Source of the DNA: Candidatus Forterrea multitransposorum CG_2015-17_Forterrea_25_41
GTDB taxonomy: Archaea; Iainarchaeota; Iainarchaeia; Iainarchaeales; CSSED10-239
DNA length: 64,000 nucleotides
NCBI GenBank assembly: GCA_009392915.1
Contig: CP045477.1
Coordinates: forward strand, 416,001 to 480,000
Direction: 5' to 3'
Part shown: positions 1-64,000 of the stretch, piece by piece
How the letters are laid out: each line of letters opens with the position of its first letter
How positions within the stretch are numbered: position 1 is the stretch's first letter
Made by a program: the position numbers and the translations under genes
The notes under the pieces: generated by a model
What the model saw: the letters and a program-made list of their open reading frames with translations, nothing else
The model's database searches: none
What the model was told of the DNA's origin: nothing

Positions 1-140
1 GTTTTTTTACTAAATATATGTCTTAATAATCTACTCTTTCCAGAATTATTTCCACCTACAAAAATATTTAGTTTTGATAAACTATTAATAGTATCTGGAT
101 AACCTTCAAAATTTAATTTAATATTTTTAATTAATTCCAT
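1..140 (-). CDS. P-loop ATPase, N-terminal fragment (AAA15/ABC-like, restriction-linked type); truncated by window edge
   Basis: Reverse translation of 1-140 gives MELIKNIKLNFEGYPDTINSLSKLNIFVGGNNSGKSRLLRHIFSKK. The Walker A motif GGNNSGKS lies ~30 aa from the N-terminus, as in OLD/RloA-type ATPases. Its ATG (140-138) shares one base with the hsdS TAA (142-140). Confidence 0.6.
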   Translation of the reverse strand, partial: MELIKNIKLNFEGYPDTINSLSKLNIFVGGNNSGKSRLLRHIFSKK

Positions 141-1432
141 TAATATTTCACCCTTATTTTTCCAGACATTAATTTAGGTAATAATAAATCTCTTATTTCA
201 GATAATTTCTTATTTTGCCTTTTATTTTCTGAAATTTTAATAAATGTACTTCTGATCATTGAATTATATTTTTTCAATATTTCATTTGATGGATTCAATA
301 TCTGTATTTTCTGAATGTTTTCATTATTAATTGCTTGCATTGTTGTACCATTACATAAGTTATTTTTTATTATTTCAAAATCATCATTTAATACAAAATT
401 CCAAATATAATACAAAGCATTTTCTTTTATGTCTAACCCAGCAAATCCAGTAGATAAAATTAAATTTTCTAATTCCCAAGCGCTATACTTATCAAAATAA
501 GTTATTTTTTTACTATTTTTCATTTTAGCAAACCACACTGTATTCTCTTTAGGTTGCATATTTGCTCTTGATGGTCTTTTTATAAATGTAATTTTAGTAT
601 TATAATTTATTATTTCAGAATTATCTATATCTGCAGTTGCAACATATGTTTTTTCATCAAAGTCTTCTGTACCAACCTTTGTAAAAGACGTTAGATTATT
701 GTCTCCTAAATGCCCAACATCCCATCCTTTAGGTATTTCTTTTTTTAATTCTTTATTATAAACCATTTCTCCTCCACTAGATTTATAAGGTTCTCCTTTT
801 TCATTTGGAAATTCAAAATCAACAAACCATCTTTTAAATAAAGTTTTTCCTATTTCTTCAAGTGTTTGATTCATTTTTCTGTTTAGTTCTATTTTTTCAT
901 CTAAATCAGAAAGGATTTTTGCAATTTTTAACATTTCATTATTATTTTTTGGAACTATAACTAGTAATTTTTTAATATCCCCTAAACTAAGTGTTTTTTG
1001 TGTAGAACCACCAACATTTTTTTCAATTTGATTTAAAATATATTTAGAATTTAAGGCATAATATAAAAAATAACTGTTTATATTCGGGTTAATTATCACC
1101 GTATTTTGCCCTAAACAAAATAATTCTGTTGTATTTACAAAACTTGTAATTCCATATGTTCCAACCCTAGTCATTATGATATCATTTTGCTTTGGGATAT
1201 AATTTTTAGTAAATTCATCATAAATAGATTTAGTAACTTTTAATGTATTTGATAAATCTAAACTACCTGATTTCACATCAGTTACTCTTACCATTGATAT
1301 TCCTTTATTAACATAAATTGGAGTTTTATGACAAGAATCAATAACTATAGATATATCATTTAATGATTTAACGTCCCAATCTTTAGGAATTAATCCAATT
1401 TCTGTTTTTTTAAATTTTATTTTATTAATCAT
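140..1432 (-). CDS. hsdS: Type I restriction-modification specificity subunit HsdS
   Basis: 430 aa with two variable target-recognition halves, each opening with IPKDWDV/IPKGWDV. They are separated by conserved helical spacers (LSDLDEKIELNRKMNQTLEEIGKTLFKRWFVDFEFP, and C-terminal LSEIRDLLLPKLMSGKIRV). Confidence 0.85.
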   Translation of the reverse strand: MINKIKFKKTEIGLIPKDWDVKSLNDISIVIDSCHKTPIYVNKGISMVRVTDVKSGSLDLSNTLKVTKSIYDEFTKNYIPKQNDIIMTRVGTYGITSFVNTTELFCLGQNTVIINPNINSYFLYYALNSKYILNQIEKNVGGSTQKTLSLGDIKKLLVIVPKNNNEMLKIAKILSDLDEKIELNRKMNQTLEEIGKTLFKRWFVDFEFPNEKGEPYKSSGGEMVYNKELKKEIPKGWDVGHLGDNNLTSFTKVGTEDFDEKTYVATADIDNSEIINYNTKITFIKRPSRANMQPKENTVWFAKMKNSKKITYFDKYSAWELENLILSTGFAGLDIKENALYYIWNFVLNDDFEIIKNNLCNGTTMQAINNENIQKIQILNPSNEILKKYNSMIRSTFIKISENKRQNKKLSEIRDLLLPKLMSGKIRVKY

Positions 1433-2400
1433 AATATTTCCAATTTATGTTCTGAATTAACAATTTCATAAAAATCATTAATATAAGTAATTATGTTTAA
1501 ATATATCGTATTATTTTTTACATCTGATACTTCTATGTGAGAAGTTATTTCAAAAATAGATCCTGTTCTTGTTTCTTCAGGAATATTAATATTCTCAGAA
1601 TACTCTAAAATTCTAAAATTTTTAATTTTAACTTTATCTTCTCCAATTTCAATTTGATTTAATTTAGACATATAATCATTAATATAACTTTTAAAATCAT
1701 ATGAATTGCTAAATTCCTCAATTGAATTAATAAAATTTTCTTCAGGATAAATATTATCTAATTTAATAAATAAACCATCACCTATCGGTTCTATAACTAT
1801 ATCTTTATTAAATAACTCTTTAAATTCTAATGCACAATTTTTATTAAATCCTAAATCCCTTGTAATTAAAAATACATTTTCATAATCATCAAAATCTTGA
1901 GATAATATTGTCTCCCATATCAAGGCATCTTTAAAACCAGAATCAGATTTTTTATCTTTATTAAAAGGAGACTTTTTTTCTAATGCTCTTATTTTTAGAT
2001 CATTAAATTTTTGAAAAATTAAATCATCAGAAATTTTTAAAATTTTTATTTTGTTTTCAAAAATATAATTTCCAATTTTATCCAAAATAAAATCTTTTAT
2101 ATTAAAATCATCTGAAATTTTAAATAAGTTAATTTTCGAATCAATATAAGCATATCTTTTTTTAATGTCACCTAATTTTCTGCTATCGGATTTAAAACAA
2201 TCTCTTCTTTGTTTTTCTAATTCAAATAAAGTTATATCTGTTATTGATAATTTAATATATTCAAACAAATTTTTTTTAAAAATATAATCATACAATTTTT
2301 TAAAATCATTATTAAATGTAAAAGTATGATAATAAATATTATCACTACTATTTTCTTTTAACACATTTGTATCAAAAATAATTATTGTTTTTGGCATCAT
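1429..2400 (-). CDS. PIN-like nuclease domain protein (resembles DUF4935 family) with an uncharacterised C-terminal domain
   Basis: N-terminal IIIFDTNVL is a PIN strand-1 aspartate motif. Further acidic motifs are LFELEKQ, FKDALIWETIL and FLITRDLGF. It has 4-nt overlaps with both neighbours (ATGA type). The family name is from memory, not a search. Confidence 0.55.
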   Translation of the reverse strand: MMPKTIIIFDTNVLKENSSDNIYYHTFTFNNDFKKLYDYIFKKNLFEYIKLSITDITLFELEKQRRDCFKSDSRKLGDIKKRYAYIDSKINLFKISDDFNIKDFILDKIGNYIFENKIKILKISDDLIFQKFNDLKIRALEKKSPFNKDKKSDSGFKDALIWETILSQDFDDYENVFLITRDLGFNKNCALEFKELFNKDIVIEPIGDGLFIKLDNIYPEENFINSIEEFSNSYDFKSYINDYMSKLNQIEIGEDKVKIKNFRILEYSENINIPEETRTGSIFEITSHIEVSDVKNNTIYLNIITYINDFYEIVNSEHKLEIL

Positions 2401-2879
2401 TTAAAATCAAATATTTTCTTTTTATTAGAATAATTAATTATTATTTTATATTTTAAATTGTTTTCTAAATTCATCTCTTTTTCAAAATTTTCTTTTGAAC
2501 TATAATTTAATTTAACTAATATTTTATCAGTGTGATTTGGTTGTAATAGAAATGGAAATATAACTGGTTTATATGATGGTAGAGGATAACTTGTTTTTAA
2601 ACCAACACCCAAACTTACAGATTCAGATACATTCAAATAAACTGAATTAGGCATAAATTTAGTTTTATTATGATATAATTCCATCTTCTTAATTGTAGTT
2701 GGTCTTTGACCAACATTACTTAAATAAAAATAAATCCAAATTTCATTTTCATCCATCTTAACTTCTAAAACTTCTTTTTCAACATATAATTTAGGTTTAT
2801 TTTTACTTTCTATATAAAAAGATAATAATATACCTAATATTGCAACTATTAAACCCAATATACTAATTATATATTCCAT
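2397..2879 (-). CDS. Small membrane-anchored protein, unknown function
   Basis: The N-terminal hydrophobic helix IISILGLIVAILGILLSFYI is followed by a ~130-aa beta-looking domain. It is translationally coupled on both sides within the hsdM-hsdS operon. Confidence 0.5.
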   Translation of the reverse strand: MEYIISILGLIVAILGILLSFYIESKNKPKLYVEKEVLEVKMDENEIWIYFYLSNVGQRPTTIKKMELYHNKTKFMPNSVYLNVSESVSLGVGLKTSYPLPSYKPVIFPFLLQPNHTDKILVKLNYSSKENFEKEMNLENNLKYKIIINYSNKKKIFDFK

Positions 2880-3370
2880 TAGTTATCATTTTTCTTTTTA
2901 AACTTTCTAATTAATGCTAATAATAGTTCTTGTTTAAAAAATATTATACTTAGTAATTCTATACCAAAAGCAATATTTAAAACAACAGATAATTTAAAAT
3001 TATTAATTATTGTTTTGTAAATACTTATTTGACTATTTTCTATATTTTCAAATTTTTGATTTAAATTAGTTATTTGATACTGTATAATATTATAATCATT
3101 TTTTATTTCTTCAAAATCTTTTTTAGTTATATTTTCTGTTATTAATTTGTTATAGTCAGACTGACAATTTTTTAGTTGTGAACTAATCTGTATTATATTG
3201 TTATTTAATGTAATTTTATTTAATTCACAATTATTTAATTTATCTACAATAGGTTTACATTTATCCTCTGATAATAAACCAAACAATCCTTGTATAATTG
3301 GAATAAATATCATCACAATTATAAACACAACTAAAATACCTCCAATTATTGCAAATGGATTATCCGCCAT
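2879..3370 (-). CDS. Bitopic/hairpin membrane protein with a central coiled-coil, unknown function
   Basis: It has an N-terminal TM (FAIIGGILVVFIIVMIFIPIIQGLFGLL), an N/Q/I-rich heptad-like middle and a C-terminal TM (LSVVLNIAFGIELLSIIFF). A GAGGTGA Shine-Dalgarno-like motif sits inside the last hsdM codons, 7-8 nt before its ATG. Confidence 0.5.
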   Translation of the reverse strand: MADNPFAIIGGILVVFIIVMIFIPIIQGLFGLLSEDKCKPIVDKLNNCELNKITLNNNIIQISSQLKNCQSDYNKLITENITKKDFEEIKNDYNIIQYQITNLNQKFENIENSQISIYKTIINNFKLSVVLNIAFGIELLSIIFFKQELLLALIRKFKKKNDN

Positions 3371-3372
3371 AT

Positions 3373-4890
3373 CTATTTCACCTCAAAGCCGATTCCTTTA
3401 AGATTTTTCTTAATCTCTTCTTCTAATTTCTTAGATTCTTTAAATTGTTCGCTTAATTCTTTTGTAAGGCGAGTCATCTTTTCTTGAAAAACTTCAGGAT
3501 CTTCCTCTTCTTCCTTAAAACCAACGTAACGGCCAGGTGTAAGAATAAAGTCTTGCTTTTCAATCTCTTCAAGAGAGGCTGATTTACAAAAAGAAAGCTC
3601 ATCTTGATAACTTTTTTTGTTTATCGGGTCTTTTGACCTCCAAAGAGAAACAGTTTCTGAAATTTTTGTAAAATCTTCTTCAGTGAGTTCTCTTTGTCTT
3701 CTGTTAATCATTTGTCCAAGATTTCTAGCATCAATAAAAAGAGTTTCTCCTTTTCTATGTGCAGGTTTATTTCTATTAACAAACCAAAGACAAGCAGGAA
3801 TCATTGTATTATAAAATAATTGAGATGGAAGAGCAATAATACACTCTACAAGATCATCTTTAAGTATATTTTTTCTAATTTCTCCTTCTCCAGAAGTATT
3901 AGAACTTAAAGAACCGTTTGAAAGAACAAAACCAGCAATTCCTTTAGATCCTAAATGATAAATAAAATGTTGAACCCATGCAAAATTAGCGTTCCCTGCA
4001 GGAGGAACTCCATATTTCCAACGAGCATCCTCTCTTAATAGATCTCCAGACCAGTCTGAATCATTAAAAGGAGGATTTGCAATTATAAAATCAGCTCTTA
4101 AGTCTTTATGTTCATCATTTAGAAAACTACCTTCATTATTCCAAACAACTTTATTATCAATACCTCTTATTGCAAGATTCATTTTACATAATTTCCAAGT
4201 TGTTTGATTAGATTCTTGACCATAAATAGATATTTGACCTATTTTTCCACCATGTTTTTCAACAAACTCTTCAGATTGAACAAACATTCCTCCAGAACCA
4301 CAACAAGGGTCAAATATTCTTCCTTTAAAAGGTTGTATTATTTCAACTAATAATTTAACAATAGATTTAGGAGTATAGAATTGGCCTCCTTTTTTTCCTT
4401 CAGCAGAAGCAAATTGTCCTAAGAAATATTCATATACTCTTCCTAAGATATCTTTACTATTATCTTTAGAATTAAAAGAAATTGTTCCTATAAGATCAAT
4501 TAACGCTCCTAATTTTGTTTTATCTAAAGATGGTTTTGAATAATCTTTTGGAAGTATTCCTTTAAGTGTTGGATTTTCTTTTTCAATTAAATCCATTGAA
4601 TCATCAATAATTCTTCCAATTTCTATATTTTTTGCATTATCTTGAAGATATTCCCATCTTGCTTTTTTTGGAACATAAAATACTCTTTGAGAGACATATT
4701 CATCTTTATCTTCTGGGTCTGCATATTCTTCTTCTTTTAGTTTAGTATATAGTTCTTCAAAAGAATCAGATATATATTTTAAAAATATTAAACCTAAAAC
4801 TACATGTTTATATTCTGCAGCATCCATATTACTTCTTAATTTATCTGCTGCTTTCCAAAGCTTTTCTTCAAATCCTAAATCTTGAGTCAT
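3373..4890 (-). CDS. hsdM: Type I restriction-modification DNA methyltransferase subunit HsdM (N6-adenine)
   Basis: 505 aa with the HsdM N-terminal domain ([32 protein letters not shown]). The SAM motif is [11 protein letters not shown] and the catalytic motif IV is IIANPPFN. Confidence 0.92.
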
Positions 4891-4960
4891 AATTAATCTC
4901 TTCTTTTATATAAATATAATATACATCTAAACACTTTTAAAGGTATTATGTATTAAAAAA

Positions 4961-5347
4961 CTATTCAAATCTAATCTCTTTTCTATCATCTTCTATTGCT
5001 TGTTTTATTTTATTATATTCTTCTTCACTTAACTCTATTATATTACTATAAGTATAATCTTCCTTTGCAAGCTTAAATCTTTCTTGTAAAGAACGTGCAC
5101 CAAGACCTTTATTAGATAAAAGTAATAAAGAAAGTTTAATCTGATAAGGATATGGTTTTTTCCAAGAAGTAAATTCATTGTCTACTTTTTTAATAACTTT
5201 AAATATTCCAAAAATTACTCCTTGACCATAATATACAATAATATCATCTAAATTAACTAAATCTCTTTCATTTTTGTCTATAAAACCACAATATTCTTTT
5301 GTTTTAACAAAAGATTCCCAAGAATGGTTAATTAAGTAATATTTCAT
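4961..5347 (-). CDS. PUA-like fold protein (EVE / UPF0310-like)
   Basis: 128 aa. MKYYLINHSWESFVKTKEYCGF...DDIIVYYGQGVIFGIFKV matches the remembered EVE/UPF0310 pattern (YW-hydrophobic start, GD-x-hydrophobic-x-Y, then IxGIFxV). Confidence 0.4.
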   Translation of the reverse strand: MKYYLINHSWESFVKTKEYCGFIDKNERDLVNLDDIIVYYGQGVIFGIFKVIKKVDNEFTSWKKPYPYQIKLSLLLLSNKGLGARSLQERFKLAKEDYTYSNIIELSEEEYNKIKQAIEDDRKEIRFE

Positions 5348-5349
5348 TT

Positions 5350-6729
5350 TTAATCATATCTAAATCCATATTTTTCAGTTAATTTTTGCCATTCATCATG
5401 ATATTTTTTCCATTCATTATATTCAAATTCATCTAATACCTGGCCAGAACCATAACTATCTAATTTATTTTGCAAAAATTTTAATCTCAAATTATCATCA
5501 TATTCTTCTTTAACACTTTCAAAAGATTTACCTTCAGAAACAACATAAATATTTGGCTTTGAAATTAATTTACCTACTCCAATATAATCTCCATCACTAT
5601 CTGTAATAATACTTGGAGTTGTTGTTTCTATAAAACAATAACCAGAATTATTATAAGAATATTTAATTGGGCATTTTAATCCTATTGAAGCATGCTGCTC
5701 TAATTCAAAACTAAAAATTGCAACACCATAACCTAACTCTTTTAACATTAATGCAAGTAAATTTGTTTTATCCCCACAAACTCCTGTTTGATCATATAAT
5801 GTTTCATAAGCATATCTATTACTATAATTATGATTAAAAGAATCCCAATCATAAGGCATTGTTTGAACTAAACTGATTGCAATCCTTGCTTGATCATCAG
5901 TATTATTTGTTATTTTTTTAATTTCATTAATTAATGGTAGAATATATCTTTCTTGATCTTCAGTATTAACATACATTAATGACATATATTCAGAAGTAGG
6001 AGGAGATTCATAAGAAGAATAAGTTACTGTTCGAGGTAAATTTGACAAATAATAATTAAACCCATTATAGACAGTGTAATTAAAACTATTAGGTACACCT
6101 CTTAGAGTATAATTTAACTTAATTGGCTTAGGTTCAGTTTGCAATTTATGTAAACACTTCCCATTAATATAAATTTCATCTATATCACATAAACATTTTT
6201 CAGGAAACTCAATTAAATTACCTTTCTGACAAAAATAAGGCTTAATATTTGAACAATTATTATATAAAGTACCATCTTCACACCTATTAATAACAAAATT
6301 AAATAATAAATTCATAATTATATAAATTAGAATAATAATAATAACAATATTTCTTAATTGTTTAAATCTAATTTTTTTAAGTAAATGAATAACTAAAGTT
6401 AAAATTAAACTATTTAGTAAAATTATTATAAAAAAGTTAAAACTAACCTTTAATAATAGATAATTAAAACTTAATAAAATAATAACATAAACTAAAGTCC
6501 ATATAAATAAATAAAAATTAAATCTAAATTTATTTTTATAAATTATAACAGTTATTATGCGTGAAAATAAACTAAATATGATTGCTATAAATACTAATTT
6601 AGTGGTATTATTAACAATATTTAATAAATTTAAAAATAAAGAAGATAAATAATATAATAGACTATAAATTAATATCCAAAATAGAAACCAGTAAGATTTA
6701 TAAAATCTAAAAATATTATTATTTCTCAT
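5350..6729 (-). CDS. Polytopic membrane protein with Cys-rich linker and C-terminal transglutaminase-like cysteine protease domain
   Basis: About 5 N-terminal TM helices are followed by a Cys-rich stretch (CEDGTLYNNCSNIKPYFCQKGNLIEFPEKCLCDIDEIYINGKCLH). Next comes GVCGDKTNLLALMLKELGYGVAIFSFELEQHASIGLKC, which fits the transglutaminase-core Cys...His pattern. Confidence 0.6.
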   Translation of the reverse strand: MRNNNIFRFYKSYWFLFWILIYSLLYYLSSLFLNLLNIVNNTTKLVFIAIIFSLFSRIITVIIYKNKFRFNFYLFIWTLVYVIILLSFNYLLLKVSFNFFIIILLNSLILTLVIHLLKKIRFKQLRNIVIIIILIYIIMNLLFNFVINRCEDGTLYNNCSNIKPYFCQKGNLIEFPEKCLCDIDEIYINGKCLHKLQTEPKPIKLNYTLRGVPNSFNYTVYNGFNYYLSNLPRTVTYSSYESPPTSEYMSLMYVNTEDQERYILPLINEIKKITNNTDDQARIAISLVQTMPYDWDSFNHNYSNRYAYETLYDQTGVCGDKTNLLALMLKELGYGVAIFSFELEQHASIGLKCPIKYSYNNSGYCFIETTTPSIITDSDGDYIGVGKLISKPNIYVVSEGKSFESVKEEYDDNLRLKFLQNKLDSYGSGQVLDEFEYNEWKKYHDEWQKLTEKYGFRYD

Positions 6730-6746
6730 TTTATCACATTAATATT

Positions 6747-7028
6747 TCAATGTCTTTTTTTAATTGATCTTTTAGAAATATTAGAACTTCTATATCTTAC
6801 AGGTTTACTTTTTCTATAAGAATCTTTTAAAACAGAATCACTTTCATTTTTTAAATCATGAATAGTTGGTTCTTTATAACCTAACTGCTTTAAAGCAGAA
6901 TCAAATATCTTTGTAAAGCTTAAGTTATTCTCTTGTACAAATCTTTCTTGACTTTTTGTAATTCTCATATTTATTCTTATATTTCTTCTTTCTGGAGAAG
7001 TATCTCTTTTTACATCTTCTATATTCAT
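6747..7028 (-). CDS. Small basic protein, possible ribbon-helix-helix DNA-binding protein
   Basis: RINMRITKSQERFVQENNLSFTKIFDSALKQLG resembles a beta-strand/helix/helix RHH. I favour the internal start MNIEDVK (7028) over the track start at 7094. Confidence 0.35.
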   Translation of the reverse strand: MNIEDVKRDTSPERRNIRINMRITKSQERFVQENNLSFTKIFDSALKQLGYKEPTIHDLKNESDSVLKDSYRKSKPVRYRSSNISKRSIKKRH

Positions 7029-7164
7029 ATAAATCAATCCCTTAAATACACTTTTCCCAATCAAGAGCATAGTGTATATACAACTTTGACACAACGAGTT
7101 TATAAATAGATCGATTACACTAAAATATAATAAAAAGAGAAGATTAAAAAATAAATCTTATCTA

Positions 7165-7890
7165 CTAAACTTTAATCTCTATTAAAACAGGATTATGGTC
7201 ACTAAATCTTCTAATTTCATCATTTTCAAGAACTTTGCAAGAAATAATGTTTTTAAAAATAGGTTTATTCATAAAAAAGTAATCATTTTGCCACTTAACT
7301 TTACTTTTTTTATGTCTTAAGGTCTGTACAGGATATTCTTTATCAGTTAAATCAAAAGCATCAAAAAAATTAAAATCTTTTAATCTATCAAAAAAAATCT
7401 TATGAGAGTTATTATATTTATATATTAAATCAAATTGAATACTTGCATTTAAATCTCCCCCCAATATAATATTTCTTTTACCATTAAGTTTACCATAAAA
7501 CAAAGGAGATAAATCAGATAACATGCTATGTAGATTAGGAATTGAATAACCATCTGTCATAAGACCATATAATGATATAAAAGTAAGTTTTTTATTATTT
7601 ATAACAGTATTTGCTATTGTTAAAGATCCATTAAATTTAGTATTTATTGTTTCCTGAGAAAGATTGTATTTTTTACTATAAATTCCAGATCCCCAATTAC
7701 GATTTTTATCAATTTTATTCCAAATAAGATTTGAATCTTTTTTAATATGTTCAGGAGGATTTGATTCTTGAAATAAATATATATCTGCATCAATATTATT
7801 TAAAAAATAATCCCAAATATCTTTATTTAGCTTTTTATTTTTCCAATAATCCATATTCCAAGTAACTATTTTAATATTCATTCTTATCAA
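7165..7890 (-). CDS. Endonuclease/exonuclease/phosphatase (EEP) family protein
   Basis: The EEP signature motifs are IKIVTWNM, FQESN, GGDLNAS and C-terminal FSDHNPVLIEI. Confidence 0.8.
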   Translation of the reverse strand: MIRMNIKIVTWNMDYWKNKKLNKDIWDYFLNNIDADIYLFQESNPPEHIKKDSNLIWNKIDKNRNWGSGIYSKKYNLSQETINTKFNGSLTIANTVINNKKLTFISLYGLMTDGYSIPNLHSMLSDLSPLFYGKLNGKRNIILGGDLNASIQFDLIYKYNNSHKIFFDRLKDFNFFDAFDLTDKEYPVQTLRHKKSKVKWQNDYFFMNKPIFKNIISCKVLENDEIRRFSDHNPVLIEIKV

Positions 7891-7898
7891 TTTTTATT

Positions 7899-8738
7899 TT
7901 AAATAACCTTCTTAATATTCTTTTCCAAGTAAACAATAAACTTATCTTTATTCTTTCCTTTTAACTTTTCCCAAGAATTATATACTTTTCTTATTTTATC
8001 TTCTAAAATAATATCTTCTTTATCATTATATCTGTATCTTGCATATTTTTCTTTATTATAACCTAACTTATATGCTAAAATATTTTCAATAGTAGATGTA
8101 AAAGTTTCACTAAATGACTGCTTTTTTATTCCACCATATTTATCTAAAATATATTTTTCAATTCTATTATATATTTCATTATTTGAATTAATTACATGAA
8201 TAAGTTCATGAATTAATAAAATATATATTCTATTTTTAGTAAATTTTCTATAATCAACATCATCTCCTATAGATATATGAAAAGATAAATTTGTTGCAGA
8301 ACCTCCAAAACCAGGCCTTGTATTATTTGCAACAAAGAAAGTAGAGCTTACTTTTGTAGAATTATAAATAACATCTAAATAAGGTTTAATTATTTTAAGT
8401 TCTTTCTCTTTAAAATTAGTTATAAATGTATTTAGAAAATCTTCTGATTTTTTATTAATAACAATAGGAAATAATTTTTTTAAAACAATTAGATGTTTTT
8501 TTTCAATATTACTTAATTTTTTTTTATTAACAATATTATCTATTAAATTTTTGTAATTAAGCCTATTTGTAGAAATAATACTATAATCTTTATTAATCAA
8601 AAAAATTAAATCTACCATTTCTTTTAATTGATTTTTATTAGCAAAAGTATAAACTTTATCAATATTACAATATGCTTTACAAGCAAGTCTTAAATCTTTT
8701 GAAGGTTTTATTAAGTTTAGTTTAATATCAACACTCAT
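7899..8738 (-). CDS. Hypothetical protein with HExxH zinc-metallopeptidase-like motif
   Basis: 279 aa containing LLIHELIHVINS (HExxH). It lies 8 nt upstream of the EEP gene on the same strand. I recognise no further family. Confidence 0.4.
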   Translation of the reverse strand: MSVDIKLNLIKPSKDLRLACKAYCNIDKVYTFANKNQLKEMVDLIFLINKDYSIISTNRLNYKNLIDNIVNKKKLSNIEKKHLIVLKKLFPIVINKKSEDFLNTFITNFKEKELKIIKPYLDVIYNSTKVSSTFFVANNTRPGFGGSATNLSFHISIGDDVDYRKFTKNRIYILLIHELIHVINSNNEIYNRIEKYILDKYGGIKKQSFSETFTSTIENILAYKLGYNKEKYARYRYNDKEDIILEDKIRKVYNSWEKLKGKNKDKFIVYLEKNIKKVI

Positions 8739-8805
8739 AAAGATATCTATTAAATAAAGGTTTTTTAAAAGTTATGTTTAATAAGGAGCTATCATAAACT
8801 AAAAA

Positions 8806-9147
8806 TTAAACATTTACCCAAATAACACAACCTTTCTTATGAACGTAAGGTTTTGGAGAAGAATATCTTTTGATATCAGACAATACCCAAGCATGAGGAT
8901 TATTATATTTTAAATCTAAAACATCTTCTTTCTTTATTTGATGCTTTTCTAAGTTTTTAAATAAAATATCTTTGTTAATTTTTATTGAATCTTTAATAGT
9001 ACATTCACCATATACTTTTTTGCTGCCACTCATAATAAGAGCAATTCTTTCACCAATCTTTGAAGTATTAAAGTTTCTTATCTCCCAAGTCTTTTTTCCT
9101 TCTAAGATTAAATTTAACCATTTTTCTTTAATTATAAGGCCTTTCAT
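8806..9147 (-). CDS. ASCH domain protein (PUA-like fold)
   Basis: 113 aa. MKGLIIKEKWLNLILEGKKTWEIRNFNTSKIGERIALIMSG matches the typical ASCH N-terminus (IKxxWaxlIlxGkKTxEiR). Confidence 0.7.
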   Translation of the reverse strand: MKGLIIKEKWLNLILEGKKTWEIRNFNTSKIGERIALIMSGSKKVYGECTIKDSIKINKDILFKNLEKHQIKKEDVLDLKYNNPHAWVLSDIKRYSSPKPYVHKKGCVIWVNV

Positions 9148-9244
9148 AAAAGATATCTATATTTCAAAAGGCTTTTAAACTCTTTTATGTAGTAATTAAA
9201 CTATTTATTAAAAAACAAAAATATATCTTAATTAAGATGATAAA

Positions 9245-10603
9245 TTATTTATCAATAACTTTCCAATATCCTGCTTTGTCTGAACCTATTCTTTTTATCT
9301 TCTTTTGCTCTTTTAATATTTTTAAATATCTTTCAATAGTCTTTGTACTTAAATTAAATTCTGTTGCCATTTGAGCATAAGTAACTTTATTATTAGCTTT
9401 AATTAATTTTAATATTTTTACACCGACATTTACACCGACATTTACACCGACATTTACACCGACATTTACAGTGTCTTTTACAGGTGCATTTACACCGACA
9501 TTCATAGTAGATTCTATTATTTTTTGTCTTTTAAAAACAATACAAAACCAATCAGTATCTATATTAAACTTAACACTTGGAAAAAGTTTTTTTATTCTTT
9601 TAATACCAGAACCAATCTTTTCAATAAACTCTGTTCTTTGTAAACAACCTGCTAAAATAGGATTTCTTAATATACTTACTTTTCCAAAATCTTTTGGACT
9701 AAAAAGAAGTTTTCCTGGATTTAATATTTCAACTCTATCTTCATACACTTCTACCAATATTCTTCCTTGAACAAAATAATCTCTATGAATCATGGCATTT
9801 AGTACTGCTTCCCTTAAAGCAGCCTCTGGTATTTCAGGGGTTTCAACTCTTCTTAAATTAATAATATCAGCCCGTGTTTTTGTATTTCTTAGGATAAATA
9901 ACACAGCATTTTCAAAATTTGATAAAAAGTCAGATTCAAATACTTTTTTATCAAGCATAACAGCCTTAGTATCTCCTTGGTATAAAACACAACTAATATC
10001 TGCATTTAAAAAGAATTTAGTAATTCTTTTTGAAAATAATAATGCACAGGCATTATTTGGAATATCATTTGTTAAAAGATTTAAATTTTTTAAAATATGC
10101 TCTTTTGATAGAGTTGTTGAAAATTTTGCTTTTTTTCTATATTTAAGAAATTTAGTATTATCTATATCTTTAAAATTAAATGAAGAAGTTTGTTTTTCAA
10201 AAGAAATTTTATTTTCGTTTTGTAAAAAATCAATAATTTCATTTCTATCTAGCTTTTGAGAGTTAGCACCTTGCCTTACATAAAAAGAACCACCTACTAA
10301 ATATGGTTTATCTTTTCCTAAAGGAACATATATTATACCAATATTATCTATGATTTCAAAATTAACAACTAAAGAGGGATCTATGTTTCTTGCAATTGTT
10401 TGTACTTCAGAGGAAAATCTATTGTTTATAGAAATACCTTTTATTTCTCCTTTATCTGTAACTCCTAAAAGAATTTTACCTCCATCTGAGTTTGCAAAAG
10501 CACAAATTGATTTTCCAATTTCTTTATGGTTTAAACTTTCTTTAAACTCAAGAGTATATCCTTCTCCTGTTTTTATAAGATTAAGTAAGTTCTTTTTATC
10601 CAT
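9245..10603 (-). CDS. AlbA_2 (Schlafen-like) / HATPase_c_4-type putative transcriptional regulator with C-terminal wHTH
   Basis: The N-terminus LIKTGEGYTLEFKESLN...ICAFANSDGGKILLGV is the divergent-AAA/AlbA_2 signature. The middle has REAVLNAMIHRDY and the C-terminus is a wHTH (VTYAQMATEFNLSTKTIERYLKILKEQKKIKRIG). Confidence 0.75.
   Translation of the reverse strand: MDKKNLLNLIKTGEGYTLEFKESLNHKEIGKSICAFANSDGGKILLGVTDKGEIKGISINNRFSSEVQTIARNIDPSLVVNFEIIDNIGIIYVPLGKDKPYLVGGSFYVRQGANSQKLDRNEIIDFLQNENKISFEKQTSSFNFKDIDNTKFLKYRKKAKFSTTLSKEHILKNLNLLTNDIPNNACALLFSKRITKFFLNADISCVLYQGDTKAVMLDKKVFESDFLSNFENAVLFILRNTKTRADIINLRRVETPEIPEAALREAVLNAMIHRDYFVQGRILVEVYEDRVEILNPGKLLFSPKDFGKVSILRNPILAGCLQRTEFIEKIGSGIKRIKKLFPSVKFNIDTDWFCIVFKRQKIIESTMNVGVNAPVKDTVNVGVNVGVNVGVNVGVKILKLIKANNKVTYAQMATEFNLSTKTIERYLKILKEQKKIKRIGSDKAGYWKVIDK
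9421..9504. repeat. 12-bp in-frame tandem repeat (caccgacattta): 4 perfect plus 3 degenerate units
   Basis: Perfect units lie at 9421-9468 and degenerate units at 9469-9504. On the minus strand they encode (VNVG)n in the linker before the wHTH of the AlbA_2 protein. Confidence 0.9.
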
Positions 10604-10937
10604 TTATATCATTCTTTTTAAAATTATACTTTTCTTTTAATTATTAAAAATTATGTTTTTTTGGAAGGTAATCTCTTTTATAATATATATTAGGACCTTT
10701 AAACTACATATATATTTTGAAAGGGAGAGGCCTCGTGGCCGAGAAAAGAGCTTTATAATTAAAAGTTACTAAAATGCGCAAAATAAAATTAAAAAAAGAA
10801 TATATTTAACAAAAAAAAGTAAAATTATTTTATTTAAATAAAACATAAAGTAAAATATGTTTAAATATGTTTTGCAAAGAAGATATATATTATATATAAA
10901 AGAATATATAACAAAAATTAAAAAAATATGAAAACTT

Positions 10938-13307
10938 ATGGCCTTAGAAAACTGGAACAAAGATTTAGAAAAAGAAATCATTGAATTTGAAATTAAAAAT
11001 AAACTATTTAAGTTTAGAGAAGCAGAAGAAAAAGAAGTCTTTAGTATAGACACACCTCCTCCATACTTAAACAGACCAATACATATAGGACAAGCAACAA
11101 CTTATGCAATCATGGACATGATTGCAAGATATAGAAGAAAGAAAAACTATAATGTTATTTTTCCTCTAGGACTTGACAGAAACGGACTTCCAATAGAGAT
11201 GGAAGCTGAAAAAAAATATAACATGAATATTTTAACAACTCCAAGAGAAGAATATGTTGATAAATGTAGAGAAATTTTAATTGAATACTCTGGAGAAACA
11301 CAAAGTAGTTTTAGAAAAATAGGAATAAGCTTTAATTCCTATGAAGTAAATGAAGAAATAGGTTCAGTATATGAAACAGATTCTCCAAAATACAGACAAC
11401 TAACACAAAAAACATTTTTATCACTTTATAAAAAAGGACTAATCTATGAAGATGAAAAAGTTGTAAACTATTGTCCAGGCTGTAAGACAACAATTGCAGA
11501 TTCTGAAATTGATTATAAAGAAACAGAATCTTCATTTAATACAATTCTTTTCACAGTTAAAGAGACTGGAGAAAAAATACCAATAGCAACCACAAGACCA
11601 GAACTTATGTGCAGTATTGGTATGGTTATCTTTAACCCAGAAGATGAAAGATGGAAAAACTTAGATGGAAAAACAGCAGTAACTCCTTTATTTAACCTAG
11701 AAGTTCCAATAAAAGCACACACTCTTGCAAAACAAGACAAAGGAACTGGACTTGTTATGATGTGTTCTGCAGGTGATTATTCAGATATTAGATTTTTTAG
11801 AGAACATGGTATTAAACCAATAATCTCAATTAACATAGACGGAACAATGAACAGTAATGCTAAAGAGTTTGAAGGATTAAGAGTTAAGAAAGCAAGAGCA
11901 CAAATAATTGAAACTTTAAAAGAAAAAGGCCTTGTAACTGAAGAAAAGAAAATACAACATAAGGTTCCTATCTGTGAAAGAAGTAAAGATGAAGTTGAGT
12001 TTATTGCTCAAAGTGAATATTATTTAAAACAACTTGATTTTTTAGAAGATGTTAAAAAAATAGGAAATTCAATGAATTTTACAAATCCTGCAAGTAAAAA
12101 AATATTTGATGATTGGCTTAACACAGTTTCAACTGATTGGCCAATTTCAAGAAGAAGATATTATGCAACTGAAGTTCCTTTATGGTATTGTAAAGACTGT
12201 GGAGAAGTTATCTTAGGATCTGAAGATAAATATCAACAACCATGGAAAGAACTTCCAGAAACAAAAACTTGTCCTAAATGTTCTTCTGAGAACATAGAAG
12301 GAGATAAAAGAGTTTTAGATACTTGGTTTGATTCTTCAAACACTCCTCTTTATATACATCATTTTGGAAGTGATTTTTTTAATAAACATCCAGTATGTTC
12401 TCTAAGACCACAAGGTAAAGAGATTGTTAGAACCTGGCTTTATTATACAGTTTTAAAAGCTTATTTAATGAATGGTGGAGTTATCTTTAAAGATGTATAT
12501 ATCCATCAACATATCTTAGATGGAAAAGGATTTAAAATGTCAAAATCTAAAGGAAACATTATAGATCCTCAAAAAATCTTAGATAGTTATGGTGCTGAAA
12601 GTTTTAGATTATGGGCTGTAACTGAAGGTAATTTAGATCAAAAAGATTTTATGTGTTCTGAACAAAATATTAAAGCTGAACAAAAAACATTAAATAAACT
12701 TTGGAATGTTTCAAAGTTTATAACTCAGTTTAAAAAGAATGATTCTGTTGACACTAAGTTTACAGAACTTGATTTAACTTTAAGAAAAGAAATAAATGAG
12801 CTTGTAAAGCTTGCTGATAGAGATTATAATAGATATAATTTCCATATACCTATAGTTAAAGCAAAATATTTCTTAAACAATACTCTTTCTTCAAACTATT
12901 TAGAACTTGTTAAAAGTAGATGTTATAATGGAGAAGGAAAGTTTAAAGAGGAAGAAAAGAATGGTGCTATTGAGACTTTAAGATATGCTCTTGAGAAATT
13001 ACTATATATTCTTTATCCAGTAATACCTTTTACAACTAATATTATTGTTAAAGAAATATATGGAAAAGATATTAATGAAATTTATTTCCCTGAAGCTGAA
13101 GAAATTACAAGTAAGTTTACAATTGAAGATATTGAAACCTTAAACAACAGTATTTGGAAATATAAGAAAAATAATAATATTTCTCTAAAAGATTCTGTTG
13201 AAAAAGTTACTTTACCTTTAAAGTATGAGATTATAAAGGATGATATAAAGGTAACTCATAATATTATAAACCTAGAGTTTAAAGAAGGAGAAGAAATTAT
13301 TATTTAA
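10938..13307 (+). CDS. valS: Valine--tRNA ligase (class I aaRS), compact form
   Basis: It has a HIGH-like region (PPPYLNRPIHIGQ), GLDRNGLPIE, a CP1 editing segment (TTRPELMCSIGMVIFNPEDERW...GTGLVMMCSAGD), VLDTWFDSS and KMSKSKGN. ValRS over Ile/LeuRS is a judgement from these motifs. Confidence 0.8.
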   Translation: MALENWNKDLEKEIIEFEIKNKLFKFREAEEKEVFSIDTPPPYLNRPIHIGQATTYAIMDMIARYRRKKNYNVIFPLGLDRNGLPIEMEAEKKYNMNILTTPREEYVDKCREILIEYSGETQSSFRKIGISFNSYEVNEEIGSVYETDSPKYRQLTQKTFLSLYKKGLIYEDEKVVNYCPGCKTTIADSEIDYKETESSFNTILFTVKETGEKIPIATTRPELMCSIGMVIFNPEDERWKNLDGKTAVTPLFNLEVPIKAHTLAKQDKGTGLVMMCSAGDYSDIRFFREHGIKPIISINIDGTMNSNAKEFEGLRVKKARAQIIETLKEKGLVTEEKKIQHKVPICERSKDEVEFIAQSEYYLKQLDFLEDVKKIGNSMNFTNPASKKIFDDWLNTVSTDWPISRRRYYATEVPLWYCKDCGEVILGSEDKYQQPWKELPETKTCPKCSSENIEGDKRVLDTWFDSSNTPLYIHHFGSDFFNKHPVCSLRPQGKEIVRTWLYYTVLKAYLMNGGVIFKDVYIHQHILDGKGFKMSKSKGNIIDPQKILDSYGAESFRLWAVTEGNLDQKDFMCSEQNIKAEQKTLNKLWNVSKFITQFKKNDSVDTKFTELDLTLRKEINELVKLADRDYNRYNFHIPIVKAKYFLNNTLSSNYLELVKSRCYNGEGKFKEEEKNGAIETLRYALEKLLYILYPVIPFTTNIIVKEIYGKDINEIYFPEAEEITSKFTIEDIETLNNSIWKYKKNNNISLKDSVEKVTLPLKYEIIKDDIKVTHNIINLEFKEGEEIII

Positions 13308-13333
13308 TTTCTTTTTTTATAAATTTTATATTT

Positions 13334-13371
13334 TACCCTGGAGAAACTACTTTTTTTAAATGTCCAGGGTA
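13334..13371. terminator. GC-rich inverted repeat between convergent valS and sod
   Basis: taccctgga (13334-13342) pairs with tccagggta (13363-13371) across a 20-nt T-rich loop. It sits in the 86-bp gap between two convergent stop codons. Confidence 0.4.
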
Positions 13372-13393
13372 AAGAATAATTTTGTATTAAAAA

Positions 13394-14014
13394 CTATTTA
13401 TAGCTATTAAAAAGAAACTCTGCTTGCTTCCAATTTACAACATTCCAGAAAGCATCAACATACTCTGCTCTCTTGTTTTGATATTTAAGATAATATGCAT
13501 GCTCCCAAACATCTAAAGCTAAAATTGGTTTTAAGCCTAAAGAGATTGCAGAATCTTGATTTCTTGTCTGTATAATTTCAAGTTTTCCTTCCTTATTTAA
13601 AACAAGCCATACCCAACCAGAACCAAATAAAGTTAAAGCTTTTTCTTTAAATTTTTCTTTAAAGTTTTCAAAACTTTCAAAAGAAGTTACAATTTCTTTT
13701 TCTAAAGCTTCAAAAGGTGCTTTATTTGAGGTAGGAGATAAAATATCCCAAAAGAAATTATGATTGAAATATCCTCCACCATTGTTAATGATCGCTTGCT
13801 TTTTATCTTCTGGTAGAACAGATAAATCTTTTAATATATCAATAACTGACATGTTTTCAAGAGATGTACCTTCAATTGCTTTAATAAACTTATCATAGTA
13901 GGCTCTATGGTGTTTTGTATGATGAACACTCATTGTTTCTTTGTCTATAAATGGTTCTAAGGCATCATATTCATATGGAAGAGATGCAAATTGATTTATA
14001 TTGTTTTCACTCAT
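13394..14014 (-). CDS. sod: Fe/Mn superoxide dismutase
   Basis: LPYEYDALEPFIDKETMSVHHTKHH and DVWEHAYYLKYQNKRAEYV are the canonical metal-ligand motifs. Confidence 0.95.
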   Translation of the reverse strand: MSENNINQFASLPYEYDALEPFIDKETMSVHHTKHHRAYYDKFIKAIEGTSLENMSVIDILKDLSVLPEDKKQAIINNGGGYFNHNFFWDILSPTSNKAPFEALEKEIVTSFESFENFKEKFKEKALTLFGSGWVWLVLNKEGKLEIIQTRNQDSAISLGLKPILALDVWEHAYYLKYQNKRAEYVDAFWNVVNWKQAEFLFNSYK

Positions 14015-14153
14015 TTTAAAATCACACTCCTTTGGTTATAAGAATTTTTTTAAGTAAAAATATAAGAATAAGATTATATGAAATAACAATCATATATATA
14101 ATAATAGAGAAAAAGGTTTAAAAAGGGTAAGATTAAACCTTAAAACTTAACTT

Positions 14154-14945
14154 CTAAGAAATATTACCCCATTTAACTAAAGTTGCCTTTTCTATCTTTT
14201 TAAAAACTAATTCTTCCATTATAAGCCCAATAATAGCTATTAAAAATATACCAATTAAAACTTTATCAAAAGAAAAAGTCCATTGTGCAGTCCAAATAAA
14301 CTTTCCAAGTCCACCAAAAATTGAAATTAACATTTCAGCTCCAACTAAAGATCTCCAAGCAGAACCAAAACCTAATCTTATACCTGTCATAATTTCAGGA
14401 AGAGCACCAGGTAATATTACTTTTAAAATAATTTTAAATTTTGAAAGTCCAATATTTTTAGCAGCCAAAATCCAATTTGGATTAACATTTCTAACTCCAC
14501 TAATAGTACTATATATCATTTTCATAAAAGCAGAAATAAATATTACAATCCAGATAGTTTCTCTTGTAAATCCAAAAAATAAAATAATAAAAGGAATCCA
14601 TGCAAGTGAAGGAACTAAATATATGGCCCCTAAGAAAGGAGATATAATTTTTCTAAAAGTTTTATTAACTCCAATTAAGATACCTAATAATATAGAAGTA
14701 ATTAATGCAAGTATAAATGCAGGGATTGCATTTTTCATACTTATAAACAATAATCTAAATAATGTTCCATCTATTAATAATTTATAAAACTCCTTTAAAA
14801 CTAATAATGGAGACGGAAGCATCCAATGAGGTACCCATTGAAAAACATAGATTAATTGCCAAAGTACAATTAAAAATACAAATGGAATTGATCCAAGTAA
14901 TATATTTTTAATGTTTTTATTCTTTATATATCTCATATTGTGCAT
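14154..14945 (-). CDS. ABC transporter permease (NitT/TauT-type)
   Basis: It has six predicted TMs and a binding-protein-dependent permease EAA-like loop (NIGLSKFKIILKVILPGALPEIMTGIRLGFGSAWRSLVGAEM). Confidence 0.8.
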   Translation of the reverse strand: MHNMRYIKNKNIKNILLGSIPFVFLIVLWQLIYVFQWVPHWMLPSPLLVLKEFYKLLIDGTLFRLLFISMKNAIPAFILALITSILLGILIGVNKTFRKIISPFLGAIYLVPSLAWIPFIILFFGFTRETIWIVIFISAFMKMIYSTISGVRNVNPNWILAAKNIGLSKFKIILKVILPGALPEIMTGIRLGFGSAWRSLVGAEMLISIFGGLGKFIWTAQWTFSFDKVLIGIFLIAIIGLIMEELVFKKIEKATLVKWGNIS

Positions 14946-15921
14946 TCTTTAATTTTTCTTCAAATCTTTTATCAAATAAATCATCAATAGTTAAATTAAC
15001 ATCTATTAAATTATTTTCTTGAGCATATATAGCATAATCTAAAAAATTATCTAAATCAACCCATAAATTAAATTTTAATAAAGATAAAGAGTTTATAACT
15101 TCTTCTTTAGAATAGGAAATTATATCTTTATTAACAGCATTAATATGCTTTTGTAAAAGATTATATGTTTCATCAGGATTTTCAACCATAAACCTATGAC
15201 TTTCAATATATCCATCAATAAATTTTTCAACAACTTCTGGATTACCTTCAAGATAATCAGTATTTACAACTAAAGAAGTATTTAAAAAATATCTTTTATC
15301 ATATCCTTTTTCCTCCCATTCTGGAAGAATAATTGCCCCTGATTTAAAAAATTCTTCTTTACCTTCAGCACCTTTCAATGCTGCAGAAATTATTTTTTTT
15401 TCAACTAAAGCAAGAGGGGTATATGCATTTTCAATATCAACATAAGTATATTGAATATCTAAATTATTTTCTTTTAAAATTCTATTAAGCACATAACCAC
15501 TAGTACTATCAACTCTTGTTGCAATAGAGGTATTATTTAAATCTTTTAAGGTTAAAATATCATTAGGTCTTACATAAGCCATACTTGGTGCTAGTGCCAT
15601 TGGAGCAATAAATTTAATATTTATTCCTTTTGAAATTGGATCTATAAAATTATTTGCACCACCAGTAACTAAATTTACTTGGTTACTTGATACTGCTTGA
15701 CGAGAATATTTAGTAGAACTAAAAGGAACATATTCTACAATAATTCCTTGTTTTTCAAATAAACCTAATTCTTTTCCAACAAATATAGGAGAATGACCAA
15801 AACTATCTTCACTATATCCAATAATTATGTCTGATTTTACTTTTGAATTATTATTAAAAATAAAAATTCCAATTATTATTAATATTATTATAATGGGTAT
15901 TACCCAAAATTTTAATTTCAT
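14917..15921 (-). CDS. ABC transporter substrate-binding protein (NMT1/SsuA-like)
   Basis: An N-terminal TM anchor precedes a periplasmic-binding-like domain. It is in an operon with the matching ATPase and permease. Confidence 0.65.
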   Translation of the reverse strand: MKLKFWVIPIIIILIIIGIFIFNNNSKVKSDIIIGYSEDSFGHSPIFVGKELGLFEKQGIIVEYVPFSSTKYSRQAVSSNQVNLVTGGANNFIDPISKGINIKFIAPMALAPSMAYVRPNDILTLKDLNNTSIATRVDSTSGYVLNRILKENNLDIQYTYVDIENAYTPLALVEKKIISAALKGAEGKEEFFKSGAIILPEWEEKGYDKRYFLNTSLVVNTDYLEGNPEVVEKFIDGYIESHRFMVENPDETYNLLQKHINAVNKDIISYSKEEVINSLSLLKFNLWVDLDNFLDYAIYAQENNLIDVNLTIDDLFDKRFEEKLKNAQYEIYKE

Positions 15922-15937
15922 TTAATCTCAACTCCTT

Positions 15938-16768
15938 TTATAATTTAACATTTAATATTTTATTTTCCATATCATTACTAACAAAATCAGACTCTTTAGT
16001 TTTAATAAAATCCTCTTTCATTTCTTTTTCAATATCTTCTCTTAATTTAATGATTTCTAAACTATTAAGTTTTCTTGGTCTTTTATGCTTTAAGTTATAG
16101 ATTTTTTTAATCTTTGCAGGTCTTGGGGATAATAAATATATTCTATCTGCAAGATAAAGTGCTTCATTAATACTATGAGTTACAAAAATAACTGTTTTTT
16201 TTGTTTTAAGCCATATTTTTTCAATTTCTTCTCTTAAATGTTTTCTATATTGATTATCTAGAGCAGATAAAGGCTCATCCATTAATAATAATTTAGGATC
16301 TACAACTAAGGCTCTTGCAATTGATACTCTCTGTTGCATTCCTCCTGAAAGTTTATGAATATTCCACTCTTTAAAATAATCTAAACCAACTAAAGAAATA
16401 TATTTATTTACAGTTTTTTCTTTTTCTTTTTTACTAAGATTTGAATTTTCTAAAGCAAAAGAGATATTTTCAGAAACAGTTCTCCATGGAAAAAGAACAT
16501 AATTTTGAAAAACCATCATTCTTTCTGGAGAAGGAGCTATAATTTCTTTATCTAAAAATAAGATTTTTCCTTTAGTTTGTTTTAGAAAACCAGCTAAAAG
16601 ATAAAGTAAAATAGTTTTACCACAACCACTTGGACCTAAGATACAAATAAACTCTCCATCTTTAACAGAAAAAGAAATATCATCTATGATTTTAAATTCA
16701 GAATTATTTTCAAAAAAAGACATGGATACATTCTTTAAATCCAACATATATATTTTAGAAGAGAACAA
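15938..16768 (-). CDS. ABC transporter ATP-binding protein (NitT/TauT-type)
   Basis: Walker A is GPSGCGKT, the signature is LSGGMQQR and Walker B is LLLMDEP. Confidence 0.88.
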   Translation of the reverse strand: MFSSKIYMLDLKNVSMSFFENNSEFKIIDDISFSVKDGEFICILGPSGCGKTILLYLLAGFLKQTKGKILFLDKEIIAPSPERMMVFQNYVLFPWRTVSENISFALENSNLSKKEKEKTVNKYISLVGLDYFKEWNIHKLSGGMQQRVSIARALVVDPKLLLMDEPLSALDNQYRKHLREEIEKIWLKTKKTVIFVTHSINEALYLADRIYLLSPRPAKIKKIYNLKHKRPRKLNSLEIIKLREDIEKEMKEDFIKTKESDFVSNDMENKILNVKL

Positions 16769-16824
16769 TTTTTAAATAATGATTATTTATGTTTAGAAAG
16801 AACCTTTATGTTTAAGTTTAAAAA

Positions 16825-17169
16825 TTATTTCTTTTTTAAGGACTTTTTAATAGATGTTATCCCATATTCTAAAGGGATGGTATCTAGATTTAAATGAACT
16901 CTATTAATCTCTAAGACTTCAAGAAACTCTCTATAGGAAAGACCAGCAATTTCTGAAGCTGCAGAAATGTTTACAAGATTATTTTTATAAGCTTCTATAC
17001 CCTTTGAAACCCTATACTCAGAAATATCTTTCTCAATTAAAGACCTGATATACTCTGATTCAGTAAGATTTTTCTCTTTTGCAATAGTATAAACAATACT
17101 TGATAAAGAATCTTTAAGTCTTAATGTTTTCACATTCATTTTATCTTTTTCATCTATTTTCTTAACCAC
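16825..17169 (-). CDS. UPF0175-family antitoxin-like protein with an N-terminal RHH-like segment
   Basis: The C-terminal half ISAASEIAGLSYREFLEVLEINRVHLNLD matches the UPF0175 HTH pattern. The N-terminal half KTLRLKDSLSSIVYTIAKEKNLTESEYIRSLIEKD looks CopG/RHH-like. Confidence 0.6.
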   Translation of the reverse strand: MVKKIDEKDKMNVKTLRLKDSLSSIVYTIAKEKNLTESEYIRSLIEKDISEYRVSKGIEAYKNNLVNISAASEIAGLSYREFLEVLEINRVHLNLDTIPLEYGITSIKKSLKKK

Positions 17170-17184
17170 AATAAACCATCTCCT

Positions 17185-17697
17185 TTATTTTAAATAACTT
17201 TCAATATTTTTTAAATATTCTTTTGAAATTGATCTTTCAATTAACTTAATCTTTAAAAGAAAGTCTTTTTTAGATATTTTCTTTTCAAAGTATAAAAACA
17301 ACATAAATTCAATAATATTTGAAACTAGTATATTATTTTTTTTACAAAAATCATAAGGTCTTCCATTATCAATAAAAGATATATATCCTTTCTCTAAAGA
17401 TAAAGCAATACAGAATATTTCTCCAGAATTTTTTGAAACTTGACTTTCAAGCTCTTTTGAAACCTTTAAAGGATCTTTAATTATTATTATTTCTTTTTTT
17501 TTAAGTCTTCTATACTCTCTAACATCTAATGGTATAAAAACCTTATACTTAAAAGATTCAAAGAAAGTAAGTTCAGCTTCAACTTTTGAAGGAAATATAA
17601 TTTTAGAATAATATTCTAAAAATATATCTAAAAGATCTACTTTAACCAAATGTATCCAAAAGGAAGTATCTACTATAGCTATAGAGGCGTCTTTCAT
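17185..17697 (-). CDS. PIN-like (DUF3368-type) toxin-like protein
   Basis: IAIVDTSFWIHL is a PIN strand-1 Asp motif. SGEIFCIALSLEKGYISFIDNGRPYDFCKKNNILVSN matches the remembered GEaeaIalA...liDD..aR pattern of the UPF0175 partner family. Confidence 0.6.
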   Translation of the reverse strand: MKDASIAIVDTSFWIHLVKVDLLDIFLEYYSKIIFPSKVEAELTFFESFKYKVFIPLDVREYRRLKKKEIIIIKDPLKVSKELESQVSKNSGEIFCIALSLEKGYISFIDNGRPYDFCKKNNILVSNIIEFMLFLYFEKKISKKDFLLKIKLIERSISKEYLKNIESYLK

Positions 17698-17752
17698 ATA
17701 TTATATATAGACCAAAAAGTATTTAAATGTATTACATAGTAATACGCATCAA

Positions 17753-18391
17753 TTAAATTTTTAATTTGTTTTTATCAACAATCTTAGATAAAAGAACAGA
17801 GTCTTTCTTTTCATAAAATTCAAAAGCATCTAAAATATCTAAATAAACATTTTCTAAAATATTGTTTGCAGTCTTTTTTGAAATCTTTTTAGTTTTATTT
17901 AATTTTTTTAAAAAAGAGATTACATCTTTAATGTCCTTACTTATATTTTTTTCATTAAAATTATTAAATTTAATAGTAAGGTCTTTTAATTTTAAAAAAT
18001 CTTTATCAACTTTGATAAATACAACTTCTTTTTTATTTACTTCTTTAAAAAACTTATAATGTTTCTTTAAAAAATCATAAATATCTTTATCAATTATGCT
18101 TTCTTGTATAAAATGTTTCTTATGATTTAATTTAGAGTATACAAAATGCTCTAAGAAACTATTTGTTTTACCTTCTTTTTTAAGAAGTAAAAGTAAATAG
18201 AAATAAATATGAAAGATACTATTTGAATAAAGATTATGCTTTTCACAATAGACTTTAACATAATTAAAAAAAGAATCTAAATCGTTTTTTAAAAGAAGTT
18301 TTAAAGATTTAGAAATAAACTCATCATTAATGTAAGAAGGTTTCTTAAAGTATTTTTTTAAAGTTAAATTATTTTTTAATTTTAAAAGCAT
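17753..18391 (-). CDS. Hypothetical Lys-rich protein
   Basis: A long uninterrupted ORF with no recognised motif. Confidence 0.4.
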   Translation of the reverse strand: MLLKLKNNLTLKKYFKKPSYINDEFISKSLKLLLKNDLDSFFNYVKVYCEKHNLYSNSIFHIYFYLLLLLKKEGKTNSFLEHFVYSKLNHKKHFIQESIIDKDIYDFLKKHYKFFKEVNKKEVVFIKVDKDFLKLKDLTIKFNNFNEKNISKDIKDVISFLKKLNKTKKISKKTANNILENVYLDILDAFEFYEKKDSVLLSKIVDKNKLKI

Positions 18392-18518
18392 AATTTATCA
18401 CTAATTAACATATATATTATATACATGTCCTTTTTAAATACATATTTTTTATTAATTTCAAACCAAATAAAATAAATATAAAAAAAGAGATAAAATATAA
18501 TATCAAGGAGGGATCTTT

Positions 18519-19175
18519 TTGGAGTATGATAAAGAAAAAATGGAAAAGGCAAATAATTTAGTTAAAATACTAGAAAAAAAAGAAATACCTATTGAAATAA
18601 CTAATTTTAAAGAAGAAACTATTAAAGAGTTAAATAATTTCTACAATTACAACATAAACCCTGATTTTAAAATCATTCTTTTAGATAAAAGAGAAGAGTT
18701 TGATATTATTTCTGGAGAAAAAACCAAAGATTGGATGATTGGTAGAACCATATATGTAATTGGAAAAATAATAATATTTAACATAGATGCAGTTGAAAGA
18801 GAAACAAATCACAAAAAAGAAGATTTTTATAAAACTTTAAAACATGAAATTGCACATCTTTATTTTTTTAAAATAAGCTCTAAAGGTCACCCTAAATGGT
18901 TAAATGAAGGAATGGGATATTTTCTTGCAAAACAAGACTATAAAGATCTTCCTTTAGAACAAGCAGTTGAAGCAATAGATCAATTTAATAGCTTTGATGG
19001 AAAACATTATCCACATAGTGCAAAATTAGTAAGATTACTAATAGAAAAATATGGAAAAGAAAAAATTATTGAATTAATTAACTCTTGGTACTATAAAAGA
19101 GATGAGTTTGAAAATAATTTTAAAGAGATATATGGTTTTAAGTTTACAAAAGAAGAGCTTATTAAAAATCTTTAA
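18519..19175 (+). CDS. Peptidase-MA-like (gluzincin) domain protein
   Basis: HEIAH (HExxH) is followed by PKWLNEGMGYF, which resembles the downstream Glu ligand context of the Peptidase_MA_2 family. Confidence 0.5.
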   Translation: MEYDKEKMEKANNLVKILEKKEIPIEITNFKEETIKELNNFYNYNINPDFKIILLDKREEFDIISGEKTKDWMIGRTIYVIGKIIIFNIDAVERETNHKKEDFYKTLKHEIAHLYFFKISSKGHPKWLNEGMGYFLAKQDYKDLPLEQAVEAIDQFNSFDGKHYPHSAKLVRLLIEKYGKEKIIELINSWYYKRDEFENNFKEIYGFKFTKEELIKNL

Positions 19176-19768
19176 TATTGTCTAATCTTATCAATATTAA
19201 GCTCCATAGTTACCTTATGAACCTCTTCTGTTAATTCCATATCTTTTAAAAGATATTTTTCAATAGAGGCATAGTCTTTCTTATGACAAAGCTCTGCAAC
19301 CATAGATCCATCAATATCATCTATTAAAGAAACACCAATAGCTTCTCCAAACTCTTTTAAGGTTCCTCTGCTTTTACCATATCTAAAACAAGTAATATAA
19401 TCTCTTAAGTCAAGTATTTCTTTTAAAGAAAAATGTTGTATCTTTACTCTATTAATAAAGCTTCTTGTAACTAGAAAAGAAATATCAAAACTTTTAATAT
19501 TAAAACCAACTATTCTAAAGACAGGATATTTTGTTTTAAAATCTTTAAAGTAGTTCCAGAACTTTTCTAAAAGTTCTTTTTCATTCTCTCCAATTAAAAT
19601 AACTGAATCTTTATCTTTTTCTTTAAGACCAATAGCTATAACTTTTGAATCAACTGGGTTAATTAGCTTTTGTCTTTCCTCTTCCTCTTTTTCAAAATAA
19701 CCATCAAAGGTAACAGGACAGGTTTCAATATCTAAATATAAGTAGTTCATATAGATATATGGTAGCAA
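19172..19768 (-). CDS. RNase H-like 3'-5' exonuclease domain protein (PolB-exo-like)
   Basis: YLYLDIETCP is an ExoI-type DxE motif, followed by GFNIKSFDISFL (ExoII-like) and a C-terminal Y..D-like segment. Confidence 0.6.
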   Translation of the reverse strand: MLPYIYMNYLYLDIETCPVTFDGYFEKEEEERQKLINPVDSKVIAIGLKEKDKDSVILIGENEKELLEKFWNYFKDFKTKYPVFRIVGFNIKSFDISFLVTRSFINRVKIQHFSLKEILDLRDYITCFRYGKSRGTLKEFGEAIGVSLIDDIDGSMVAELCHKKDYASIEKYLLKDMELTEEVHKVTMELNIDKIRQY

Positions 19769-19815
19769 AAATATATATCTTTATCTAAAGAGGGTATCTG
19801 GCCGAAGAAAGCTAT

Positions 19816-20352
19816 TTACACTTCTAAAAAATAAAAACAAAGATAATTTTCTTTTTCTTTTTTTCTCTTTACAAACTTAAAATTATTCTTTAAAATATTT
19901 ATTTTACTAAAAATATTCTTAGGGTTTACAGTAATTAATATCTTTTTACAACCTTTCTTCTTTAATATTTCAATTCTTTTCTTTATAAAAAAGTCCTGTA
20001 TTCCTTGTCCTCTATATTTAACATCTACAGCAGTTCCAAAAAGAAAAGCAGATTTTAACCCTTCTTTTTTTGAAATATTATATTTTTCAAAATCTTTTTT
20101 TACAGGAAAAAGATATCCACACCAAGAAATAATCTTATCTTTATCTAAAAGAAGTAAAAGTTTTCCTTTTTTTAATTTTCTTTCAAAATTTTCTTTACTA
20201 TGTAAAGGATAAAAATCTATAGTTGTTGTTTTTGCTATTCTTTTATCAAATAAACAAAGTGAAGGAATATCTTTTTTATTTGCAAACCTAAGTTTATATT
20301 TTTTTGAAATCATAATATCATAAATTACATGTATTTTAAATAATATATACAA
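19816..20352 (-). CDS. GNAT family N-acetyltransferase
   Basis: The acetyl-CoA motif A is VDVKYRGQGIQDFFIKKRIEILKKKG. The likely true start is the internal MISKKY at 20313. Confidence 0.65.
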   Translation of the reverse strand: MYILFKIHVIYDIMISKKYKLRFANKKDIPSLCLFDKRIAKTTTIDFYPLHSKENFERKLKKGKLLLLLDKDKIISWCGYLFPVKKDFEKYNISKKEGLKSAFLFGTAVDVKYRGQGIQDFFIKKRIEILKKKGCKKILITVNPKNIFSKINILKNNFKFVKRKKEKENYLCFYFLEV

Positions 20353-20490
20353 AAGCTATATTTTTAAACAAATCTATTTAAATAAATATATATGAAGTAA
20401 CTACTTTATAATTTATAAAAAAAGTTTTCTTTATTTATATTTTTCTTTTTAAGAGAAGAAGACTTTAAAAAAATACAAAAAAACATATTT

Positions 20491-22314
20491 ATGAGTGAAA
20501 CTAAAGAAAAAACAAAAAAAGTTTCTTACAAAGAAAGAATAAAAACTTTAAAGTTAATCTTAAAGTGGTCCTATAAGTCATCTCCTTCAATATTTATAGG
20601 TGTAATTCTTTTAACAATTGTAAGTGGACTTTTAGTTGTTGTAACTCCATATGTCTACAAAATCTTAATAGATTACTTAACAACCTTAGACCTTACAACA
20701 ACAATAAAAGTGACTTCTTCTATAATATTTTTATTAATCTTATATCTTCTAACTATCTTTGGAGTTTATTTTTTCAATGAAATGAACTATCTTCTAAGAA
20801 CTAAAATGTCTTTAAGAATAGAAAAATATGCAAGTAGAAAGTTAATGGAAAAAACAACTTCTCTTGATTTAGAATATTTTGAAGATTCTGAGTTTTATGA
20901 TAGTTTATATAAAGCAAATCAAGTAATTGGACAAACACCAGGAATTTTAAGAGACTTTGTTTCAGTTTTTAGATTTTTAATAGCATCAGCTGCAATATTA
21001 ATCTCTTTAATTGTATATGATATAAAAATAGCTATACTTGTTTTAATAGGAACAATTCCAACATTATTAGTTTCTTTAAAATATGTAAATGTAAATTATA
21101 TGGTGTTTTCTTCAAACTCAAAAGAAAAAAGAAAAGCAAAATATTATCTTAATTTAATAAATACAGATAAAAAGTCTGTTAAAGAAATAAAACTATTCTC
21201 ACTTAAAAATACTTTTTTAAACAAATTTGAAGAACTTTTCAAAAGTGCAATAAAAAGACAAGATAAAGCAATCAACAAACACATGTTACTTGTATCTTTA
21301 AGTATTCTCTTTAACATGGCTGCAATGGTTTTTGCTTTAATAATTTCTATAAACCTATTTATTAAAGGACAAATAACCATAGGAACTATAGTTTTCTTAT
21401 TTGCTTTAATTACAGATTTTTCATATAATGTAAGTGTTCTTTTTGAATTATTTGGATATCTTAACACTTCAGTAACAGAATCAAATAGTTTAAGAGAAGT
21501 CTTAGTCTATAAACAAAAAATGATAACAAACAAGAGAAAAGTTTTCCCAAAGAAACTAAAACAAGGAATTACTTTTAAAGATGTATATTTTAAATATCCA
21601 AAAACAGAAAAATATGTTTTAAAAGATATAAACCTTACAATTAAGCCAGGGGAAAATATAGCTATTGTTGGAGAGAATGGCTCAGGAAAAACAACCTTTA
21701 TTAAACTTCTAACAAGGCTTTATGATACTTCTAAAGGAAATATCTTAATTGAAAATAAAGATTTAAAAGATTATAATTTATCAGAGATTCATAAAAACAT
21801 AGGTGTTATCTTTCAAGACTTTGTACAATATGAAGTAACTGTTAAAGAAAACATACATTTTGGAAATATTACAAAATCACCTAAAAATATTCAAGACTCA
21901 GCAGTAAAATCAGGAGCTCATAACTTTATAAAAGACTTTGATAAAAGATATTTAGAAAATTTAGGAAGAACCATTGAAAAAGATGGAAAAGAACTATCTG
22001 GTGGACAATGGCAAAAAATAGCTCTTGCAAGAGCTTTCTTTAAAGATTCAAAGATACTTATCTTAGATGAACCAACAGCTGCAATTGATGCAAAAGCTGA
22101 ATATGAGTTATTTAAAAGATTTAAAGCTTTAACCAAAAATAAAACAACTATCCTTATCTCTCATAGATTTTCAACTGTGAGAATGGCTGATAGAATCATT
22201 GTTATGGATAAGGGTAAAATTGTTGAAGAGGGTAGCCATAAAGAACTTATGGAAAAGAAAGGTGTCTACCATAACTTATTTACTCTTCAGGCTAAAGGAT
22301 ATGATATAGAATAA
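20491..22314 (+). CDS. ABC exporter, fused transmembrane and ATP-binding domains (MsbA/type I exporter-like)
   Basis: An N-terminal six-TM domain is followed by Walker A GENGSGKTT, signature LSGGQWQK and Walker B ILILDEPT. Confidence 0.9.
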   Translation: MSETKEKTKKVSYKERIKTLKLILKWSYKSSPSIFIGVILLTIVSGLLVVVTPYVYKILIDYLTTLDLTTTIKVTSSIIFLLILYLLTIFGVYFFNEMNYLLRTKMSLRIEKYASRKLMEKTTSLDLEYFEDSEFYDSLYKANQVIGQTPGILRDFVSVFRFLIASAAILISLIVYDIKIAILVLIGTIPTLLVSLKYVNVNYMVFSSNSKEKRKAKYYLNLINTDKKSVKEIKLFSLKNTFLNKFEELFKSAIKRQDKAINKHMLLVSLSILFNMAAMVFALIISINLFIKGQITIGTIVFLFALITDFSYNVSVLFELFGYLNTSVTESNSLREVLVYKQKMITNKRKVFPKKLKQGITFKDVYFKYPKTEKYVLKDINLTIKPGENIAIVGENGSGKTTFIKLLTRLYDTSKGNILIENKDLKDYNLSEIHKNIGVIFQDFVQYEVTVKENIHFGNITKSPKNIQDSAVKSGAHNFIKDFDKRYLENLGRTIEKDGKELSGGQWQKIALARAFFKDSKILILDEPTAAIDAKAEYELFKRFKALTKNKTTILISHRFSTVRMADRIIVMDKGKIVEEGSHKELMEKKGVYHNLFTLQAKGYDIE

Positions 22315-22321
22315 TTAAAAG

Positions 22322-22392
22322 TCCCCTCAACCGGATTTGAACCGATTCTAAAAGGTCTACAGCCCTTTGTGCTATCATTACACCATGAGGGG
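22322..22392 (-). tRNA. tRNA-Tyr (GUA)
   Basis: The minus strand reads CCCCTCA-TG-GTGT..GCAC-A-AAGGG-CTGTAGA-CCTTT-TAGA-ATCGG-TTCAAAT-CCGGT-TGAGGGG-A. It folds as a cloverleaf with anticodon GTA. It has the C1:G72 pair typical of archaeal/eukaryal tRNA-Tyr and no encoded CCA. Confidence 0.9.
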
Positions 22393-22447
22393 TTTTTTCT
22401 TCTTTAATATTTCTTCTTTTTAAAAAAATAAAAAAAGAGGTCATCTT

Positions 22448-22709
22448 TTATCCTCTAAGTCTCACCATCTTCTTTCTCAAATCATCTGTATCCATAGCTA
22501 TGCTTATAAGGTTATTTTTTAAAAGCCTACTCAGGTTATGCCTAAGCGTTCTATCAGATATATTCAATGATTGATTTAATTGAGAAATAGAAATTGACTC
22601 ACGACTAGATAACTCTTCTAATATCTTTTTAGATGTTTTTGTAATAGGGACACTGGGTTTTTATCCTTTTAACATCACTTAAAACCCAACACCTTTTATC
22701 GTCGTTCAT
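22448..22709 (-). pseudogene. Small wHTH regulator gene interrupted by a +1 frameshift (or assembly error)
   Basis: The ATG at 22709 opens MNDDKRCWVLSDVKRIKTQCPYYKNI*. The adjacent frame reads KPSVPITKTSKKILEELSSRESISISQLNQSLNISDRTLRHNLSRLLKNNLISIAMDTDDLRKKMVRLRG* (stop 22448-22450) and has no canonical start. The two frames meet at an A5 run (GGATAAAAACCC). Confidence 0.35.
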
Positions 22710-22892
22710 AAATAAGTAAATAAAGAGAAAAGCTTTTAAAGACAAAGAAAGTGGCAATTATTTAATTTTGTCCAAGAAATATAGAAATTACCTTTATAGA
22801 GAAAAATACATAAAGTTTATATATATTATGTTTATACTATATAAATATATTATATATATGAAAACTTATAAACAAACGAGGTAGACTTAAAA

Positions 22893-25400
22893 ATGAAAAA
22901 AATATTTTATATACTTATAATCTTTATGACTTTATTTTTTGCAGGAAATTTATTTGCATTCACACCAACATTTTATGTGGGAGACGGAGTAACAGGACAA
23001 GCAACTCAATGCCTTACTCCTAATTACAATACAATAACTGGAGCATTAGAAAATATTTATAGTAACAATATTCCAAATTCACTAATAATTCTTTGTGAAG
23101 GAACATATAAAGAAGATGTGTTTCTTTCAAGTGAACTTGGAATTACATTAATGGGAGAAAATGAAAATGTAATTCTTGAAGGATTAGATAATGAAAATAG
23201 TGTAATTTCTATTTTATATGGAAAAAAATTTTTTCTAAAAAATTTAAAAATTAATTCTGATTCACTATATGGAATTTTTTCAATACAATCAGAAAACATA
23301 AATCTAGAAGATATAGAAATTAATCTTTCTTCATCAACAATTAAAGATGAAAATTCATCAGGAATAAATTTTTCTTATTCAGATAATGTAACATTAAAAA
23401 ATAAAATAGAAATTAATGTTAGTTCTAAAGATAAAGATAAAATAACAGGAATTACAATTAATAATTCTCAAGTTAGTTTAGAAGCTGAAGATTTAATTAT
23501 AGAAAACTTATTTTCAACAAATAATTCAGCAATAATATATGGACTTGAGATTATAGATTCAGAAGTAGATTTAAAAGAAAATATTAAAATAAAAAATATC
23601 AGTGGACTTGAAGCAATTGGAATTTTAATAGATAATTCAGAAATTAATAATACATCTCAAATAAGTATTAATTCAGAGAAAATAGATTCAATGTCAATTT
23701 CTAAAGGAATAGAAATTAAAAATAATTCTCAAATTAATATTAATGGAGATACAATAATTAATCTATTAGAAATAGGTAATGGAAATTCAGAAGCTTATGG
23801 TTTATTTTTAGAAAATACCCAAATACCTTCTTTTGGAGAAATTAGTCTATATGATATTAGAGGAGATTATATTTCTAAAGGAATTTACATAAAAGATACT
23901 GATGCTTTCTTTATAAAAGAAATAATCTTTTCAGAGAATAAAACAAATGATCAAACAACTTTTGTTGAGATAATTAATTCATCAGGAGATATTTCAGAGA
24001 TATATGATTCAGAAGAATCTTTTACAAATTATTCTAATTTTAAATATATACATCTTAAAGAAAATTCAGATATTAGAATTAATAAATTTAATATATATAG
24101 TGGAGATGCTTTCCCTGAATGTTTATATATTGAAGAAAATTCAAAAATAGAAATTACAAATGGTAATTTTCAAAATTGTCTGACAGGTTCTATAAAAAAT
24201 AAAGATTCTCAAATAATATTAAAAGAGACAAATAATTTTAATGAAAATAAAATTATTTCTTTTCAAAGTAATGATTCTAAAATAGAAGTTTACAAACCAG
24301 TAAACTTAAGTTTTTATAAAAATGGAAATAAAATAAACTTAGATTTAATTAAATTTTATAATGAAGATGGATATTATACAAATATATTTTTACAAAATAA
24401 ATCAGATGTAAAAATTGATTTATTATACTATAAACTTGCTTTCAATAATGGTATTGCAGATACTAAAGAATACAAAAGTTATGGGATTAAAACAATTTAT
24501 GACAGAATAAATGAAAATCCAGAATATATTTCTCTTGAAGGATATCAAGAAAATAGTTATAATATAGAAACACAAGAAATGCCTACAGAATTTATTGAAA
24601 TGAGAGCAAAAGATGGTGAGGCAACAGAAACTTCTAACCACTTTTCAGTAGTTGAAAAAGAATGTAGTGTTATTAAAAGTAATACCTATAAATGTTATGA
24701 TATTAAAAAATCAGATTCAATTAATGGTACAGATTATGAAATTGATTTTAAAATACCTGTAAGTTGGATAATTGCAAATGAACTTAAAGGAGATAATATT
24801 TCTCTTTACCATTATGAAAATGGAAATTATAAAAAACTAAATACAGAAAAGAAAGAAATGATTAATAATTATCAAAAATATACTGCAAATATTGAATCAT
24901 TCTCAGAATTTAAGATTGGAGGAGAAGAAACAACTGAAGAAAGTTCATCTTCTCAAACAAATGATTCATCAAGTCAAGATACAACTACAAATAATGATAC
25001 AAATACAGTAGATCAAAATAACAATACACCAGAAACACCAGATCAAAATATTACAACACCAGAAACAATAGATGAAAATAAAGAATGTAATATCACTTGT
25101 GATCCTGTTTATGAATATTTAGACATTGATAATTGTGAATGTATAGATATATCAGATAGAGTAGGATGTAGAATAGAGTGTGGTCCAGGATATACAGTTG
25201 ATAGAGAAAATTGTGAATGTGTAGAAATTGTTCTTGAAGGTGTTAAAACAGGAATTAAATTCTTTAATGGTGTTCTTTATATAGTATTAATAATTGTTAT
25301 AATAATACTAAGTATAATAGTATTTAAAAAGAAAAAACCAAAAATGAGAAAAAATGATACCCACAATCCTAAAAATAAAAAAAACACTAGAAGAAAATAA
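22893..25400 (+). CDS. Large surface protein: signal peptide, beta-helix-like N/S/I repeats, PGF-pre-PGF-like domain, T/N/Q-rich linker, Cys-rich modules, C-terminal TM anchor
   Basis: The signal peptide is MKKIFYILIIFMTLFFAGNLFA, followed by repetitive I-x-N-S/I-x-I-x-N segments. IDFKIPVSWIIANELKGDNISLYHYENGNYKKLNTE...FSEFKIGG matches the archaeal PGF-pre-PGF pattern. Two C..C.P.Y......NCEC modules precede the TM LYIVLIIVIIILSIIVF and a basic tail. Confidence 0.75.
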   Translation: MKKIFYILIIFMTLFFAGNLFAFTPTFYVGDGVTGQATQCLTPNYNTITGALENIYSNNIPNSLIILCEGTYKEDVFLSSELGITLMGENENVILEGLDNENSVISILYGKKFFLKNLKINSDSLYGIFSIQSENINLEDIEINLSSSTIKDENSSGINFSYSDNVTLKNKIEINVSSKDKDKITGITINNSQVSLEAEDLIIENLFSTNNSAIIYGLEIIDSEVDLKENIKIKNISGLEAIGILIDNSEINNTSQISINSEKIDSMSISKGIEIKNNSQININGDTIINLLEIGNGNSEAYGLFLENTQIPSFGEISLYDIRGDYISKGIYIKDTDAFFIKEIIFSENKTNDQTTFVEIINSSGDISEIYDSEESFTNYSNFKYIHLKENSDIRINKFNIYSGDAFPECLYIEENSKIEITNGNFQNCLTGSIKNKDSQIILKETNNFNENKIISFQSNDSKIEVYKPVNLSFYKNGNKINLDLIKFYNEDGYYTNIFLQNKSDVKIDLLYYKLAFNNGIADTKEYKSYGIKTIYDRINENPEYISLEGYQENSYNIETQEMPTEFIEMRAKDGEATETSNHFSVVEKECSVIKSNTYKCYDIKKSDSINGTDYEIDFKIPVSWIIANELKGDNISLYHYENGNYKKLNTEKKEMINNYQKYTANIESFSEFKIGGEETTEESSSSQTNDSSSQDTTTNNDTNTVDQNNNTPETPDQNITTPETIDENKECNITCDPVYEYLDIDNCECIDISDRVGCRIECGPGYTVDRENCECVEIVLEGVKTGIKFFNGVLYIVLIIVIIILSIIVFKKKKPKMRKNDTHNPKNKKNTRRK

Positions 25401-25791
25401 TATTAATTATTTTCTTTCTGGTGGATCTTCTCTTTTTTTAAGAAAAATAATTAAGAATACTAAGGATATTGATTTTTCTATAAAAGAAGAAGATTTAAAA
25501 AAAGCAAAAGAAGCTTTTAAAGAAGAAAAACTTTTAACTTCTAATAAAAAAGCAATTACATTCTATAAAGATGGATTTGAAATAGAACTACTTTTAACTT
25601 CTGAAAAAACAGATAAACTTTCAAATGATATTCTAGAAAAAAAGCTTTTTGATAAAATTAAGATTAAAAATGAAGAAATTAATTTAATTTCTTTAAAAAA
25701 TCTTCTTTCAATATATAGGTTTGTTTACTTAAGAGATGGTAAAGAAAAACATTTTGAAAGAATAAAGCTTATTGAAAAGTTATTAAAATAA
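25354..25791 (+). CDS. Minimal nucleotidyltransferase-fold protein (putative)
   Basis: FLSGGSSLFLRKIIKNTKDIDFSI fits the G[GS]-x(9-13)-DxD NTase motif. It overlaps the preceding gene end by 47 nt. Confidence 0.4.
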   Translation: MIPTILKIKKTLEENNINYFLSGGSSLFLRKIIKNTKDIDFSIKEEDLKKAKEAFKEEKLLTSNKKAITFYKDGFEIELLLTSEKTDKLSNDILEKKLFDKIKIKNEEINLISLKNLLSIYRFVYLRDGKEKHFERIKLIEKLLK

Positions 25792-25893
25792 TATTTTTAT
25801 TTGTATAATTATGCAAGTGTTTAAAAACCTTTTCTTACATAATTATATTACTTATTCTTAATAATTAACAAAAAAAATAAAAGGTGATTTAAA

Positions 25894-26544
25894 ATGACAG
25901 AAAATAGTTTTCCTTTAATAGGAGATAACTTACCAGAAATGAAAGTTCAAACAACCATGGGAGAAAAAAACTTACCAGTTGATTACAAAGGTAAATGGAT
26001 TGTTTTATTCAGTCATCCAGCAGACTTTACTCCTGTTTGTACAACAGAATTTTATTCTTTTGCAAAGAAAAAAGAAGAATTTGATAAAATAAATACAGAG
26101 CTTTTAGGTCTTTCAATGGATCAAGTTTTTTCACACATTAAATGGGCTGAATGGATAAAAGATAATTTAGATCAAGAAATAAATTTTCCAATAATTGCAG
26201 ATCACGGACAAATTGCAACTAAATTAGGTATGCTTCATCCAAGTAAAGGAACAAATACAGTTAGAGCAGTTTTTATAATTGACCCTAAAGGAATTATAAG
26301 ACTTATAATGTACTACCCACAAGAAATTGGAAGAAATGTAGATGAGATTATAAGAAGTATAAAAGCTTTACAATATGCAGATAAACATAATGTAGCAATG
26401 CCTGAAAACTGGCCAAACCACCCTTTATTAAAAGATAAAGTAATTGTTCCTCCTGCAAAAGATGTTCAAACTGCAGAAAAAAGAAAAGAAGAATATAAAG
26501 ATTCTTGCTATGACTGGTGGCTTTGCTATAAAGACATGGAATAG
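25894..26544 (+). CDS. Peroxiredoxin (archaeal Prx6-like thioredoxin peroxidase type)
   Basis: The peroxidatic motif is [11 protein letters not shown]. The C-terminal CYDWWLC pair is as in archaeal Prx. An AGGTGAT SD-like motif precedes the ATG. Confidence 0.95.
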
Positions 26545-26573
26545 TTAAAAAAATATAAAACAAAGATTTCCAT

Positions 26574-27017
26574 ATGAGATATTTAATAAAGATATTTAAA
26601 AGTAATTATTGCAAAATAGTTTTTTTAATATCTTTATTTTTATCTTATCTTCTTTTACCTAAAAACATTCTATCTTCATGGTATTTAATTTTTGGAATAC
26701 TTTTTATGATTACAATATCTTTAACCATAACTTGCCTGGTTAGAAATATTAAAGAAAAAATAGTTATTGCAAGAACTTATAAAAACTCAATAATTAATAT
26801 TATTCTTACAGTTCTAGGAATTTCTGCACTTCAAGTATGCGGTATTGGAGCCCCTGTTTGTGCAGCAACTGTTTCAGCTGGATTTCTTGGAACTATTTTT
26901 CCAAGTTTATTTTTAAATTTAAGTAAAGATTTTACAATTATTATAATTATTCTTTCAATAGGAATACAAATATTTTCTTTATACTCAATGAAATGTTTTA
27001 AAGTCTGTTCTAAATAA
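26574..27017 (+). CDS. Small 4-TM membrane protein with an intramembrane Cys pair, unknown function
   Basis: Four hydrophobic segments, with QVCGIGAPVCAATVSAG lying in a predicted TM segment. Confidence 0.45.
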   Translation: MRYLIKIFKSNYCKIVFLISLFLSYLLLPKNILSSWYLIFGILFMITISLTITCLVRNIKEKIVIARTYKNSIINIILTVLGISALQVCGIGAPVCAATVSAGFLGTIFPSLFLNLSKDFTIIIIILSIGIQIFSLYSMKCFKVCSK

Positions 27018-27921
27018 CTTTTTTAACCTGCCCTTTAGATAAATATTTAGGGTTTACAAATCTTTTTTTACCTGAAAAAGCAGAATAGTCTTCTGGAACT
27101 TTTAGATTTTTATTTTTTAATTTATTAATAGTAAAAGAGACTAAAGGATCCTTAAATTTTTTAATCTTTTTAATAATATAGTCATCAGTCTTATAGAAAT
27201 CTCTTAAATAAATTATTTTTTCACTTAAAGCTTTTTTTAAAAGATCAATAAAAAGATTATACTTATACATGTGAAGTTTTCCACCCCAATGATTCTCTGC
27301 AAAATATTTATAGTTTTTATAAAAGTTTAAAGCTGATTTTTTAGTATTAAAAATAATTTCATTTTCTACAACAATTAAATCATTTACCATTCTCTCTAAA
27401 GTATTTTTATCTTTTTTATAATAATAAAACTCTCTAAAAGTATAATCAAGCCTATCTGCACAAAGGTCAGGTGCATCTCTTTCAAGTAAAGGATAGTTTT
27501 TAAAATCAGAAATTTCTTCTAAACTGATTTTGTATTTTTTAAATATTTTAATTATTTCTTTATCTTTTTTTAAAAAACCATAAAAAATATTGTCTCCATG
27601 TGCTTCTTCTTGATTCTCTAGAAGATAATCATAAAGATGAGAAAAAGCCATGTGAGAAGCGTCATGCAAAAGACCAGCTATCTTTTCTTTTAAAGGAGCA
27701 TTAAATTTTTCTAAAAGAAGTAAAACACCCACACTATGTTCATATCTTGAAAACTCAATACCATAGTGCCATTTTTTAGGTAAACCTTGCTGTCTAATCT
27801 CTTTTAATCTTAAAATTACTTTTGACTTTAAAAGAGCTATTAGTACAGGTTCAGTTATTTTAAAAGAACCATAGACAGGATCTTTAATAATAACATAATT
27901 TTTATAAAAAGTAAGTTTCAT
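27010..27921 (-). CDS. HD-domain metal-dependent phosphohydrolase (COG1078-like)
   Basis: SRYEHSVGV, LLHDASHMAFSH and CADRLDY together form an H...HD...D arrangement. Confidence 0.75.
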   Translation of the reverse strand: MKLTFYKNYVIIKDPVYGSFKITEPVLIALLKSKVILRLKEIRQQGLPKKWHYGIEFSRYEHSVGVLLLLEKFNAPLKEKIAGLLHDASHMAFSHLYDYLLENQEEAHGDNIFYGFLKKDKEIIKIFKKYKISLEEISDFKNYPLLERDAPDLCADRLDYTFREFYYYKKDKNTLERMVNDLIVVENEIIFNTKKSALNFYKNYKYFAENHWGGKLHMYKYNLFIDLLKKALSEKIIYLRDFYKTDDYIIKKIKKFKDPLVSFTINKLKNKNLKVPEDYSAFSGKKRFVNPKYLSKGQVKKVI

Positions 27922-27985
27922 ACAATAGATATTATACTTTAAAAAGATTTAAAAAAAGAAGTATTTTTTCTTTTTTAAAAAAAAA

Positions 27986-28732
27986 TTATACTTCCATTCT
28001 TGAAAATAATTTACTTGCAATTACAACAGAAAATATCATAAGTGTAATTAATATAATAATACTAATAACTACTGAAAAAGAATTAATTCCAATTAAAAAA
28101 TATCTAATTAAATCAACAGCATAAGTTAATGGGTTTAAAGAAGTAATTATTGAAATTGCTTTTGGAAGATTATCTAAAGGAAATAAAGCCCCTGATAAAA
28201 AAAATAAAGGCATTACTAAAAGATTCATCAGTAATTGAAAACCTTGCATATCTGTTAATTTAGAAGCAATTGCAGTTCCAATTGCTGTAAAAAGAATAGC
28301 TGTAATTAACATTGAAATAATAGATAATAAAGCAAACCAAACATTAAATATCTTAAATCCAAATAATAAAGAAATTAAAAGAATAATTATTCCTTGCATA
28401 ACAGCAATTGTAGCTCCACCTAATACCTTTCCAATCATTATTTTAAGTCTTGAAACAGGAGCAACTAATGTTTCTTTTAAAAAACCAAATTGCTTATCCC
28501 ATATAAGTTCAATTCCAGAAAATATTGATGAAAATAAAACACTCATAGAAATTATTCCAGGAACTAAAAATTGAAGATAACTTCCTTGACCTGCTTGTTC
28601 AAAAACAGGACCAAAACCAAAACCAAAAGCAACTAAAAAAAGTAAAGGTTGTGCAAAAGATCCTATAACTCTAGATTTATTTCTATAAAATCTTTTCAAT
28701 TGTCTTTGCCATAGAATATATACTGTGTTCAT
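27986..28732 (-). CDS. ABC-2 type transporter permease
   Basis: 248 aa with six TM helices, immediately downstream of the cognate DrrA-like ATPase. Confidence 0.8.
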   Translation of the reverse strand: MNTVYILWQRQLKRFYRNKSRVIGSFAQPLLFLVAFGFGFGPVFEQAGQGSYLQFLVPGIISMSVLFSSIFSGIELIWDKQFGFLKETLVAPVSRLKIMIGKVLGGATIAVMQGIIILLISLLFGFKIFNVWFALLSIISMLITAILFTAIGTAIASKLTDMQGFQLLMNLLVMPLFFLSGALFPLDNLPKAISIITSLNPLTYAVDLIRYFLIGINSFSVVISIIILITLMIFSVVIASKLFSRMEV

Positions 28733-28746
28733 AATTAATTCAAATT

Positions 28747-29535
28747 TTATTTTCTAGAGTGAAGTTTTCTTCCAAGTCTCATTCTATCAAGATTACTTGC
28801 TTCTTCTTCTCTTATGTTATAACCTGTAATCTTAATAAAAGCGTCTTCTAAACTTTTTGTTTTAGTTTTTTTAAGAATTTCTTTAATATTACCTGTTGTA
28901 ATTATTTTTCCTTTATCAATAATTGAAACTTTTTTTGCAACTTTTTCAACTTCGTCCATATAATGTGTTGTAAAAAAGATTGTTGTTTTTTCAGATTTAT
29001 TAATCTTTAAGATATATTCCCAGATATGTTTTCTTGTCTGAGGATCAAGACCTACTGTAGGTTCATCTAAAAATAATATTTTTGGAACATGTAAAAGCCC
29101 TCTTGCAATTTCAAGTCTTCTTTTCATTCCTCCAGAAAAAGTTGAAACATAATCGTCTTTCCTTTCATAAAGTTCAACAATATTTAATAATTTTTTTATT
29201 CTTTCCTCAATTTCTATTTTAGGAACTTTATATAAAACTGCATGTATTTTCATGTTTTCATAAGCAGTTAACTCATCATCAACACTAGGATCTTGAAAAA
29301 CAATACCAAAAGATTCTCGAACCTTCTTTGAATCTTTAAAAATATCAAAACCATTTAAAGAAACATTACCAGATGTTGGTTTTAAAATAGTTGTAAGCAT
29401 TTTTATAGTAGTTGATTTACCAGCACCATTTGGTCCTAAAAAAGCAAAGATTTCTCCTTTACTAACTTCAAGAGAAATATTATCAACAACTTTAGTTTTA
29501 CCATAAACTTTTGTAAGATTTTTAATTTTTATCAT
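28747..29535 (-). CDS. ABC transporter ATP-binding protein (DrrA/ABC-2 type)
   Basis: Walker A is GPNGAGKST, the signature is FSGGMKRR and Walker B is ILFLDEPT. Confidence 0.9.
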   Translation of the reverse strand: MIKIKNLTKVYGKTKVVDNISLEVSKGEIFAFLGPNGAGKSTTIKMLTTILKPTSGNVSLNGFDIFKDSKKVRESFGIVFQDPSVDDELTAYENMKIHAVLYKVPKIEIEERIKKLLNIVELYERKDDYVSTFSGGMKRRLEIARGLLHVPKILFLDEPTVGLDPQTRKHIWEYILKINKSEKTTIFFTTHYMDEVEKVAKKVSIIDKGKIITTGNIKEILKKTKTKSLEDAFIKITGYNIREEEASNLDRMRLGRKLHSRK

Positions 29536-29586
29536 AAATAATCATTTTAAATAATAAAGTATACGTGAAAAAGAATATATTAGTAA

Positions 29587-30681
29587 CTATTTAAAAGAAT
29601 TAATGATTCCTCCACCTAAACAAACCTTTCCTTTATAAAAAACACAAAATTGCCCTATAGTTACAAATTTTTGTGAATTTTTAAAAACAACTCTCAAGGT
29701 TTTATTTTTTAAGTTAGGATAAACAATAGCATCTTGTTTTTCTTGACCATACCTTATCTTTACTTTTAATTTAATTTCTTTTTCTTTTAATATTTCATTT
29801 CCAGAAATAAAACTATAATCAGTAACAACTATTTCCTTTGAGAAAAGAGGAGTTTGCTTTTTTGTAACATAGATAATGTTTTTATTCCTATTAAAATCTT
29901 TTACAAAATATTTTTCAGGAAAACCTAGACCTTTTCTCTGTCCTCTAGTGTAAAACCATAAGCCTTTATGCTGTCCAAGATATCTTCCTTCATCATCATA
30001 AATAGGTCCTGGATTTTCTCCTAAACTTTCCTTAATAAACTCTGTTAAAGAGCTTCTATGTGCAAAACAAAAGTCTTGACTTTGTTTCTTTTTAACAAAA
30101 ATATCTAAATTATTTTCTCCAGCAACAAGACAAACTTCTTCTTTTGTAAAAGAAGAGACTGGAAACTCTAATCTTTTTATCCACTCTTGTGGAAGCATGG
30201 AAAGCATATATGTCTGATCCTTAAACTTATCTTTAGGTTCTATAAGTTGATAAGTTTTAAGTCTTTTGTTATATCTTTTAGATGCAAAATGACCAGTTGC
30301 AACTTTCTCAATACCATGTATATTCCCCCATTCAATTAAATGTTTTATTTTATGCTCTAAGTTACAATGAATACATGGATTTGGAACTCTTCCATTCTTT
30401 AGCTCTTTTAAAAAATATTTTACAACAGTTTCTTTAAATTCTTTTTTAACATCATAGATATGGTGCTCTATTCCTAAGTCCTTACAGACTAAAGAAACTA
30501 AGTTTAATGAATCAATTGTACAACAAGCATTTTCTGTATCAATATTTTTAGAACTATCCCATATTGGTAAAGCTAAAGATACAGCTATAGGTGTATATCC
30601 TTGTTTTTTAAGTAAAACTAAGGAAACCATAGAGTCAACTCCACCAGAGACTCCAACAACAATTCTTTTATCTTTTTCCAT
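29587..30681 (-). CDS. mnmA: tRNA-specific 2-thiouridylase MnmA
   Basis: The PP-loop is VGVSGGVDSMVS. Catalytic Cys contexts are NACCTIDS and VPNPCIHCN, and ATGHFA is also present. Confidence 0.9.
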   Translation of the reverse strand: MEKDKRIVVGVSGGVDSMVSLVLLKKQGYTPIAVSLALPIWDSSKNIDTENACCTIDSLNLVSLVCKDLGIEHHIYDVKKEFKETVVKYFLKELKNGRVPNPCIHCNLEHKIKHLIEWGNIHGIEKVATGHFASKRYNKRLKTYQLIEPKDKFKDQTYMLSMLPQEWIKRLEFPVSSFTKEEVCLVAGENNLDIFVKKKQSQDFCFAHRSSLTEFIKESLGENPGPIYDDEGRYLGQHKGLWFYTRGQRKGLGFPEKYFVKDFNRNKNIIYVTKKQTPLFSKEIVVTDYSFISGNEILKEKEIKLKVKIRYGQEKQDAIVYPNLKNKTLRVVFKNSQKFVTIGQFCVFYKGKVCLGGGIINSFK

Positions 30682-30761
30682 ATTTAAAAAAACCTTATAC
30701 CTTTAAATAAACTTTCATCTTATATACTATTATAACAAAATATTTGAGGTGAAATTAAATT

Positions 30762-31040
30762 ATGACATATGAAGAAACATCAAAACTTTCTGAAAAAACA
30801 TTAAACCTTAGAAGAGCAATTGATTCTTTAAGAGAAGAGCTTGAAGCTGTTGACTATTACCAACAAAGAGCAGATGCAACAAATGACCCTGAACTTAAGA
30901 AAATCTTAGAACATAACAGAGATGAAGAAAAGGAACATGCAGCAATGCTTATTGAGTGGCTTAGAAGAAACGATTCTCGTTTTGAAAAAGAACTTAAAGA
31001 TTATCTTTTCACAGATAAAGAGATAGGACATCACGAATAG
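30762..31040 (+). CDS. EncFtn-like small ferritin-like protein (encapsulated-ferritin family), no visible targeting tail
   Basis: EELEAVDYYQQRADATNDPELKKILEHNRDEEKEHAAMLIEWLRRND closely matches my recollection of the EncFtn core (EExxAxDxY...HxRDEEKEHAAM). The protein ends about 20 aa after it. Confidence 0.6.
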   Translation: MTYEETSKLSEKTLNLRRAIDSLREELEAVDYYQQRADATNDPELKKILEHNRDEEKEHAAMLIEWLRRNDSRFEKELKDYLFTDKEIGHHE

Positions 31041-31128
31041 ATTTTTTTTATAAAAAAAATCTTTTTCTTTTTTTCTTTTTATTTTGTTTTTAAAAAAACT
31101 TAATTTTCTTTTTCCCTTAAAACAAAAA

Positions 31129-32169
31129 CTATTCTCTTGAATAATAATTTTCAAGTTCCCTTATCTGGTCAACCTTAAACTCTTTTGTCATATCTTCAAG
31201 TAAACTTACCTCTTGAGGAGTAATGATTGGTTTTTTAAAGTTTGCAAAATCATCATATGCTATTCTTGGGCATGCAGTATTAACATAACAATCTATCTTC
31301 ATACCTAAAATATATTCTTCCTTTACATAATCTGATGCAAAGAGATATACTTTTTTACCTAATTTTTCTAATTTTTCTTGAATATGTCTTGCAAACCTTA
31401 ATCTAAACTGTCCATGCTTTGAACTTACTAAAATACCAAAAGTTTTAGAAGTTAAAGCTTTTGCAACTAAACCATATCTCTGTCTTACAAATCTATCATT
31501 AATTTCTAATTTTTTAGTTTCTCTTAAAATAGGATTAATAACATAGATATCCCTTTCTTCAAAAACAAAACCTAAGTTGTTTGGATGAAAGACTCCATCT
31601 CCTATGTAAATAATAGGGTTTTCTTTATCAATAATAGTTGAAGAATCACAACCTAAAACCATATGCTTTCTAACATGCATAGTTTCTTTTGAGTCTAAGA
31701 CTTCTATTCCTGAAGAAATTAATTCTTTTTTAATTTCTAAAATATCATCTAAGAAATTAGTTGTTGTAACTAAGTTTATTTTTTTTAAGTTAAGTTTTTT
31801 AATTTCTGAAAATATAAACTCTTTTTCTTCTTTTGAAAATAAATAACCAACAGGTACAAAATAAGTATTGATCAGTGGTTTGTTCATGTAGTTATGTCCA
31901 AAATGAACTAATGCCTTACATCCAAAATCAATAGCTTCTTGGTCTTTGATATCACAAGCACCAAAGCAAGGGTCAACAAACAATACTGGTTTATAGTCTT
32001 TTAATTCTTCAAGCATTTCTGTTGCATATTGTTTTAAGCCTTCAGGTATCTGTATAGCTAGAGGAGAATCTTTTTCTACAGCTAACTTTTCTTTTAATTT
32101 TATTATTTCTTTTAATATTCTTTCTTCATACATATAATTATCACTTTTTAATATATATTTAAGGGACAA
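31129..32169 (-). CDS. dph2: Diphthamide synthesis radical-SAM enzyme Dph2
   Basis: LAIQIPEGLKQYA, VDPCFGACDIKDQEA and ALVHFGHN parallel the archaeal Dph2 motifs (PEGL, YGACD, HxGHS). The length is 346 aa. Confidence 0.85.
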   Translation of the reverse strand: MSLKYILKSDNYMYEERILKEIIKLKEKLAVEKDSPLAIQIPEGLKQYATEMLEELKDYKPVLFVDPCFGACDIKDQEAIDFGCKALVHFGHNYMNKPLINTYFVPVGYLFSKEEKEFIFSEIKKLNLKKINLVTTTNFLDDILEIKKELISSGIEVLDSKETMHVRKHMVLGCDSSTIIDKENPIIYIGDGVFHPNNLGFVFEERDIYVINPILRETKKLEINDRFVRQRYGLVAKALTSKTFGILVSSKHGQFRLRFARHIQEKLEKLGKKVYLFASDYVKEEYILGMKIDCYVNTACPRIAYDDFANFKKPIITPQEVSLLEDMTKEFKVDQIRELENYYSRE

Positions 32170-32309
32170 AAATGTTTATAAATATATGATAATTAACTCA
32201 TATATTCTTATACTGAAAGAATATTTTTAAGAAAGAAATAAATACTAAAATAATCTATATTATATAACACTTATAACAAAAAAATTAAAAAAAAAGAAAA
32301 TGATAAACT

Positions 32310-33395
32310 ATGAAATCAATATTAATGATAATTACAATAATTTTAATATTCTTTGCAATATACTTTTTTGGACTTTATTTTTCAATAAACAAATTATATT
32401 TTTATTTTAATATAAAGCCTCTTTTAAACCCATTAGTAATATCTTTAGTTATCTTTGGTTTAGTTTTTTTAAGTAATTTCTTGCAAGAAAAGTTTAGTAA
32501 TTATTTAACACAAGGCCTATACAATGGTGCATATCTTTTATTTGCCTTAGCCTTGATGCTTGTTTTTGTAACTGTTATCTTAGAGGGAATAAAGTTTATC
32601 TTTAAGATAAATATCTTAAACCAGACTTTTGGTTTTATAATAATTATAGTTACTTTATTGTTATTTATCTTTTCTTTTATAAATGCCTTAAGCTATAATC
32701 AAAAGGAGATTGTTATTAAGAGTGATAAGATATTAGAAAATACAAAAATTATTCATTTATCAGACATTCATCTTTTTGGTATTAACTCTAAACATAGGTT
32801 TGAAAATGTTTATAAAAAAGCAATTAAGAATAATCCAGACTATATTGTTATTACAGGAGATTTATTTGATAGACCAGGAAAAATATCTTTAGACACTTTA
32901 GAGATTACAAATAAAAATAACATACCTGTTATCTATGCTCATGGAAACCATGACCTTATGTATGGAAAAGAAAAAGTTTTAGATATTTTAAAAGATAGTA
33001 AAGTTATAAATCTTGATACTGATATTTATATAGATGAACAAAGAAACATCACCTTTAGTGGTGTTAGGTATGATAGAGCAAATGACTTTTTAAAAAAAGA
33101 GCTTTCTAAAATAGAGATTGATGCAAATAATTATAATGTTTTATTATACCATGAACCAATTGATATTCCTGTAGCTTCTTCTAAAAAAATAGACTTAATG
33201 CTTTCAGGCCATACTCATGGTGGACAGGCTTTTCCAATAACTCTTTTAGTTAAAGCAATGTATCCTTACTATAGAGGACTTTATGAGTATCAAGATATGA
33301 AAATAATTGTAAGTCAAGGAACAAACTTTTGGGGTCCTAAAATACGTTTAGGAACAAGAAATGAGATAATAACTATTAAACTTGAGAAGATATGA
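32310..33395 (+). CDS. Membrane-anchored metallophosphoesterase (YkuE-like)
   Basis: N-terminal TM helices are followed by the calcineurin-like motifs HLSDIHL, TGDLFD, GNHD and GHTHGGQ. Confidence 0.85.
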   Translation: MKSILMIITIILIFFAIYFFGLYFSINKLYFYFNIKPLLNPLVISLVIFGLVFLSNFLQEKFSNYLTQGLYNGAYLLFALALMLVFVTVILEGIKFIFKINILNQTFGFIIIIVTLLLFIFSFINALSYNQKEIVIKSDKILENTKIIHLSDIHLFGINSKHRFENVYKKAIKNNPDYIVITGDLFDRPGKISLDTLEITNKNNIPVIYAHGNHDLMYGKEKVLDILKDSKVINLDTDIYIDEQRNITFSGVRYDRANDFLKKELSKIEIDANNYNVLLYHEPIDIPVASSKKIDLMLSGHTHGGQAFPITLLVKAMYPYYRGLYEYQDMKIIVSQGTNFWGPKIRLGTRNEIITIKLEKI

Positions 33396-33652
33396 ATGAA
33401 CATTTAACTGAAGTTAAAGATTATCCTAGAAGCTTAAAGGAACTTGCAAATGAGGTTGGTTTTCTAAGGTATAAAGAAACAGCTGAATTTTTAGAATATC
33501 TAAAAGAGAATATTAAGGAACAATCAATTGCTGATTTTAAAAAGGATAGAAAAAAGTTATCCCAAAGATTAGAAGAATGTTCTAAGCATTTAGAGAATGC
33601 AAGAAAAGAAATGGAAGAAGCTTGGAATATCTGCGAGCCTTATATGAAATAA
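33392..33652 (+). CDS. Small helical hypothetical protein
   Basis: 86 aa with a 4-nt ATGA overlap with the phosphoesterase stop. No motif recognised. Confidence 0.45.
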   Translation: MNEHLTEVKDYPRSLKELANEVGFLRYKETAEFLEYLKENIKEQSIADFKKDRKKLSQRLEECSKHLENARKEMEEAWNICEPYMK

Positions 33653-33840
33653 TTTTAAAAGAGATTATCCAAATAATTTAACTAGTTCTTTTTTACTCAT
33701 TTTTTTAAAACCATATTTTTTAATATGTTTATTTTGAATATCATTAAGCTTTTGTATATATTCTTCTTTAGGAATAGTTTTAGACTTAATATTGTTTTTC
33801 ATAATTTACATCGGATACATATTATTTATTTTAATAAATT

Positions 33841-35403
33841 TTATTTTCTAATATCTTTCTTTCTTAAAAGCCTATTGTAAGTTATAGCAAACCTATGAGT
33901 CTCATCTCTTATCCTCTGTAAAAGCTTTAAAGCTTTTGATTTTCTTGAAAGCTTAAGAGGAATTAAATTATCTTCTAAAAAGATTTCTTCTTCTTTTTTT
34001 GCAAGAGAGATTAAATTTACTTTTTTATAAAGGTTTAAAGAATCAATTGCTTTCTTAGCAGAAGATAATTGCCCTTTTCCACCATCAATAACAATTAGAT
34101 CAGGAAAATCTTTACCTTCTTTTAAAAGTCTTAAATATCTTCTTTTAACAATCTCTTCAATTGCTAGAAAATCATTATTTCCTTCAAAAGATTTAATCTT
34201 AAATCTTCTATATTCTTTTTTATTTTCTCTTCCCTCTTTAAACTGAACCATAGAACCTACAGTAAACTTTCCTGAAAGATGAGAGATATCAAAACATTCA
34301 ATAACTTTTGGAATTTCTTTTAAAGATAAAGCATTTTTAAGTTCTTCTAAAGCAAAAGTGTTTTCTAAAAATTTAATCTCTATGTTCTTATATGCAAAAT
34401 CTAGAAGTTCTTTTTTTTCTCCAGTCTTTGGAACTATTAATTTTATTTTTTTATTTTTCTTTTTAAAATAATCAATAGTTGATTGTTCTGGAAGATAAGG
34501 TAAAATTATTTCAAGAGATTCTTTCTTTTCTAAATATTTATCTAAAATAAAATCATCTAAAATAGTTTCTTCTTCAAAAACATCTAAAGTATATTCTCTT
34601 TTGTTAACTAAGATTCCTTTTGAAATATTAAATATTACAAAATAAGCTTTATTCTTATGTAAAATATAATTAACTAAATCTTGATTATATGTTTTTGTTT
34701 TTTCAACATTTTGTTTTAAAGATAAATAATCAATGGCATTTATCTGATCTCTTAAAACTAAAGCAGACTCAAAATTATTTTCTTTTGAAAAAAATTCCAT
34801 TCTCTCTTTTAAACTTTTTAAAACATCTTCAGTTTTTCCTTTTAAAAGAGAAGAGATTGTTTCAATAGTTTGAAGATATTCTTCTTTTGATATTTTATTT
34901 ATGCAAGGAGCAGAACATTGTCCTATATGGTATCTTATACAAGGTGTTTTAGGTAAAGTTTTACATGTTCTTAGTTTAAAATATTTATTTATATATTTTA
35001 AAAGATTATCTCGTTTTTCAGCAGAAGTAAATGGTCCAAAAGCTATTTGATAATCTTTTGGTTTTTCTCTTAAAATAAATAATCTTGGGAAAGCTTCTTT
35101 GGTTAAGGAAAGATAAGAGTATTCTTTTGAGTCTTTAAAGATGATGTTGTACCTTGGTTTATGCTTCTTAATTAAATTGTTTTCTAAAAGAAGTGCCTCA
35201 AGTTCGTTTTTTGTAACTATAAAGTCAATTGAGGAGATGTTTTCAACTAAAGCCCTAGTCTTTGGGTCTAAATCTTCTTTTGTAAAGTAACTTGTAACTC
35301 TTTTTTTTAAGTTTTTAGCTTTACCTATATAGATTATCATGTTATTTTTATCTTTATAAAGATAACAACCAGGTTCTATAGGTATTTTTGATAGGTCAAG
35401 CAT
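33841..35403 (-). CDS. uvrC: Excinuclease ABC subunit C (UvrC), short form
   Basis: The GIY-YIG N-terminus is GCYLYKDKNNMIIYIGKAKNLKKRVTSYF. It also has a UvrB-interacting/Cys region and an Endo-V-like C-domain (IECFDISH). At 520 aa the usual C-terminal HhH pair appears absent. Confidence 0.85.
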   Translation of the reverse strand: MLDLSKIPIEPGCYLYKDKNNMIIYIGKAKNLKKRVTSYFTKEDLDPKTRALVENISSIDFIVTKNELEALLLENNLIKKHKPRYNIIFKDSKEYSYLSLTKEAFPRLFILREKPKDYQIAFGPFTSAEKRDNLLKYINKYFKLRTCKTLPKTPCIRYHIGQCSAPCINKISKEEYLQTIETISSLLKGKTEDVLKSLKERMEFFSKENNFESALVLRDQINAIDYLSLKQNVEKTKTYNQDLVNYILHKNKAYFVIFNISKGILVNKREYTLDVFEEETILDDFILDKYLEKKESLEIILPYLPEQSTIDYFKKKNKKIKLIVPKTGEKKELLDFAYKNIEIKFLENTFALEELKNALSLKEIPKVIECFDISHLSGKFTVGSMVQFKEGRENKKEYRRFKIKSFEGNNDFLAIEEIVKRRYLRLLKEGKDFPDLIVIDGGKGQLSSAKKAIDSLNLYKKVNLISLAKKEEEIFLEDNLIPLKLSRKSKALKLLQRIRDETHRFAITYNRLLRKKDIRK

Positions 35404-35437
35404 AAATATATAGTTAAGAGAAACATTATAAAAATAG

Positions 35438-36541
35438 TTATCTTGGTCTTTTTGGTCTCTTTATCATTGGGTAACCTTTTGAAGGTTTAATTCTTTTAAG
35501 TTTAAAATCTTTAGAAAATAATCTTTTAAGAAAGCTTTCTTTTTTAACTTTTTGTTTTTCTTTTTTTATTTTTTCTACTTTGTTATTTTCACTAACTTTT
35601 TCTTTTTTAACTTCTTCTTTTGGTCTTAATAATCTTAAATCTTTTTCTTTAATATCTAAAACTTTTTTATTTTTTGTTTTTCCTAAAAGATAATTAATTT
35701 CAATATAAAGACCAGCTTTATTTCTATTTGAAACATTTCTATGAAGATATAGTTCTAATTTTTCATTAGGTGCATAATAAAGAGCATAATTTCCAAAAGG
35801 AATCATTTTTCCATTTTTAGTATGTTCAAAACCAAATTGAACCATAGGCATAAATAAAACTTTTCCTTCTTTTATTTGTGTATGCCCTTGAATGGATAAA
35901 AATTGAGAGGATCTATTATTAGTGTATTTAAGACCAGAAGAATAAACTCCTTCTTGAAATTTAAAATCTAAAATTCCTTCATAACTTGTAATTTTTCCTT
36001 GATCTATTTTTATTGATGCTCCAGCACCTATTTTTTTAGAAGTAACTGAAGATTGTAAAGAGGTTTTATCTAAAGGTTTAATATCTTTTAAAACAAAATT
36101 TGAAATTTCTTTTGAAAAACCAAGTCTTACATCTAAAGGTGTTTTTAAAAGTTTTGATAAATAAAGAGTTGAATAGATTCTTGCAAAAGTTAACTCTGGA
36201 ACTAATTTTCCATTTAAATAAAGATTATTTTTCCCAACTTCAACTGCAAAATTATATTGATTATCTTTTTTAAATTTTTTTCCAAATCTATATTCAAATG
36301 CTTGTTCTATAAATTTTTTAGAAGAAGAATCTGCTTCAAAACCATATGTTTTTGAAGAAAAAACATGTCCTTCTTTATAGATTGTAGGATATAGTTCAGT
36401 TGGGCTTATAAACTGTAAAGATTGAGCAGATATTTTTTGAGAACCAACTATAAGAGATCCAGAAACAGCTAAAGCTGTTAAAATTTTCTTTGGATCTTTT
36501 AAAAAAGATTTAATAAATGTAACTGGTTCTTTAAATTGCAT
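35438..36541 (-). CDS. Secreted beta-rich hypothetical protein with a highly basic C-terminal tail
   Basis: A signal-like segment ILTALAVSGSLIVGSQKISAQS is followed by alternating-polarity beta-looking segments. The tail is KKEKVSENNKVEKIKKEKQKVKKE...KRPKRPR. Confidence 0.5.
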   Translation of the reverse strand: MQFKEPVTFIKSFLKDPKKILTALAVSGSLIVGSQKISAQSLQFISPTELYPTIYKEGHVFSSKTYGFEADSSSKKFIEQAFEYRFGKKFKKDNQYNFAVEVGKNNLYLNGKLVPELTFARIYSTLYLSKLLKTPLDVRLGFSKEISNFVLKDIKPLDKTSLQSSVTSKKIGAGASIKIDQGKITSYEGILDFKFQEGVYSSGLKYTNNRSSQFLSIQGHTQIKEGKVLFMPMVQFGFEHTKNGKMIPFGNYALYYAPNEKLELYLHRNVSNRNKAGLYIEINYLLGKTKNKKVLDIKEKDLRLLRPKEEVKKEKVSENNKVEKIKKEKQKVKKESFLKRLFSKDFKLKRIKPSKGYPMIKRPKRPR

Positions 36542-36724
36542 GATTAATTACTTATTTATATATTATATATAATATATAGAAACAGACATTTAAATATTTA
36601 ATGCTTTATTTTATTAAAAAATAGATATAAATCTTCAAAAATATAATAAATTTAGAAAAAAATAAGAATCAAAACCTTTAAACACTTTCTTACATAATAT
36701 AGTTATTAAGAAAAATTTAGAAGA

Positions 36725-37324
36725 ATGATAATTATGAAAAAAATTAAAGAAAAATTTAACCTAAAACATGAAACTAAAAAACATACGTTAAGAAAATTCA
36801 TTCTAGTTTTTTTAGTATTAATTACATATTTTTTAATAACTTCTTTAAAAATTGGTTTTAAAGAAGGAATTTCAATAACATTATTAACATGGTCTTTTTT
36901 TGTTTTGTCAACTCCGATTGCAGATGCTGGTTTTTTATTAGATTTTCCAATAAGATTAATTACAAAATTAAGAATGGTTTATTCAGAAATAATTGTATGG
37001 GTAATTGCAATAGCTTTAAATATTTTTTATTTTTTTACAAATCCTGAAAGTTATAATCAAACCATACTTCTATCTCTATTTAAACAAATATTATCTCAAC
37101 CATACCCTCTATGGATAATAATTATTCTATCGGGAATAGGAACTTTTCTATCAATAATATTTTTTGATGAACTAATGGATGTTAAGTATCATAAACATAG
37201 AAAAAAATATCACAAACACATTAGTAAATATCAATATATATTATTTGTATTCATTATTCTCTTAATAATTACAATATACTACTTTGTAATCAAACAACTA
37301 GGTATAAATATTCCTTTATTTTAA
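36725..37324 (+). CDS. Polytopic membrane protein, unknown function
   Basis: Five to six hydrophobic helices. No motif recognised. Confidence 0.5.
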   Translation: MIIMKKIKEKFNLKHETKKHTLRKFILVFLVLITYFLITSLKIGFKEGISITLLTWSFFVLSTPIADAGFLLDFPIRLITKLRMVYSEIIVWVIAIALNIFYFFTNPESYNQTILLSLFKQILSQPYPLWIIIILSGIGTFLSIIFFDELMDVKYHKHRKKYHKHISKYQYILFVFIILLIITIYYFVIKQLGINIPLF

Positions 37325-37327
37325 AAA

Positions 37328-40150
37328 TTAAGAGAAAAGAGGTTTAAGATACTTTCCAGTATAACTTTTCTTTTCTTTTAAAATTTCTTTTACAGGGCCT
37401 TCAAAGATTATCTCTCCACCTTCATCTCCACCCTCAGGACCTAAATCAATTATCCAATCAGAAGCTTTAATAACATCTAAATTATGTTCAATTACTAAAA
37501 CACTGTTTCCCTTGTCAACAAGTTTATTTAAAACTTCAATTAATTTTTTAACATCATGGAAGTGAAGTCCAGTTGTAGGTTCGTCCAACAAATAAAGAGT
37601 CTTACCAGTATCTCTTTTAGATAACTCTTTTGTAATTTTTATTCTTTGTGCTTCTCCACCAGATAAAGTTACAGAACTTTGTCCAAGCTTAATGTATGAA
37701 AGACCAACATCCATTAATGTTTTTAATTTTCTTTTAAGAGAAGGTATATTTTCAAAGAAAGTATAAGCTTCTTCAACTGACATATCTAAAACATCAGCAA
37801 TTGATTTTCCTTTATATTTTACATCTAAAGTTTCATGGTTATATCTTTTACCTTTACATTCTTCACAATCAACATAAATATCAGGCAAGAAATTCATTTC
37901 AATCTTAATTTGTCCATCTCCAGAACATGCTTCACATCTTCCACCCTTAACATTAAAAGAAAATCTTCCTTGATCATACCCTCTTATTTTTGCTTCTTGA
38001 GTTTGTGCGAAAAGACTTCTGATATCATCAAAGACTTTTGTATATGTTGCAGGATTTGATCTAGGAGTTCTTCCAATAGGAGATTGATCAATAGAAATTA
38101 CTTTATCTATTTTATCTTTATAAATAATTTCTTTATGCTTACCAGGACTTTCTTTAGATTTATAAATATCATTCATTAGTTGTTTATATAAAATATCATA
38201 AATTAAAGTTGATTTTCCTGAACCTGAAACACCAGTAACAGAAGTTAAAACACCAGTTGGTATTTTTACAAAAATATTTTTTAAATTATTTTCTTCAGCT
38301 CCAACAATTTCTATAAAGTCTTTTGGTTTTCTAGTTTCTTTTTTAATTTCAACTTTAAGTTCTTTTGACAAATATTTTCCTGTTAAAGAATTTTTATCAT
38401 TTAAAATTTCTTTAGGAGTTCCTTTTGAAACTATATAACCTCCATGAACACCAGCTCCAGGACCAATATCAATTACATAATCTGCTTTTAAAATAGTTTC
38501 ATCATCATGTTCAACAACAATTACAGTGTTACCTAAATCTCTTAGTTTAAATAAAGTTTCAATTAATTTTTCATTATCTCTTTGGTGAAGTCCAATAGAT
38601 GGTTCGTCCAAGATATATAACACACCTGTAAGGTTAGTTCCTAAGTTGGTTGCAAGTCTTATTCTTTGTGCTTCTCCACCTGAAAGAGTTCCTGCCTTTC
38701 TTGAAAGAGTTAAATATCCTAAACCAACTTTTTCTAAAAATTCTAAACGAGAATTAATTTCTTTTAAAATATGTTTTGCAATTTCTTCTTGTTTTTTTGT
38801 AAGCTTTAAATTTTTAAAAAACAAAATTGCATTATTAACAGACATATCAGTAATATCAATAATTGATTTTCCAGAAATTTTAACAGCTAAGACTTTTCTT
38901 TTAAGTCTTTTTCCATGACATTTAGGACATGGTAAAGTTTTCATATATTTTTCCATTTCTTGTTTTCTATAATCAGACTCTGTTTGATGATAAAGTCTTT
39001 CTGTTTGTGGAATTAAACCCTCCCATACACCACTATATGAAAAGTTAGAAGTTCCATTCTTTCCAGAAAGATTAAAATCAATTGGATTTTCAGAACCATA
39101 CATTAAGATATTATATTGTTTTTTTGTAAAATCCTTAATTGGCATTAAAGGAGTAAAACCATATCTTCTTCCAACAGCACTTAAATGTTGTCCTCTCCAT
39201 CCATCAACAGCATTTCTATAAACAGCAATTGCACCATCTGCAATTGATTTTTCTTTATCAGGAATAATTAAATCAGGATCAAAAATCATTTTAATTCCAA
39301 GACCAGAACACTCTTCACAAGCACCAAATGGAGCATTAAAAGAAAACATCCTAGGTTCAAGTTCTTCAAAGGAAAGACCACATATAGGGCATGCCATTTT
39401 TGAAGAATATATTTGTTCTCTTTTTTCTTTTTGAGAATATATTTTTACAAGTCCATCAGGAGATTTTTTAATAGCATTTGTAACTGCTTCTATAAGTCTT
39501 GATTTTTCTTTTTCTTCAGAAGATATTTTATCAATAACTATTTCAATATCATGTTTTTTATATCTATCTAAAGTTATTGTTTCATCAGTTCTTTTTATTT
39601 CTCCATTAACTCTAACTTTAGTATATCCTTCTTTGTTTAGTTCTTCAAAAACTCTTTCATAAGTTCCTTTTTTTTGTCTAATGATTGGTGAAAGAATAAT
39701 TATTTCATCTTTAAAAGAATCTAAAATATTTTCTGTTAGCTTTTGAGGAGATTGATTTTCTATTTTTTGAGAAGGATGATCAGGACAAAAAGGAGTTCCA
39801 ACTCTTGCATATAATAATCTTAAATAATCATAAACTTCAGTAACTGTTCCAACAGTTGATCTTGGATTTTTAGAAGTTGTTTTTTGTTCAATTGAAATTG
39901 CTGGAGATAAACCATCTATAGAATCTACATCTGGTTTTTTCATCATCCCTAAAAATTGTCTTGCATATGCAGAAAGTGATTCAACATACCTTCTTTGCCC
40001 TTCAGCATAAATAGTATCAAAAGCTAAAGTTGATTTTCCTGAACCTGAAAGACCAGTAATAACAACTAATTTATCTTTTGGTATATTTATATCTATATTT
40101 TTTAGATTGTGCTCTCTTGCACCCTTAATAATAATATCTTTTAATGCCAT
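37328..40150 (-). CDS. uvrA: Excinuclease ABC subunit A (UvrA)
   Basis: 940 aa with a duplicated ABC ATPase. Walker A motifs are GLSGSGKST and GVSGSGKST, signatures are LSGGEAQR twice, and zinc modules include CPICG...CEECSG and CEACSGDG...CEECKG. Confidence 0.97.
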
Positions 40151-40511
40151 GAATTATCTTTCTTTTTAGCTTTAAGTATTTTTATAAAATAAATATAAAT
40201 ATGATTTTTAAATCATATAAAAGTAGTAATATAATATAGAGAGAAAATATTTATAAAAGGATGCAAGGTGCCTGGCCAATAAAGAAAATAAGAAGTTTTA
40301 AAGAAAATCTTTAACTTAAAAGGAGTAGATAAACCCAATAATACATATAAAATTAAAAAATAAGCATAAAATACACTTAAAACCTAAAATATACTAAAAG
40401 TTAACTATTTATTATGTAGTGAATATTTAAAATAAGGTATAAAGATTTATAAAGAGAAAAATACTATTTAAAATATTAAAAGTTTAACAATAAAAATAGA
40501 AAACTATTAAG

Positions 40512-40783
40512 TGTACAGGCACTTACTGGTCGAAAAACAGTTCAAGAAAACATTTAGCTTTATAAAATCTCAAGTCCGCAACCCAAAAAGCATCAAACAC
40601 TTAGGATACTGCTGCTTCCTTCCGGATCTGACAGGGTTTACTAAGATATTCGATCTTAATGGACGAACCGTCAGCAATTTTACAAAGAGTGCCTCCTTGC
40701 TTATTTGCCTTCCAGTAATAATCACTCCGGCTATGTAGATTTCCGGTAACAGGAGACTACAACCCCCCCAGCTAGCCTATACA
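40512..40783 (-). ncRNA. Signal recognition particle RNA (archaeal 7S-type)
   Basis: This is a GC-rich island in AT-rich DNA. The minus strand contains GUCAGAUCCGGAAGGAAGCAGCAG (about 40609-40633), the universal helix-8 motif (compare E. coli 4.5S GGUCCGGAAGGAAGCAGCC). The 5' Alu-like segment is GGCUAGCUGGGGGGUUGUAGUCUCCUGUUACCGGAAA. Terminal pairing UGUAUAGGC/GCCUGUACA closes the molecule. The ends are approximate. Confidence 0.8.
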
Positions 40784-40941
40784 AGTAATTAAAGTGACGA
40801 TACATTTAAAAACACTTTGGACAATATATATAACATAAAAATAATGTATTAATTCACTAAAAAACAAAAAAAGGTGTGTTAATACCTTATATACAAAAAA
40901 GAAGCTTAATTTAAGCTTATTTTAATAATGAGGTGGATTGG

Positions 40942-42054
40942 ATGAGATCAATTGTATCAAATGCAGTAGAGCACAAATCTGCAGCTGCTGAGAACATAAA
41001 CGTTAAAGACAGCGAATTTGCAGCCCCAAAGATCATGGTTATGGGAATTGGTGGTGCAGGAAATAATTCTGTAAATAGAATCTGTGCAATGGGTGTTGCA
41101 GGTGCACAACTTGTAGCTATTAACACAGATAGACAACACTTAGGTATCATTTCAGATGATATAACAAAATTATTAATTGGAAAATCAGTAACTAATGGTT
41201 TAGGTGCTGGTGCATACCCTGAAATAGGTGCAAAAGCAGCAGAAGTTTCAAAAGCAGCATTAGAAGAAATCTTAGATGGTGTTGACATGCTTTTCATTAC
41301 TGCCGGAATGGGTGGTGGAACAGGAACAGGTGCAGCTCCAGTAGTAGCTCAAATAGCAAAACAACAAGGTGCAATTGTAATGTGTATAGTAACTTATCCT
41401 TTCGCACTTGAAAGAGCACGTTTAATTAAAGCAGAAGAAGGAATTGACCTTTTAAAAGATATTTGTGACACAGTTGTTGTTATTGATAACAATAGACTTG
41501 TTGAATTAGTTCCAAACCTTCCAATGCAAGATGCTTTCAGAGTAGCTGATGAAGTAATTGCAAGAACAGTAAGAGGAATTACAGAAACAATTACTCAACC
41601 TTCATTAATCAACCTTGATTACGCAGACATAAGAACAGTAATGGGTGGTAAAGGATTATCAGTTATCGCTGTTGGTGAATCACAATCTGTTAACAAAGTT
41701 GAAGAAGTTGTTGAAGACACATTAAAGAATGCTCTTTTAGATGTTGATATAACTGGTGCAACAGGTTGTTTAATCCATATTACAGGTGGAACTGAATTAA
41801 CTTTAGGTGAAGCTAACGCTGTTGGTGAAATGTTAACTGACCAAACAGATTCAAATGCAGCTGTTATCTGGGGTGCAAGAATTGATCCTACTTTTGAGAA
41901 TAAAATAGAAGTAATTGCTATTTTCACAGGTGTAAAATCACCATTCATCAAAGGAAGTAAAATGTTTAGAGGAAAAGATTCACCACAAAGCTACAACGGA
42001 AGTGGCAAAGGTGGAAGATCTTACGATGACAACTATGGATTAGATGTTTTATAA
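40942..42054 (+). CDS. ftsZ: Cell division protein FtsZ
   Basis: GIGGAGNNSVNR and the tubulin signature GMGGGTGTGAAPVVA are present. I prefer the ATG at 40942, preceded by GAGGTGGA, over the track's GTG at 40933. Confidence 0.95.
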   Translation: MRSIVSNAVEHKSAAAENINVKDSEFAAPKIMVMGIGGAGNNSVNRICAMGVAGAQLVAINTDRQHLGIISDDITKLLIGKSVTNGLGAGAYPEIGAKAAEVSKAALEEILDGVDMLFITAGMGGGTGTGAAPVVAQIAKQQGAIVMCIVTYPFALERARLIKAEEGIDLLKDICDTVVVIDNNRLVELVPNLPMQDAFRVADEVIARTVRGITETITQPSLINLDYADIRTVMGGKGLSVIAVGESQSVNKVEEVVEDTLKNALLDVDITGATGCLIHITGGTELTLGEANAVGEMLTDQTDSNAAVIWGARIDPTFENKIEVIAIFTGVKSPFIKGSKMFRGKDSPQSYNGSGKGGRSYDDNYGLDVL

Positions 42055-42211
42055 GTAAAACATCTTTTCCTTTTTTTCTTTTTTTTATTATTTTTCTATT
42101 TCTTTAAAACACAACAATTTTTTATAAAAATACACTATTTTTATACATTTCTTTACACTATTATATTAGTACTTTTAACAAAAATTACAAAAAAAAGGAG
42201 TTTGAAAACAA

Positions 42212-44125
42212 ATGAAAATAAAAATAACATTTCCAGATGGTTCCATAAAAGAAATTGACTCTGGAAAAACAGCAGAAGAAGTAATAAGAGAAGAGATCGG
42301 TGAAGGTCTTTTAAACGCAAGCATAGCTGTAAAAATAAATAATGATATTAAAGACTTATCAACTCCAATAACGAACGATTGTGATTTTAAAGTACTTACA
42401 ACAAAAGATATAGAAGCAAAAGAAGTTTTATGGCATAGTTCAGCACATATCTTAGCTTATGCTATAGAAAAAATATATCCAGAAGTAAAACTAACTATTG
42501 GACCTGCTATTGAAAATGGTTTTTACTATGATTTAGATTTAGACACACCAATAACAGAAGAAGACTTTGAAAAAATAGAAAAAGAAGCTGAAAAAATAAT
42601 TTCAGAAAAACTACCTTTCATAAGAAAAGAATTTAGCTATCAAGAAGCAAAAGAAATGTTTAAAGATAACCCTTACAAAATAGAAATGATTGAAGATTTA
42701 GAAAAAGAAAATCAACCAATAACATACTATTCTTTAGGAGACTTTAAAGATCTTTGTAGAGGACCACACTTAAAACATTCAGGAAAGGTAAAAGCTTTTA
42801 AAGTTTTAAAAACATCAGGTGCCTACTGGAGAGCAAATTCTAAAAATAAACAATTAAAAAGAGTATATGGTATTTCTTTCTTTTCAAAAGAAGAAATGAA
42901 AGAATACTTAATAAAACAAGAAGAAATTGCAAAAAGAGATCATAGAAAAATAGGAAGAGAACTTGATCTTTATTCTTTCCAAGAAGAAGCACCAGGTATG
43001 CCTTTCTTCCATGATAAAGGTTCTTTTATCTGGAATAAACTAGTTGAGTTTGTTTCACAGATAATGGAAGATAGAGATTATGAAGTTAATAAAACTCCAT
43101 TAATCCTAAACAGAAGTTTATGGCTTCAATCAGGTCACTGGGATCACTATAAAGAAAACATGTATTTTACAAAAATAGATAACCAAGACTTTGCAGTAAA
43201 ACCAATGAATTGTCCAGGAAACATCTTAATCTATAAAGCACATCAATATTCATATAGAGATCTTCCTATAAGAGCAGGAGAGTTTGGTTTAGTTCATAGA
43301 CACGAACTTTCAGGAGTTCTTTCTGGTCTTTTCAGAGTAAGAGCTTTTACTCAAGATGATGCCCATGTCTTCTGTACTGAAGAACAACTAAAAAATGAAA
43401 TTAAAGATTTAATTGATTTCATGGATGTTGTTTATAAAACATTTAACTTCTCTTACAGCATGGAACTTTCAACAAAACCTGATAAAGCTATGGGTGACCC
43501 TAAGATATGGGAAATGGCAGAAAATACTTTAGAAGAAGTTTTAAAAGAAATGAAAAAAGACTTTAAGATAAACCCTGGTGATGGTGCTTTCTATGGTCCA
43601 AAAATAGATTTCCATTTAACAGATGCTATTGGTAGAAAATGGCAATGTGGAACAATACAACTTGATTTCCAAATGCCTGAAAAGTTTGATCTAACATATG
43701 AAGCTGCAGATAACACTAAAAAAAGACCAATTATGCTTCACAGAGCTGTTTTAGGCTCAGTTGAAAGATTTATGGGTATTTTAGTTGAGCATTTTGCAGG
43801 TAAATTTCCACTTTGGATCTCACCTATGCAAGTAATTATCCTTCCAATAGCTGATAGACATAACGAGTATGCAGAAAACCTAAGACAAGCACTTAAAAAA
43901 GAAGGTTTTAGAGCAAAGATTAACGATAAAGCAGAGACAATGAACAAAAAGATAAGGTCTGCTCAACTTGAGAAAATAAACTATATTTTAGTTATTGGAG
44001 ATAAAGAGCAAGAAAACCAAACAATAAATGTAAGAACAAGAGATGAAAAGATTTTAGGTGAGATGAAATTATCTGACCTTATTGAACAAATGAAACAAGA
44101 AATTTTAAAGAAAGAGATTAAATAG
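42212..44125 (+). CDS. thrS: Threonine--tRNA ligase (full-length, TGS + editing + class II core)
   Basis: It has an N-terminal TGS domain (KITFPDGSIKE) and an editing-domain WHSSAHILA. Class II motifs are HRHELSGVLSGLFRVRAFTQDDAHVF and MLHRAVLGSVERF. An AGGAG motif lies upstream. Confidence 0.95.
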   Translation: MKIKITFPDGSIKEIDSGKTAEEVIREEIGEGLLNASIAVKINNDIKDLSTPITNDCDFKVLTTKDIEAKEVLWHSSAHILAYAIEKIYPEVKLTIGPAIENGFYYDLDLDTPITEEDFEKIEKEAEKIISEKLPFIRKEFSYQEAKEMFKDNPYKIEMIEDLEKENQPITYYSLGDFKDLCRGPHLKHSGKVKAFKVLKTSGAYWRANSKNKQLKRVYGISFFSKEEMKEYLIKQEEIAKRDHRKIGRELDLYSFQEEAPGMPFFHDKGSFIWNKLVEFVSQIMEDRDYEVNKTPLILNRSLWLQSGHWDHYKENMYFTKIDNQDFAVKPMNCPGNILIYKAHQYSYRDLPIRAGEFGLVHRHELSGVLSGLFRVRAFTQDDAHVFCTEEQLKNEIKDLIDFMDVVYKTFNFSYSMELSTKPDKAMGDPKIWEMAENTLEEVLKEMKKDFKINPGDGAFYGPKIDFHLTDAIGRKWQCGTIQLDFQMPEKFDLTYEAADNTKKRPIMLHRAVLGSVERFMGILVEHFAGKFPLWISPMQVIILPIADRHNEYAENLRQALKKEGFRAKINDKAETMNKKIRSAQLEKINYILVIGDKEQENQTINVRTRDEKILGEMKLSDLIEQMKQEILKKEIK

Positions 44126-44181
44126 TTTCTCTTTATTCTCTTTTCTTTTTTTTTCTTTCGTTTTACTTTTTTTTAAAAAAA

Positions 44182-44481
44182 CTATTCTTCAAAATAATAA
44201 TTATTATCATCTTCAAGCTTTATAGCTTTTCCATTTACTAAAGCAGAAGAAATCTTTTTTCTAGCATCAATTAAAAGTCTATGAAAAGTAGGTTGAGAAA
44301 TATTCATTCTTTCAGCACATTCTTTTTGCTCTAAACCTAAAAAATCTTTAAGCCTAATAGCTTCAATTTCAACAAAGCTTAATACTTCTTCTTCAATTTC
44401 TCTTAAAGGTATTCCAGCTGGTTTAAAATAATTAGAGGATGGTTTATGTGAAATATTTCTCATTCTTCTTTTTCTTGGCAT
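44182..44481 (-). CDS. DUF134 (UPF0251) family putative DNA-binding protein
   Basis: MPRKRRMR...YFKPAGIPLREIEEEVLSFVEIEAIRLKDFLGLEQKECAERMNISQPTFHRLL is the characteristic DUF134 sequence. Confidence 0.85.
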   Translation of the reverse strand: MPRKRRMRNISHKPSSNYFKPAGIPLREIEEEVLSFVEIEAIRLKDFLGLEQKECAERMNISQPTFHRLLIDARKKISSALVNGKAIKLEDDNNYYFEE

Positions 44482-44500
44482 ATTTTAAAACCTTTTTTTC

Positions 44501-44836
44501 TTAATGTTTACAAGGAGTATTTAAATCTTTTAAATCAGCTATATTTTCAATTACTTCTTTTAAGAAATTATAATCTCCTGTTTTAAGAATAATATTTTTT
44601 TCTACAAATAAATCAATTGCTTTTTTACCCATACCTTTACTAAAAACTGTATCTATATTATTTTCTAAAATTTGATCTACTGGAGATTTAGAACTATTAT
44701 GATCTAAATAATTTTTAATAATTTTTAATTCTTTTAAAACTGTATCATATATTGCAAAAAAATTACAAGTTCCAAAATGATTGCTTAATTTTGAATCTAA
44801 ATTATTATTATCTTCTAATGAAATTAAAATTTTCAT
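44501..44836 (-). CDS. NifB/NifX-like (dinitrogenase FeMo-cofactor-binding fold) small protein
   Basis: The HFGTCNFFAIYD motif and the ~110-aa size fit this fold. I prefer the MKILISL start at 44836, preceded by GAGGA. Confidence 0.75.
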   Translation of the reverse strand: MKILISLEDNNNLDSKLSNHFGTCNFFAIYDTVLKELKIIKNYLDHNSSKSPVDQILENNIDTVFSKGMGKKAIDLFVEKNIILKTGDYNFLKEVIENIADLKDLNTPCKH

Positions 44837-44932
44837 AAATAAATCCTCTAGTATCATTTAATATTTTTAAAATTAAATATTTAATGAATATATATAAATA
44901 TATAAAGAAAAGAAATAAAAGAACTACTCTTT

Positions 44933-45067
44933 TTAAAGAGTAGCTCTTCTTCTAAGACCCCTTCCTTTTGTTTGAGAAACACTTTCTCTTTCAGGATTGC
45001 ATCTTCCTCTTTTCATTCCAGTCATTGATCCTTTTCCATCAGGACCAGTTCCGTCTTTATTCGGCAT
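44933..45067 (-). CDS. DUF5320-like small protein (44 aa, absent from the ORF track)
   Basis: The reverse strand encodes MPNKDGTGPDGKGSMTGMKRGRCNPERESVSQTKGRGLRRRATL*. The MPxxDGTGPxGxGxMTGxxxGxC start is the remembered DUF5320 signature, and that family commonly sits beside DUF134 and NifX-like genes. Confidence 0.6.
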   Translation of the reverse strand: MPNKDGTGPDGKGSMTGMKRGRCNPERESVSQTKGRGLRRRATL

Positions 45068-45090
45068 ATTAAATTCCTCCTTTTCTTTTA

Positions 45091-45149
45091 TGAATCTATA
45101 TTCATAATCATGTTACGAACAGTTTATAAAGCTATTGAATATATATTCA
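45091..45149. promoter_or_regulatory. Two TGAAT-N4-ATTCA palindromes in the divergent promoter region
   Basis: TGAATCTATATTCA lies at 45091-45104 and the perfect 14-mer TGAATATATATTCA at 45136-45149. They are 45 bp centre to centre, between the DUF5320 operon start (45067, minus) and the 45229 gene (plus). Confidence 0.35.
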
Positions 45150-45228
45150 TTTAAATAAAATACAAATATTTATAAAGATAATTAACAACATTAATTTATT
45201 AACAATAATAAATATAGGTGATATTAAT

Positions 45229-46158
45229 ATGGGATTATTTAAAAGAAAAACACCAGTTGTTCAAGAAAAAAAATCAGAATATGGACCAATTAACAGACTT
45301 GTAAGAAATGCTAAAGCAAAATCACAAGCAAAACAAAAAGCAAGAACACTAAAAGAAGTTGCAGAAATTAAATTTAATAAAATAAAAAGTGCTTTAAGAC
45401 TAAGACCTGCAAAAGTAAAAATAACTTATGAAGTTTTATCTAAAGAATATTCTTCTGCAGAAATTAAAAAAATAGATCAAAAACTTGCAATGCTTGAAAA
45501 AAGAGCAGAAGAAAGTCATAAAAGAATACTTGAACTTAAAGGTAAAACATTAAAAGATAATACAAATATCGAAGTTATTAATAGAAAAAAAATTGCACAA
45601 CAACTTCTTAAAGGAGAAGAAGTTAAAAGTATACCTAAAAGAAACGCAATTAATCCTGAAAGCTTAGAGGCAAATAAAGGAACAAAAGCATCTACTAAAA
45701 CCTTAAAAGAAATTGAAGCAGGAGATAAAAAAGTTTTAAAAACAAGAGAACTTGACAAACATTTTACTTCAGAAAAGAAAAGAGCAATGGTTTCAAAAGA
45801 AATAAGAAAAGAAATTGAGAATGCAAGATTAATAAATAAAGAAATTGCAAGTATTCAATCAATAAAATTTAATGACATTATAAAAAATCAACTAAAATCT
45901 TTTGGAACAATAGCAGAAACTAAACAAGCAAGAGAAGAAATTATTAAATCTCTTTACAATAAATATGAAAAAGGAGCAATTAATTTATCTGGTTTAAGAG
46001 ATTTAATTAAATATTTATCTGTTGAAGTTGAGATTGGTAAAAAAATGAATATTATAAATTCTGTTGAAAATGCAAACACTTATCTTTTAGGAAATGCTCA
46101 ACTTATAAATGAAATAAAAGATATTTCTGAAATAAAAAAGAAATTTAAGTTTTTTTAA
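45229..46158 (+). CDS. Lys/Glu-rich coiled-coil hypothetical protein
   Basis: A 309-aa uninterrupted ORF with heptad-like charged sequence. No motif recognised. Confidence 0.5.
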   Translation: MGLFKRKTPVVQEKKSEYGPINRLVRNAKAKSQAKQKARTLKEVAEIKFNKIKSALRLRPAKVKITYEVLSKEYSSAEIKKIDQKLAMLEKRAEESHKRILELKGKTLKDNTNIEVINRKKIAQQLLKGEEVKSIPKRNAINPESLEANKGTKASTKTLKEIEAGDKKVLKTRELDKHFTSEKKRAMVSKEIRKEIENARLINKEIASIQSIKFNDIIKNQLKSFGTIAETKQAREEIIKSLYNKYEKGAINLSGLRDLIKYLSVEVEIGKKMNIINSVENANTYLLGNAQLINEIKDISEIKKKFKFF

Positions 46159-46164
46159 AAAAAA

Positions 46165-46728
46165 TTAAAGTTTCTTTGAATAAATACCCCAAAGATAATC
46201 TTTTTTATCTTTGTGGGTTCCTATTTTTTTTAAATTAAAAGAAAGATGCTTATTAATTGATCTTTTATTTTTTATTGGACTTTCTAAAATCTCACAAATA
46301 TATAATGAAAAGTCTAAAGACTTTGCATGTTTAAACATCTCTTTATTTAAAGACTCTCCAATTTTTGGAAAACTTCTATTTGAGACTAACTGTTTACCAA
46401 AAAGAACTTTATTTTCTTTTAATAATTTTTCATCAACATCTATTTCTTCTAAAAAACTAGGATTAAGTTTAATATATTTCTTTAAACTATAAGCTAAAAA
46501 ATAACCAACAACTTCTTCTTTATTTTTTGCAACAAAAAGGAAAGTATTTTTACATCTTAAAGATTTTAAAAGATTTTCAATTGAGACTTCATAGACTAAA
46601 AAACCATTATCTGTAACTTCTTTTTTATTTATTTTTAAATTATATTCTAAAAGTTGAGATTTTTGTAAATTATATATTTGTAAAATATCGTTTTTTTTAG
46701 CTTTTGTAATATTTATTTCTGAATTCAT
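46165..46728 (-). CDS. Possible GNAT-like acetyltransferase
   Basis: NDILQIYNL..., LFVAKNKEEVVGYFLAY and the size suggest a GNAT fold. Motif A is weak. Confidence 0.35.
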   Translation of the reverse strand: MNSEINITKAKKNDILQIYNLQKSQLLEYNLKINKKEVTDNGFLVYEVSIENLLKSLRCKNTFLFVAKNKEEVVGYFLAYSLKKYIKLNPSFLEEIDVDEKLLKENKVLFGKQLVSNRSFPKIGESLNKEMFKHAKSLDFSLYICEILESPIKNKRSINKHLSFNLKKIGTHKDKKDYLWGIYSKKL

Positions 46729-46774
46729 AGGTTATTACCAATTAAAATTATATTTTTCTTTTTAAAAAAAAGAA

Positions 46775-46856
46775 TGCAGGGTACAGGATTCGAACCTGTG
46801 AAGCACTAAGCAATGGATTTTGAGTCCATCCCCTTTGACCGCTCGGGAAACCCTGC
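46775..46856 (-). tRNA. tRNA-Leu (CAA)
   Basis: The minus strand reads GCAGGGT...ATGGA-CTCAAAA-TCCAT-long variable arm-ACAGG-TTCGAAT-CCTGT-ACCCTGC-A. It is class II with anticodon CAA. Confidence 0.9.
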
Positions 46857-46920
46857 TATATAAATATATTAAGAGAAGATATGTTTTTAAAAAGAAGTTA
46901 AAAGAAAATAATATTTATTG

Positions 46921-47520
46921 TTACTTAAAAAGATTTAAAATTAATAAAAAAACAGACAAAGAAATAAAAAAGAACAATTCAAAGATACCAGTGAAACCAA
47001 ACAAAAATAACATTAAAAGAGAGCCTCCTAAAGTTATTAAAAACCAATTAAAAGATTTTAGATATATTTTCTTATTATAAGAAGAAAGATATTTAGAGAA
47101 TAAAAATAAAGAAAACATTAAGAACAAAGAAAACAAAAAAGCAAATATATTATGAAAATTAAAAAAAGAAGTATTTTTAATTTCATAATCAACAAACTCA
47201 TAATCATTTTCAACAAAAGTGTTATCAATGGTTGGAGTTAAAACAGTCAATACTAAAAAAAGTATTGAAAATAAAAGAAATTTAAAAGATTTTTTATCAT
47301 GATAATTATATTTTTTATAAATATTATATATAGTTATAAATAATAAAATACCAGTTATCAATCCCCAAACTATAAACTTAAGCTTATAATCAAATAGATT
47401 TCCTATCTTACTTAAAGTATACTCAAAAGGAGATTCATTAAAGCTAAACCATAAAGTAAACAAAGGTATGCTTATTATAAAATAAGTTAAAACAGTGTTA
47501 TTAAATTTAGTAAAATACAT
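46921..47520 (-). CDS. Polytopic membrane protein, unknown function
   Basis: Five to six hydrophobic helices, 199 aa. Confidence 0.5.
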   Translation of the reverse strand: MYFTKFNNTVLTYFIISIPLFTLWFSFNESPFEYTLSKIGNLFDYKLKFIVWGLITGILLFITIYNIYKKYNYHDKKSFKFLLFSILFLVLTVLTPTIDNTFVENDYEFVDYEIKNTSFFNFHNIFAFLFSLFLMFSLFLFSKYLSSYNKKIYLKSFNWFLITLGGSLLMLFLFGFTGIFELFFFISLSVFLLILNLFK

Positions 47521-47606
47521 ATATATTCTAATATAATATCATGCAATAATTATTAAAAATAGTATTATTTTTAAAATAAAAAAAAATAGAAAAATAATTC
47601 TAAAAA

Positions 47607-48038
47607 TTATTCTTCTAATGAAGTTCTACCTAGATTTTTATTTACACAAACTTTATTTTCACAAGTACAATCTTCTGGAGAGTAAGCTGCCTCATACATG
47701 AAAATCATTGTACAAATTTCTGGTTTTGTAAATTCAGATTCATATTCTTTGTTTATACAAGAAGTTGGATGACAATCAGAAGGCAAAGGAATACAGTCAT
47801 CATCTATTTGACATCCTTGAAATTGATCTAAAGAATCTATTTGTTTTGTAAAAATACCACCATCTTCTGCAATACATTTTTCAGGATAACTTTCTAATAT
47901 AGGATTTCCTGCAGCAACACATTCTTCAAAATTTGTAATTATTAGCTTATCTTTTACAAAAATAACAGGAAGTAAAATTCCAAGTAAAACAACAATAATT
48001 AATAATACAACTCCTAAAATAATATATTTTTTATTCAT
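47607..48038 (-). CDS. Membrane-anchored Cys-rich extracellular protein
   Basis: An N-terminal anchor (IILGVVLLIIVVLLGILLPVIF) is followed by 10 Cys residues, including CTCENKVCVN. Confidence 0.5.
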   Translation of the reverse strand: MNKKYIILGVVLLIIVVLLGILLPVIFVKDKLIITNFEECVAAGNPILESYPEKCIAEDGGIFTKQIDSLDQFQGCQIDDDCIPLPSDCHPTSCINKEYESEFTKPEICTMIFMYEAAYSPEDCTCENKVCVNKNLGRTSLEE

Positions 48039-48084
48039 AATTATACTACACCTTTTTATTTAAAAAAAAGAAAAAAAGAAAAAA

Positions 48085-48963
48085 CTATCTTTTCTTTGAA
48101 TTCTTTTTATTTCTTGAAACTAAATAAACTATCCAACCTAAAAATGCAAATGGAATTATTACAAATAAAAATTTCAATAATGCATTTACACTATTTACAA
48201 AAGATCTTACAAGATCAGATAATTTAACAAGTGCTATATTAGAATAACTGTATTTTTCAGAAATATTTAAATTAATTGTAGAATAATCAACTCTTTGATC
48301 CATGTTCTTTAATGAATCTTCTAAATATTTAATTGTTCTTTCTTGATTAAATATTCTATCATTTAATTCTATTTTATCTGAAATTTTTTCAGCACTATTA
48401 TACATTTCTTGATATCTTAAAAGTCTTTCTCTTTCAACTTCAAGTTCAATTTCTCTATTAGTATAACTTCCAGTTATATCATTTGAATTTTCAGTAAAAT
48501 AAGTAACTTTACCAATCTCTCTTAATTGAGAAACAACAGAATCAAGTTTTGAAGATTCAACTTTAATAGAGTAAGAACCATAATATTCTTCTTTATTACC
48601 ATTTTCTCTTGTATTTAAACTTTCATTTAAAACTATTGAATCAGAAGAAGAAACAATTGACTTTACTTTTGAATCTGCAAGTTTAAATTCTCCACCTTTA
48701 ACTTCTAAAGAAAGACTAGAATTTTTTGTAATTTTTCTATCTTCAACTTCTGGTGCAAAATCTTGACTATAGCTTAAACCATAACCACCAGCATATTCCA
48801 TAGATTTAGAATACATGGCACTATCATTCATTGCAAAAGAATCTCTTGCAGAATAACTAGTTCCATTTGAAACTAAAAAAGTTAAAACTAAGAATGCAAC
48901 AACAACTAAAAGAATTATTAACCAATTTTCTTTTAATCTTATTAATTGTTCTTTAAAGCTCAT
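48085..48963 (-). CDS. DUF4349-like membrane protein
   Basis: It has an N-terminal TM and a central domain containing SIKVESSKLDSVVSQLREIGKVTYFTENSNDITGSYTNREIELEVERERL. A coiled-coil and a C-terminal TM follow, matching the remembered DUF4349 layout. Confidence 0.6.
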   Translation of the reverse strand: MSFKEQLIRLKENWLIILLVVVAFLVLTFLVSNGTSYSARDSFAMNDSAMYSKSMEYAGGYGLSYSQDFAPEVEDRKITKNSSLSLEVKGGEFKLADSKVKSIVSSSDSIVLNESLNTRENGNKEEYYGSYSIKVESSKLDSVVSQLREIGKVTYFTENSNDITGSYTNREIELEVERERLLRYQEMYNSAEKISDKIELNDRIFNQERTIKYLEDSLKNMDQRVDYSTINLNISEKYSYSNIALVKLSDLVRSFVNSVNALLKFLFVIIPFAFLGWIVYLVSRNKKNSKKR

Positions 48964-49092
48964 TTTTTTTATTCACCTCGTAACTATAAGTTTAATTAAC
49001 TAATTATTATATAAAAAGATTTAAAAAGAGGAACAAATACTTAGGAAAAAACCTTAAAGAACATTTCTTTTAAAAAATAAAAAAGATTAAAG

Positions 49093-49175
49093 CGCAGAGG
49101 ACGGGATTCGAACCCGTGTAGTCGTGAGACTCTAGCTTAGCAGGCTAGCGCGTTTGACCACTCTGCCACCTCTGC
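49093..49175 (-). tRNA. tRNA-Ser (GCU)
   Basis: The minus strand reads GCAGAGG...CTAGC-CTGCTAA-GCTAG-long variable arm-ACGGG-TTCGAAT-CCCGT-CCTCTGC-G. It is class II with anticodon GCT. Confidence 0.9.
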
Positions 49176-49247
49176 TCTATTTGTTTTATTCTTCTTATAA
49201 ACAATTAGTAAATATTTATGCTTCTAAAAGTATTTAAAGGTATTTTT

Positions 49248-50150
49248 TTATTTTTTAGAGAAAACCTTTCCTAAAAAAACCTTTTTATTAACACCATACC
49301 TTTTAACATCAATATACCCTTTACCTTCTAATTTTTTAAGGTTTCTTGAAACAGTACCTTTTGGTAAAAAACATTCTTTTGAAAGATTTTTTTGCAAAAT
49401 ACCATTCTTTTCTAAAACAATTTTAATTATTTTTTGCTCATTTTCATTAAGTCCTAAAAGAAGATCTTCAGCTTCTATTTTTTCTTTATTTGAAGAAATT
49501 AAAGATTTTTTCTTTTTTAAAATAAACTTAACTAAAACAAAAAATACAAAAAAAGAAATAAAAAATATCATAAAAAACAAAAACCAATTAAATGGTTTTT
49601 TATCAATCATAGAAGAAAAATGAATTGAATAATTAATATCAAAATAAGAAATTGGCTCATTATAAGTTACTAAAAACTTATTATCTTGTATAGTTACATT
49701 TCTATAATCTAGAGAAAGAGAAATTATTTCTGTTTTTTTAGGTAAAATTAAAGAAAAACTATCCACATATTCTTTAAAAATAGGTAAATAACTAACAGAC
49801 CAAACATTTCCATTCTTAAAAGAATAAACATCAGTTAAATAAATTATTTCAAGAGTTAAAGAATTATCTAAAATACAGCAATTATTTAGATTAATTGTTA
49901 AAGTATTAAATGAATAATTATAATTAATATCTTTATTTGTATTCTTTATCTTAAGATCATAAACAGGAATAATTGGAAGAACAATAGAATCTCCTTTTTT
50001 AATTTCTGTAAATAAAACTATATCGTTTACTTGTAAAATACCATTCTCATTAACAGTAATAGAAGTATCTATTTTTTCTATATTATATGCAAAAGAATTA
50101 ACAGAAAATAAAACAATTAATAATAATAATAAAAAATAATAATTTTTCAT
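49248..50150 (-). CDS. Membrane-tethered winged-helix regulator (signal peptide, extracellular domain, TM, cytoplasmic wHTH)
   Basis: The signal is LLLLLIVLFSVNSFA and the extracellular beta domain is ~170 aa. The TM is FNWFLFFMIFFISFFVFFVLVKFIL. The C-terminal wHTH is NENEQKIIKIVLEKNGILQKNLSKECFLPKGTVSRNLKKLEGKGYIDVKR. Confidence 0.65.
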   Translation of the reverse strand: MKNYYFLLLLLIVLFSVNSFAYNIEKIDTSITVNENGILQVNDIVLFTEIKKGDSIVLPIIPVYDLKIKNTNKDINYNYSFNTLTINLNNCCILDNSLTLEIIYLTDVYSFKNGNVWSVSYLPIFKEYVDSFSLILPKKTEIISLSLDYRNVTIQDNKFLVTYNEPISYFDINYSIHFSSMIDKKPFNWFLFFMIFFISFFVFFVLVKFILKKKKSLISSNKEKIEAEDLLLGLNENEQKIIKIVLEKNGILQKNLSKECFLPKGTVSRNLKKLEGKGYIDVKRYGVNKKVFLGKVFSKK

Positions 50151-50229
50151 AATAATATATAGTATATTAAAATATTTAAAATGTATTATTTAATTTTTAT
50201 TAAAAAAAAAAGAAAAAGAAGAGAAATAA

Positions 50230-51753
50230 CTATTCAGTTATCTCTACATCTTCAGAAGCATTTAAAGAAACATACTTTTCTCTATGTCCAAAAGGAATAA
50301 AACCAAATAACTTTCTTTGTTCTTTAACCTTTAAAACATATTCAAGTTTGCTATCTACAGAAACAAGTTCAACATTTCCAATAACATTTTCTGTTTTAAT
50401 ATTATTTTCAATTAAAACATTGTTAATTGGTTTTATTTTTCTAACCTTTTCTTGATTTGAAATATACATTTCAGTCATACTTTCATCTGTAAATACTTCA
50501 TAGTCTTCTAAAGTCTCAATTAAAACATCATCACCTTTTTCTTTTCTAAGGTCTTTTTTAGCTTCAGCATTTATTGAAACATTAGATATCTTTACTTGTT
50601 CTTGAACAATCATTCTATTTTGAAGTTTTTCTTGAGCTTTTTCTGAAAGTGTATCAATTGGAGCAAAAGCTACAACAAAATTTTCAGAAACTATTGTTTT
50701 GTAAAGAGGATCTTGACTATCAACTATTCTTCTATTAACTAAACTTACTTCAATAGAATATTTGTTATCTCTAAATTCTTTCCCAAATACTTTTTCAATT
50801 AAATCTAGATTATTTTTTATAGATACTTGATAATTATAAGTATATACTCTTCTCATTTCAGGTAATACACTATTTGCTTGATTTCTAGTAGCAACTGATG
50901 TATTTGCTGAAACTGATCCAGAACCAGAATTATTTACTTGATTTGAAGCAGAAACAGATGCTCTTACTCTTTCAATATTCTTAATAGATTCTAAATTTTG
51001 TGATGAAGAAACTTGAGTATAAACTTCAGCTTTCACAGTTGAAACATCAATTTCAGAAGATTCATTTACAGAAACACTTGAATCAATTCTTTCTGTTGGA
51101 ACTGTTATACCACCTTCACGATCTACCATTAAATAAACTACTTTATCTGATGTTGATATATCAACTAAAGGAGTCATTTTAAAAACTAAATTATATTCTT
51201 CTTTTAAAAGTTCTTTTGAAGAGATTACTCTTGCATGGATTTTTGAATTATTATAGATAAATCCAGAATTATCGTTTACAACAGGAGTAAATTTAACACT
51301 TAAACCTAATTTATTTTCAGTTACTGGAGGTTTAGGTTTTTCTATAAATTTTTCAATACCAACTTTACATTCTTGTTCAGTTTCAAAAGATCTGATATTG
51401 TTAACTCCACAACCACTTCCACATTCTACAAACTCACAAGAATATTCTATTTCAGATTCTTGATTATAATTTGTTTTAGAATCTTCTTCTTGAACATCTA
51501 CATTAGTATGAACTTCAGAAGATATTACCCACATAGGAATACAAACAGCAGGACAGATTTCATCAATATTTCCTTGAGAATTATCAATTGTATCTATATT
51601 AATATTTGCATTCATATTAAGATTAGGAGTATTATCATCAACTACAATCATTTCTGTTACATAATCTGCATTTATTGGAGGAACAGCTAAAATTCCTACA
51701 GCAAATATAAAAGCTAACAGAATAACTGAAATTATTTTTTTTATAACATTCAT
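50230..51753 (-). CDS. Secreted/anchored hypothetical protein with an N-proximal Cys cluster
   Basis: The signal/anchor is IISVILLAFIFAVGILAVPPINA. The Cys cluster is CPAVCIPMW...CEFVECGSGCG...CKVG, and an S/N/V-rich low-complexity middle follows. Confidence 0.55.
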   Translation of the reverse strand: MNVIKKIISVILLAFIFAVGILAVPPINADYVTEMIVVDDNTPNLNMNANINIDTIDNSQGNIDEICPAVCIPMWVISSEVHTNVDVQEEDSKTNYNQESEIEYSCEFVECGSGCGVNNIRSFETEQECKVGIEKFIEKPKPPVTENKLGLSVKFTPVVNDNSGFIYNNSKIHARVISSKELLKEEYNLVFKMTPLVDISTSDKVVYLMVDREGGITVPTERIDSSVSVNESSEIDVSTVKAEVYTQVSSSQNLESIKNIERVRASVSASNQVNNSGSGSVSANTSVATRNQANSVLPEMRRVYTYNYQVSIKNNLDLIEKVFGKEFRDNKYSIEVSLVNRRIVDSQDPLYKTIVSENFVVAFAPIDTLSEKAQEKLQNRMIVQEQVKISNVSINAEAKKDLRKEKGDDVLIETLEDYEVFTDESMTEMYISNQEKVRKIKPINNVLIENNIKTENVIGNVELVSVDSKLEYVLKVKEQRKLFGFIPFGHREKYVSLNASEDVEITE

Positions 51754-51986
51754 ATGTTATTACCACCTTTTTATTTTTTGTATAAAATTATATAAAAGAT
51801 TATAACTTACTTTAATTAGCCTTTTAAAAATAATTAAAGCTACATTAAGTTATAAACTACAAAATACTTATAAACTTTATTATTTAAATAGAATAGGTGA
51901 AACATTGCGAAACTTTACGAAAAATAAGCTTAAAAACCAAAGAAAACTATATAATTTTAAAAGTTTTTTAAAAATTAGATAATAAG

Positions 51987-52058
51987 CGCCCCAGGCGGGA
52001 GTCGAACCCGCCCCACAACCTTGACAGGGTCGTATCCTAACCGATAGACTACTGGGGC
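51987..52058 (-). tRNA. tRNA-Asp (GUC)
   Basis: The minus strand reads GCCCCAG-TA-GTCT..GGAT-A-CGACC-CTGTCAA-GGTTG-...-GCGGG-TTCGACT-CCCGC-CTGGGGC-G, with anticodon GTC. Confidence 0.9.
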
Positions 52059-52174
52059 TTTTTGTTAAAGATTTTAAATTTATACTAAATAAAATAGTTA
52101 AACTATAAATAAATTAATGCACAAAAACATTTATATTTGTATCTTCTAACAAAATTACATCTAAAAACCATGTA

Positions 52175-52777
52175 TTATTTTATCTTTTTTAAAAAATACC
52201 AAAAAGCAATAAATAACACTACAAAACCAACTAAAAAAATCATTAAAACATTAAAATAATTTAAAACTGATTTTGAAATCTCTTCTCCAAGCTTATAACC
52301 AAGAATTGTTAAAAAAGAAACCCATAAAAAAGATCCTAAAAAAGTGTAAAAAATAAAATCTTTTAAAGGCATTTTTGAAAAACCAGCAGGAATAGAAATA
52401 TACTGTCTTACAACAGGTATTAACCTTCCAAAAAAAGTTGCTGATTTACCATATTTTTTAAAAAACAATTCTGCTTTTTCTAGATGAGAAATATTTATAA
52501 AGAATATTCTTTGGTGTCTTAAAAGATATCTCCTTCCTAAATAATAACCTATAGAATAATTTATTAATGCACCAAAAACAGAACCTAAAGTTCCTAAAAG
52601 AATTACAAGAAATATATTTAAATTACCTACATATGCAAAAGCACCTGCAGGAACCATTATGATCTCTGAAGGAAAAGGAATAAATGAACTTTCAATAGTC
52701 ATTAATAAAAACACCAATAAATGTCCAACAAATCCTGTTAAATAATCAGACAAAAATAAAATCATTTCTTCAAACAT
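52175..52777 (-). CDS. DedA/SNARE-associated family membrane protein
   Basis: ESSFIPFPSEIIMVPAGAF and the GRLIPVVRQYISIPAG motifs are typical of DedA. Confidence 0.8.
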   Translation of the reverse strand: MFEEMILFLSDYLTGFVGHLLVFLLMTIESSFIPFPSEIIMVPAGAFAYVGNLNIFLVILLGTLGSVFGALINYSIGYYLGRRYLLRHQRIFFINISHLEKAELFFKKYGKSATFFGRLIPVVRQYISIPAGFSKMPLKDFIFYTFLGSFLWVSFLTILGYKLGEEISKSVLNYFNVLMIFLVGFVVLFIAFWYFLKKIK

Positions 52778-52805
52778 AAGTTTTCGTCATTTCTTTTTAA
52801 GATAT

Positions 52806-53510
52806 CTAAACTATATAACTAGATACAAAAAAGATTAAAAGACTTACTGGAAGTAAAAAACATAAATAAATCCAAACTTTCTTTGAATTACTATCAATCT
52901 GTGATAAATAAATTGAAGAAATTATAACATATTCAACTAAATATACAATTGCACAATAATAACTTACAATAAACAAACTAGAATTAGAAGTTAAACCAAC
53001 AACTGAAATATCAACAATTCCAGTTAAACTTTTAACCAAAGAAATTACAACCCCTAAAATCCCAGGAACAATAAAACCACCTGCAAAAAGAATAGTGTAT
53101 TTTTGCATTAAAAGAATTGAAGTTCTTTCATCAAACAATTCTCTTGATTTTAAAAAATCTTTAACTAAATTTTTATAATCTTTAGAAGTAACTGTTCCAG
53201 TAAAAACTGAATATTCTAAAAGATCTAAAAAATTTGAAAGAAAAGAAGAATTATATTTATTTTTTAAAATATTAAACACTTCTTTAGGGGTATGCCCTTT
53301 GTTTATTTTATTTAAAATTAATTTAAATTCAGAAGATATTAATTGATTACTGGAAGATGCAAGCTTTACTAAAATTACTTTTAGATCATTTGTTTTAACA
53401 AACCCAGAGATTCTTAAAACTTCATCAATTAAAGCATCTTCAAATTTCTTTCTCTTAATACTAAAAAAATAATCTCCAAATAAGTAATTTAAATACTTCA
53501 TTAATTTCAT
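52806..53510 (-). CDS. Type II secretion system F-like platform protein (TadC/FlaJ-like, single domain)
   Basis: A helical cytoplasmic N-domain is followed by 3 TM helices. It is positioned after a paralogous gene and the secretion ATPase. Confidence 0.45.
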   Translation of the reverse strand: MKLMKYLNYLFGDYFFSIKRKKFEDALIDEVLRISGFVKTNDLKVILVKLASSSNQLISSEFKLILNKINKGHTPKEVFNILKNKYNSSFLSNFLDLLEYSVFTGTVTSKDYKNLVKDFLKSRELFDERTSILLMQKYTILFAGGFIVPGILGVVISLVKSLTGIVDISVVGLTSNSSLFIVSYYCAIVYLVEYVIISSIYLSQIDSNSKKVWIYLCFLLPVSLLIFFVSSYIV

Positions 53511-53533
53511 AATTAATTAACTCTCATTTTTAT

Positions 53534-54280
53534 TTATGGAAGATTAGCTTTCATTGTTAGGAATATAAACATATCAATTATTGGAAATAAAATAACAATT
53601 ATAAAAATAACAGATAAAGGTGTAAAAGATAATTCTAAAAAATTACTACCAACTAATAAAAACATTAAAAACAAAGCAGGAACAATTGCAGAAACAACAA
53701 TATAGATTAAAGATAAAAGACTTAATTTAGTGGAATAATTTTTAATTAAATAATTTTGTTTTTCAATAATACTTGAAGATAATGTTCTTAAAGATTCAGA
53801 TTTATTTAAAGAACCAGTAGATAAAACATCTTCAATCTGATAAAAAACTCTCTTTAAATCTGAGTTTTCAACACCCACAGAAATAAAAGATTCAGAAAGA
53901 GAATAACCTAAGACATTTACTTTATATAAAACTTTTTTAATAATTTGCCCAATTAAAGAAGAATCAACTCTATTTTCTAAAGCAATTTTTAAAGAAATAT
54001 TCTTATCTAAATCATTTGCAAGGTTATTTAAGAAAAAAGGAATTTCTTTATTTATTTGTCTTTGATGATTTTGAAGCTTAATCTTGTATTTAAAAAAAAT
54101 AATAAAAAAGAACATAAAGAAAAACATAATAAATAAATTAAATAAATAACTATAAGATAAACTAATAACCACTGAATCAATTAATAAAAAAATAATTAAA
54201 ATTATTAAATAGAGAATAATAAATAACAAAAAGTTCTTTCTTGTAAATATTTCTTTCTTTAAAAAAATATAATCAATCAT
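53534..54280 (-). CDS. Type II secretion system F-like platform protein (TadB/FlaJ-like, single domain)
   Basis: TM helices flank a helical cytoplasmic domain (FFLNNLANDLDKNISLKIALENR...). It has an 8-nt overlap with the ATPase gene end. Confidence 0.5.
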   Translation of the reverse strand: MIDYIFLKKEIFTRKNFLLFIILYLIILIIFLLIDSVVISLSYSYLFNLFIMFFFMFFFIIFFKYKIKLQNHQRQINKEIPFFLNNLANDLDKNISLKIALENRVDSSLIGQIIKKVLYKVNVLGYSLSESFISVGVENSDLKRVFYQIEDVLSTGSLNKSESLRTLSSSIIEKQNYLIKNYSTKLSLLSLIYIVVSAIVPALFLMFLLVGSNFLELSFTPLSVIFIIVILFPIIDMFIFLTMKANLP

Positions 54281-56036
54281 AATCTTTTCTAATTAATATT
54301 TCATCAATTATTTTTTCTTGTTTCTTATAAACTTTAAGATAATCTTTTTTATTTTTAATATCAAATGCAAATTTTAATTTATCATAGATTTTAATAGAAT
54401 CATTAACTTTAATTAATTTATTTTTATAAATATCAAAATAAAATAAAACATTTAAAGAAATTTTTCCATCTTTATATATAACTTCACAGATTTCAGTAAT
54501 ATTTCTTAAATCAATAGATTTACCTTTTAAATATTTATTATATCTTCTTTGAGTTATAATTAAATCAATTACACCTAAATCAGTTTCTAAAACACCATAT
54601 GACTTAAACCTTAATAGAGCTTCATTAGCACTTTGAGAATGGAAAGTTGTATATGTACCTTTTGCTTGACCACAAAGCATAGATTCAATTAAATATTTTG
54701 ATTCTTCTCTACTTCTAATTTCTCCAATAACAACTCTATCAGGTCTCATTCTTAAAGTGTTTATAACTAAACTTTCAAGATTAATTCCAATCTCAGGATT
54801 TACAAGTGTAAAAACTTTATGTTTATGAGGGATATTTATCTCTCTAACTTCTTCAACAACAACAAATCTTTCATCTAAAGGAACAAAAGAAAGTAAAGTG
54901 TTTAAAGTGGTTGTTTTTCCAGAACCAGTATTTCCAACAACAATTATATTTGAATCTGTTAAAAAACAAAGACTTAAAAAAACTAAAGCTTCTTTTGAAA
55001 CTGTATTAAAAGAGATTAAATCTTTAATTGTAAATGGTTTTTGAGAAAATTTTCTAATAGTAATACAAGCACTTTCAGTTATTGGGTTTATAACTGCATT
55101 AAGTCTTGAATTATCTTTAAGATAAGTATCTAAAATTGGATTTTTTAAAGTAATATATTTATTTGAGTGCCAAGAAAGTTTATTAATTAAATCCCTTATT
55201 ACTTGAGAAGAAGAATAAGAAAGATTACTTTCAAGCCAACCATAATATTTATGATAAACATAAAGTGATTTTCCTTCTCCAATAATTACAATTTCTTCAA
55301 GATAAGGATCTTTTAATATTTCTGTTAATGGTCCATAATTATAAAGATTATTAAAAGAAATATCTATAATATAATTAAATTGATCTTCTTCAAGCTCTAT
55401 GTTATTAACATAACAATAATCAATTAATTCTTTTTCAATATCTTCTTTTATTCTTTCAGTTGAAACTTTTTCAATATATTCTGTTCTAGTTTTATAAGAA
55501 TCTAAAATAAAGTTAATAACTTCAATTTCTTGGATTGAAAGATTTTGATGAAAAATTAAATATCTTTTAGAAGAATCTTTCATTTCAAATACATTTTTAG
55601 AAATATTTCTTAAGATTTCTTTTTTTAAATCTAAAACAACATAACCTAAATATCTATTAAGAATATATTTCTTTTCATCATCAGTAAACTCATCCATTAT
55701 CTTTAATAAAGCAGGATTATTTTTATAACAAAACATAGAAAAAGAACTTAAAGCACATAAATCACATTTATAAGCTTTATTTTTTCTTAAGATAATAGCA
55801 TTATGTGGACAAGCTTTAAGACACTCACCACACCCATCACATTTTTCAGAATCAATTGCTACAACGCCTTTAGAAACATAATAAATAGCATTTTTTTTAC
55901 AAGCTTTAATACAAGGAGCATCTTTACAATTGGTACAATTGAATACACAAGAAGAGTCTTTTTTTGTAAAATTGTAAGGACAATTTAGAAAAACATCTGT
56001 ATCTTTGATAAAATCTTCTGTTTTCTTAAGATACAT
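54273..56036 (-). CDS. Type II/IV secretion (FlaI/VirB11/TadA-type) ATPase with an N-terminal 2x[4Fe-4S] ferredoxin-like domain
   Basis: The ATPase core has Walker A GNTGSGKTTTLN, FVVVEEVREI, RMRPDRVVIGEIRSREE and GTYTTFHSQSA. The N-terminal ~100 aa carries CTNCKDAPCIKAC, CDGCGECLKACPHNAI and YKCDLC. Confidence 0.85.
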   Translation of the reverse strand: MYLKKTEDFIKDTDVFLNCPYNFTKKDSSCVFNCTNCKDAPCIKACKKNAIYYVSKGVVAIDSEKCDGCGECLKACPHNAIILRKNKAYKCDLCALSSFSMFCYKNNPALLKIMDEFTDDEKKYILNRYLGYVVLDLKKEILRNISKNVFEMKDSSKRYLIFHQNLSIQEIEVINFILDSYKTRTEYIEKVSTERIKEDIEKELIDYCYVNNIELEEDQFNYIIDISFNNLYNYGPLTEILKDPYLEEIVIIGEGKSLYVYHKYYGWLESNLSYSSSQVIRDLINKLSWHSNKYITLKNPILDTYLKDNSRLNAVINPITESACITIRKFSQKPFTIKDLISFNTVSKEALVFLSLCFLTDSNIIVVGNTGSGKTTTLNTLLSFVPLDERFVVVEEVREINIPHKHKVFTLVNPEIGINLESLVINTLRMRPDRVVIGEIRSREESKYLIESMLCGQAKGTYTTFHSQSANEALLRFKSYGVLETDLGVIDLIITQRRYNKYLKGKSIDLRNITEICEVIYKDGKISLNVLFYFDIYKNKLIKVNDSIKIYDKLKFAFDIKNKKDYLKVYKKQEKIIDEILIRKDYD

Positions 56037-56140
56037 CTATAATTTAATTATAGAATAAAAAGATTAATAAATAGATCCTAAAATCTATAAAACAGGTTTT
56101 TTAAAAAGATATTTATATCTATCTATATTTAAATATAAGT

Positions 56141-57061
56141 ATGGAAGATGAATATATTATTATTTCAACAAACAAAGAAAAAGCCCAAGCAACAACAATT
56201 GCAAATAAACTAAATCTTACACTTGGAGATATTAATATAAAACAAGTTCAAGGTTCAGAAACAAGTGTTGATGTTAAAAGTTATGTAAATTATAAAAAAG
56301 TATTTTTAATATATAACATATCTCAACCAGTAAATGAATCAATAATGCAACTTTTATTTATAGCTGATGCCATAAGAAAAGAAGGTGCTGAAAAAATATA
56401 TTTAATTACTTCTTATCTTCCTTACACTAAAATAAAATATAGAACAGAATATAAATTAAATTTTAGTTTATTTTCAAGACTTTTACAAGAAACAAATATT
56501 GATAAAATATATACTTTTGGTCTTTATTCTCCAAAAATAAGTTTTTATCTTAAAATACCTCTTTACAATGTTCCTTTAATAAATCTTTTTTCAAAAGTTA
56601 TTGAAGATAATTTCACTAAAAATAAAAATCTAATAATAACTACAATAGATTATGAAATGCAAGAAACTTCAAAAGATATTGCTAAAAAAACAAAATCAGA
56701 AGTTATTTTTCCAACAAAAGACATAATTAACAATAAAATTAAATTTAATATCTCAGGAAATGTTAATGGAAAAGATATTTTAATAATTTCAGATTCAATA
56801 TTTACTGGAGAAAACATTATTGAATATTCAAACTATTTAACACTTAAGGGTGCAAAAAACATATCAGTTATAGCAACACATGGTATTTTAGATAAAAAAG
56901 CAATACCTCTAATTGAAAAATCTGTGATTAAACAAATATATGTAATTAATCATAATTATCAAAAATCAGAAAAAATAAAAATAGTTTCAACAACTAAGAT
57001 AATTGAAGAAATTATTAAAAGAACTGTAGATAAAAAGAACCTTAAAAACGTATTAAAATGA
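56141..57061 (+). CDS. Ribose-phosphate pyrophosphokinase family protein, divergent
   Basis: The overall Prs layout is present (VFLIYNISQPVNESIMQLLFIADAIRKEGAEKIYLITSYLPYTK; ISVIATHGIL). The expected DLHA-type and DDxxDTxGT-type motifs read GLYS and SDSIFTGEN. Confidence 0.6.
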   Translation: MEDEYIIISTNKEKAQATTIANKLNLTLGDINIKQVQGSETSVDVKSYVNYKKVFLIYNISQPVNESIMQLLFIADAIRKEGAEKIYLITSYLPYTKIKYRTEYKLNFSLFSRLLQETNIDKIYTFGLYSPKISFYLKIPLYNVPLINLFSKVIEDNFTKNKNLIITTIDYEMQETSKDIAKKTKSEVIFPTKDIINNKIKFNISGNVNGKDILIISDSIFTGENIIEYSNYLTLKGAKNISVIATHGILDKKAIPLIEKSVIKQIYVINHNYQKSEKIKIVSTTKIIEEIIKRTVDKKNLKNVLK

Positions 57062-57132
57062 TTTAAATATCTTTCTATACTATATAATATATACTTGTTT
57101 TTGTAAACAATAATTAAAGGTTGTGATGAAAA

Positions 57133-57612
57133 ATGATAAAAAGTGGAATGAAAAACCAAAATGAAAATAATGATAATTATTTAACAATTATCCTTGATGA
57201 TGGGGATGAAGTTGTTTATTGTGTAGAATCTGCTTTTAAAGAAAACTCTATCAAGAAAGCTATATTAGTTTCTGCAGATGGAAAACTAAGAGATTCAAAA
57301 ATGGCAATCTCAAGAGCAGGAAACCTAAGACAAAGAATATATTCAGAACCTTTAAAGATTAAACAAGTTTCAGGAGAATTTAATAAAATAAATGATGATT
57401 ATTTTGGAGATGTTAACATCTCTCTTGAAAAAGACCCAATCCATACTGTAAGTGGAGCTTTACTTAAAGGAATTGCAGATGGAGAAGTAACAATTAGATT
57501 TAAAATAATTAAAGATCTTGATTATCAACCTAATAATACAAAAACAATGGTTAAAGAAAAAATAATACAAGAAACTGTTAAAAAAGAACCTAAGCCTATG
57601 ATTATAGCTTAG
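57133..57612 (+). CDS. Possible PPC/DUF296-like domain protein
   Basis: YLTIILDDGDEVVYCVESAFKENSIKKAILVSADGKL weakly resembles the PPC-domain N-terminus. Confidence 0.3.
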   Translation: MIKSGMKNQNENNDNYLTIILDDGDEVVYCVESAFKENSIKKAILVSADGKLRDSKMAISRAGNLRQRIYSEPLKIKQVSGEFNKINDDYFGDVNISLEKDPIHTVSGALLKGIADGEVTIRFKIIKDLDYQPNNTKTMVKEKIIQETVKKEPKPMIIA

Positions 57613-58376
57613 TTTTTTTCTATTTTTTTATATATTTTTAAAATTATTTTTCTTATATTTCTTTTTAGTTTGTTTTTAAAATTTGGATTATTCTTACAAT
57701 AGTTATAAGAATATATTATAAAAAGCAAAAAAACAATTACAAAAAAATAAACTAAAGTATAATCTTTTTCTTCTTCTTTATAGACTACTATTTTTTCTAA
57801 CCTAAAGGGAAGATAACTTTGAGAAAAATCATCTGTTAAATAACTAAAGTTTCTATCAATAATATAAAATTTATTTAAAGATTCTGAAAATACACTATTT
57901 GTTTTAATTATATCTTTTGGAAAATCATAATAAACATTTAAATCATGTAAAGAATAAGTTACAAATAAATAATCTTGATAGTCTTTTTTAGAAATTACCC
58001 TTAAATGAATTTCTTTCTTTGAAATATTTAAAGAATCGTAAAGTTGAGTATAACCAGAAATATTTAAATCTTTTTTTAAAGAAATTTCTTTTTCAGAAAT
58101 AATTTTAAGTTCTGGAAGAGAATCATATTCTTTTAATATCTGCTCATATCTTAAAGAATCATTAGCATCTATTATGGAAAAATCAATTAATGGAAAATCT
58201 AAAAGATAATTATTAAATTCATTTTTTAAAAGATTATAATCTTTTTCTAAAAGATAAAGATTACTTTCAAAATCACTTGCATAAATAAAAGGTGTAAAAA
58301 ATAAGAAGAAGATAAATATTAAGATACAAAAGTAAGATTGTTTAAATAAAGAATTAAGTAAATCTTTATTATTCAT
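57609..58376 (-). CDS. Type I membrane protein, unknown function
   Basis: It has a signal-like N-terminus, an extracellular domain, a C-terminal TM (LVYFFVIVFLLFIIYSY) and a basic tail. Confidence 0.45.
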   Translation of the reverse strand: MNNKDLLNSLFKQSYFCILIFIFFLFFTPFIYASDFESNLYLLEKDYNLLKNEFNNYLLDFPLIDFSIIDANDSLRYEQILKEYDSLPELKIISEKEISLKKDLNISGYTQLYDSLNISKKEIHLRVISKKDYQDYLFVTYSLHDLNVYYDFPKDIIKTNSVFSESLNKFYIIDRNFSYLTDDFSQSYLPFRLEKIVVYKEEEKDYTLVYFFVIVFLLFIIYSYNYCKNNPNFKNKLKRNIRKIILKIYKKIEKN

Positions 58377-58415
58377 TATAAAAATATTAGTTATTAGAAA
58401 ACTATTTAATTATTA

Positions 58416-59180
58416 CTATTTTTTAAAACCAGATATAAAAAATAAAGTTTTCTTTTCAAAAACTTTAAATAACTCAAATCCCTTAAACTCAGGAGAATAT
58501 TTAAGAAGAGAAATATTTTCTTCTAAAAACCATTTTTTAACTTCTTTGATAGTATGGTAAGACTCAAAAGGAACTAAATATCTATCATAAATAGAATTTT
58601 TTGGAGCATTCTTTAATGGTTTTAATAAAAAAGAATGATTAAAATAATAATCTAGTTTTTTAGGATCTTTTGAAAAGAAAGTATGTAGTAAAAACCTAAT
58701 AATTCTATACCTTAATCTTGCAAATTTATGATAAAGTGCAATAGTTATGACACCATTTTTTTTTAAAAGAGAAGTTAGTTTTTTAAAACCTTTAAAAGCA
58801 TCTTCTGTATGATGTAAAACCCCTATTGAAAAAATATAATCAAATGTTCCTAAATCACTTAAATCATCATTTAAAATATCTTTTTGAAAAATTTTAATAT
58901 TTAATTTTTCATCAATTACTCTCTTTCTAAGAACAGACAACTGTCCAGAAGATAGATCAATTGAAGTAACCTTTGCCCCTTTTTTTGCAAGAAAAATAGA
59001 TTTTTCTCCAGTTCCACATCCAGCATCTAGTATTTTTTTACCTCTTAGGTCTTTTAAGTCTGCTTTAGAGTAAGAAATAATACCAGAAATTAGTTTATTA
59101 TGTTTTTTTCTTTGACGATTAGTATAAAGTTTAATTAAAGGATAATTATAGTTATCATAATAATTTTTTACTTCTTTCAT
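58416..59180 (-). CDS. Class I SAM-dependent methyltransferase
   Basis: Motif I is ILDAGCGTGEKSIFLAKKGAKVTSIDLS, with post-I and motif II also present. Confidence 0.85.
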   Translation of the reverse strand: MKEVKNYYDNYNYPLIKLYTNRQRKKHNKLISGIISYSKADLKDLRGKKILDAGCGTGEKSIFLAKKGAKVTSIDLSSGQLSVLRKRVIDEKLNIKIFQKDILNDDLSDLGTFDYIFSIGVLHHTEDAFKGFKKLTSLLKKNGVITIALYHKFARLRYRIIRFLLHTFFSKDPKKLDYYFNHSFLLKPLKNAPKNSIYDRYLVPFESYHTIKEVKKWFLEENISLLKYSPEFKGFELFKVFEKKTLFFISGFKK

Positions 59181-59836
59181 AATTTAATCAAAGACTTTAG
59201 TTTATTTAAAGTTATTTCTTTAGTACTTTTTACAATTAAAGAAGCTTTTAATTTTTTAAAATCAGAAACTGTAGTAAATTCTGATAACACACCTACAGAT
59301 TTTAGACCAGCTCTATGAATAGAAACAATACCTTGAAGAGAATCTTCTATTCCTACACATTCATTAGATGAAAGTTTTAAAAAAGTTAAAGGATTATAAA
59401 AAGCATCTTTGTAAGGTTTATGTCTTTTAATATCTTCAGAAGTTAAAATTAAATCAAAATAATCTAAAAGATTAAATTTATTAAGTAAAAACAAAATATT
59501 TTCTTTTTCATTTGAAGAAGAAATAACAATTTTAATATTATTTTTCTTTAATGTTTTTAAAAGATTAATTATACCTGGGTTAGGTTTTATTTCTTTTAAG
59601 AAAGAATAAAAAATATCATGTTTTTCAGAAATATAATCTGAAAGCTTTATTGAAAGATTATATTTTTTATTTACATATTTTAGAAAATCTTTAGTTGTTG
59701 TTGCAAGATTTTCTTTTTGTTCTTTTTTTGTAAATTTTATATTATATTTTTTAAAAAAAAGTTCTCTAGTCTTAAGATAATATTTAGCAGAGTTAAATAA
59801 TACTCCATCAAAATCAAAAATAACAGCTTTTAACAT
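59177..59836 (-). CDS. HAD-superfamily hydrolase (beta-phosphoglucomutase-like subfamily IA)
   Basis: Motif I is VIFDFDGVLFNS, followed by the SSS motif and the GIEDSLQG motif. Confidence 0.85.
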   Translation of the reverse strand: MLKAVIFDFDGVLFNSAKYYLKTRELFFKKYNIKFTKKEQKENLATTTKDFLKYVNKKYNLSIKLSDYISEKHDIFYSFLKEIKPNPGIINLLKTLKKNNIKIVISSSNEKENILFLLNKFNLLDYFDLILTSEDIKRHKPYKDAFYNPLTFLKLSSNECVGIEDSLQGIVSIHRAGLKSVGVLSEFTTVSDFKKLKASLIVKSTKEITLNKLKSLIKL

Positions 59837-59908
59837 AAATTTACACCTATAAAAAAAATGATTAATAATAAAAAAAAAGAAAAAAGAAAAAATGATTTTA
59901 AAAAAAAA

Positions 59909-60370
59909 TTATCTATCTTTCCATGCAACAAGACCTATTATTACTAAATATGCAATTCCAACAAAAATATTTACTATTGGAATAATAGCTAAAATAGGTA
60001 CTAAAGCAAGCCATCCAGGATACTTTCTTTTCTCAAAGATTCTCCACATGGATATTAAAGCTAGAACCATTACAGCAGCCCATCCTAAAACAGGAACTAA
60101 TAGTAAGAATATTAATGCCCAATGGAATCCACCAAGCTCTAAGATCATTGCATAATTTGCAATTGGGATCCATGCAAGCCAAGCTTTTTTATATTTTAAT
60201 TTTTTTCCAATAGTTTGGAATGCAAGTGCTGTATAAATATATAAAGCAACACCAACTATACCAGCTAATAAAGCCATACCAGCAATTAAAGCAATTATAC
60301 CACCTAATGCTTCAGGACTAGCTGTCATATTAGTGCTATCAACTGCAGCAAATAACATATTTGAAAACAT
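59909..60370 (-). CDS. Small polytopic membrane protein (DUF5684-like)
   Basis: KKAWLAWIPIANYAMILELGG and the GW-containing TM repeats resemble my recollection of the family. Confidence 0.45.
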   Translation of the reverse strand: MFSNMLFAAVDSTNMTASPEALGGIIALIAGMALLAGIVGVALYIYTALAFQTIGKKLKYKKAWLAWIPIANYAMILELGGFHWALIFLLLVPVLGWAAVMVLALISMWRIFEKRKYPGWLALVPILAIIPIVNIFVGIAYLVIIGLVAWKDR

Positions 60371-60475
60371 TTATTACGCCTCCGTTTTTAATTGTAATTT
60401 ATAACATATATAACATATAAAAGATTTATAAAGGTATTATTTTTAAAAATACCCTTAAATTTCTTTTAAAAACCC

Positions 60476-60946
60476 TTAAATTTCATCTACAGAATAAACA
60501 AAATCTAAATCTATTTTATCATATGAGAATAATTCTTCATCTTTAAAAAATCTTGCAATTTCAATATCTGAAGAAACTTGTGAATCTGAAGCATGTACAA
60601 CATTACATTGCCCACTTAAAGAATAATCTCCTCTAATAGTTCCAGCTTCTGCTTCATAACCTTTTGTAACACCTACAAGATTTCTTACAACAGTAATAGC
60701 ATTTACACCTTCAATTACAAGTAAAACAGAAGGAGCACTTTGCATAAATCTTTTTAAATGAGGGAAAAAAGGCTTATCTTTTAAATGAAAATAATGTTCA
60801 CCTATTAAGTCATCATTTAAGTGCATCATTTTAAGTCCTACAAGTTTTAGTCCTTTTCTTTCAAATCTATGTAGGATTTCTCCAACAAGACCTCTATTTA
60901 ATGAATCTGGTTTAAAAATAACTAATGTTCGTTCCATATTTGACAC
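60476..60946 (-). CDS. ndk: Nucleoside diphosphate kinase
   Basis: ERTLVIFKPDSLNRGLVGEILHRFERKGLKLVGLKMM and the active-site NVVHASDS are present. Confidence 0.95.
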   Translation of the reverse strand: MSNMERTLVIFKPDSLNRGLVGEILHRFERKGLKLVGLKMMHLNDDLIGEHYFHLKDKPFFPHLKRFMQSAPSVLLVIEGVNAITVVRNLVGVTKGYEAEAGTIRGDYSLSGQCNVVHASDSQVSSDIEIARFFKDEELFSYDKIDLDFVYSVDEI

Positions 60947-60954
60947 CTCTAAAT

Positions 60955-62145
60955 TTATTTTCTTTCTAAAATGTATATGTATCTATTGATTTTTGAATCG
61001 TTTGCAGCTGCATAAAAAATAGGATTTTCAATTGAAATTTGGTTTGTAATTTTTGATGTATCTAAATAATCAAAACCATTATTTAAAAATACAGAATCAG
61101 AGACTTTTAATAATTGATTATCATATGTCTTAAGTTCTGGTAAGATACAAACAATTCTTGTTTTTGGTTTTAAATTACTATAAAGATTTCTAAATAAATC
61201 AGAATAAAGTTTATTTAAAGAATCAACTATACTTTTAGCTCTTAAAAAATTTGGTAATTTAGAGATAAAAGGACCCATGTATGGTTCAAAAACAACTCCG
61301 TCTACAGAAAAATTAAGTTTAGATGAATCACCATGAAGTACAGTAAAATCATTTGTATATTTAAAATAAGAAACAGCCCAGGCTAAATTTTTCTTAGAGC
61401 TTATAACTTTTTCTCTTTCTTTGTCAATTCCTAAAACATTATATCCTTTAGATAAACCTTCTATTAAAAAATTTCCAAAACCACAAAAAGGGTCTAAAAT
61501 TCTTTTTCCTTTTTTAAGACCTAAAATATTTATCATTATTTTAATAAGTCTAAAAGAAGTTGAATATAATTTTTCTTGTTCAGGTCTTAAAGTATCTTTT
61601 TTAATTATATCTTTAGGAGAATAACAAACAACTGCATATCCTAAATAATATTTATTATCAACTTTTGTAAAAAAGATTTCAAAACCTTTATCTAAAGAAT
61701 AAGAAAAATAATTATTAGGATTAATAATTGTGTTTTCTTTTTTATCTTTAAACTTTTTTGCTTTTTTTAAAACACCTTTAACTTTCTCTAGTTTAAATTG
61801 TTCTTTAAAAGATTGTTTTAAAAAATCAAGATCATCTTGAGAAATAAATTTATGTGAGATTCCATAATTAAATTTATTTGAATAATCTTTATCAAAAAAA
61901 TTTAAAAAATCACTAGATAGTTTATTAGAACTATAAAAGACTTTATAGATCCTTGTAGTTCCACCTAAATCATCTATGATTTTTGAAAAATCTACTTTTT
62001 GTTTAAAATCAAAAATAGCATAAGTATCTGTACTTGTAATATAAGAAAAGGAAATATTATTTAGTTTAAAATAAGAAAATACCTCAAGTATTGATAATTT
62101 ATAATCCCTTCCAAATAAAAATAAGTACATATATTTCAAACACAA
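60955..62145 (-). CDS. Putative RNA (tRNA guanine-N2, Trm11/UPF0020-like) methyltransferase
   Basis: The SAM motif is ILDPFCGFGNFLIEG...VLGIDKE and a motif-IV-like VFEPYMG is present. The N-terminal half could be THUMP-like. Substrate is not determinable. Confidence 0.5.
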   Translation of the reverse strand: MCLKYMYLFLFGRDYKLSILEVFSYFKLNNISFSYITSTDTYAIFDFKQKVDFSKIIDDLGGTTRIYKVFYSSNKLSSDFLNFFDKDYSNKFNYGISHKFISQDDLDFLKQSFKEQFKLEKVKGVLKKAKKFKDKKENTIINPNNYFSYSLDKGFEIFFTKVDNKYYLGYAVVCYSPKDIIKKDTLRPEQEKLYSTSFRLIKIMINILGLKKGKRILDPFCGFGNFLIEGLSKGYNVLGIDKEREKVISSKKNLAWAVSYFKYTNDFTVLHGDSSKLNFSVDGVVFEPYMGPFISKLPNFLRAKSIVDSLNKLYSDLFRNLYSNLKPKTRIVCILPELKTYDNQLLKVSDSVFLNNGFDYLDTSKITNQISIENPIFYAAANDSKINRYIYILERK

Positions 62146-62190
62146 TTGTTTTTATTTTTTTTAAAAAAATGAAAAAATAAAAGAAGAAAA

Positions 62191-62919
62191 TTACTTCTTC
62201 TTTTTATCATCTTTTTTAGCAGCAGGAGCAGCTTTACCAGCTGGAGCTTTTGAATCTTTACCAGCAACAACTTTACCTTTTGCAGCTTTAAGTTCTTGAG
62301 CTTTTGCTTCTTCTGCTTTCTTTTCTTCTTCTGCCATAGCAGCAAGTTTTCTTCTCTTCTTTGTAGTTCCAACAGATTTTAAGTTGTCTTTATTTTCTTC
62401 AATTACAACTTTCATTCTACAAGGAAGTTTAGAATCAAGTCTTTCAAAGACTTTTTTTACAAATTCAACATTTGCTTCATCAACTAAAACACTAAATAAT
62501 TTTTGATTAGATTTAACTCTTGCAGCAACACCAACAACTTTTCCAAAAGGGCATTGACTCATACCTTGTTGAATTCTGTCGGCTTTAGCACCTTGAGCTT
62601 GTTTATTTTCTCTTAAGAAAAATTGAGGATATACTCTTAATTTCATATAGAAATTTTGAGCAGTTAATTTTTTATTTAAGTTTCTTACAACAGTTGTTCT
62701 TACAGATTCTAAAGCTGAATCTCTAATTTGTATTTTTTCAGAAGTTACATAATGAACTACATGAGAATATTGTTTTTCTCCAAAACCCATATGGTATTGT
62801 CTAACTTTAATACCTGGAGTTCCGCCTACATAGTTCTTTCTATGCACTCTTTTTGCAACTCTTGTATATGCTCTTTTATTTACTTTTGGATTATAACAAT
62901 GTCCTGGTCTAACACCCAT
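62191..62919 (-). CDS. rpl10e: Ribosomal protein uL16 (L10e) with a Lys/Ala-rich C-terminal extension
   Basis: MGVRPGHCYNPKVNKRAYTRVAKRVHRKNYVGGTPGIKVRQYHMG and the rest of the ~185-aa core match archaeal L10e. A further ~57 aa follow (KKRRKLAAMAEEEKKAEEAKAQELKAAKGK...AAKKDDKKKK). Confidence 0.9.
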   Translation of the reverse strand: MGVRPGHCYNPKVNKRAYTRVAKRVHRKNYVGGTPGIKVRQYHMGFGEKQYSHVVHYVTSEKIQIRDSALESVRTTVVRNLNKKLTAQNFYMKLRVYPQFFLRENKQAQGAKADRIQQGMSQCPFGKVVGVAARVKSNQKLFSVLVDEANVEFVKKVFERLDSKLPCRMKVVIEENKDNLKSVGTTKKRRKLAAMAEEEKKAEEAKAQELKAAKGKVVAGKDSKAPAGKAAPAAKKDDKKKK

Positions 62920-63290
62920 AAATACTCACCTATAATTTTAAATTTTTTTATAAATTAACTCCTTTATTTTAAAGTTTTACTTAGTAACAAAGAAATTGTC
63001 TAATATAATATATATATAGAAAAGTATATAAAGTAATATTTTAGAAGTAAAAATAAGATTAAAACTTAATTAAATTGAAAGTAAGAACAGGGATCTGTTA
63101 TATAGGATAACAGTGTGCTCTTACCTTCTTCTTTCTGCCTTTTTTTTCTATTTGTGAAATTAGGTAATAGATTACCGTAAATATTATTGATAAAACTCTT
63201 TTTATAGGTATGGGGGTTGTAAAAAAAAACTAAAATAAGAAAAAAGTTTAGAAAACTAAACTCTTTTATGTTGAAGATAAATTAATAAAA

Positions 63291-64000
63291 TCATCCATAA
63301 GTAGTTGCTTTAATACTTTTAACTACACCACTTACAAGAACCCAGCCACCCCATTGACCAGTATTTCTGGATGAATTGGTTACAGATAAAGTCCAACCAG
63401 GTTCACTGTCACCAACTTCCCAATATTTACATTTTTTAGAAGAACCAAAAGCTTCTACTTTAATATTATAATTACCAGCAGGAACTTTCCAAGATCCATC
63501 TTTATCAGTTGCAAGTTGTGAACCACCATATTTAAGATATAAACCATCATTTCCATAATCATTAGTTATTGAACAAACATATGAAGCACTTGTTGAAGAA
63601 TAATTAAAAGTGAGACCTGCTTGAGAAGTATCATTTTCAGAAGCTAAACTAACTACTCCTTCTAAAACTAAATTACCTTGTGTACTTAAACCCTGGTAAA
63701 AGAAACCTGCAGAAGACCAAAATTCATTTAATTTAACACCACCACCTGAGAACGCAGGCTGAGCTACAACTGTACCACCTGATTGCGACCAACCAGACAA
63801 ACTAGTAATACTAGTTTGATTTAATAAAACTACAGCAGGAGCTGATAGAACAAGATTAATACTTGAACTTGTTGCTGTTCTTGAAGCACCATCTGTTACA
63901 GTTACTCTAATATATTTTGTACCAGTAGTTGAAAATGAATAAGTTGGATTTGAAACTGAAGTTCCAAAAACAATCCAAGTACTTTGATTTGTACTATATT
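63291..64000 (-). CDS. Surface protein, C-terminal part: PKD domain plus a ~170-aa beta-sandwich-like terminal domain; 5' end outside the window
   Basis: The frame stays open past the track's TTG 'start' to the window edge. It reads STWIVFGTSVSNPTYSFSTTGTKYIRVTVTDGASRTATSSSINLV, a PKD signature (WxFG...Y.F...G.Y.V.L.V.D..G). The terminal domain is G/S/W-rich. Confidence 0.7.
   Translation of the reverse strand, partial: YSTNQSTWIVFGTSVSNPTYSFSTTGTKYIRVTVTDGASRTATSSSINLVLSAPAVVLLNQTSITSLSGWSQSGGTVVAQPAFSGGGVKLNEFWSSAGFFYQGLSTQGNLVLEGVVSLASENDTSQAGLTFNYSSTSASYVCSITNDYGNDGLYLKYGGSQLATDKDGSWKVPAGNYNIKVEAFGSSKKCKYWEVGDSEPGWTLSVTNSSRNTGQWGGWVLVSGVVKSIKATTYG

Follow-up and report, generated by a model that had tools for sequence, protein, structure and literature searches.

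Accessory genes embedded between the subunit genes of an archaeal type I restriction-modification operon and their probable role in defense

Type I restriction-modification operons can harbor other genes. Known examples of such embedded genes are PrrC, TgvAB and the rlo genes (PMC12707154, PMC11411939), and the genes embedded in type I systems are enriched in defense functions ('guilt by embedding'; bioRxiv 10.1101/2024.01.29.577857). In the 64,000-nucleotide stretch analyzed here (the window), from a DPANN-type archaeon with a tiny genome, hsdM and hsdS are separated by genes for two membrane proteins (TM1 and TM2) and a predicted nuclease (PIN_12). This raises the question of what these genes are and why they are located within a restriction operon. 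While this kind of embedded cargo is already known, the PIN_12, TM1 and TM2 families are undescribed. The genes are interpreted here as accessory cargo that probably has a defensive role. We consider it likely that a complete type I operon offers, at the junctions between its subunit genes, slots for accessory genes that are most probably antiviral, with PIN_12 plausibly acting as a PrrC-like latent nuclease.

Layout of the operon

On the source contig, the operon runs on beyond the left edge of the window and reads hsdM, TM1, TM2, PIN, hsdS, a 627-aa OLD-family ATPase-TOPRIM gene, hsdR and a gene for a 214-aa membrane protein (Table 1). All three type I subunits are encoded. HsdM matches Pfam HsdM_N (E 1e-27) and N6_Mtase (E 4e-111) as well as PADLOC MTase_I (E 2e-217), and carries the DPCCGSG (AdoMet-binding) and NPPF motifs. 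HsdS matches Methylase_S (E 4e-17) and, over its full length (residues 17-429), PADLOC Specificity_I (E 5e-92). The central conserved region of its gene (window 722-925) has 83-92% DNA identity in all sister loci. HsdR combines a PD-(D/E)xK nuclease with an SF2 translocase (Pfam HSDR_N, ResIII/SWI2_SNF2 and T1RH-like_C). Its PD...ELK nuclease motif, GSGKS Walker A motif and DEAH box are intact, and its nearest solved structure is EcoR124I HsdR (E 1e-48). Judged by these domains and motifs, the operon is complete and apparently functional.

Table 1. Features of the operon and content of slot 1 (hsdM to hsdS) in sister loci. Coordinates refer to the window unless L001, the source contig, is indicated.
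Feature	Coordinates	Strand	Description
OLD-family ATPase-TOPRIM gene, first 46 codons	1..140	-	Continues beyond the window; from translation
OLD-family gene in full	L001 11293-13176		627 aa; from the source contig
hsdR	L001 13173-16229		1018 aa; outside the window, from the source contig
hsdS	140..1432	-	Specificity subunit, 430 aa, two target-recognition domains; Pfam Methylase_S, PADLOC Specificity_I
PIN_12 (DUF4935)	1429..2400	-	Predicted nuclease, 323 aa; N-terminal VapC-type PIN domain and C-terminal alpha+beta domain
TM2	2397..2879	-	160 aa; one N-terminal TM helix and Ig-like beta-sandwich
TM1	2879..3370	-	163-aa hairpin membrane protein; confirmed ORF
hsdM	3373..4890	-	Type I methyltransferase subunit, 505 aa; Pfam HsdM_N and N6_Mtase, PADLOC MTase_I
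Intergenic leader upstream of hsdM	4891..4960	-	Sole real gap between consecutive genes; sequence read directly
128-aa ORF	4961..5347	-	Syntenic with the ORF upstream of hsdM in sister locus L012
L003, slot 1			379-aa membrane protein, PIN
L012, slot 1			DUF3800, 219-aa protein, TM2
L015, slot 1			Shedu, TM2, PIN
L017/L018, slot 1			TM1-like protein, TM2, 267-aa protein
L019, slot 1			TM1, AAA_15 ATPase

The genes are tightly joined. The hsdM TAG (3375-3373) is followed by the TM1 ATG at 3370, with GAGGTGA located within the final hsdM codons. The stop codon of TM1 overlaps the start of TM2 by one base (2879), ATGA overlaps join TM2 to PIN (2397-2400) and PIN to hsdS (1429-1432), and base 140 is common to the hsdS TAA and the ATG of the Walker A ORF. 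Since overlaps between stop and start codons chain the whole gene set together, a single transcript from upstream of hsdM probably covers it. The leader contains an AT-rich TTTATATA box about 20 nt ahead of the hsdM ATG and is a putative promoter. Beyond it, the 128-aa ORF is 74% identical to its counterpart in L012, with a continuous DNA match. This ORF matches no family or PDB entry and may be a member of the module.

The ORF entering the window at its left edge starts with MELIK...VGGNNSGKS, in which GGNNSGKS is the Walker A motif. The complete protein matches AAA_15 (E 5e-17), AAA_21 (E 5e-16) and, weakly, the OLD TOPRIM (E 0.006). Walker B (FIEEPE) and H-loop (TTHS) motifs are accompanied by the TOPRIM Glu (WVEG) and DxD (ADNDG), i.e. 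a TOPRIM domain placed after an ABC-type ATPase, as is typical of the OLD family. Since NsnB, AriA, GajA and Old score alike in PADLOC (E 1e-13 to 1e-18), the protein is assigned to the family and to none of its subfamilies. Gabija (GajA and GajB) was rejected, as the only neighbors are hsdS and hsdR and an adjacent GajB UvrD-like helicase is absent.

A preceding sequence-only reading of the window had described six minus-strand ORFs with five junctions, interpreted as a type I operon with passengers between hsdM and hsdS and then a coupled P-loop ATPase. Every coordinate proved correct and this part of the interpretation is supported. Its remark that the window holds no hsdR is true solely because the window stops there: the gene is located just to the left of the ATPase gene on the source contig. 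The nuclease domain it had envisaged at the C-terminus of the ATPase is present as a TOPRIM domain. It had also considered a cassette bounded by repeats or an integrase, and no transposon-type boundary was found. The only flanking repeats at the cassette are low-identity, AT-rich chance repeats, and the ORF list and source contig show no integrase or recombinase in the operon. A mobile insertion (transposon or integrative cassette) was rejected on these grounds.

Embedded proteins and their turnover among sister loci

The 323-aa protein matches Pfam PIN_12 (PF16289) over residues 7-185 with 44.3 bits (E 3e-11), against a curated cut-off of 32 bits, and the identical protein is labeled DUF4935 domain-containing protein at NCBI. 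It displays the PIN fold, and its C-terminal domain is NTF2-like. The acidic residues D10, E60, D158 and D182, which had appeared intact from the window alone, are conserved: they are invariant across six close homologues and, in an alignment of 49 sequences, occur in 48/48 (D10), 49/49 (E60), 47/49 (D182) and 49/49 (D158, a count biased by its position inside the motif used to collect these sequences). Neither PADLOC-DB v2 nor NCBIfam has a model of this family, and its putative defense role is therefore read from context. The window protein gave no PADLOC match at E up to 0.1. When eight bacterial and archaeal homologues were compared with PADLOC-DB v2, two weak C-terminal matches to unrelated models were obtained and no others.

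TM1 consists of a TM helix, a coiled-coil-like stretch of ~90 aa, a second TM helix and a Lys-rich tail. The coiled-coil-like stretch is marked by conserved Cys residues and, within LITENITKKDFEEIK, by an ITKKD core. TM1 matches no family in Pfam, NCBIfam or PADLOC. It has four homologues (36-54% identity), and the two with a known context (L019 and L020) are both located in type I loci. The TM1 and TM2 families are tiny. All their close homologues come from related archaea and are located in type I restriction-modification loci, where the partners vary (Shedu, DUF3800, an ABC ATPase or further membrane proteins). Two genes distantly related to TM2 stand alone. Fold searches with TM1 and TM2 gave no functional clue.

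The content of slot 1 differs among sister loci (Table 1) whose HsdM is 73-84% identical to that of the window, a range that excludes L015, whose hsdM is represented by a fragment and gives no measurable identity. The Shedu gene of L015 matches PADLOC SduA (E 7e-71). In L066, a relative about 93% identical in DNA, the sequence matches the window at 93.7% identity as far as the hsdM stop codon. The match is lost over the TM1 gene and resumes at 92% from 20 nt before TM2. TM1 is thus replaced exactly by other genes, while TM2 and PIN are kept. TM1, TM2 and PIN are independent modules that are exchanged between close relatives like cassettes.

It is quite improbable that the three proteins form one obligate abortive-infection system, in which a membrane sensor or effector pair would act with the nuclease, with the ATPase as partner and under the control of the restriction complex. 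The translational coupling of the genes in the window and the recurrence of pairs (TM1-like protein with TM2 in L017/L018, TM2 with PIN in L015) would suit such a system, but the full trio is confined to this population (L001 and its near-identical copies L002 and L065). In about 35 loci of bacteria and archaea, PIN is not accompanied by a membrane gene; TM2 is found without PIN in L012 and L017, and TM1 without TM2 in L019 and L020. In addition to the genes that take the place of TM1 in L066, which are unrelated to it, unrelated genes fill the ATPase slot in sister loci. The set of a PIN protein and two membrane proteins singled out by the sequence-only reading is not fixed, and recombines with other cargo.

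The PIN_12 gene as a companion of hsdM

Loci with PIN_12 genes were collected from genomes with the motif FKDA[LV][IL]WE and the PIN alignment; in the subfamily sampled in this way, which is not the whole of PF16289, 36 of 44 species-level loci are located in type I operons. The gene lies directly after hsdM in 30 of these, between hsdS and hsdR in four and after hsdR in two. The same arrangement is seen in all three viral-contig matches and in four of five metagenomic relatives. The genomes are mostly from Bacillota, and several are archaeal. In 28 of 30 scored junctions, PIN starts within the 3' end of hsdM, with an overlap of 8-17 nt. In bacteria, the gene directly upstream of PIN is hsdM, and no antitoxin-like gene is present beside it. 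The host systems all belong to one type I family, with HsdM 51-68% identical to that of the window, whereas the PIN proteins are only 28-37% identical to the window PIN (full-length matches). In eight of the 44 loci, the operon that holds PIN lacks type I genes, which shows that the protein can exist without a restriction system. DUF4935 genes were mostly monocistronic in an earlier survey (PMC5499597). PIN_12 is a long-term companion of this restriction family. Rather than being peculiar to this locus, it widely accompanies hsdM in Bacillota and in several archaea, and does so there without membrane genes. The linkage of passenger homologues to hsdM/hsdS elsewhere, which had been named as a check, applies to all three.

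Such a companion might also be an auxiliary subunit or regulator of the type I enzyme family instead of a suicide or backup toxin, e.g. an extra nuclease or end-processing factor, a factor in assembly or control that tunes restriction versus methylation, or an enhancer comparable to PcrIIC1, which boosts Cas9. PIN-like folds also occur in non-catalytic or DNA-directed accessory proteins. The conservation of the start-codon overlap in bacteria and archaea, the confinement to one HsdM/HsdR family and the missing antitoxin gene agree with an auxiliary role. However, PIN diverges far faster than HsdM, both in the identities given above and in dN/dS relative to L066 (0.42 for PIN and 0.35 for TM2 vs 0.12 for hsdM). 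Its location shifts to after hsdS or after hsdR in six loci, it is missing from the seemingly complete sister operons L012 and L017, and in eight loci it occurs without a restriction system. We regard an auxiliary function as rather unlikely.

Selfish hitch-hiking, or addiction modules without an antiviral role on a well-expressed mobile operon, would be compatible with the rapid slot turnover, with the GC content of the cassette (15-21%) below that of hsdM (~31%) and with the frequent transfer of type I operons between genomes. Yet the sister loci hold the validated defense gene Shedu and the defense-typical ABC-ATPase and OLD families, the embedded genes are under purifying selection, and the PIN-hsdM junction is conserved across two domains of life. 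This makes selfish cargo highly improbable.

In the preferred reading, embedded defense cargo, slot 1 holds three separable modules (TM1, TM2 and the PIN_12 predicted nuclease) and slot 2, from hsdS to hsdR, the OLD-family ATPase-TOPRIM nuclease. The restriction enzyme would act as first line of defense by cutting unmethylated incoming DNA. PIN_12 would be a latent nuclease, probably an RNase, that has no antitoxin gene and in simpler loci starts inside the end of hsdM. The methyltransferase core may hold or regulate it through physical coupling to HsdM/HsdS, and would release it once a virus disables or escapes restriction. PIN_12 would thus be a functional analogue of PrrC, for which a guard role is plausible. 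The OLD nuclease, TM1 and TM2 would be further cargo, independently exchangeable.

Comparison with known systems

Close parallels are PrrC, encoded in the type IC locus EcoprrI of E. coli, and the related RloC. Their latent nuclease genes are found almost solely in type I operons, as is PIN_12 in 36 of 44 loci, and PrrC has been proposed to act when restriction is disabled. In contrast to PrrC, which combines an ABC-ATPase and an anticodon-nuclease domain in one fusion protein and is encoded between hsdS and hsdR, PIN_12 lacks an ATPase, has a VapC-type PIN fold with an NTF2-like domain and is usually encoded between hsdM and hsdS. The resemblance could therefore be limited to the mode of action. 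Identity with the PrrC/RloC anticodon nucleases was rejected, given the missing ATPase domain and the lack of a PADLOC match at E up to 0.1.

TgvAB, an independent defense system that complements its host restriction system, likewise exemplifies variable accessory genes between type I subunit genes. It differs in cargo (GmrSD/DUF262 there, PIN_12, TM1 and TM2 here), whereas here the host is an archaeon and two slots are filled together. The OLD-type ATPase resembles the ATPase/TOPRIM pairs between hsdS and hsdR (AbiL-like, RloA/RloB).

The principle of defense genes nested in operons is shared with the 'guilt-by-embedding' HEC and PDC systems: nested defense genes are frequent in operons of type I, BREX, DISARM and Hma systems, and among them are ABC ATPases partnered by TOPRIM or PIN proteins (bioRxiv 10.1101/2024.01.29.577857). 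PIN_12, TM1 and TM2 matched none of the 5027 PADLOC-DB v2 models, PDC and HEC included. In HEC-03, the partner of the PIN protein is an ABC ATPase, whereas that of PIN_12 is hsdM.

With VapBC, PIN_12 shares the VapC-type fold and four conserved acidic residues, but at 320-360 aa it has an extra C-terminal domain compared with the ~130 aa of VapC. A VapBC module was rejected, as there is no VapB-like antitoxin gene and the upstream partner is hsdM elsewhere and TM2 here.

Finally, the 627-aa protein shares its ABC-type ATPase and its TOPRIM domain with P2 Old, Gabija GajA and PARIS AriA/AriB, while lacking a GajB-type helicase partner and a separate AriB. The location of an OLD-type gene inside a restriction operon fits with PARIS, which is known to sense anti-restriction proteins.

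Anatomy of the type I operon and its surroundings

The gene boundaries drawn in the sequence-only reading all agree with our ORF list and with the sequence. That reading had also noted the absence of hsdR, which is true of the window because the window ends there, but on the source contig (L001, recovered through an exact protein match), from which the rest of the operon to the left was read, the 627-aa ATPase gene is followed, with a 4-nt overlap, by a 1018-aa hsdR. The proposal of a coupled Walker-A P-loop ATPase beyond hsdS was likewise borne out: the full protein carries intact Walker A and Walker B motifs, an H-loop, and, towards the C-terminus that was to be looked for leftward, the TOPRIM Glu and a DxD motif. 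It matches AAA_15/AAA_21 and, weakly, the OLD TOPRIM domain in Pfam, as well as NsnB, AriA, GajA and Old in PADLOC (E 1e-13 to 1e-18), and belongs to the OLD family of nucleases. HsdR displays a PD...ELK nuclease motif, GSGKS and DEAH, and HsdM displays DPCCGSG and NPPF. Since the full operon is present with these motifs, the restriction system looks complete and active.

Features of the operon and its neighbourhood (window positions unless stated otherwise)
Feature	Position	Strand	Remarks
ATPase ORF	ATG shares base 140 with hsdS TAA; runs off the window	-	reads MELIK...VGGNNSGKS
hsdS	ATGA overlap with PIN ORF at 1429-1432	-	Pfam E 4e-17
PIN	ATGA overlap with TM2 at 2397-2400	-	323-aa ORF; PIN_12/PF16289, 44.3 bits (Pfam cut-off 32)
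TM2	first base 2879, common to TM1 stop	-	160-aa ORF
TM1	start 3370	-	163-aa ORF
hsdM	3373-4890	-	TAG at 3375-3373; Pfam E 4e-111
128-aa ORF	4961-5347	-	directly upstream of hsdM; no family or PDB match
Multi-TM transglutaminase-like protein	5350-6729	-	
Exo_endo_phos nuclease/phosphatase	7165-7890	-	
ASCH protein	8806-9147	-	
Schlafen AlbA_2 + HATPase_c_4 + HTH protein	9245-10603	-	PADLOC pAgo-model match E 4e-19, weaker SIR2-type matches
tRNA genes (four)	22321, 46775, 49092, 51986		
Archaeal SRP RNA	40512-40783	-	118 bits
214-aa ORF	L001 16222-16866		8-nt overlap with hsdR 3' end; N-terminal TM helix and beta-rich domain

The 214-aa protein encoded after hsdR resembles TM2 in architecture with undetectable sequence similarity, and a paralogous relationship was rejected (hhalign probability 0.5%). 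Around the cassette between hsdM and hsdS, a search for flanking repeats or an integrase returned chance AT-rich matches only and no recombinase, and a bounded insertion was therefore rejected.

The ORF directly upstream of hsdM is 74% identical to a syntenic ORF in the same position in the sister locus L012, and may therefore belong to the restriction module as a conserved member. The minus-strand genes at 5350-10603 look like a defence island. Gene calls in this island differ between L001 and its near-identical copy L002 (locus coordinates 830-2188 and 4704-6083), at 452 versus 444 aa for the Schlafen-like gene and 321 versus 459 aa for the transglutaminase-like gene, which suggests polymorphism or frameshifts between the two populations. 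The host is a small-genome DPANN-type archaeon; the SRP RNA and the four tRNA genes served to place it in the Archaea, and the GC content of the window is ~22%. Restriction-modification systems are under-represented in DPANN archaea according to a recent survey (PMC12988326), which lends a complete type I operon in such a host some added interest.

Membrane proteins and cargo turnover between sister loci

TM1 is a TM/coiled-coil/TM hairpin ending in a Lys-rich tail, and shows a conserved ITKKD core and, in the loop, largely conserved Cys residues. In TM2 a single N-terminal TM helix precedes an Ig-like β-sandwich (predicted structure, pLDDT 84; generic structural matches), and the four Lys residues after the helix suggest a cytoplasmic domain. 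Neither protein matched a Pfam, NCBIfam or PADLOC family above noise, PHROGs gave a weak match of TM2 to phrog_4989 only, and neither was found in viral contigs. Searched exhaustively with a TM2 profile, 1.8 billion representatives returned just 15 clusters, all ~160 aa long except one 95-aa fragment, and JGI metagenomes yielded three loci, none beyond those already known. Linkage to type I loci elsewhere, which the sequence-only reading had proposed to check, was found for both: close TM2 homologues (48-64% identity) lie between hsdM and hsdS in all contexts examined, two distant relatives being stand-alone genes, and the few TM1 homologues lie in type I loci wherever the context is readable (L019 and L020). 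Membrane effector, entry exclusion and tethering are candidate roles for the two proteins.

Sister loci with an HsdM 73-84% identical to that of the window (not measurable in L015, which retains an hsdM fragment only) carry different cargo in both junctions of the operon.

Cargo of the window and its sister loci (slot 1, hsdM-to-hsdS junction; slot 2, hsdS-to-hsdR junction)
Locus	Slot 1	Slot 2
Window	TM1, TM2, PIN	OLD-family nuclease
L003	379-aa membrane protein, PIN	422-aa protein
L012	DUF3800, 219-aa protein, TM2	292-aa protein
L015	Shedu SduA (E 7e-71), TM2, PIN	407-aa protein
L017/L018	TM1-like protein, TM2, 267-aa protein	706-aa protein
L019 (HsdM 97.5% identical to L018)	TM1, AAA_15 ATPase, contig ends	beyond contig end

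The replacement is sharpest in the metagenomic locus L066 (JGI Ga0114934_10037878), which is 93.7% identical to the window in DNA as far as the hsdM stop codon, and shows no similarity over the TM1 gene (window 3373-2900); similarity resumes, at 92% identity, 20 nt ahead of the TM2 start codon and continues across TM2 and PIN as far as the start of hsdS. The exact place of TM1 is taken in L066 by two other ORFs (573-1026), one of 63 aa and one encoding a 93-aa protein with three TM helices. Since TM1, TM2 and PIN assort independently, the sequence-only reading of a fixed system of a PIN protein plus two membrane proteins is unsupported. Based on dN/dS against L066 (TM2 0.35, PIN 0.42, hsdM 0.12), TM2 and PIN are under purifying selection, looser than on hsdM.

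A small membrane protein lies directly 3' of hsdM in the window, L003, L017, L019 and L066, and its family differs between loci. The 379-aa membrane protein of L003 was considered as a TM1-TM2 fusion and rejected, having no BLASTP similarity. The slot-2 proteins of L003 (5050-6318) and L015 (4325-5548) carry, by eye, a C-terminal Rx4H motif (RHNYVH and RSDIVH) that recalls HEPN RNases; a HEPN assignment found no profile or family match, nor any similarity between the two. The central (window 722-925) and C-terminal (142-248) regions of hsdS are 79-92% identical in DNA among sister loci that carry different target-recognition domains. Such conserved regions are the usual substrates for recognition-domain swapping.

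Linkage of PIN_12 to type I operons

Scanning one genome for each GTDB species and placing the genes by local tblastn, we obtained 44 PIN loci, selected by the motif FKDA[LV][IL]WE and thus representing one subfamily of PF16289. The gene directly follows hsdM in 30 of them, lies between hsdS and hsdR in four and after hsdR in two; in the remaining eight, type I genes are missing from the operon. Linkage to a type I operon thus holds at 36 of 44 species-level loci. Metagenomic relatives are placed immediately 3' of hsdM in four out of five cases, and all three viral-contig matches have the order hsdM-PIN-hsdS. At 28 of 30 scored junctions (27 from the genome scan, three from viral contigs), the PIN ATG is located 8-17 nt inside the 3' end of hsdM. 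Hosts are mostly Bacillota, and include a Bathyarchaeota MAG, an uncultured archaeon and Methanimicrococcus hacksteinii. HsdM of PIN-bearing systems is 51-68% and HsdR 37-52% identical to the window proteins, and the PIN proteins only 28-37% (full-length matches); judged by sequence, all PIN-hosting systems are one type I family. Slot 1 of the bacterial PIN loci contains no membrane genes, and tblastn of PLSDB gave no PIN_12 match on plasmids.

Many bacterial PIN_12-bearing operons and one from a methanogen contain several hsdS copies (L035, L046, L050, L057, L058, L059), the bacterial ones also encoding a 328-aa recombinase; these multi-hsdS operons are phase-variable hsdS shufflons. The versions from gut Firmicutes are near-identical between genera, which suggests a mobile element.

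Our literature search found no description of DUF4935/PIN_12 inside type I operons. The only paper found to mention DUF4935 treats it as a novel, 'usually' monocistronic PIN family; the nearest precedent is its general statement on coupling between type I subunits and some PIN-like genes (PMC5499597).

A possible role for PIN_12 and its relation to known guards

Accessory defence genes nested in type I operons are already known, and the locus is of this kind; examples are PrrC, genes of the rlo group, TgvAB and 'guilt-by-embedding' candidates (PMC12707154, PMC11411939, bioRxiv 10.1101/2024.01.29.577857). Both guards and complementary defences are known among nested genes, few families of which have been studied. 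What is new is that the cargo families are undescribed, that PIN_12 is strictly associated with hsdM in Bacteria as well as Archaea, and that turnover of the cassette type inside a restriction operon is visible in a DPANN lineage, at strain-level divergence. The locus is valuable mainly as a lead to a nuclease family, so far uncharacterised, that is dedicated to type I restriction and whose linkage reaches Bacillota of the gut and the environment, methanogens, Bathyarchaeota and DPANN archaea. The defence catalogues searched do not list the subfamily, and neither PADLOC-DB v2 nor NCBIfam has a model for it.

A guard or backup logic is the most attractive mechanism that we infer for PIN_12, because an antitoxin is missing, the start codon lies inside hsdM, the active site is intact and the embedding is near-exclusive. 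A serious rival is that PIN_12 serves the type I enzyme as an auxiliary subunit or regulator. Extended to its full form, the guard reading would add PIN_12/DUF4935 to one widespread type I family of Bacteria and Archaea as its dedicated fourth component: a latent nuclease co-translated with HsdM, which the methyltransferase core restrains until a block of restriction sets it off, with the same slot in DPANN archaea additionally recruiting TM1 and TM2 and thereby tying immunity to the cell envelope. We consider this full scheme speculative and rather unlikely to hold in all its parts. Several hosts are cultured (Clostridium frigoris DSM 14204, Thomasclavelia cocleata DSM 1551, Filifactor villosus CCUG 46385 and M. 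hacksteinii), so the guard hypothesis is directly testable. PrrC is reported to be linked to type I systems about as strictly as PIN_12 is to hsdM, and a PIN_12 guard of this type would, if true, be a second guard of the PrrC kind, structurally unrelated to PrrC.

What the first reader, a model, noticed from the sequence alone, without database searches (positions are those of the whole stretch)
9421..9504. Perfect 12-bp in-frame tandem repeat encoding a (VNVG)n linker in the AlbA_2-type regulator
Four identical copies of caccgacattta are followed by three decayed copies. They are translated on the minus strand as ...NVGVNAPVKDTVNVGVNVGVNVGVNVGV... and sit between the ATPase-like body and the C-terminal wHTH. 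Perfect copies imply recent expansion. The unit length is a multiple of three, so slippage would change linker length without breaking the frame. The locally GC-richer repeat stands out from the AT-rich background.
Basis: seen in the sequence. Interest (0 to 1): 0.35.

Follow-up and report, generated by a model that had tools for sequence, protein, structure and literature searches.

The report
Hypermutable repeat in Schlafen-protein linker
A 12-base repeat inside an archaeal Schlafen-type defence gene really does gain and lose copies between otherwise identical strains, and nearly every relative in archaea and bacteria carries a similar short DNA repeat at the same spot, conserved down to silent codon positions, so it is probably more than a floppy protein linker.

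Summary
Window 9422-9469 (- strand) holds four perfect GTAAATGTCGGT units (VNVG), followed by three diverged units to 9505. They lie in the predicted disordered tether between the Schlafen-nuclease/GHKL-ATPase body and the C-terminal winged helix of a 452-aa protein.

Copy number varies:
- A 13.3-kb locus from another assembly is identical to the window except for a 24-bp (two-unit) deletion.
- A sister haplotype occurs with 2 or 3 copies and no other change over 6.5 kb.

The repeat is one instance of a family-wide feature I did not find described:
- 67 of 71 homologous loci from many archaeal and bacterial phyla have a tandem DNA repeat at this position. The period is 12 nt in most, but 11, 13, 23, 24 or 33 nt in others.
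- The repeat and the winged helix form a swappable cassette. One strain has the same locus and a 97%-identical body but a different cassette. Relatives carry orphan cassettes.
- Unit sequences co-vary with winged-helix subtype and are conserved at synonymous sites (89% same codon, against 41-44% in the flanks).

So the slippage-prone linker reading is right but incomplete. A constraint at the DNA or RNA level is likely; its function is unknown.

The parts
9422..9469 (-). Four perfect 12-nt units GTAAATGTCGGT encoding (VNVG)x4, residues 379-394
   Evidence: TRF period 12, score 116. The copy number here is 4, against 2 in L087 and L001 and 3 in L084 and L085.
9470..9505 (-). Three diverged units: GTAAAAGACACT (VKDT), GTAAATGCACCT (VNAP) and ATGAATGTCGGT (MNVG), residues 367-378
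   Evidence: The same nucleotide units are the expanded unit in relatives: VKDT in L006 and VNAP in L090/P0030.
9437..9514 (-). Coding region for the predicted disordered tether (residues 364-389)
   Evidence: The AlphaFold2 model has mean pLDDT 87.9, but residues 364-389 are below 50 with no secondary structure.
9257..9418 (-). C-terminal winged helix-turn-helix (residues about 396-449). Together with the repeat it forms the swappable cassette.
   Evidence: Pfam HTH_11, HTH_24 and HTH_DeoR. AF2 predicts helices 390-403, 409-416 and 420-432 and strands 436-439 and 446-449. The cassette is replaced in L086/P0122 from gene nt ~1080 onward.
9587..9763 (-). GHKL / histidine-kinase-like ATPase domain (HATPase_c_4, residues 281-339)
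   Evidence: Pfam E = 2.3e-14. Foldseek matches histidine-kinase CA domains and 3lmm.
10250..10564 (-). Schlafen/AlbA_2 nuclease domain (residues 14-118), with the E14-x4-E19-x-K21 motif at 10541-10564
   Evidence: Pfam E = 8.1e-21. E14, E19 and K21 are invariant in alignment A2. Foldseek matches SLFN13, SLFN14, SLFN11 and SLFN5.
9245..10603 (-). Whole gene, 452 aa: prokaryotic Schlafen of the HisKinase-HTH class
   Evidence: The exact protein was found on 24 contigs read, and is indexed in 77 blocks of the collection.

Best explanation
SHOWN. The feature is a hypermutable tandem repeat of 12-nt units. It lies in the part of a prokaryotic Schlafen gene (Schlafen nuclease + GHKL ATPase + winged helix) that encodes the predicted disordered tether in front of the winged helix. 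Copies are gained and lost, most simply by replication slippage, much faster than point mutations accumulate: alleles with 2, 3 and 4 copies sit on otherwise identical haplotypes of 6-13 kb. Because the unit is 12 nt, the tether changes by 4 residues per event and the frame is kept.

SHOWN. This is the local instance of a hallmark of the whole family. Almost every homologue in Archaea and Bacteria has a short-period tandem DNA repeat at exactly this site, ending about 55-70 codons before the stop. Adjacent copies are nearly always codon-identical. Repeat and winged helix behave as one exchangeable cassette: a cassette swap in a syntenic strain, orphan cassettes in relatives, and unit type co-varying with winged-helix subtype. 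Unit sequences are conserved across phyla at synonymous sites, although the sequence immediately upstream is random and the winged helix is synonymously saturated. Some lineages have 11-, 13- or 23-nt periods, which give no peptide repeat.

INFERRED. The repeat is therefore maintained by selection acting at least partly on the nucleic acid and not only on the peptide. The copy number would tune something: the reach of the tether, and/or the dose of a DNA or RNA element tied to the winged helix. Which of these applies is not established.
For: Repeat and its position.

Copy-number polymorphism:
- L087 against the window: 13,359 bp, 0 substitutions, one 24-bp gap in the array.
- L085 against L001: 6,483 bp, 0 mismatches, one 12-nt gap.
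- Sequences of the 2-, 3- and 4-copy alleles.

Family hallmark:
- 72 of 121 homologues have a peptide periodicity score of at least 5, against 1% of shuffles, almost always 56-72 residues from the C-terminus.
- TRF (score >= 50) finds a repeat in 67 of 71 linkers (~169 nt) against 5 of 71 bodies (~1,094 nt).
- Periods found: 12 (54 loci), 24 (7), 11 (5), 33 (3), and one each of 13, 14, 23 and 36.
- Adjacent units use the same codon at 579 of 597 identical-residue positions, against 283.5 expected.

Cassette behaviour:
- P0122/L086 is the same locus with a 97% identical body, but identity collapses from gene nt ~1080, about 19 nt before the first unit, to a VGSK-type repeat plus a different wHTH.
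- Orphan cassettes occur in L029 and L064.
- Unit similarity against wHTH identity gives partial r = 0.39, reached by 0 of 500 permutations.

Nucleotide-level conservation:
- 188 of 211 (89%) same codon in units, against 41% in the wHTH and 44% in the body, for pairs with body identity below 60%.
- 57 of 64 matches to the modal codon against 21.3 expected; none of 200,000 simulations reached the observed value.
- Nucleotide identity is 0.94-1.00 in the unit, 0.24-0.32 in the 8 codons upstream and 0.46-0.67 downstream.
- The window uses GTC for the second Val of every VNVG unit, although GTC is 1 of 59 Val codons elsewhere in this gene and ValRS. Relatives from Aminicenantes and another lineage also use GTA AAT/AAC GTC GG.
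- 11-nt arrays lie in intact ORFs.
Against: - No functional assay exists for this class. The tested HisKinase-type Schlafens were not among the genes that gave protection in PMC13056530.
- The exact 452-aa (4-copy) allele is the form seen in most assemblies of this population: 24 contigs read, 77 blocks. Variation is real but not rampant.
- Pairs used in the codon statistics are phylogenetically non-independent.
- The 12-mer does not recur elsewhere in the window.
- Matches to repeat units outside the arrays in relatives turned out to be orphan cassettes, not operator-like sites.
- There is no reverse-complement symmetry.
- The mRNA shows no significant structure (z = -1.15).
- AlphaFold2 low confidence is only indirect evidence of disorder.
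Confidence: 0.75

Rival explanations
1. Neutral by-product. The tether tolerates any sequence, so slippage-prone repeats arise and drift there with no function at the peptide or nucleic-acid level.
For: - The segment is predicted to be disordered.
- Copy number differs between otherwise identical haplotypes with no sign of compensation.
- Units differ widely between lineages.
Against: - A repeat is present in 67 of 71 linkers across both domains of life.
- Units are conserved at synonymous sites, 89% against 41-44%. The conservation is sharply confined to the unit.
- Rare codons are retained in AT-rich genomes.
- Arrays of 11, 13 and 23 nt, which would frameshift on single-unit slippage, persist in intact genes.
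- By established population genetics, neutral concerted evolution does not slow synonymous divergence.
Confidence: 0.12
2. Self-encoded binding array. Each unit is the cognate DNA (or RNA) site of the winged helix encoded just downstream, so the cassette carries both a reader and its site. This would resemble lambdoid phages, where the iterons bound by protein O lie in the middle of gene O. Copy number would then set autoregulation, or the tethering of the protein to its own locus.
For: - Unit type co-varies with wHTH subtype independently of the body.
- The wHTH columns most informative about unit class are residue 409 and residues 420-426, the start of the recognition helix.
- Synonymous-site conservation.
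- Periods of 11-13 nt are close to one helical turn and are not tied to the reading frame.
- Proteins with two cassettes have one array per wHTH.
- Precedent: PMC7466680.
Against: - No binding data exist.
- No extra copies of the unit were found in promoters or elsewhere.
- There is no reverse-complement relationship between units.
- The co-variation is confounded by common descent of the cassettes.
- The mutual-information result is also expected simply because recognition helices are the most subtype-specific part of a wHTH.
Confidence: 0.2
3. Recombination handle. The conserved array marks the 5' edge of an exchangeable C-terminal cassette and supplies short homology for swapping with orphan or foreign cassettes. 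This would resemble the conserved boundaries of polymorphic-toxin tips or HsdS domain shuffling.
For: - A cassette swap starts within ~19 nt of the first unit in L086.
- Orphan array-plus-wHTH copies lie next to the expressed gene in L029 and L064.
- In-frame remnants of an older cassette lie upstream of a newer one in P0037, P0111 and P0023.
- Arrays of at least 2-3 units give 24-36 bp of perfect identity.
Against: - In the one swap seen, donor and recipient arrays are of different type (VGSK against VNVG), so the array cannot have been the homology used.
- Frequent exchange should also keep the adjacent wHTH DNA similar, and it is not.
- No orphan cassette is present in the window.
Confidence: 0.13
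4. Peptide-level motif. The tetrapeptide repeat itself is functional, for example as an extended or beta-turn spacer, an interaction or autoinhibitory segment, or a modification site. On this reading the DNA repeat is only its encoding.
For: - Period 4 dominates.
- Many units have one hydrophobic residue per four.
- Unit peptides recur with given wHTH subtypes.
Against: - Arrays of 11, 13 and 23 nt give non-repetitive peptides at the same site, with an intact wHTH.
- Conservation extends to synonymous positions.
- The segment is predicted to be disordered.
- Unit chemistry is very heterogeneous: VNVG, EKTV, TPQV, PEPL, GGLN.
Confidence: 0.08
5. Assembly or sequencing artefact.
For: Short-read assemblers can collapse or expand short tandem repeats. 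Two related contigs end inside their arrays (L004 and L072).
Against: - The identical 4-copy gene is found in at least 24 independently assembled contigs.
- The array (48-84 nt) is shorter than a read.
- The 2-copy and 3-copy alleles each recur in more than one assembly.
Confidence: 0.02

Closest known systems
Prokaryotic Schlafen proteins, HisKinase-HTH class (PMC13056530, Nat Microbiol 2026)
   Same: - Same architecture: PF04326 Schlafen domain with the E-x4-E-x-K motif, a GHKL/HisKinase-like ATPase and a C-terminal HTH.
- Defence-type neighbourhood: type I R-M genes 4.4 kb away in the window, and 19 of 80 homologous loci have type I R-M genes within 3 kb or less.
   Different: - That paper does not mention linker repeats, cassette exchange or orphan cassettes; text searches of it for 'repeat' and 'linker' found nothing relevant.
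- This class has not been tested for defence.
- The host here is a very AT-rich archaeon of DPANN type.
TAEL 12-bp repeat in the HsdS subunits of EcoR124I/II type I restriction enzymes (PMC3874165)
   Same: - A 12-bp in-frame repeat encodes a tetrapeptide between modules of a DNA-recognising defence protein.
- Natural alleles differ by whole units (2 against 3).
- Copy number changes the spacing.
   Different: - TAEL forms an alpha-helical coiled coil that sets the gap between two DNA-recognition domains. The segment here is predicted to be disordered and precedes a single wHTH.
- Here the units vary between lineages, and some periods are not multiples of three.
Lambdoid phage origins: iterons inside the coding sequence of initiator gene O (PMC7466680)
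   Same: - Tandem DNA repeats are embedded in the middle of the gene for a DNA-binding protein.
- The number of repeats differs between relatives and adds residues to the protein.
- The nucleic-acid function dominates over the encoded peptide.
   Different: - Binding of the wHTH to the array is untested here.
- Units are 11-13 bp, not about 19 bp.
- There is no evidence of an origin.
- The DNA-binding domain lies downstream of the repeats, not upstream.
Simple-sequence contingency loci and coding VNTRs of bacteria
   Same: Slippage-driven copy-number change that is far faster than point mutation.
   Different: - Classical contingency loci switch genes on and off or vary surface proteins within a species.
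- This one is at a fixed interdomain site, conserved across two domains of life.
- Its unit sequences are conserved at the nucleotide level.
PrrC/RloC anticodon nucleases linked to type I R-M loci (PMC2610378, PMC3458546)
   Same: An ATPase-plus-tRNase-type effector gene embedded in or next to hsd operons. Examples are L029 (between hsdR and hsdS) and L064 (between hsdM and hsdS).
   Different: - The fold is different: Schlafen + GHKL, not ABC-ATPase + PrrC nuclease.
- No evidence exists here of silencing by the R-M enzyme.
- PrrC has no wHTH cassette or repeat.

Membership tests
Prokaryotic Schlafen (pSlfn), HisKinase-HTH class | Schlafen/AlbA_2 domain (PF04326) above the Pfam gathering score | tested here: met
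   75.2 bits against a cut-off of 25.3, residues 14-118. Foldseek matches to SLFN13, SLFN14, SLFN11 and SLFN5.
Prokaryotic Schlafen (pSlfn), HisKinase-HTH class | Catalytic E-x4-(E/D)-x-K motif | tested here: met
   E14, E19 and K21 (EGYTLEFK), invariant in 79 aligned homologues.
Prokaryotic Schlafen (pSlfn), HisKinase-HTH class | GHKL/HisKinase-like ATPase domain followed by a C-terminal HTH | tested here: met
   HATPase_c_4 at 53.6 bits (cut-off 26). HTH_11, HTH_24 and HTH_DeoR above their cut-offs. The AF2 model is confident for both domains.
Prokaryotic Schlafen (pSlfn), HisKinase-HTH class | tRNA cleavage and anti-virus protection | not testable with these tools
   Only genomic context is available: type I R-M and a PIN gene at window 140-4890.
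Hypermutable in-frame coding tandem repeat (VNTR / contingency-type) | Perfect head-to-tail units whose length is a multiple of three | tested here: met
   Four perfect 12-nt units.
Hypermutable in-frame coding tandem repeat (VNTR / contingency-type) | Copy-number differences between otherwise near-identical genomes | tested here: met
   4 against 2 copies with 0 other differences in 13.3 kb. 3 against 2 copies with 0 other differences in 6.5 kb.
Hypermutable in-frame coding tandem repeat (VNTR / contingency-type) | Phenotypic consequence of copy number | not testable with these tools
   No assay is available.
Iterons within the gene of their binding protein (lambda O / ori-lambda type) | Tandem DNA repeats in the interdomain coding region of a DNA-binding protein, co-varying with its DNA-binding domain | tested here: met
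   The co-variation is confounded by shared descent.
Iterons within the gene of their binding protein (lambda O / ori-lambda type) | The protein binds the repeats | not testable with these tools
   No protein-DNA prediction or assay is available.
Iterons within the gene of their binding protein (lambda O / ori-lambda type) | Replication-origin function with an adjacent unwinding element | not tested
   The whole genome is about 22-26% GC, so AT-richness next to the array is uninformative.
HsdS-type TAEL spacer repeat | Alpha-helical coiled-coil spacer between two target-recognition domains | tested here: not met
   AF2 gives no helix and pLDDT below 50 for residues 364-389. The units are rich in G, N and P, and there is one wHTH per chain.
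Polymorphic C-terminal cassette systems with orphan modules | Different C-terminal modules on near-identical N-terminal bodies at the same locus | tested here: met
   L086/P0122 against the window.
Polymorphic C-terminal cassette systems with orphan modules | Orphan cassettes adjacent to the expressed gene | tested here: inconclusive
   Present in relatives L029 and L064. Absent from this window.

The most novel reading that the evidence does not exclude
The repeat may be primarily a conserved nucleic-acid element and not primarily a peptide linker. It would have a period of 11-13 nt, about one helical turn, and travel with the winged helix as a 'reader plus site' cassette.

The most specific version is that the array is the winged helix's own cognate DNA or RNA site, embedded in its gene as lambda's iterons are embedded in gene O. 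Slippage in copy number would then tune autoregulation or self-locus tethering of a Schlafen tRNase that is often embedded in type I restriction-modification operons, much as PrrC is. Cassette exchange would re-address the protein.
Probability: 0.25. Interest if true: 0.85.

Novelty: new variant of a known kind. Interest (0 to 1): 0.62.

Why it matters
Prokaryotic Schlafens were recently recognised as widespread antiphage tRNases. The HisKinase-HTH class makes up about a fifth of them and has no known trigger or mechanism (PMC13056530).

Three points give concrete, testable handles on how this class is regulated and how it diversifies:
1. The winged helix comes as a swappable cassette.
2. The cassette is always preceded by a hypermutable repeat of 11-13 nt.
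3. The repeat is conserved at silent sites across Archaea and Bacteria.

It is also a clean natural example of a coding repeat whose mutation rate far exceeds the point-mutation rate in an uncultivated archaeon: zero substitutions against one repeat change in 13 kb.

If the nucleic-acid reading is right, this would be a rare case in which selection on DNA or RNA dictates the sequence of a protein linker.

Tried and rejected
1. Cis-element elsewhere. The 12-mer does not recur in the 64-kb window beyond chance. In relatives, matches outside the arrays were orphan cassettes, not operators.
2. RNA structure. Folding of the array region is not significant (z = -1.15).
3. Internal promoter or terminator. 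The sigma-70 and terminator scans were at chance level and do not apply to an archaeon anyway.
4. Orientation-free DNA motif. Reverse-complement similarity between unit types is not enriched over controls.
5. Same DNA read in other frames. This is only weakly enriched: at least 10 of 12 matches in 5 pairs against 0.9 expected. The 11-nt arrays are the stronger argument.
6. Viral copies of the arrays. One IMG/VR contig carries GTAAATGTCGGT x4 in apparently intergenic DNA (L092). One hit is a TPTF linker on the other strand (L093), and one is a 2-copy EKTV in a small ORF (L091). These are too few to exclude chance.
7. Search with the cassette alone for other host proteins. This was unproductive: 2 hits.
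8. Exact look-up of the window protein's cluster failed. The look-up of P0001's cluster succeeded.
9. Literature. Searches for AlbA_2, HATPase_c_4, COG2865, 'tetrapeptide repeat' with Schlafen, and the string TPQVTPQV found no description of these repeats. The library is limited to open-access text.
10. My recollection that Fic-family proteins carry the same repeat-plus-wHTH module was not tested.
Full report
**1. The observation**

The + strand at 9421-9468 reads caccgacattta four times. In codon register on the - strand the unit is GTAAATGTCGGT, at 9422-9433, 9434-9445, 9446-9457 and 9458-9469.

Three diverged units follow: GTAAAAGACACT (9470-9481), GTAAATGCACCT (9482-9493) and ATGAATGTCGGT (9494-9505). 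TRF reports 9417-9502, period 12, 7.2 copies, score 116, the highest among the 150 rows listed for the window; 16 lower-scoring rows were not shown.

The 12-mer is not found elsewhere in the 64 kb, apart from one 2-mismatch hit at chance level.

The array lies in the - strand ORF 9245-10603 (452 aa) and reads MNVG VNAP VKDT (VNVG)x4 V at residues 367-395. The GC claim is only modestly true: the unit is 42% GC, the local 100-nt window 34% and the gene 26%, but another part of the gene reaches 38%.

**2. The gene and the organism**

Pfam finds three domains:
- SLFN_AlbA_2 at residues 14-118 (E = 8e-21).
- HATPase_c_4 at residues 281-339 (E = 2e-14).
- A winged HTH at residues 396-436.

E14, E19 and K21 form the Schlafen catalytic E-x4-E-x-K motif and are invariant in an alignment of 79 homologues.

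AlphaFold2 run on that alignment gives a confident model (mean pLDDT 87.9). The exception is residues 364-389, which have pLDDT below 50 and no secondary structure. This segment covers the diverged units and most of the perfect ones.

Foldseek finds the following (sequence match to 3lmm):
- 3lmm, an uncharacterised structural-genomics protein with the same architecture.
- The N-domains of SLFN13, SLFN14, SLFN11 and SLFN5.
- Histidine-kinase CA domains.
- For the last domain, small winged helices such as Z-alpha and MarR.

PMC13056530 classifies prokaryotic Schlafens by fused domains. 'HisKinase-HTH' makes up 19.2% of them. The class was not tested, and the paper says nothing about repeats or linkers.

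The window carries an archaeal SRP RNA, and the closest named homologues are Nanoarchaeota and Woesearchaeota MAGs. The host is therefore a very AT-rich archaeon of DPANN type.

Type I R-M genes and a PIN-domain gene lie 4.4 kb downstream: hsdM at 3373-4890, hsdS at 140-1432 and the PIN gene at 1429-2400.

**3. Copy-number variation**

The exact 452-aa protein occurs on at least 24 contigs and is indexed in 77 blocks of the collection. L002 is 100% identical to the window over 13.4 kb.

| Locus | Source | Comparison | Result |
|---|---|---|---|
| L087 | ENA assembly, 432-kb contig | against the window, 13,359 bp | 0 substitutions, one 24-bp gap: 2 units, not 4 |
| L001 / P0001 | sister haplotype, 93% aa identity, syntenic | against the window | 2 units |
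| L084, L085 | two JGI contigs | L085 against L001, 6,483 bp | 0 mismatches, one extra 12-nt unit: 3 copies |

So two independent repeat changes are seen on two backbones that show no point substitutions at all. The array mutates far faster than the surrounding DNA.

**4. A family-wide hallmark**

- Of 121 homologues, 72 have a significant peptide periodicity, against 1% of shuffles. The period is 4 (42 proteins), 8 (15) or 11 (13), almost always 56-72 residues from the C-terminus.
- 80 loci were fetched from GTDB species representatives. They cover Nano-, Woese-, Pace- and Aenigmarchaeota, Methanosarcinales, Thermoplasmata, Bdellovibrionales, Spirochaetaceae, Bacteroidetes, Omnitrophota, Patescibacteria, Elusimicrobia and others.
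- TRF finds a tandem repeat (score >= 50) in 67 of 71 linker segments of about 169 nt. It finds one in only 5 of 71 bodies (~1,094 nt) and 1 of 71 wHTH segments.
- Units differ widely: VNVG, VKDT, VGSK, EKTV, SEKS, KTTQ, TPQV, NVPK, PEPL and more. Copy numbers run from 2 to 6.
- Adjacent units are almost always codon-identical: 579 of 597 positions against 283.5 expected. Slippage or homogenisation is therefore ongoing everywhere.

**5. The repeat and the winged helix form a cassette**

P0122/L086 is an NCBI MAG with the same locus, flanked by SOD, ValRS, ASCH, Exo_endo_phos and hsdM. Its gene is 97.4% identical to the window's gene through nt 1080. Identity then drops to about 50%.

The replacement encodes (VGSK)n plus a different wHTH, and it brings an extra KilA-N gene. 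The junction is about 19 nt upstream of the first repeat unit.

Further evidence from relatives:
- Methanosarcina hadiensis (L029) has a decayed LGEK-type array plus wHTH just downstream of the expressed SEKS-type gene.
- A Spirochaetaceae MAG (L064) has an upstream orphan array (7.8 copies) followed by a frameshifted copy of the wHTH.
- Several proteins keep an in-frame remnant of an older cassette in front of a newer one: P0037, P0111 and P0023.

At fixed body identity (40-50%), wHTH identity rises from 0.35 to 0.55 as the unit match goes from 0-1 to 4 of 4 residues. The partial correlation is 0.39 and was reached by 0 of 500 permutations. Body identity barely predicts wHTH identity (r = 0.11).

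**6. The unexpected part: the constraint reaches the nucleotide level**

Identical 12-mers recur in very distant lineages:

| Unit | Sequence | Where found |
|---|---|---|
| EKTV | GAGAAAACTGTG | Methanosarcinales, an unclassified archaeon, Ignavibacteria, Omnitrophota, Spirochaetaceae |
| SEKS | TCGGAGAAAAGT | Pacearchaeota, Methanococcoides, Methanosarcina |
| VGSKLVEK | GTTGGTAGTAAGTTGGTAGAAAAG | five lineages |

The flanks of these same loci are not conserved in this way:
- Their wHTH segments are only 45-60% identical in protein and share the codon at 20-50% of identical residues.
- Over 64 pairs with related units and body identity below 60%, the same codon is used at 188 of 211 (89%) identical residues in the unit. 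The figure is 41% in the wHTH and 44% in the body.
- Against each gene's own codon usage, 57 of 64 unit codons match the modal codon of the other lineages, with 21.3 expected; none of 200,000 simulations reached the observed value.
- The conservation is sharply confined. Nucleotide identity is 0.94-1.00 in the unit, 0.24-0.32 in the eight codons upstream and 0.46-0.67 downstream.

The window fits this pattern:
- GTC is used for the second Val of every VNVG unit, although it is 1 of 59 Val codons elsewhere in this gene and ValRS. VNVG-type units in an Aminicenantes bacterium and another lineage also read GTA AAT/AAC GTC GG.
- The window's single VKDT and VNAP units have the same nucleotides as the expanded units of L006 and P0030.

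Some lineages have periods that are not multiples of three:
- Five loci have 11-nt periods: ACGCAAATCCG x6.7, CACCCAGAAAA x4, AAAGTACCAGA x3.3, CGAAGCAAATC x4.5 and AATCGAACGAA x3.8. Others have 13, 23 or 33 nt.
- These arrays lie in intact ORFs with an in-frame wHTH. They give non-repetitive peptides, or an 11-residue peptide repeat produced by reading an 11-nt unit in all three frames.

By standard population genetics, neutral concerted evolution does not slow synonymous divergence. I therefore infer selection on the DNA or RNA sequence of the unit.

**7. What that constraint is remains open**

Tests that came back negative or weak:
- No extra copies of the unit outside cassettes.
- No reverse-complement symmetry.
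- No significant mRNA structure.
- Only weak enrichment of out-of-frame relationships between unit types.
- Viral-contig hits are too few to interpret.

The wHTH columns most informative about unit class are residue 409 and residues 420-426, the start of the recognition helix. This fits a reader-and-site model, but it is also what shared descent alone would give.

The two concrete candidate models are:
- A self-encoded binding array. The precedent is lambdoid iterons in the middle of gene O, whose number differs between phages and adds residues to O (PMC7466680).
- A recombination handle for cassette exchange.

The closest mechanistic precedent for a 12-bp, 4-residue repeat that tunes spacing is TAEL in EcoR124I/II HsdS (PMC3874165). 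That repeat is helical and this one is not.

**8. Context**

19 of 80 homologous loci have type I R-M genes within 3 kb or less, and several of the Schlafen genes sit between hsd genes. This recalls PrrC, a tRNA anticodon nuclease linked to a type I R-M locus (PMC2610378). It supports a defence role but was not pursued further.

**9. Verdict**

The feature is a hypermutable in-frame repeat in a disordered tether.

It is also one instance of a hallmark of Schlafen-GHKL-wHTH proteins that I did not find described. That hallmark has cassette behaviour and nucleotide-level conservation that a pure linker explanation does not account for.

Noticed in passing
window 140-4890 (- strand): Type I restriction-modification genes with an embedded PIN-domain gene and two small unknown ORFs, 4.4 kb downstream of the Schlafen gene. 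The genes are hsdM (3373-4890), hsdS (140-1432) and the PIN gene (1429-2400). No hsdR was seen in this stretch.
   Followed up: partly
L029 227-6339; L064 377-5672; 19 of 80 loci L004-L083: The Schlafen-GHKL-wHTH gene is often embedded inside type I R-M operons: between hsdR and hsdS in Methanosarcina hadiensis, and between hsdM and hsdS in a Spirochaetaceae MAG. This resembles the linkage of the PrrC anticodon nuclease to type I R-M loci.
   Followed up: partly
L029 4366-4700; L064 2620-2915: Orphan array-plus-wHTH cassettes lie next to the expressed gene. L029 has a decayed LGEK-type cassette downstream. L064 has an upstream array of 7.8 units followed, after a poly-G frameshift, by a near-copy of the expressed wHTH.
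   Followed up: yes
L086 7081-8246: The strain with the swapped cassette also carries an extra KilA-N domain gene (7466-8263) immediately after the Schlafen gene. This gene is absent from the window's locus.
   Followed up: partly
L092 7092-7140 (IMGVR_UViG_3300020172_005639): The same unit, GTAAATGTCGGT, occurs four times in tandem in apparently intergenic DNA of a ~50% GC, 120-kb viral contig. The flanking ORFs have no Pfam match. This could be chance.
   Followed up: partly
L028 (bacterium isolate GMC4), linker region: The EKTV-type DNA unit GAGAAAACTGTG is read in another frame here (KLWR repeat), and the ORF ends 5 codons later without a wHTH. This is either a frameshifted allele or a sequencing error.
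   Followed up: no
L004 and L072 contig ends: Two contigs of related genomes end inside their linker arrays. This is consistent with assembly breaks at copy-number-heterogeneous repeats.
   Followed up: no
window 10793-10855: A 28-nt tandem repeat (2.1 copies, TRF score 70) lies in the divergent intergenic region between the Schlafen gene (start at 10603, - strand) and ValRS (start at 10938, + strand).
   Followed up: no
window 25010-25081: A 30-nt tandem repeat, AGATCAAAATAACAAAACACCAGAAACAAC, with 2.4 copies and TRF score 95. This is the second-highest scoring repeat among the rows listed for the window.
   Followed up: no
window 7165-9147 (- strand): Three genes lie downstream of the Schlafen gene and are syntenic in all related strains: an ASCH-domain protein (8806-9147, weak PADLOC PDC-M11B hit), a 279-aa protein with no family match (7899-8738) and an Exo_endo_phos nuclease/phosphatase (7165-7890).
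   Followed up: partly
window 40512-40783; 22321-22392, 46775-46856, 49092-49175, 51986-52058: An archaeal SRP RNA and four tRNA genes (Tyr, Leu, Ser, Asp), all on the - strand. They establish that the window is archaeal.
   Followed up: yes

Follow-up and report, generated by a model that had tools for sequence, protein, structure and literature searches.

A conserved palindrome upstream of DUF5320/DUF134 genes as the probable operator of the DUF134 helix-turn-helix protein

Introduction

The 64-kb stretch of DNA analysed here (the window) carries an archaeal SRP RNA gene and belongs to a DPANN-type archaeon with a genome of 24% GC. Within it, the palindromic sequence TGAAT-N4-ATTCA occurs twice in front of three small genes encoding a DUF5320 protein, a NifX-like protein and a helix-turn-helix protein of the DUF134/UPF0251 family, and the question raised by this locus is which protein, if any, reads the palindrome and to what effect. 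At 50% identity, public data resolve the DUF134/UPF0251 family into approximately 4,760 clusters; a literature search on DUF134/UPF0251, DUF5320 and the 14-mer found no functional study, and no prior description of a DUF134 operator was found in the literature searched or in Rfam. A preliminary description of the locus had suggested that the palindrome serves as the operator of the DUF134 protein. This proposal is considered below with a comparison sample of 162 related DUF134 loci (referred to by L-numbers), each with a neighbourhood of ±4 kb, together with the window, such that counts of DUF134 genes are given out of 163.

Genes and control elements of the locus

The features of the locus, in window coordinates, are as follows.

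44182..44481, minus strand: DUF134/UPF0251 helix-turn-helix protein, 99 aa (PF02001, 80.9 bits against a cut-off of 27, E 1.1e-22)
44501..44836, minus strand: NifX-like (Nitro_FeMo-Co) protein, 111 aa (PF02579, 48.5 bits against 26.3, E 1.1e-12)
44885..44898, no strand: half-site-like TGAATATATATAAA with 2 mismatches, between the DUF5320 and NifX-like genes
44917..44950, minus strand: terminator-like hairpin, a stem of 15 pairs with a T-rich tail behind it, that runs over the DUF5320 stop codon
44933..45067, minus strand: small DUF5320 protein, 44 aa, short form beginning MPNKDGTGPDGKGSMTGMKRGRC (PF17253, 34.8 bits against 27, E 3.9e-8)
45076..45080, minus strand: Shine-Dalgarno sequence GGAGG, 8 nt 5' of the DUF5320 ATG
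45088..45107, no strand: predicted proximal operator, 20 bp, composed of the core 45091-45104 and TTA...TAA flanks, with one central mismatch
45123..45130, minus strand: TATA-box-like TTTATAAA between both operators, within a block CTTTAWAAAC kept in relatives
45136..45149, no strand: predicted distal operator, the perfect 14-bp palindrome TGAATATATATTCA, also identical in L161 and L165-L168
45169..45176, no strand: second copy of TTTATAAA, self-complementary, 19 nt upstream of the distal operator

The gene identities given in the preliminary description are borne out by these Pfam matches. Residues 3-90 of the DUF134 protein align to positions 6-91 of the 98 in the PF02001 profile, and the Sigma70_r4_2 profile also matches above its cut-off, region-4-type matches being confined to residues 38-81. 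The protein carries every invariant column (YFKPxG, E..E..RLKD, SQPTF.R) of a 39-sequence alignment (A1), with ISQPTFHR as its recognition helix. The NifX-like reading frame may be extended to 44501-44857 on the minus strand, but gene calls in relatives give proteins of 111-112 aa starting MKI, and the true start is therefore probably at 44836 (MKILISL) rather than at 44857.

The 44-aa reading frame at the head of the locus was correctly assigned to DUF5320. Its PF17253 match is limited to profile positions 1-39 of 99, the C-terminal coiled-coil part being missing, and many DPANN-type loci encode similarly shortened proteins of 30-59 aa. Orthologues of 44-47 aa with 79-98% identity are found in syntenic loci, and 9 of the 16 nucleotide differences from the L166 gene fall at third codon positions. 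Family membership is taken from Pfam and these related loci; a homologue search with the protein returned 3 matches only, with E-values set by the size of the database. DUF5320 is a basic, Gly/Arg-rich protein.

It had further been proposed that DUF5320 heads an operon of the three genes. The terminator-like hairpin that lies over the DUF5320 stop codon (MFE -18.8 kcal/mol, z -3.2) has a stem and T-run largely kept in L161 and L166/168, and its presence raises the possibility of attenuation within the ‘operon’, or of a division into two units. The half-site-like element between the DUF5320 and NifX-like genes is present in L161, absent from L166/168, and judged by this distribution probably not functional.

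Because the host is an archaeon, as indicated by its SRP RNA, the control region was read with a TATA/BRE promoter and not with a sigma-70 promoter; a sigma-70 scan of this region gave nothing above shuffles, with a model that is uninformative in an archaeon. The GGAGG ahead of DUF5320 is found in a similar place in nearly all related loci. Both palindromes lie where they had been reported, the distal one perfect, while the proximal core reads TGAATCTATATTCA (TGAATATAGATTCA on the minus strand). The control region is built of two 45-bp units with 35 of 48 aligned positions identical, and the second TTTATAAA at 45169..45176 could belong to a second tandem promoter-operator unit or to the divergent gene at 45229.

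Considered within the window alone, the palindrome is not an impressive signal. The specific pattern TGAAT-N4-ATTCA is enriched, its only two matches in the 64 kb, both upstream of the DUF5320/NifX-like/DUF134 operon, comparing with 0.42 expected, and two or more matches arose in 6 of 100 shuffles. A pattern-agnostic test, which accepted any inverted repeat with 5-nt arms and at least one G/C in the arm that occurred twice within 160 bp, gave 3 cases in the window against 1.7 ± 1.3 simulated, a difference that is not significant. Scans of the window for TGAATATATATTCA with up to 3 mismatches and for TGAA-N6-TTCA gave no further credible sites. Given the weakness of these window-only statistics, the case for an operator rests on the comparison with related loci.

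Conservation of the palindrome upstream of DUF134 genes

Phylogenetic footprinting of this kind had been suggested as a check, and its outcome is clear. The 162 related loci hold 182 copies of TGAAT-N4-ATTCA on the upstream side of DUF134 and 2 on the downstream side, corresponding to 0.418 and 0.0044 sites per kb (approximately 95-fold). The motif is present in 117 of the 134 loci that have at least 600 nt of upstream sequence, and the exact 14-mer TGAATATATATTCA occurs 108 times in related loci. It precedes DUF134 operons in more than 100 archaeal and bacterial genomes, in DNA of up to 61% GC, with known bearers in Deltaproteobacteria, Syntrophorhabdus and Eubacteriales, and among archaea in DPANN, Methanosarcinales and Thermoplasmatota. 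It is this occurrence of the same sequence before DUF134 operons in so many genomes that argues for its binding by DUF134.

Alignment of 170 non-identical sites extends the consensus to TTA-14mer-TAA, in which the central ATAT and the flanks are conserved and two-fold symmetric. The distal 14-mer of the window is 100% conserved in relatives whose upstream flank defies alignment, whereas the proximal site persists in L166-168, where its single mismatch is a different one, and is missing from one close relative (L164/165).

The gene directly 3' of the sites is DUF5320 in at least 75 cases and DUF134 itself in 34. The recurring core of these loci is the pair DUF5320>DUF134, found for approximately 100 of the 163 DUF134 genes. 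The trio of the window had been presented as a recurrent arrangement, and it does recur, albeit as a minority order (11 cases plus a few) of DUF5320/NifX-like/DUF134. The conserved unit is DUF5320 with DUF134, the NifX-like gene being optional or fused.

Position of the predicted operator relative to promoters

An archaeal TATA box is centred approximately 26-27 nt upstream of the start site. The consensus of the archaeal loci reads cgAAAnnTTTAAATA-N5/6-operator, so that the site lies 5-6 bp past a conserved BRE/TATA and before the start site, and 99 of 151 first sites have a TATA-like 8-mer that begins 13-15 nt ahead of them. Where the site directly precedes DUF134, the ATG follows 2 nt after it without a Shine-Dalgarno sequence, which points to a leaderless mRNA with a start just 3' of the operator; the operator would then reach from about -16 to -3, outside the transcript. 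In a bacterial subclass, the variant operator described below directly follows TTGACA-17-TATAAT. Operator positions in family loci thus overlap the core promoter upstream of DUF134's own gene.

The layout of the window is atypical, with a spacing of 45 bp and with 18-19 nt, where 5-6 are usual, between each site and the TATA ahead of it, and its operator-TATA-operator order is also seen in L001, L105 and L166-168. When the archaeal spacing rule is applied to the TATA at 45123..45130, the predicted start falls near 45100, inside the proximal operator.

Covariation of recognition helix and predicted operator

Two forms of the DUF134 recognition helix accompany two forms of the operator, SQPTF being found with TGAAT/ATTCA and SRPTF with TGRAC/GTYCA. 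When sequences are clustered at 90% identity, 101 SQPTF clusters have a TGAAT site and 5 do not, whereas none of the SRPTF clusters have it and 10 lack it. The Fisher value for this split is 3.7e-11, uncorrected for phylogeny and inflated by shared ancestry, since the SRPTF class comes mostly from Chloroflexota and Firmicutes and represents few independent lineages. The SRPTF variant was first read off the upstream sequences by eye and then quantified: TTA-TGRAC-ATAW-GTYCA-TAA has 7 exact occurrences in 79 kb of SRPTF loci and none in the 883 kb that the SQPTF loci comprise; 10 of 12 SRPTF loci have a site no more than 81 nt from the gene. A de novo search for 5-mer inverted repeats in the SRPTF loci gave too weak a signal. 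From these sequences, a second specificity class, TGRAC/GTYCA, is predicted to be tied to residue 63 (Q63R).

Fold and known relatives

The AlphaFold model of the window DUF134 protein (pLDDT 82) adopts a fold that Foldseek matches to sigma-70 region 4, the DeoR DNA-binding domain and EnfR. By both sequence and fold, the closest solved relative is the DNA-binding domain of Bacillus subtilis DeoR (7bhy, 8r7y), with a profile E of 7e-5 against DeoR residues 9-47 and 45% identity over 40 residues at an rmsd of 0.7 A. This domain binds the left half-operator ATTGAACAAAATTTCAAT, that is TGAA-N6-TTCA, as a dimer (PMC11229326), and the DUF134 palindrome has the same core and spacing. In the DeoR complex, R34 contacts base T12 and R39 contacts the G of TGAA (PMC11229326); with numbering checked, R34 is the equivalent of Q63/R63 of DUF134 and T12 of the covarying operator base, while R39 corresponds to the invariant R68. 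The DeoR domains dimerise via a β-strand after the helix-turn-helix (PMC11229326), and the DUF134 model has a comparable strand at residues 86-90. DeoR is likewise a repressor whose operator overlaps its promoter, as proposed here for DUF134. The two proteins also differ, as DUF134 lacks the SorC sugar-phosphate effector domain (99 aa against 313 in DeoR, with no further Pfam domain) and has an extra conserved N-terminal segment, MPRxRR...YFKPxG, and a longer helix before the strand, whereas DeoR requires a tetramer and a composite 39-bp operator and regulates nucleoside catabolism.

Among archaeal proteins, EnfR of Thermococcus onnurineus (TON_1525, Tfx family; 8hno) has a sigma-70-region-4-type helix-turn-helix like that of DUF134, with 33% identity over only 48 helix-turn-helix residues. 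EnfR is a dimeric repressor that binds a 36-bp pseudo-palindrome, with protection of its target promoter from -44 to +3; an effector-binding domain is absent, and an anti-repressor partner was proposed by its authors (PMC10570040). The window protein lacks the C-terminal ‘note-head’ (TFX_C) of EnfR, has a different operator and is assigned by Pfam to PF02001, not Tfx. Superposition of the DUF134 helix-turn-helix core on many sigma4 domains, among them sigmaE region 4 bound to -35 DNA, also gives 0.5-1.0 A. Unlike sigma-70 and ECF sigma factors, DUF134 has no region 2, would bind its palindrome as a dimer, and is found in archaea; the resemblance does not imply association with RNA polymerase. 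The masking of sigma region 4 by small anti-sigma partners offers a precedent, by analogy only, for a DUF5320-type modulator.

Among archaeal repressors, MDR1, LrpA and Phr occupy the interval from TATA to the start site. They come from unrelated families (DtxR, Lrp, wHTH) and have other operators, but their position relative to BRE/TATA and start site is like that of the DUF134 operator, which suggests that the likely mechanism is a block of RNA polymerase recruitment after TBP/TFB binding.

The NifX-like partner and its neighbourhood

Fusions of DUF134 with a Nitro_FeMo-Co domain account for 12 of the 163 DUF134 proteins and occur in some bacteria, including Deltaproteobacteria, and in one archaeon. 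These natural fusions suggest that the NifX-like protein is a sensor. The short DUF134 protein itself shows no obvious sensing residues, which counts against the autorepressor reading proposed below. Elsewhere, the operon partners of DUF134 include a ZIP transporter, an EncFtn-like ferritin, an ArsP-like permease, DsbD-like/thioredoxin proteins and DsrE. The genomic setting of NifX proper is absent, since neither the ORF list of the window nor the related loci showed nif-type neighbours.

Mrp/MinD-type 4Fe-4S ATPases flank DUF134 in 29 of the loci examined. As the preliminary description had remarked, none is present in the window: tblastn with the 29 ATPases from related loci gave only weak similarity, over 50-88 aa, to an unrelated 587-aa reading frame at 54273-56036. 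A comparable set of genes is known from the ORP clusters of Desulfovibrio, which are specific to anaerobes, contain Nitro_FeMo-Co proteins with Mrp/NBP35-type 4Fe-4S ATPases and have been linked to metal-cluster handling; the orp operons of D. vulgaris are under the control of sigma-54, OrpR and IHF (PMC6345978, PMC3897727). Nitro_FeMo-Co proteins and Mrp/NBP35-type ATPases are common to ORP clusters and DUF134 loci, but DUF134 does not control the D. vulgaris orp operons, and the window further departs from an ORP-type cluster in that no Mrp/MinD gene adjoins the operon.

Alternative explanations

Several other readings of the palindrome deserve consideration, of which a chance occurrence, or basal AT-rich promoter sequence resembling TATA (ATATAT) and lacking a specific binder, is hardly credible. 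The unimpressive window-only statistics, the 24% GC of the genome and the presence of ATATATAT within the palindrome core would all suit it, but the exact 14-mer is found in over 100 loci, including bacterial DNA of 55-61% GC, a separate canonical BRE/TATA adjoins the operator, and the motif is missing from the remaining 63.8 kb of the window; the comparative site counts and the upstream/downstream densities effectively refute it. It is very unlikely that the palindrome works at the RNA level, forming a hairpin of the 5' leader that acts, for example, in translational control or transcript stability, instead of as a DNA site. Any palindrome can also fold as a hairpin, the change of TGAAT to TGAAC with ATTCA to GTTCA would count as compensatory, and the downstream sites of tandem promoters, probably including the proximal site of the window, lie in a transcribed leader. 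However, first operators sit between TATA and start and would be untranscribed, the ATG at leaderless DUF134 promoters lying 2 nt past the site, and the distal site of the window is upstream of a conserved TATA. The stem sequence is invariant with no free covariation, the would-be ‘loop’ ATAT and the flanks are symmetric and conserved, and Rfam has no family for the palindrome at gathering scores or at E <= 10. This reading was rejected on the position of the operator together with its weak folding (-1.5 and -4.3 kcal/mol).

Two further readings accept a genuine operator. Its reader may be DUF5320, DUF134 in complex with either DUF5320 or the NifX-like protein, or an unlinked global regulator of the Rex or CRP-FNR type, which is regarded as unlikely. 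DUF5320 is co-located with the sites almost as often as DUF134 and its basic, Gly/Arg-rich character would suit such a role, Rex boxes also contain TGAA...TTCA, and only DUF134 neighbourhoods (±4 kb) and the window were sampled. Yet the Rex spacing is TGAA-N4-TTCA, whereas the homologous DeoR domain binds the identical TGAA-N6-TTCA core; the operator class follows one residue of the DUF134 recognition helix, and the sites are essentially restricted to the region upstream of DUF134 operons, with no others in the window. That DUF134 is mainly an activator, or a dual regulator, with the distal site of the window recruiting TFB/TBP, is quite unlikely. Sites upstream of BRE are typical of archaeal activators, the distal operator stops 4-5 nt short of CTTTATAAAC, and L125 and L139 also place a site immediately upstream of BRE/TATA. 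In the dominant layout, however, the best site is found between TATA and start or over the bacterial -10/+1, which is a repressor position, and the upstream-only arrangement is never found alone.

Proposed mechanism and significance

Both palindromes of the window are thus probably operators of the DUF134 protein of their own operon, which would act as a dimeric autorepressor, and the preliminary proposal of a DUF134 operator is supported by the conservation, the upstream bias and the covariation with the helix. Conservation, position, covariation, fold and fusions are observed, and from them we infer binding and repression by DUF134. Most likely, a DUF134 dimer would occupy the 20-bp palindrome TTA-TGAATATATATTCA-TAA on or near the core promoter and repress transcription of DUF5320, NifX-like and DUF134 genes, in negative autoregulation. 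One operator of the window abuts the BRE side of a TATA box and the other covers the predicted start site; in most archaeal relatives a single operator fills the gap from TATA to start and would so block recruitment of RNA polymerase. With lower confidence, the NifX-like protein may be the sensor partner of DUF134, presumably with a metal-sulfur cofactor or cluster, the regulon may serve metal or thiol homeostasis, and DUF5320, always the first gene under the operator, may be the principal product under control or may modulate the repressor.

A broader and rather doubtful proposal is that DUF134, the NifX-like protein and DUF5320 form an ancient transcription switch, common to archaea and bacteria and responsive to a metal-sulfur cofactor or cluster. 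By gaining or losing a cluster, the NifX-like module, which is separate in the window and fused in Deltaproteobacteria, would toggle the binding of DUF134 to its almost invariant 20-bp operator, and DUF5320 would either act in an anti-sigma-like manner on the region-4-type helix-turn-helix or be the regulated cluster carrier itself. If this were true, two different basal transcription machineries would share one repressor-operator pair that has stayed almost unchanged in sequence.

The analysis yields a predicted operator, a second specificity class, a candidate sensor domain, and a proposed mechanism of repression for promoters of archaea and of bacteria. A repressor-operator pair that is near-identical across both prokaryotic domains is uncommon and may be a model for how one geometry works on two machineries. 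The operon partners (ZIP, EncFtn-like ferritin, DsbD/thioredoxin and Mrp/NBP35) hint at a role in metal or Fe-S homeostasis in anaerobes and DPANN archaea, and the predicted operator would offer an experimental handle on three protein families: DUF134, DUF5320 and the NifX-like proteins that stand alone in anaerobes.

Genes of the DUF134 locus

The three minus-strand reading frames that the preliminary description took for DUF5320, a NifB/NifX-fold protein and DUF134 are all confirmed by Pfam. They lie in a window of about 24% GC among the following features:

40512-40783, minus: archaeal SRP RNA, adjoining the locus
40933-42054, plus: FtsZ-like gene, adjoining the locus
42212-44125, plus: threonyl-tRNA synthetase (ThrRS), 637 aa, adjoining the locus and converging on DUF134
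44182-44481, minus: DUF134 ORF (PF02001, 80.9 vs 27; also a Sigma70_r4_2 match)
44501-44857, minus: Nitro_FeMo-Co (NifX-like) ORF (PF02579, 48.5 vs 26.3)
44917-44950, minus: terminator-like hairpin of 15 pairs, then a T-rich tail (-18.8 kcal/mol, z -3.2), overlapping the DUF5320 stop codon
44933-45067, minus: DUF5320 ORF, 44 aa (PF17253, 34.8 bits vs 27, matching the N-terminal 39 of 99 profile positions)
45229-46158, plus: divergent Lys-rich protein, 309 aa, no Pfam match at E <= 0.01
46165-46728, minus: neighbouring protein, 187 aa, no Pfam match at E <= 0.01

The previously unannotated 44-aa frame is a genuine DUF5320 gene, with GGAGG 8 nt ahead of its ATG, a Pfam match and syntenic orthologues of 44-47 aa; short forms of this kind (MPNKDGTGPxGKGxxTGxxxGxC plus a basic tail) are frequent among related archaea. 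For the NifX-like gene, 44836 is the most likely start; this would give a protein of 111 aa, as in its relatives. Because the hairpin and T-rich tail overlap the DUF5320 stop codon, read-through into the NifX-like and DUF134 genes may be attenuated; the element, largely kept in the related loci L161 and L166/168, suggests either attenuation or a small gene transcribed apart from the other two. As had been claimed, no Mrp/MinD-type ATPase occurs within the 64-kb window. A 587-aa ORF (54273-56036, minus) with weak similarity to Mrp/MinD 4Fe-4S ATPases (36-46% identity across 48-88 residues) is, by its length and N-terminal position, probably ABCE1-like and outside the DUF134 system.

The locus has its nearest copies in metagenome bins with the submitter label 'Candidatus ainarchaeum sp.' (L161, GCA_028700905.1); in NCBI taxonomy, the genus Candidatus Iainarchaeum belongs to the DPANN-type kingdom Nanobdellati. 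Given these relatives and the archaeal SRP RNA, the control region is to be read with an archaeal BRE/TATA promoter. Synteny of the ThrRS gene with DUF134 is kept in L162-L168.

Conservation of the palindrome

The motif TGAAT-N4-ATTCA, reported as repeated twice upstream of DUF5320, lies at 45091-45104 (proximal) and 45136-45149 (distal), the sole two matches in 64 kb, where 0.42 are expected. Palindrome statistics from the window alone are weak evidence, and a pattern-agnostic test for inverted repeats occurring twice within 160 bp finds 3 against 1.7 +/- 1.3 simulated. The two 45-bp TATA-operator units are identical at 35 of 48 positions, and their sequences suggest an origin by tandem duplication.

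The phylogenetic footprinting proposed earlier drew on 160 genomic and metagenomic DUF134 loci (52-65% identity) and eight close relatives, 973 kb in total. The same palindrome precedes DUF134 in 117 of the 134 loci having at least 600 nt of upstream DNA; 182 copies lie upstream and only 2 downstream, with the two sides almost matched in sequence length (0.418 vs 0.0044 per kb). The exact 14-mer TGAATATATATTCA occurs at 108 sites in family loci, the family consensus reaches a 20-bp palindrome, TTA-TGAATATATATTCA-TAA, and sites are seen in loci of up to 61% GC. By label, these loci are bacterial (Deltaproteobacteria, Syntrophorhabdus, Eubacteriales) and archaeal (Woese-, Pace-, Micr- and Aenigmarchaeota, Methanosarcinales, Thermoplasmatota). 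The first gene behind the site is DUF5320 at 75 sites or more and DUF134 at 34. DUF5320 followed by DUF134 forms the conserved gene core, found for about 100 of 163 DUF134 genes (162 related loci and the window); thus, of the trio said to recur, this pairing does, whereas the three-gene order of the window is a minority arrangement.

Among near relatives (L165-L168, DUF134 80% identical), the 14-mer is identical at the distal palindrome while the DNA upstream of it cannot be aligned. The block CTTTAWAAAC between the palindromes is also kept; the proximal palindrome persists in L166-168, with another single mismatch, but L164/165 have lost it. The gene next upstream is a 309-aa orphan in the window and L161 versus an acetyltransferase in L167/168, so the palindrome travels with the DUF5320 operon and not with the divergent gene. 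In L165 (1-90), about eight tandem copies of a TATA-like TTTATAATG/TTTATAATT unit stand upstream of the conserved operator in place of the window sequence.

Promoter anatomy

Archaeal loci carry a canonical BRE/TATA element, cgAAAnnTTTAAATA, ahead of the first site; of 151 first sites, 99 have a TATA-like 8-mer that begins 13-15 nt before them. As the archaeal TATA box is centred 26-27 nt upstream of the transcription start, transcription is expected to begin 2-3 nt past the 14-mer. The operator would therefore span about -16 to -3, outside the transcript and at the position on which RNA polymerase has to load. Independent support for the predicted start comes from 18 DUF134-proximal sites, where the order is TATA-N5-site and then ATG, mostly 2 nt on (1-7 nt overall), with no Shine-Dalgarno sequence, a signature of leaderless mRNA. 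In archaea, many DUF134 genes appear to be transcribed without a leader from a promoter of their own, which lies in the spacer between DUF5320 and DUF134 and is under operator control; DUF5320 genes differ in having GGAGG-type leaders. The site ends 1-2 nt before the DUF134 ATG in L004, L007, L011, L042, L084, L098, L102, L112, L117 and others.

Often there is also a weaker second site 24 bp further downstream (the distance is 22-25 bp for 19 of the 25 pairs). The window has a rarer layout, common to L001, L105 and L166-168, with one site just upstream of the TATA block and the other about 18 nt downstream of it. Here TTTATAAA at 45123-45130 predicts a start near 45100, within the proximal operator, and the distal operator adjoins the BRE side.

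DUF134 as the candidate binder

DUF134 is the sole DNA-binding-type protein present at every locus, and the operator sequence changes along with its recognition helix. With proteins clustered at 90% identity, 101 clusters of the SQPTF class have a TGAAT/ATTCA site and 5 do not, against 0 and 10 for the SRPTF class, which differs at residue 63 (Fisher 3.7e-11, counting clusters uncorrected for phylogeny). SRPTF loci (Chloroflexota, Thermoanaerobacter/Moorella relatives) bear TTA-TGRAC-ATAW-GTYCA-TAA instead, with 7 exact sites in 79 kb and 0 in 883 kb of SQPTF loci. A variant site with at most one mismatch lies within 81 nt of the gene in 10 of 12 SRPTF loci, in several directly behind a TTGACA-17-TATAAT promoter. 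Both classes are common family-wide.

No solved DUF134 structure was found. In the AlphaFold model (pLDDT 82), residues 36-83 form a three-helix HTH between two short strands (31-35 and 86-90); the HTH superposes at 0.5-1.0 A on sigma-70 region 4, EnfR and DeoR domains. The HTH is 33% identical to that of the Tfx-family repressor EnfR and 45% identical to the operator-bound DNA-binding domain of B. subtilis DeoR, whose left half-operator, ATTGAACAAAATTTCAAT (PMC11229326), has the form TGAA-N6-TTCA, equal in core and spacing to the DUF134 palindrome. DeoR R34 is reported to contact base T12 and R39 to contact G4, in a 3.7 A structure whose own paper holds that protein-DNA contacts are not observable with high confidence (PMC11229326). 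A check of the construct numbering (GIDPF + T1-L313 = 318 residues) identifies R34 as the arginine in ISRPT, the counterpart of DUF134 residue 63, which is Q or R, and T12 lines up with operator position 10/5, the one that covaries. R39 matches R68, an invariant residue of DUF134, and G4 matches the G of TGAA, likewise invariant. Dimers of DeoR domains form via a beta-strand behind the HTH, where DUF134 has a conserved NGKAIKIE strand.

Chance origin of the palindromes is excluded by the comparative data. A role as RNA hairpin is unlikely, given that the first operators lie outside the transcript, the folds are weak (-1.5 and -4.3 kcal/mol) and loop and flanks are symmetric as well. The sampled DNA consists of DUF134 gene neighbourhoods, which leaves room for another protein reading the operator, but such a binder would have to account for the helix-operator covariation and is improbable. 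The proposal that the palindromes are operators for DUF134 is supported by footprinting and covariation together, and they probably act as such in mediating autorepression. At the window promoter, the distal site could possibly work in activation.

Sensing and gene partners

Natural fusions of DUF134 with Nitro_FeMo-Co, Pfam-verified and 206-253 aa long, make up 12 of 163 DUF134 proteins (L031, L047, L050, L057, L070, L074, L076, L080, L131, L133, L138, L142). They originate from Deltaproteobacteria, Syntrophorhabdus, one Methanosarcinales locus and one locus labelled Parachlamydiales, and the TGAAT operator lies upstream of all 12. Such fusions, a Rosetta-stone pattern, point to the window's free NifX-like protein as the repressor's effector-binding partner. 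A Cys-rich CxxC...CxxC tail (e.g. L021, L136) or a Chloroflexota-type C-terminal extension is seen in many DUF134 proteins of some 150-166 aa, and either might serve as an alternative sensor module.

Further genes in clusters headed by the operator encode a ZIP metal transporter, EncFtn-like ferritin, split ArsP-like permease, DsbD-like/thioredoxin and DsrE-like proteins, PEMT and Mrp/MinD 4Fe-4S ATPases. EncFtn-like ferritin genes (PF22277, 77-84 aa) stand directly behind the palindrome in L005, L009, L039, L086, L094, L113 and L128, and ZIP genes in L002 and L009, which hints at an iron/zinc-related regulon. Together, the Mrp/MinD ATPases and the Nitro_FeMo-Co proteins are reminiscent of the Desulfovibrio ORP clusters; these have a link to the handling of Fe-S and metal clusters but differ in their control by sigma-54/OrpR (PMC6345978, PMC3897727). 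From these partners and this likeness, a metal or thiol-redox theme is plausible; the hypothesis of a NifX-like sensor and metal is tentative. DUF5320 may itself be the chief product under regulation, or it may modulate the region-4-type HTH; for EnfR, which also has no effector domain, an anti-repressor requirement has been proposed (PMC10570040).

Implications for the family

In the literature searched, neither the motif nor a function for DUF134 or DUF5320 is described, and no Rfam family covering the region was found. As a kind of system, an HTH repressor that controls its own expression through a palindromic operator is ordinary. What is new is a putative operator for a large uncharacterised family (about 4,760 DUF134 clusters at 50% identity), near-invariant across Archaea and Bacteria, with what would be a specificity switch of one residue and one base, and the link of DUF134 to a NifX-like putative sensor domain.
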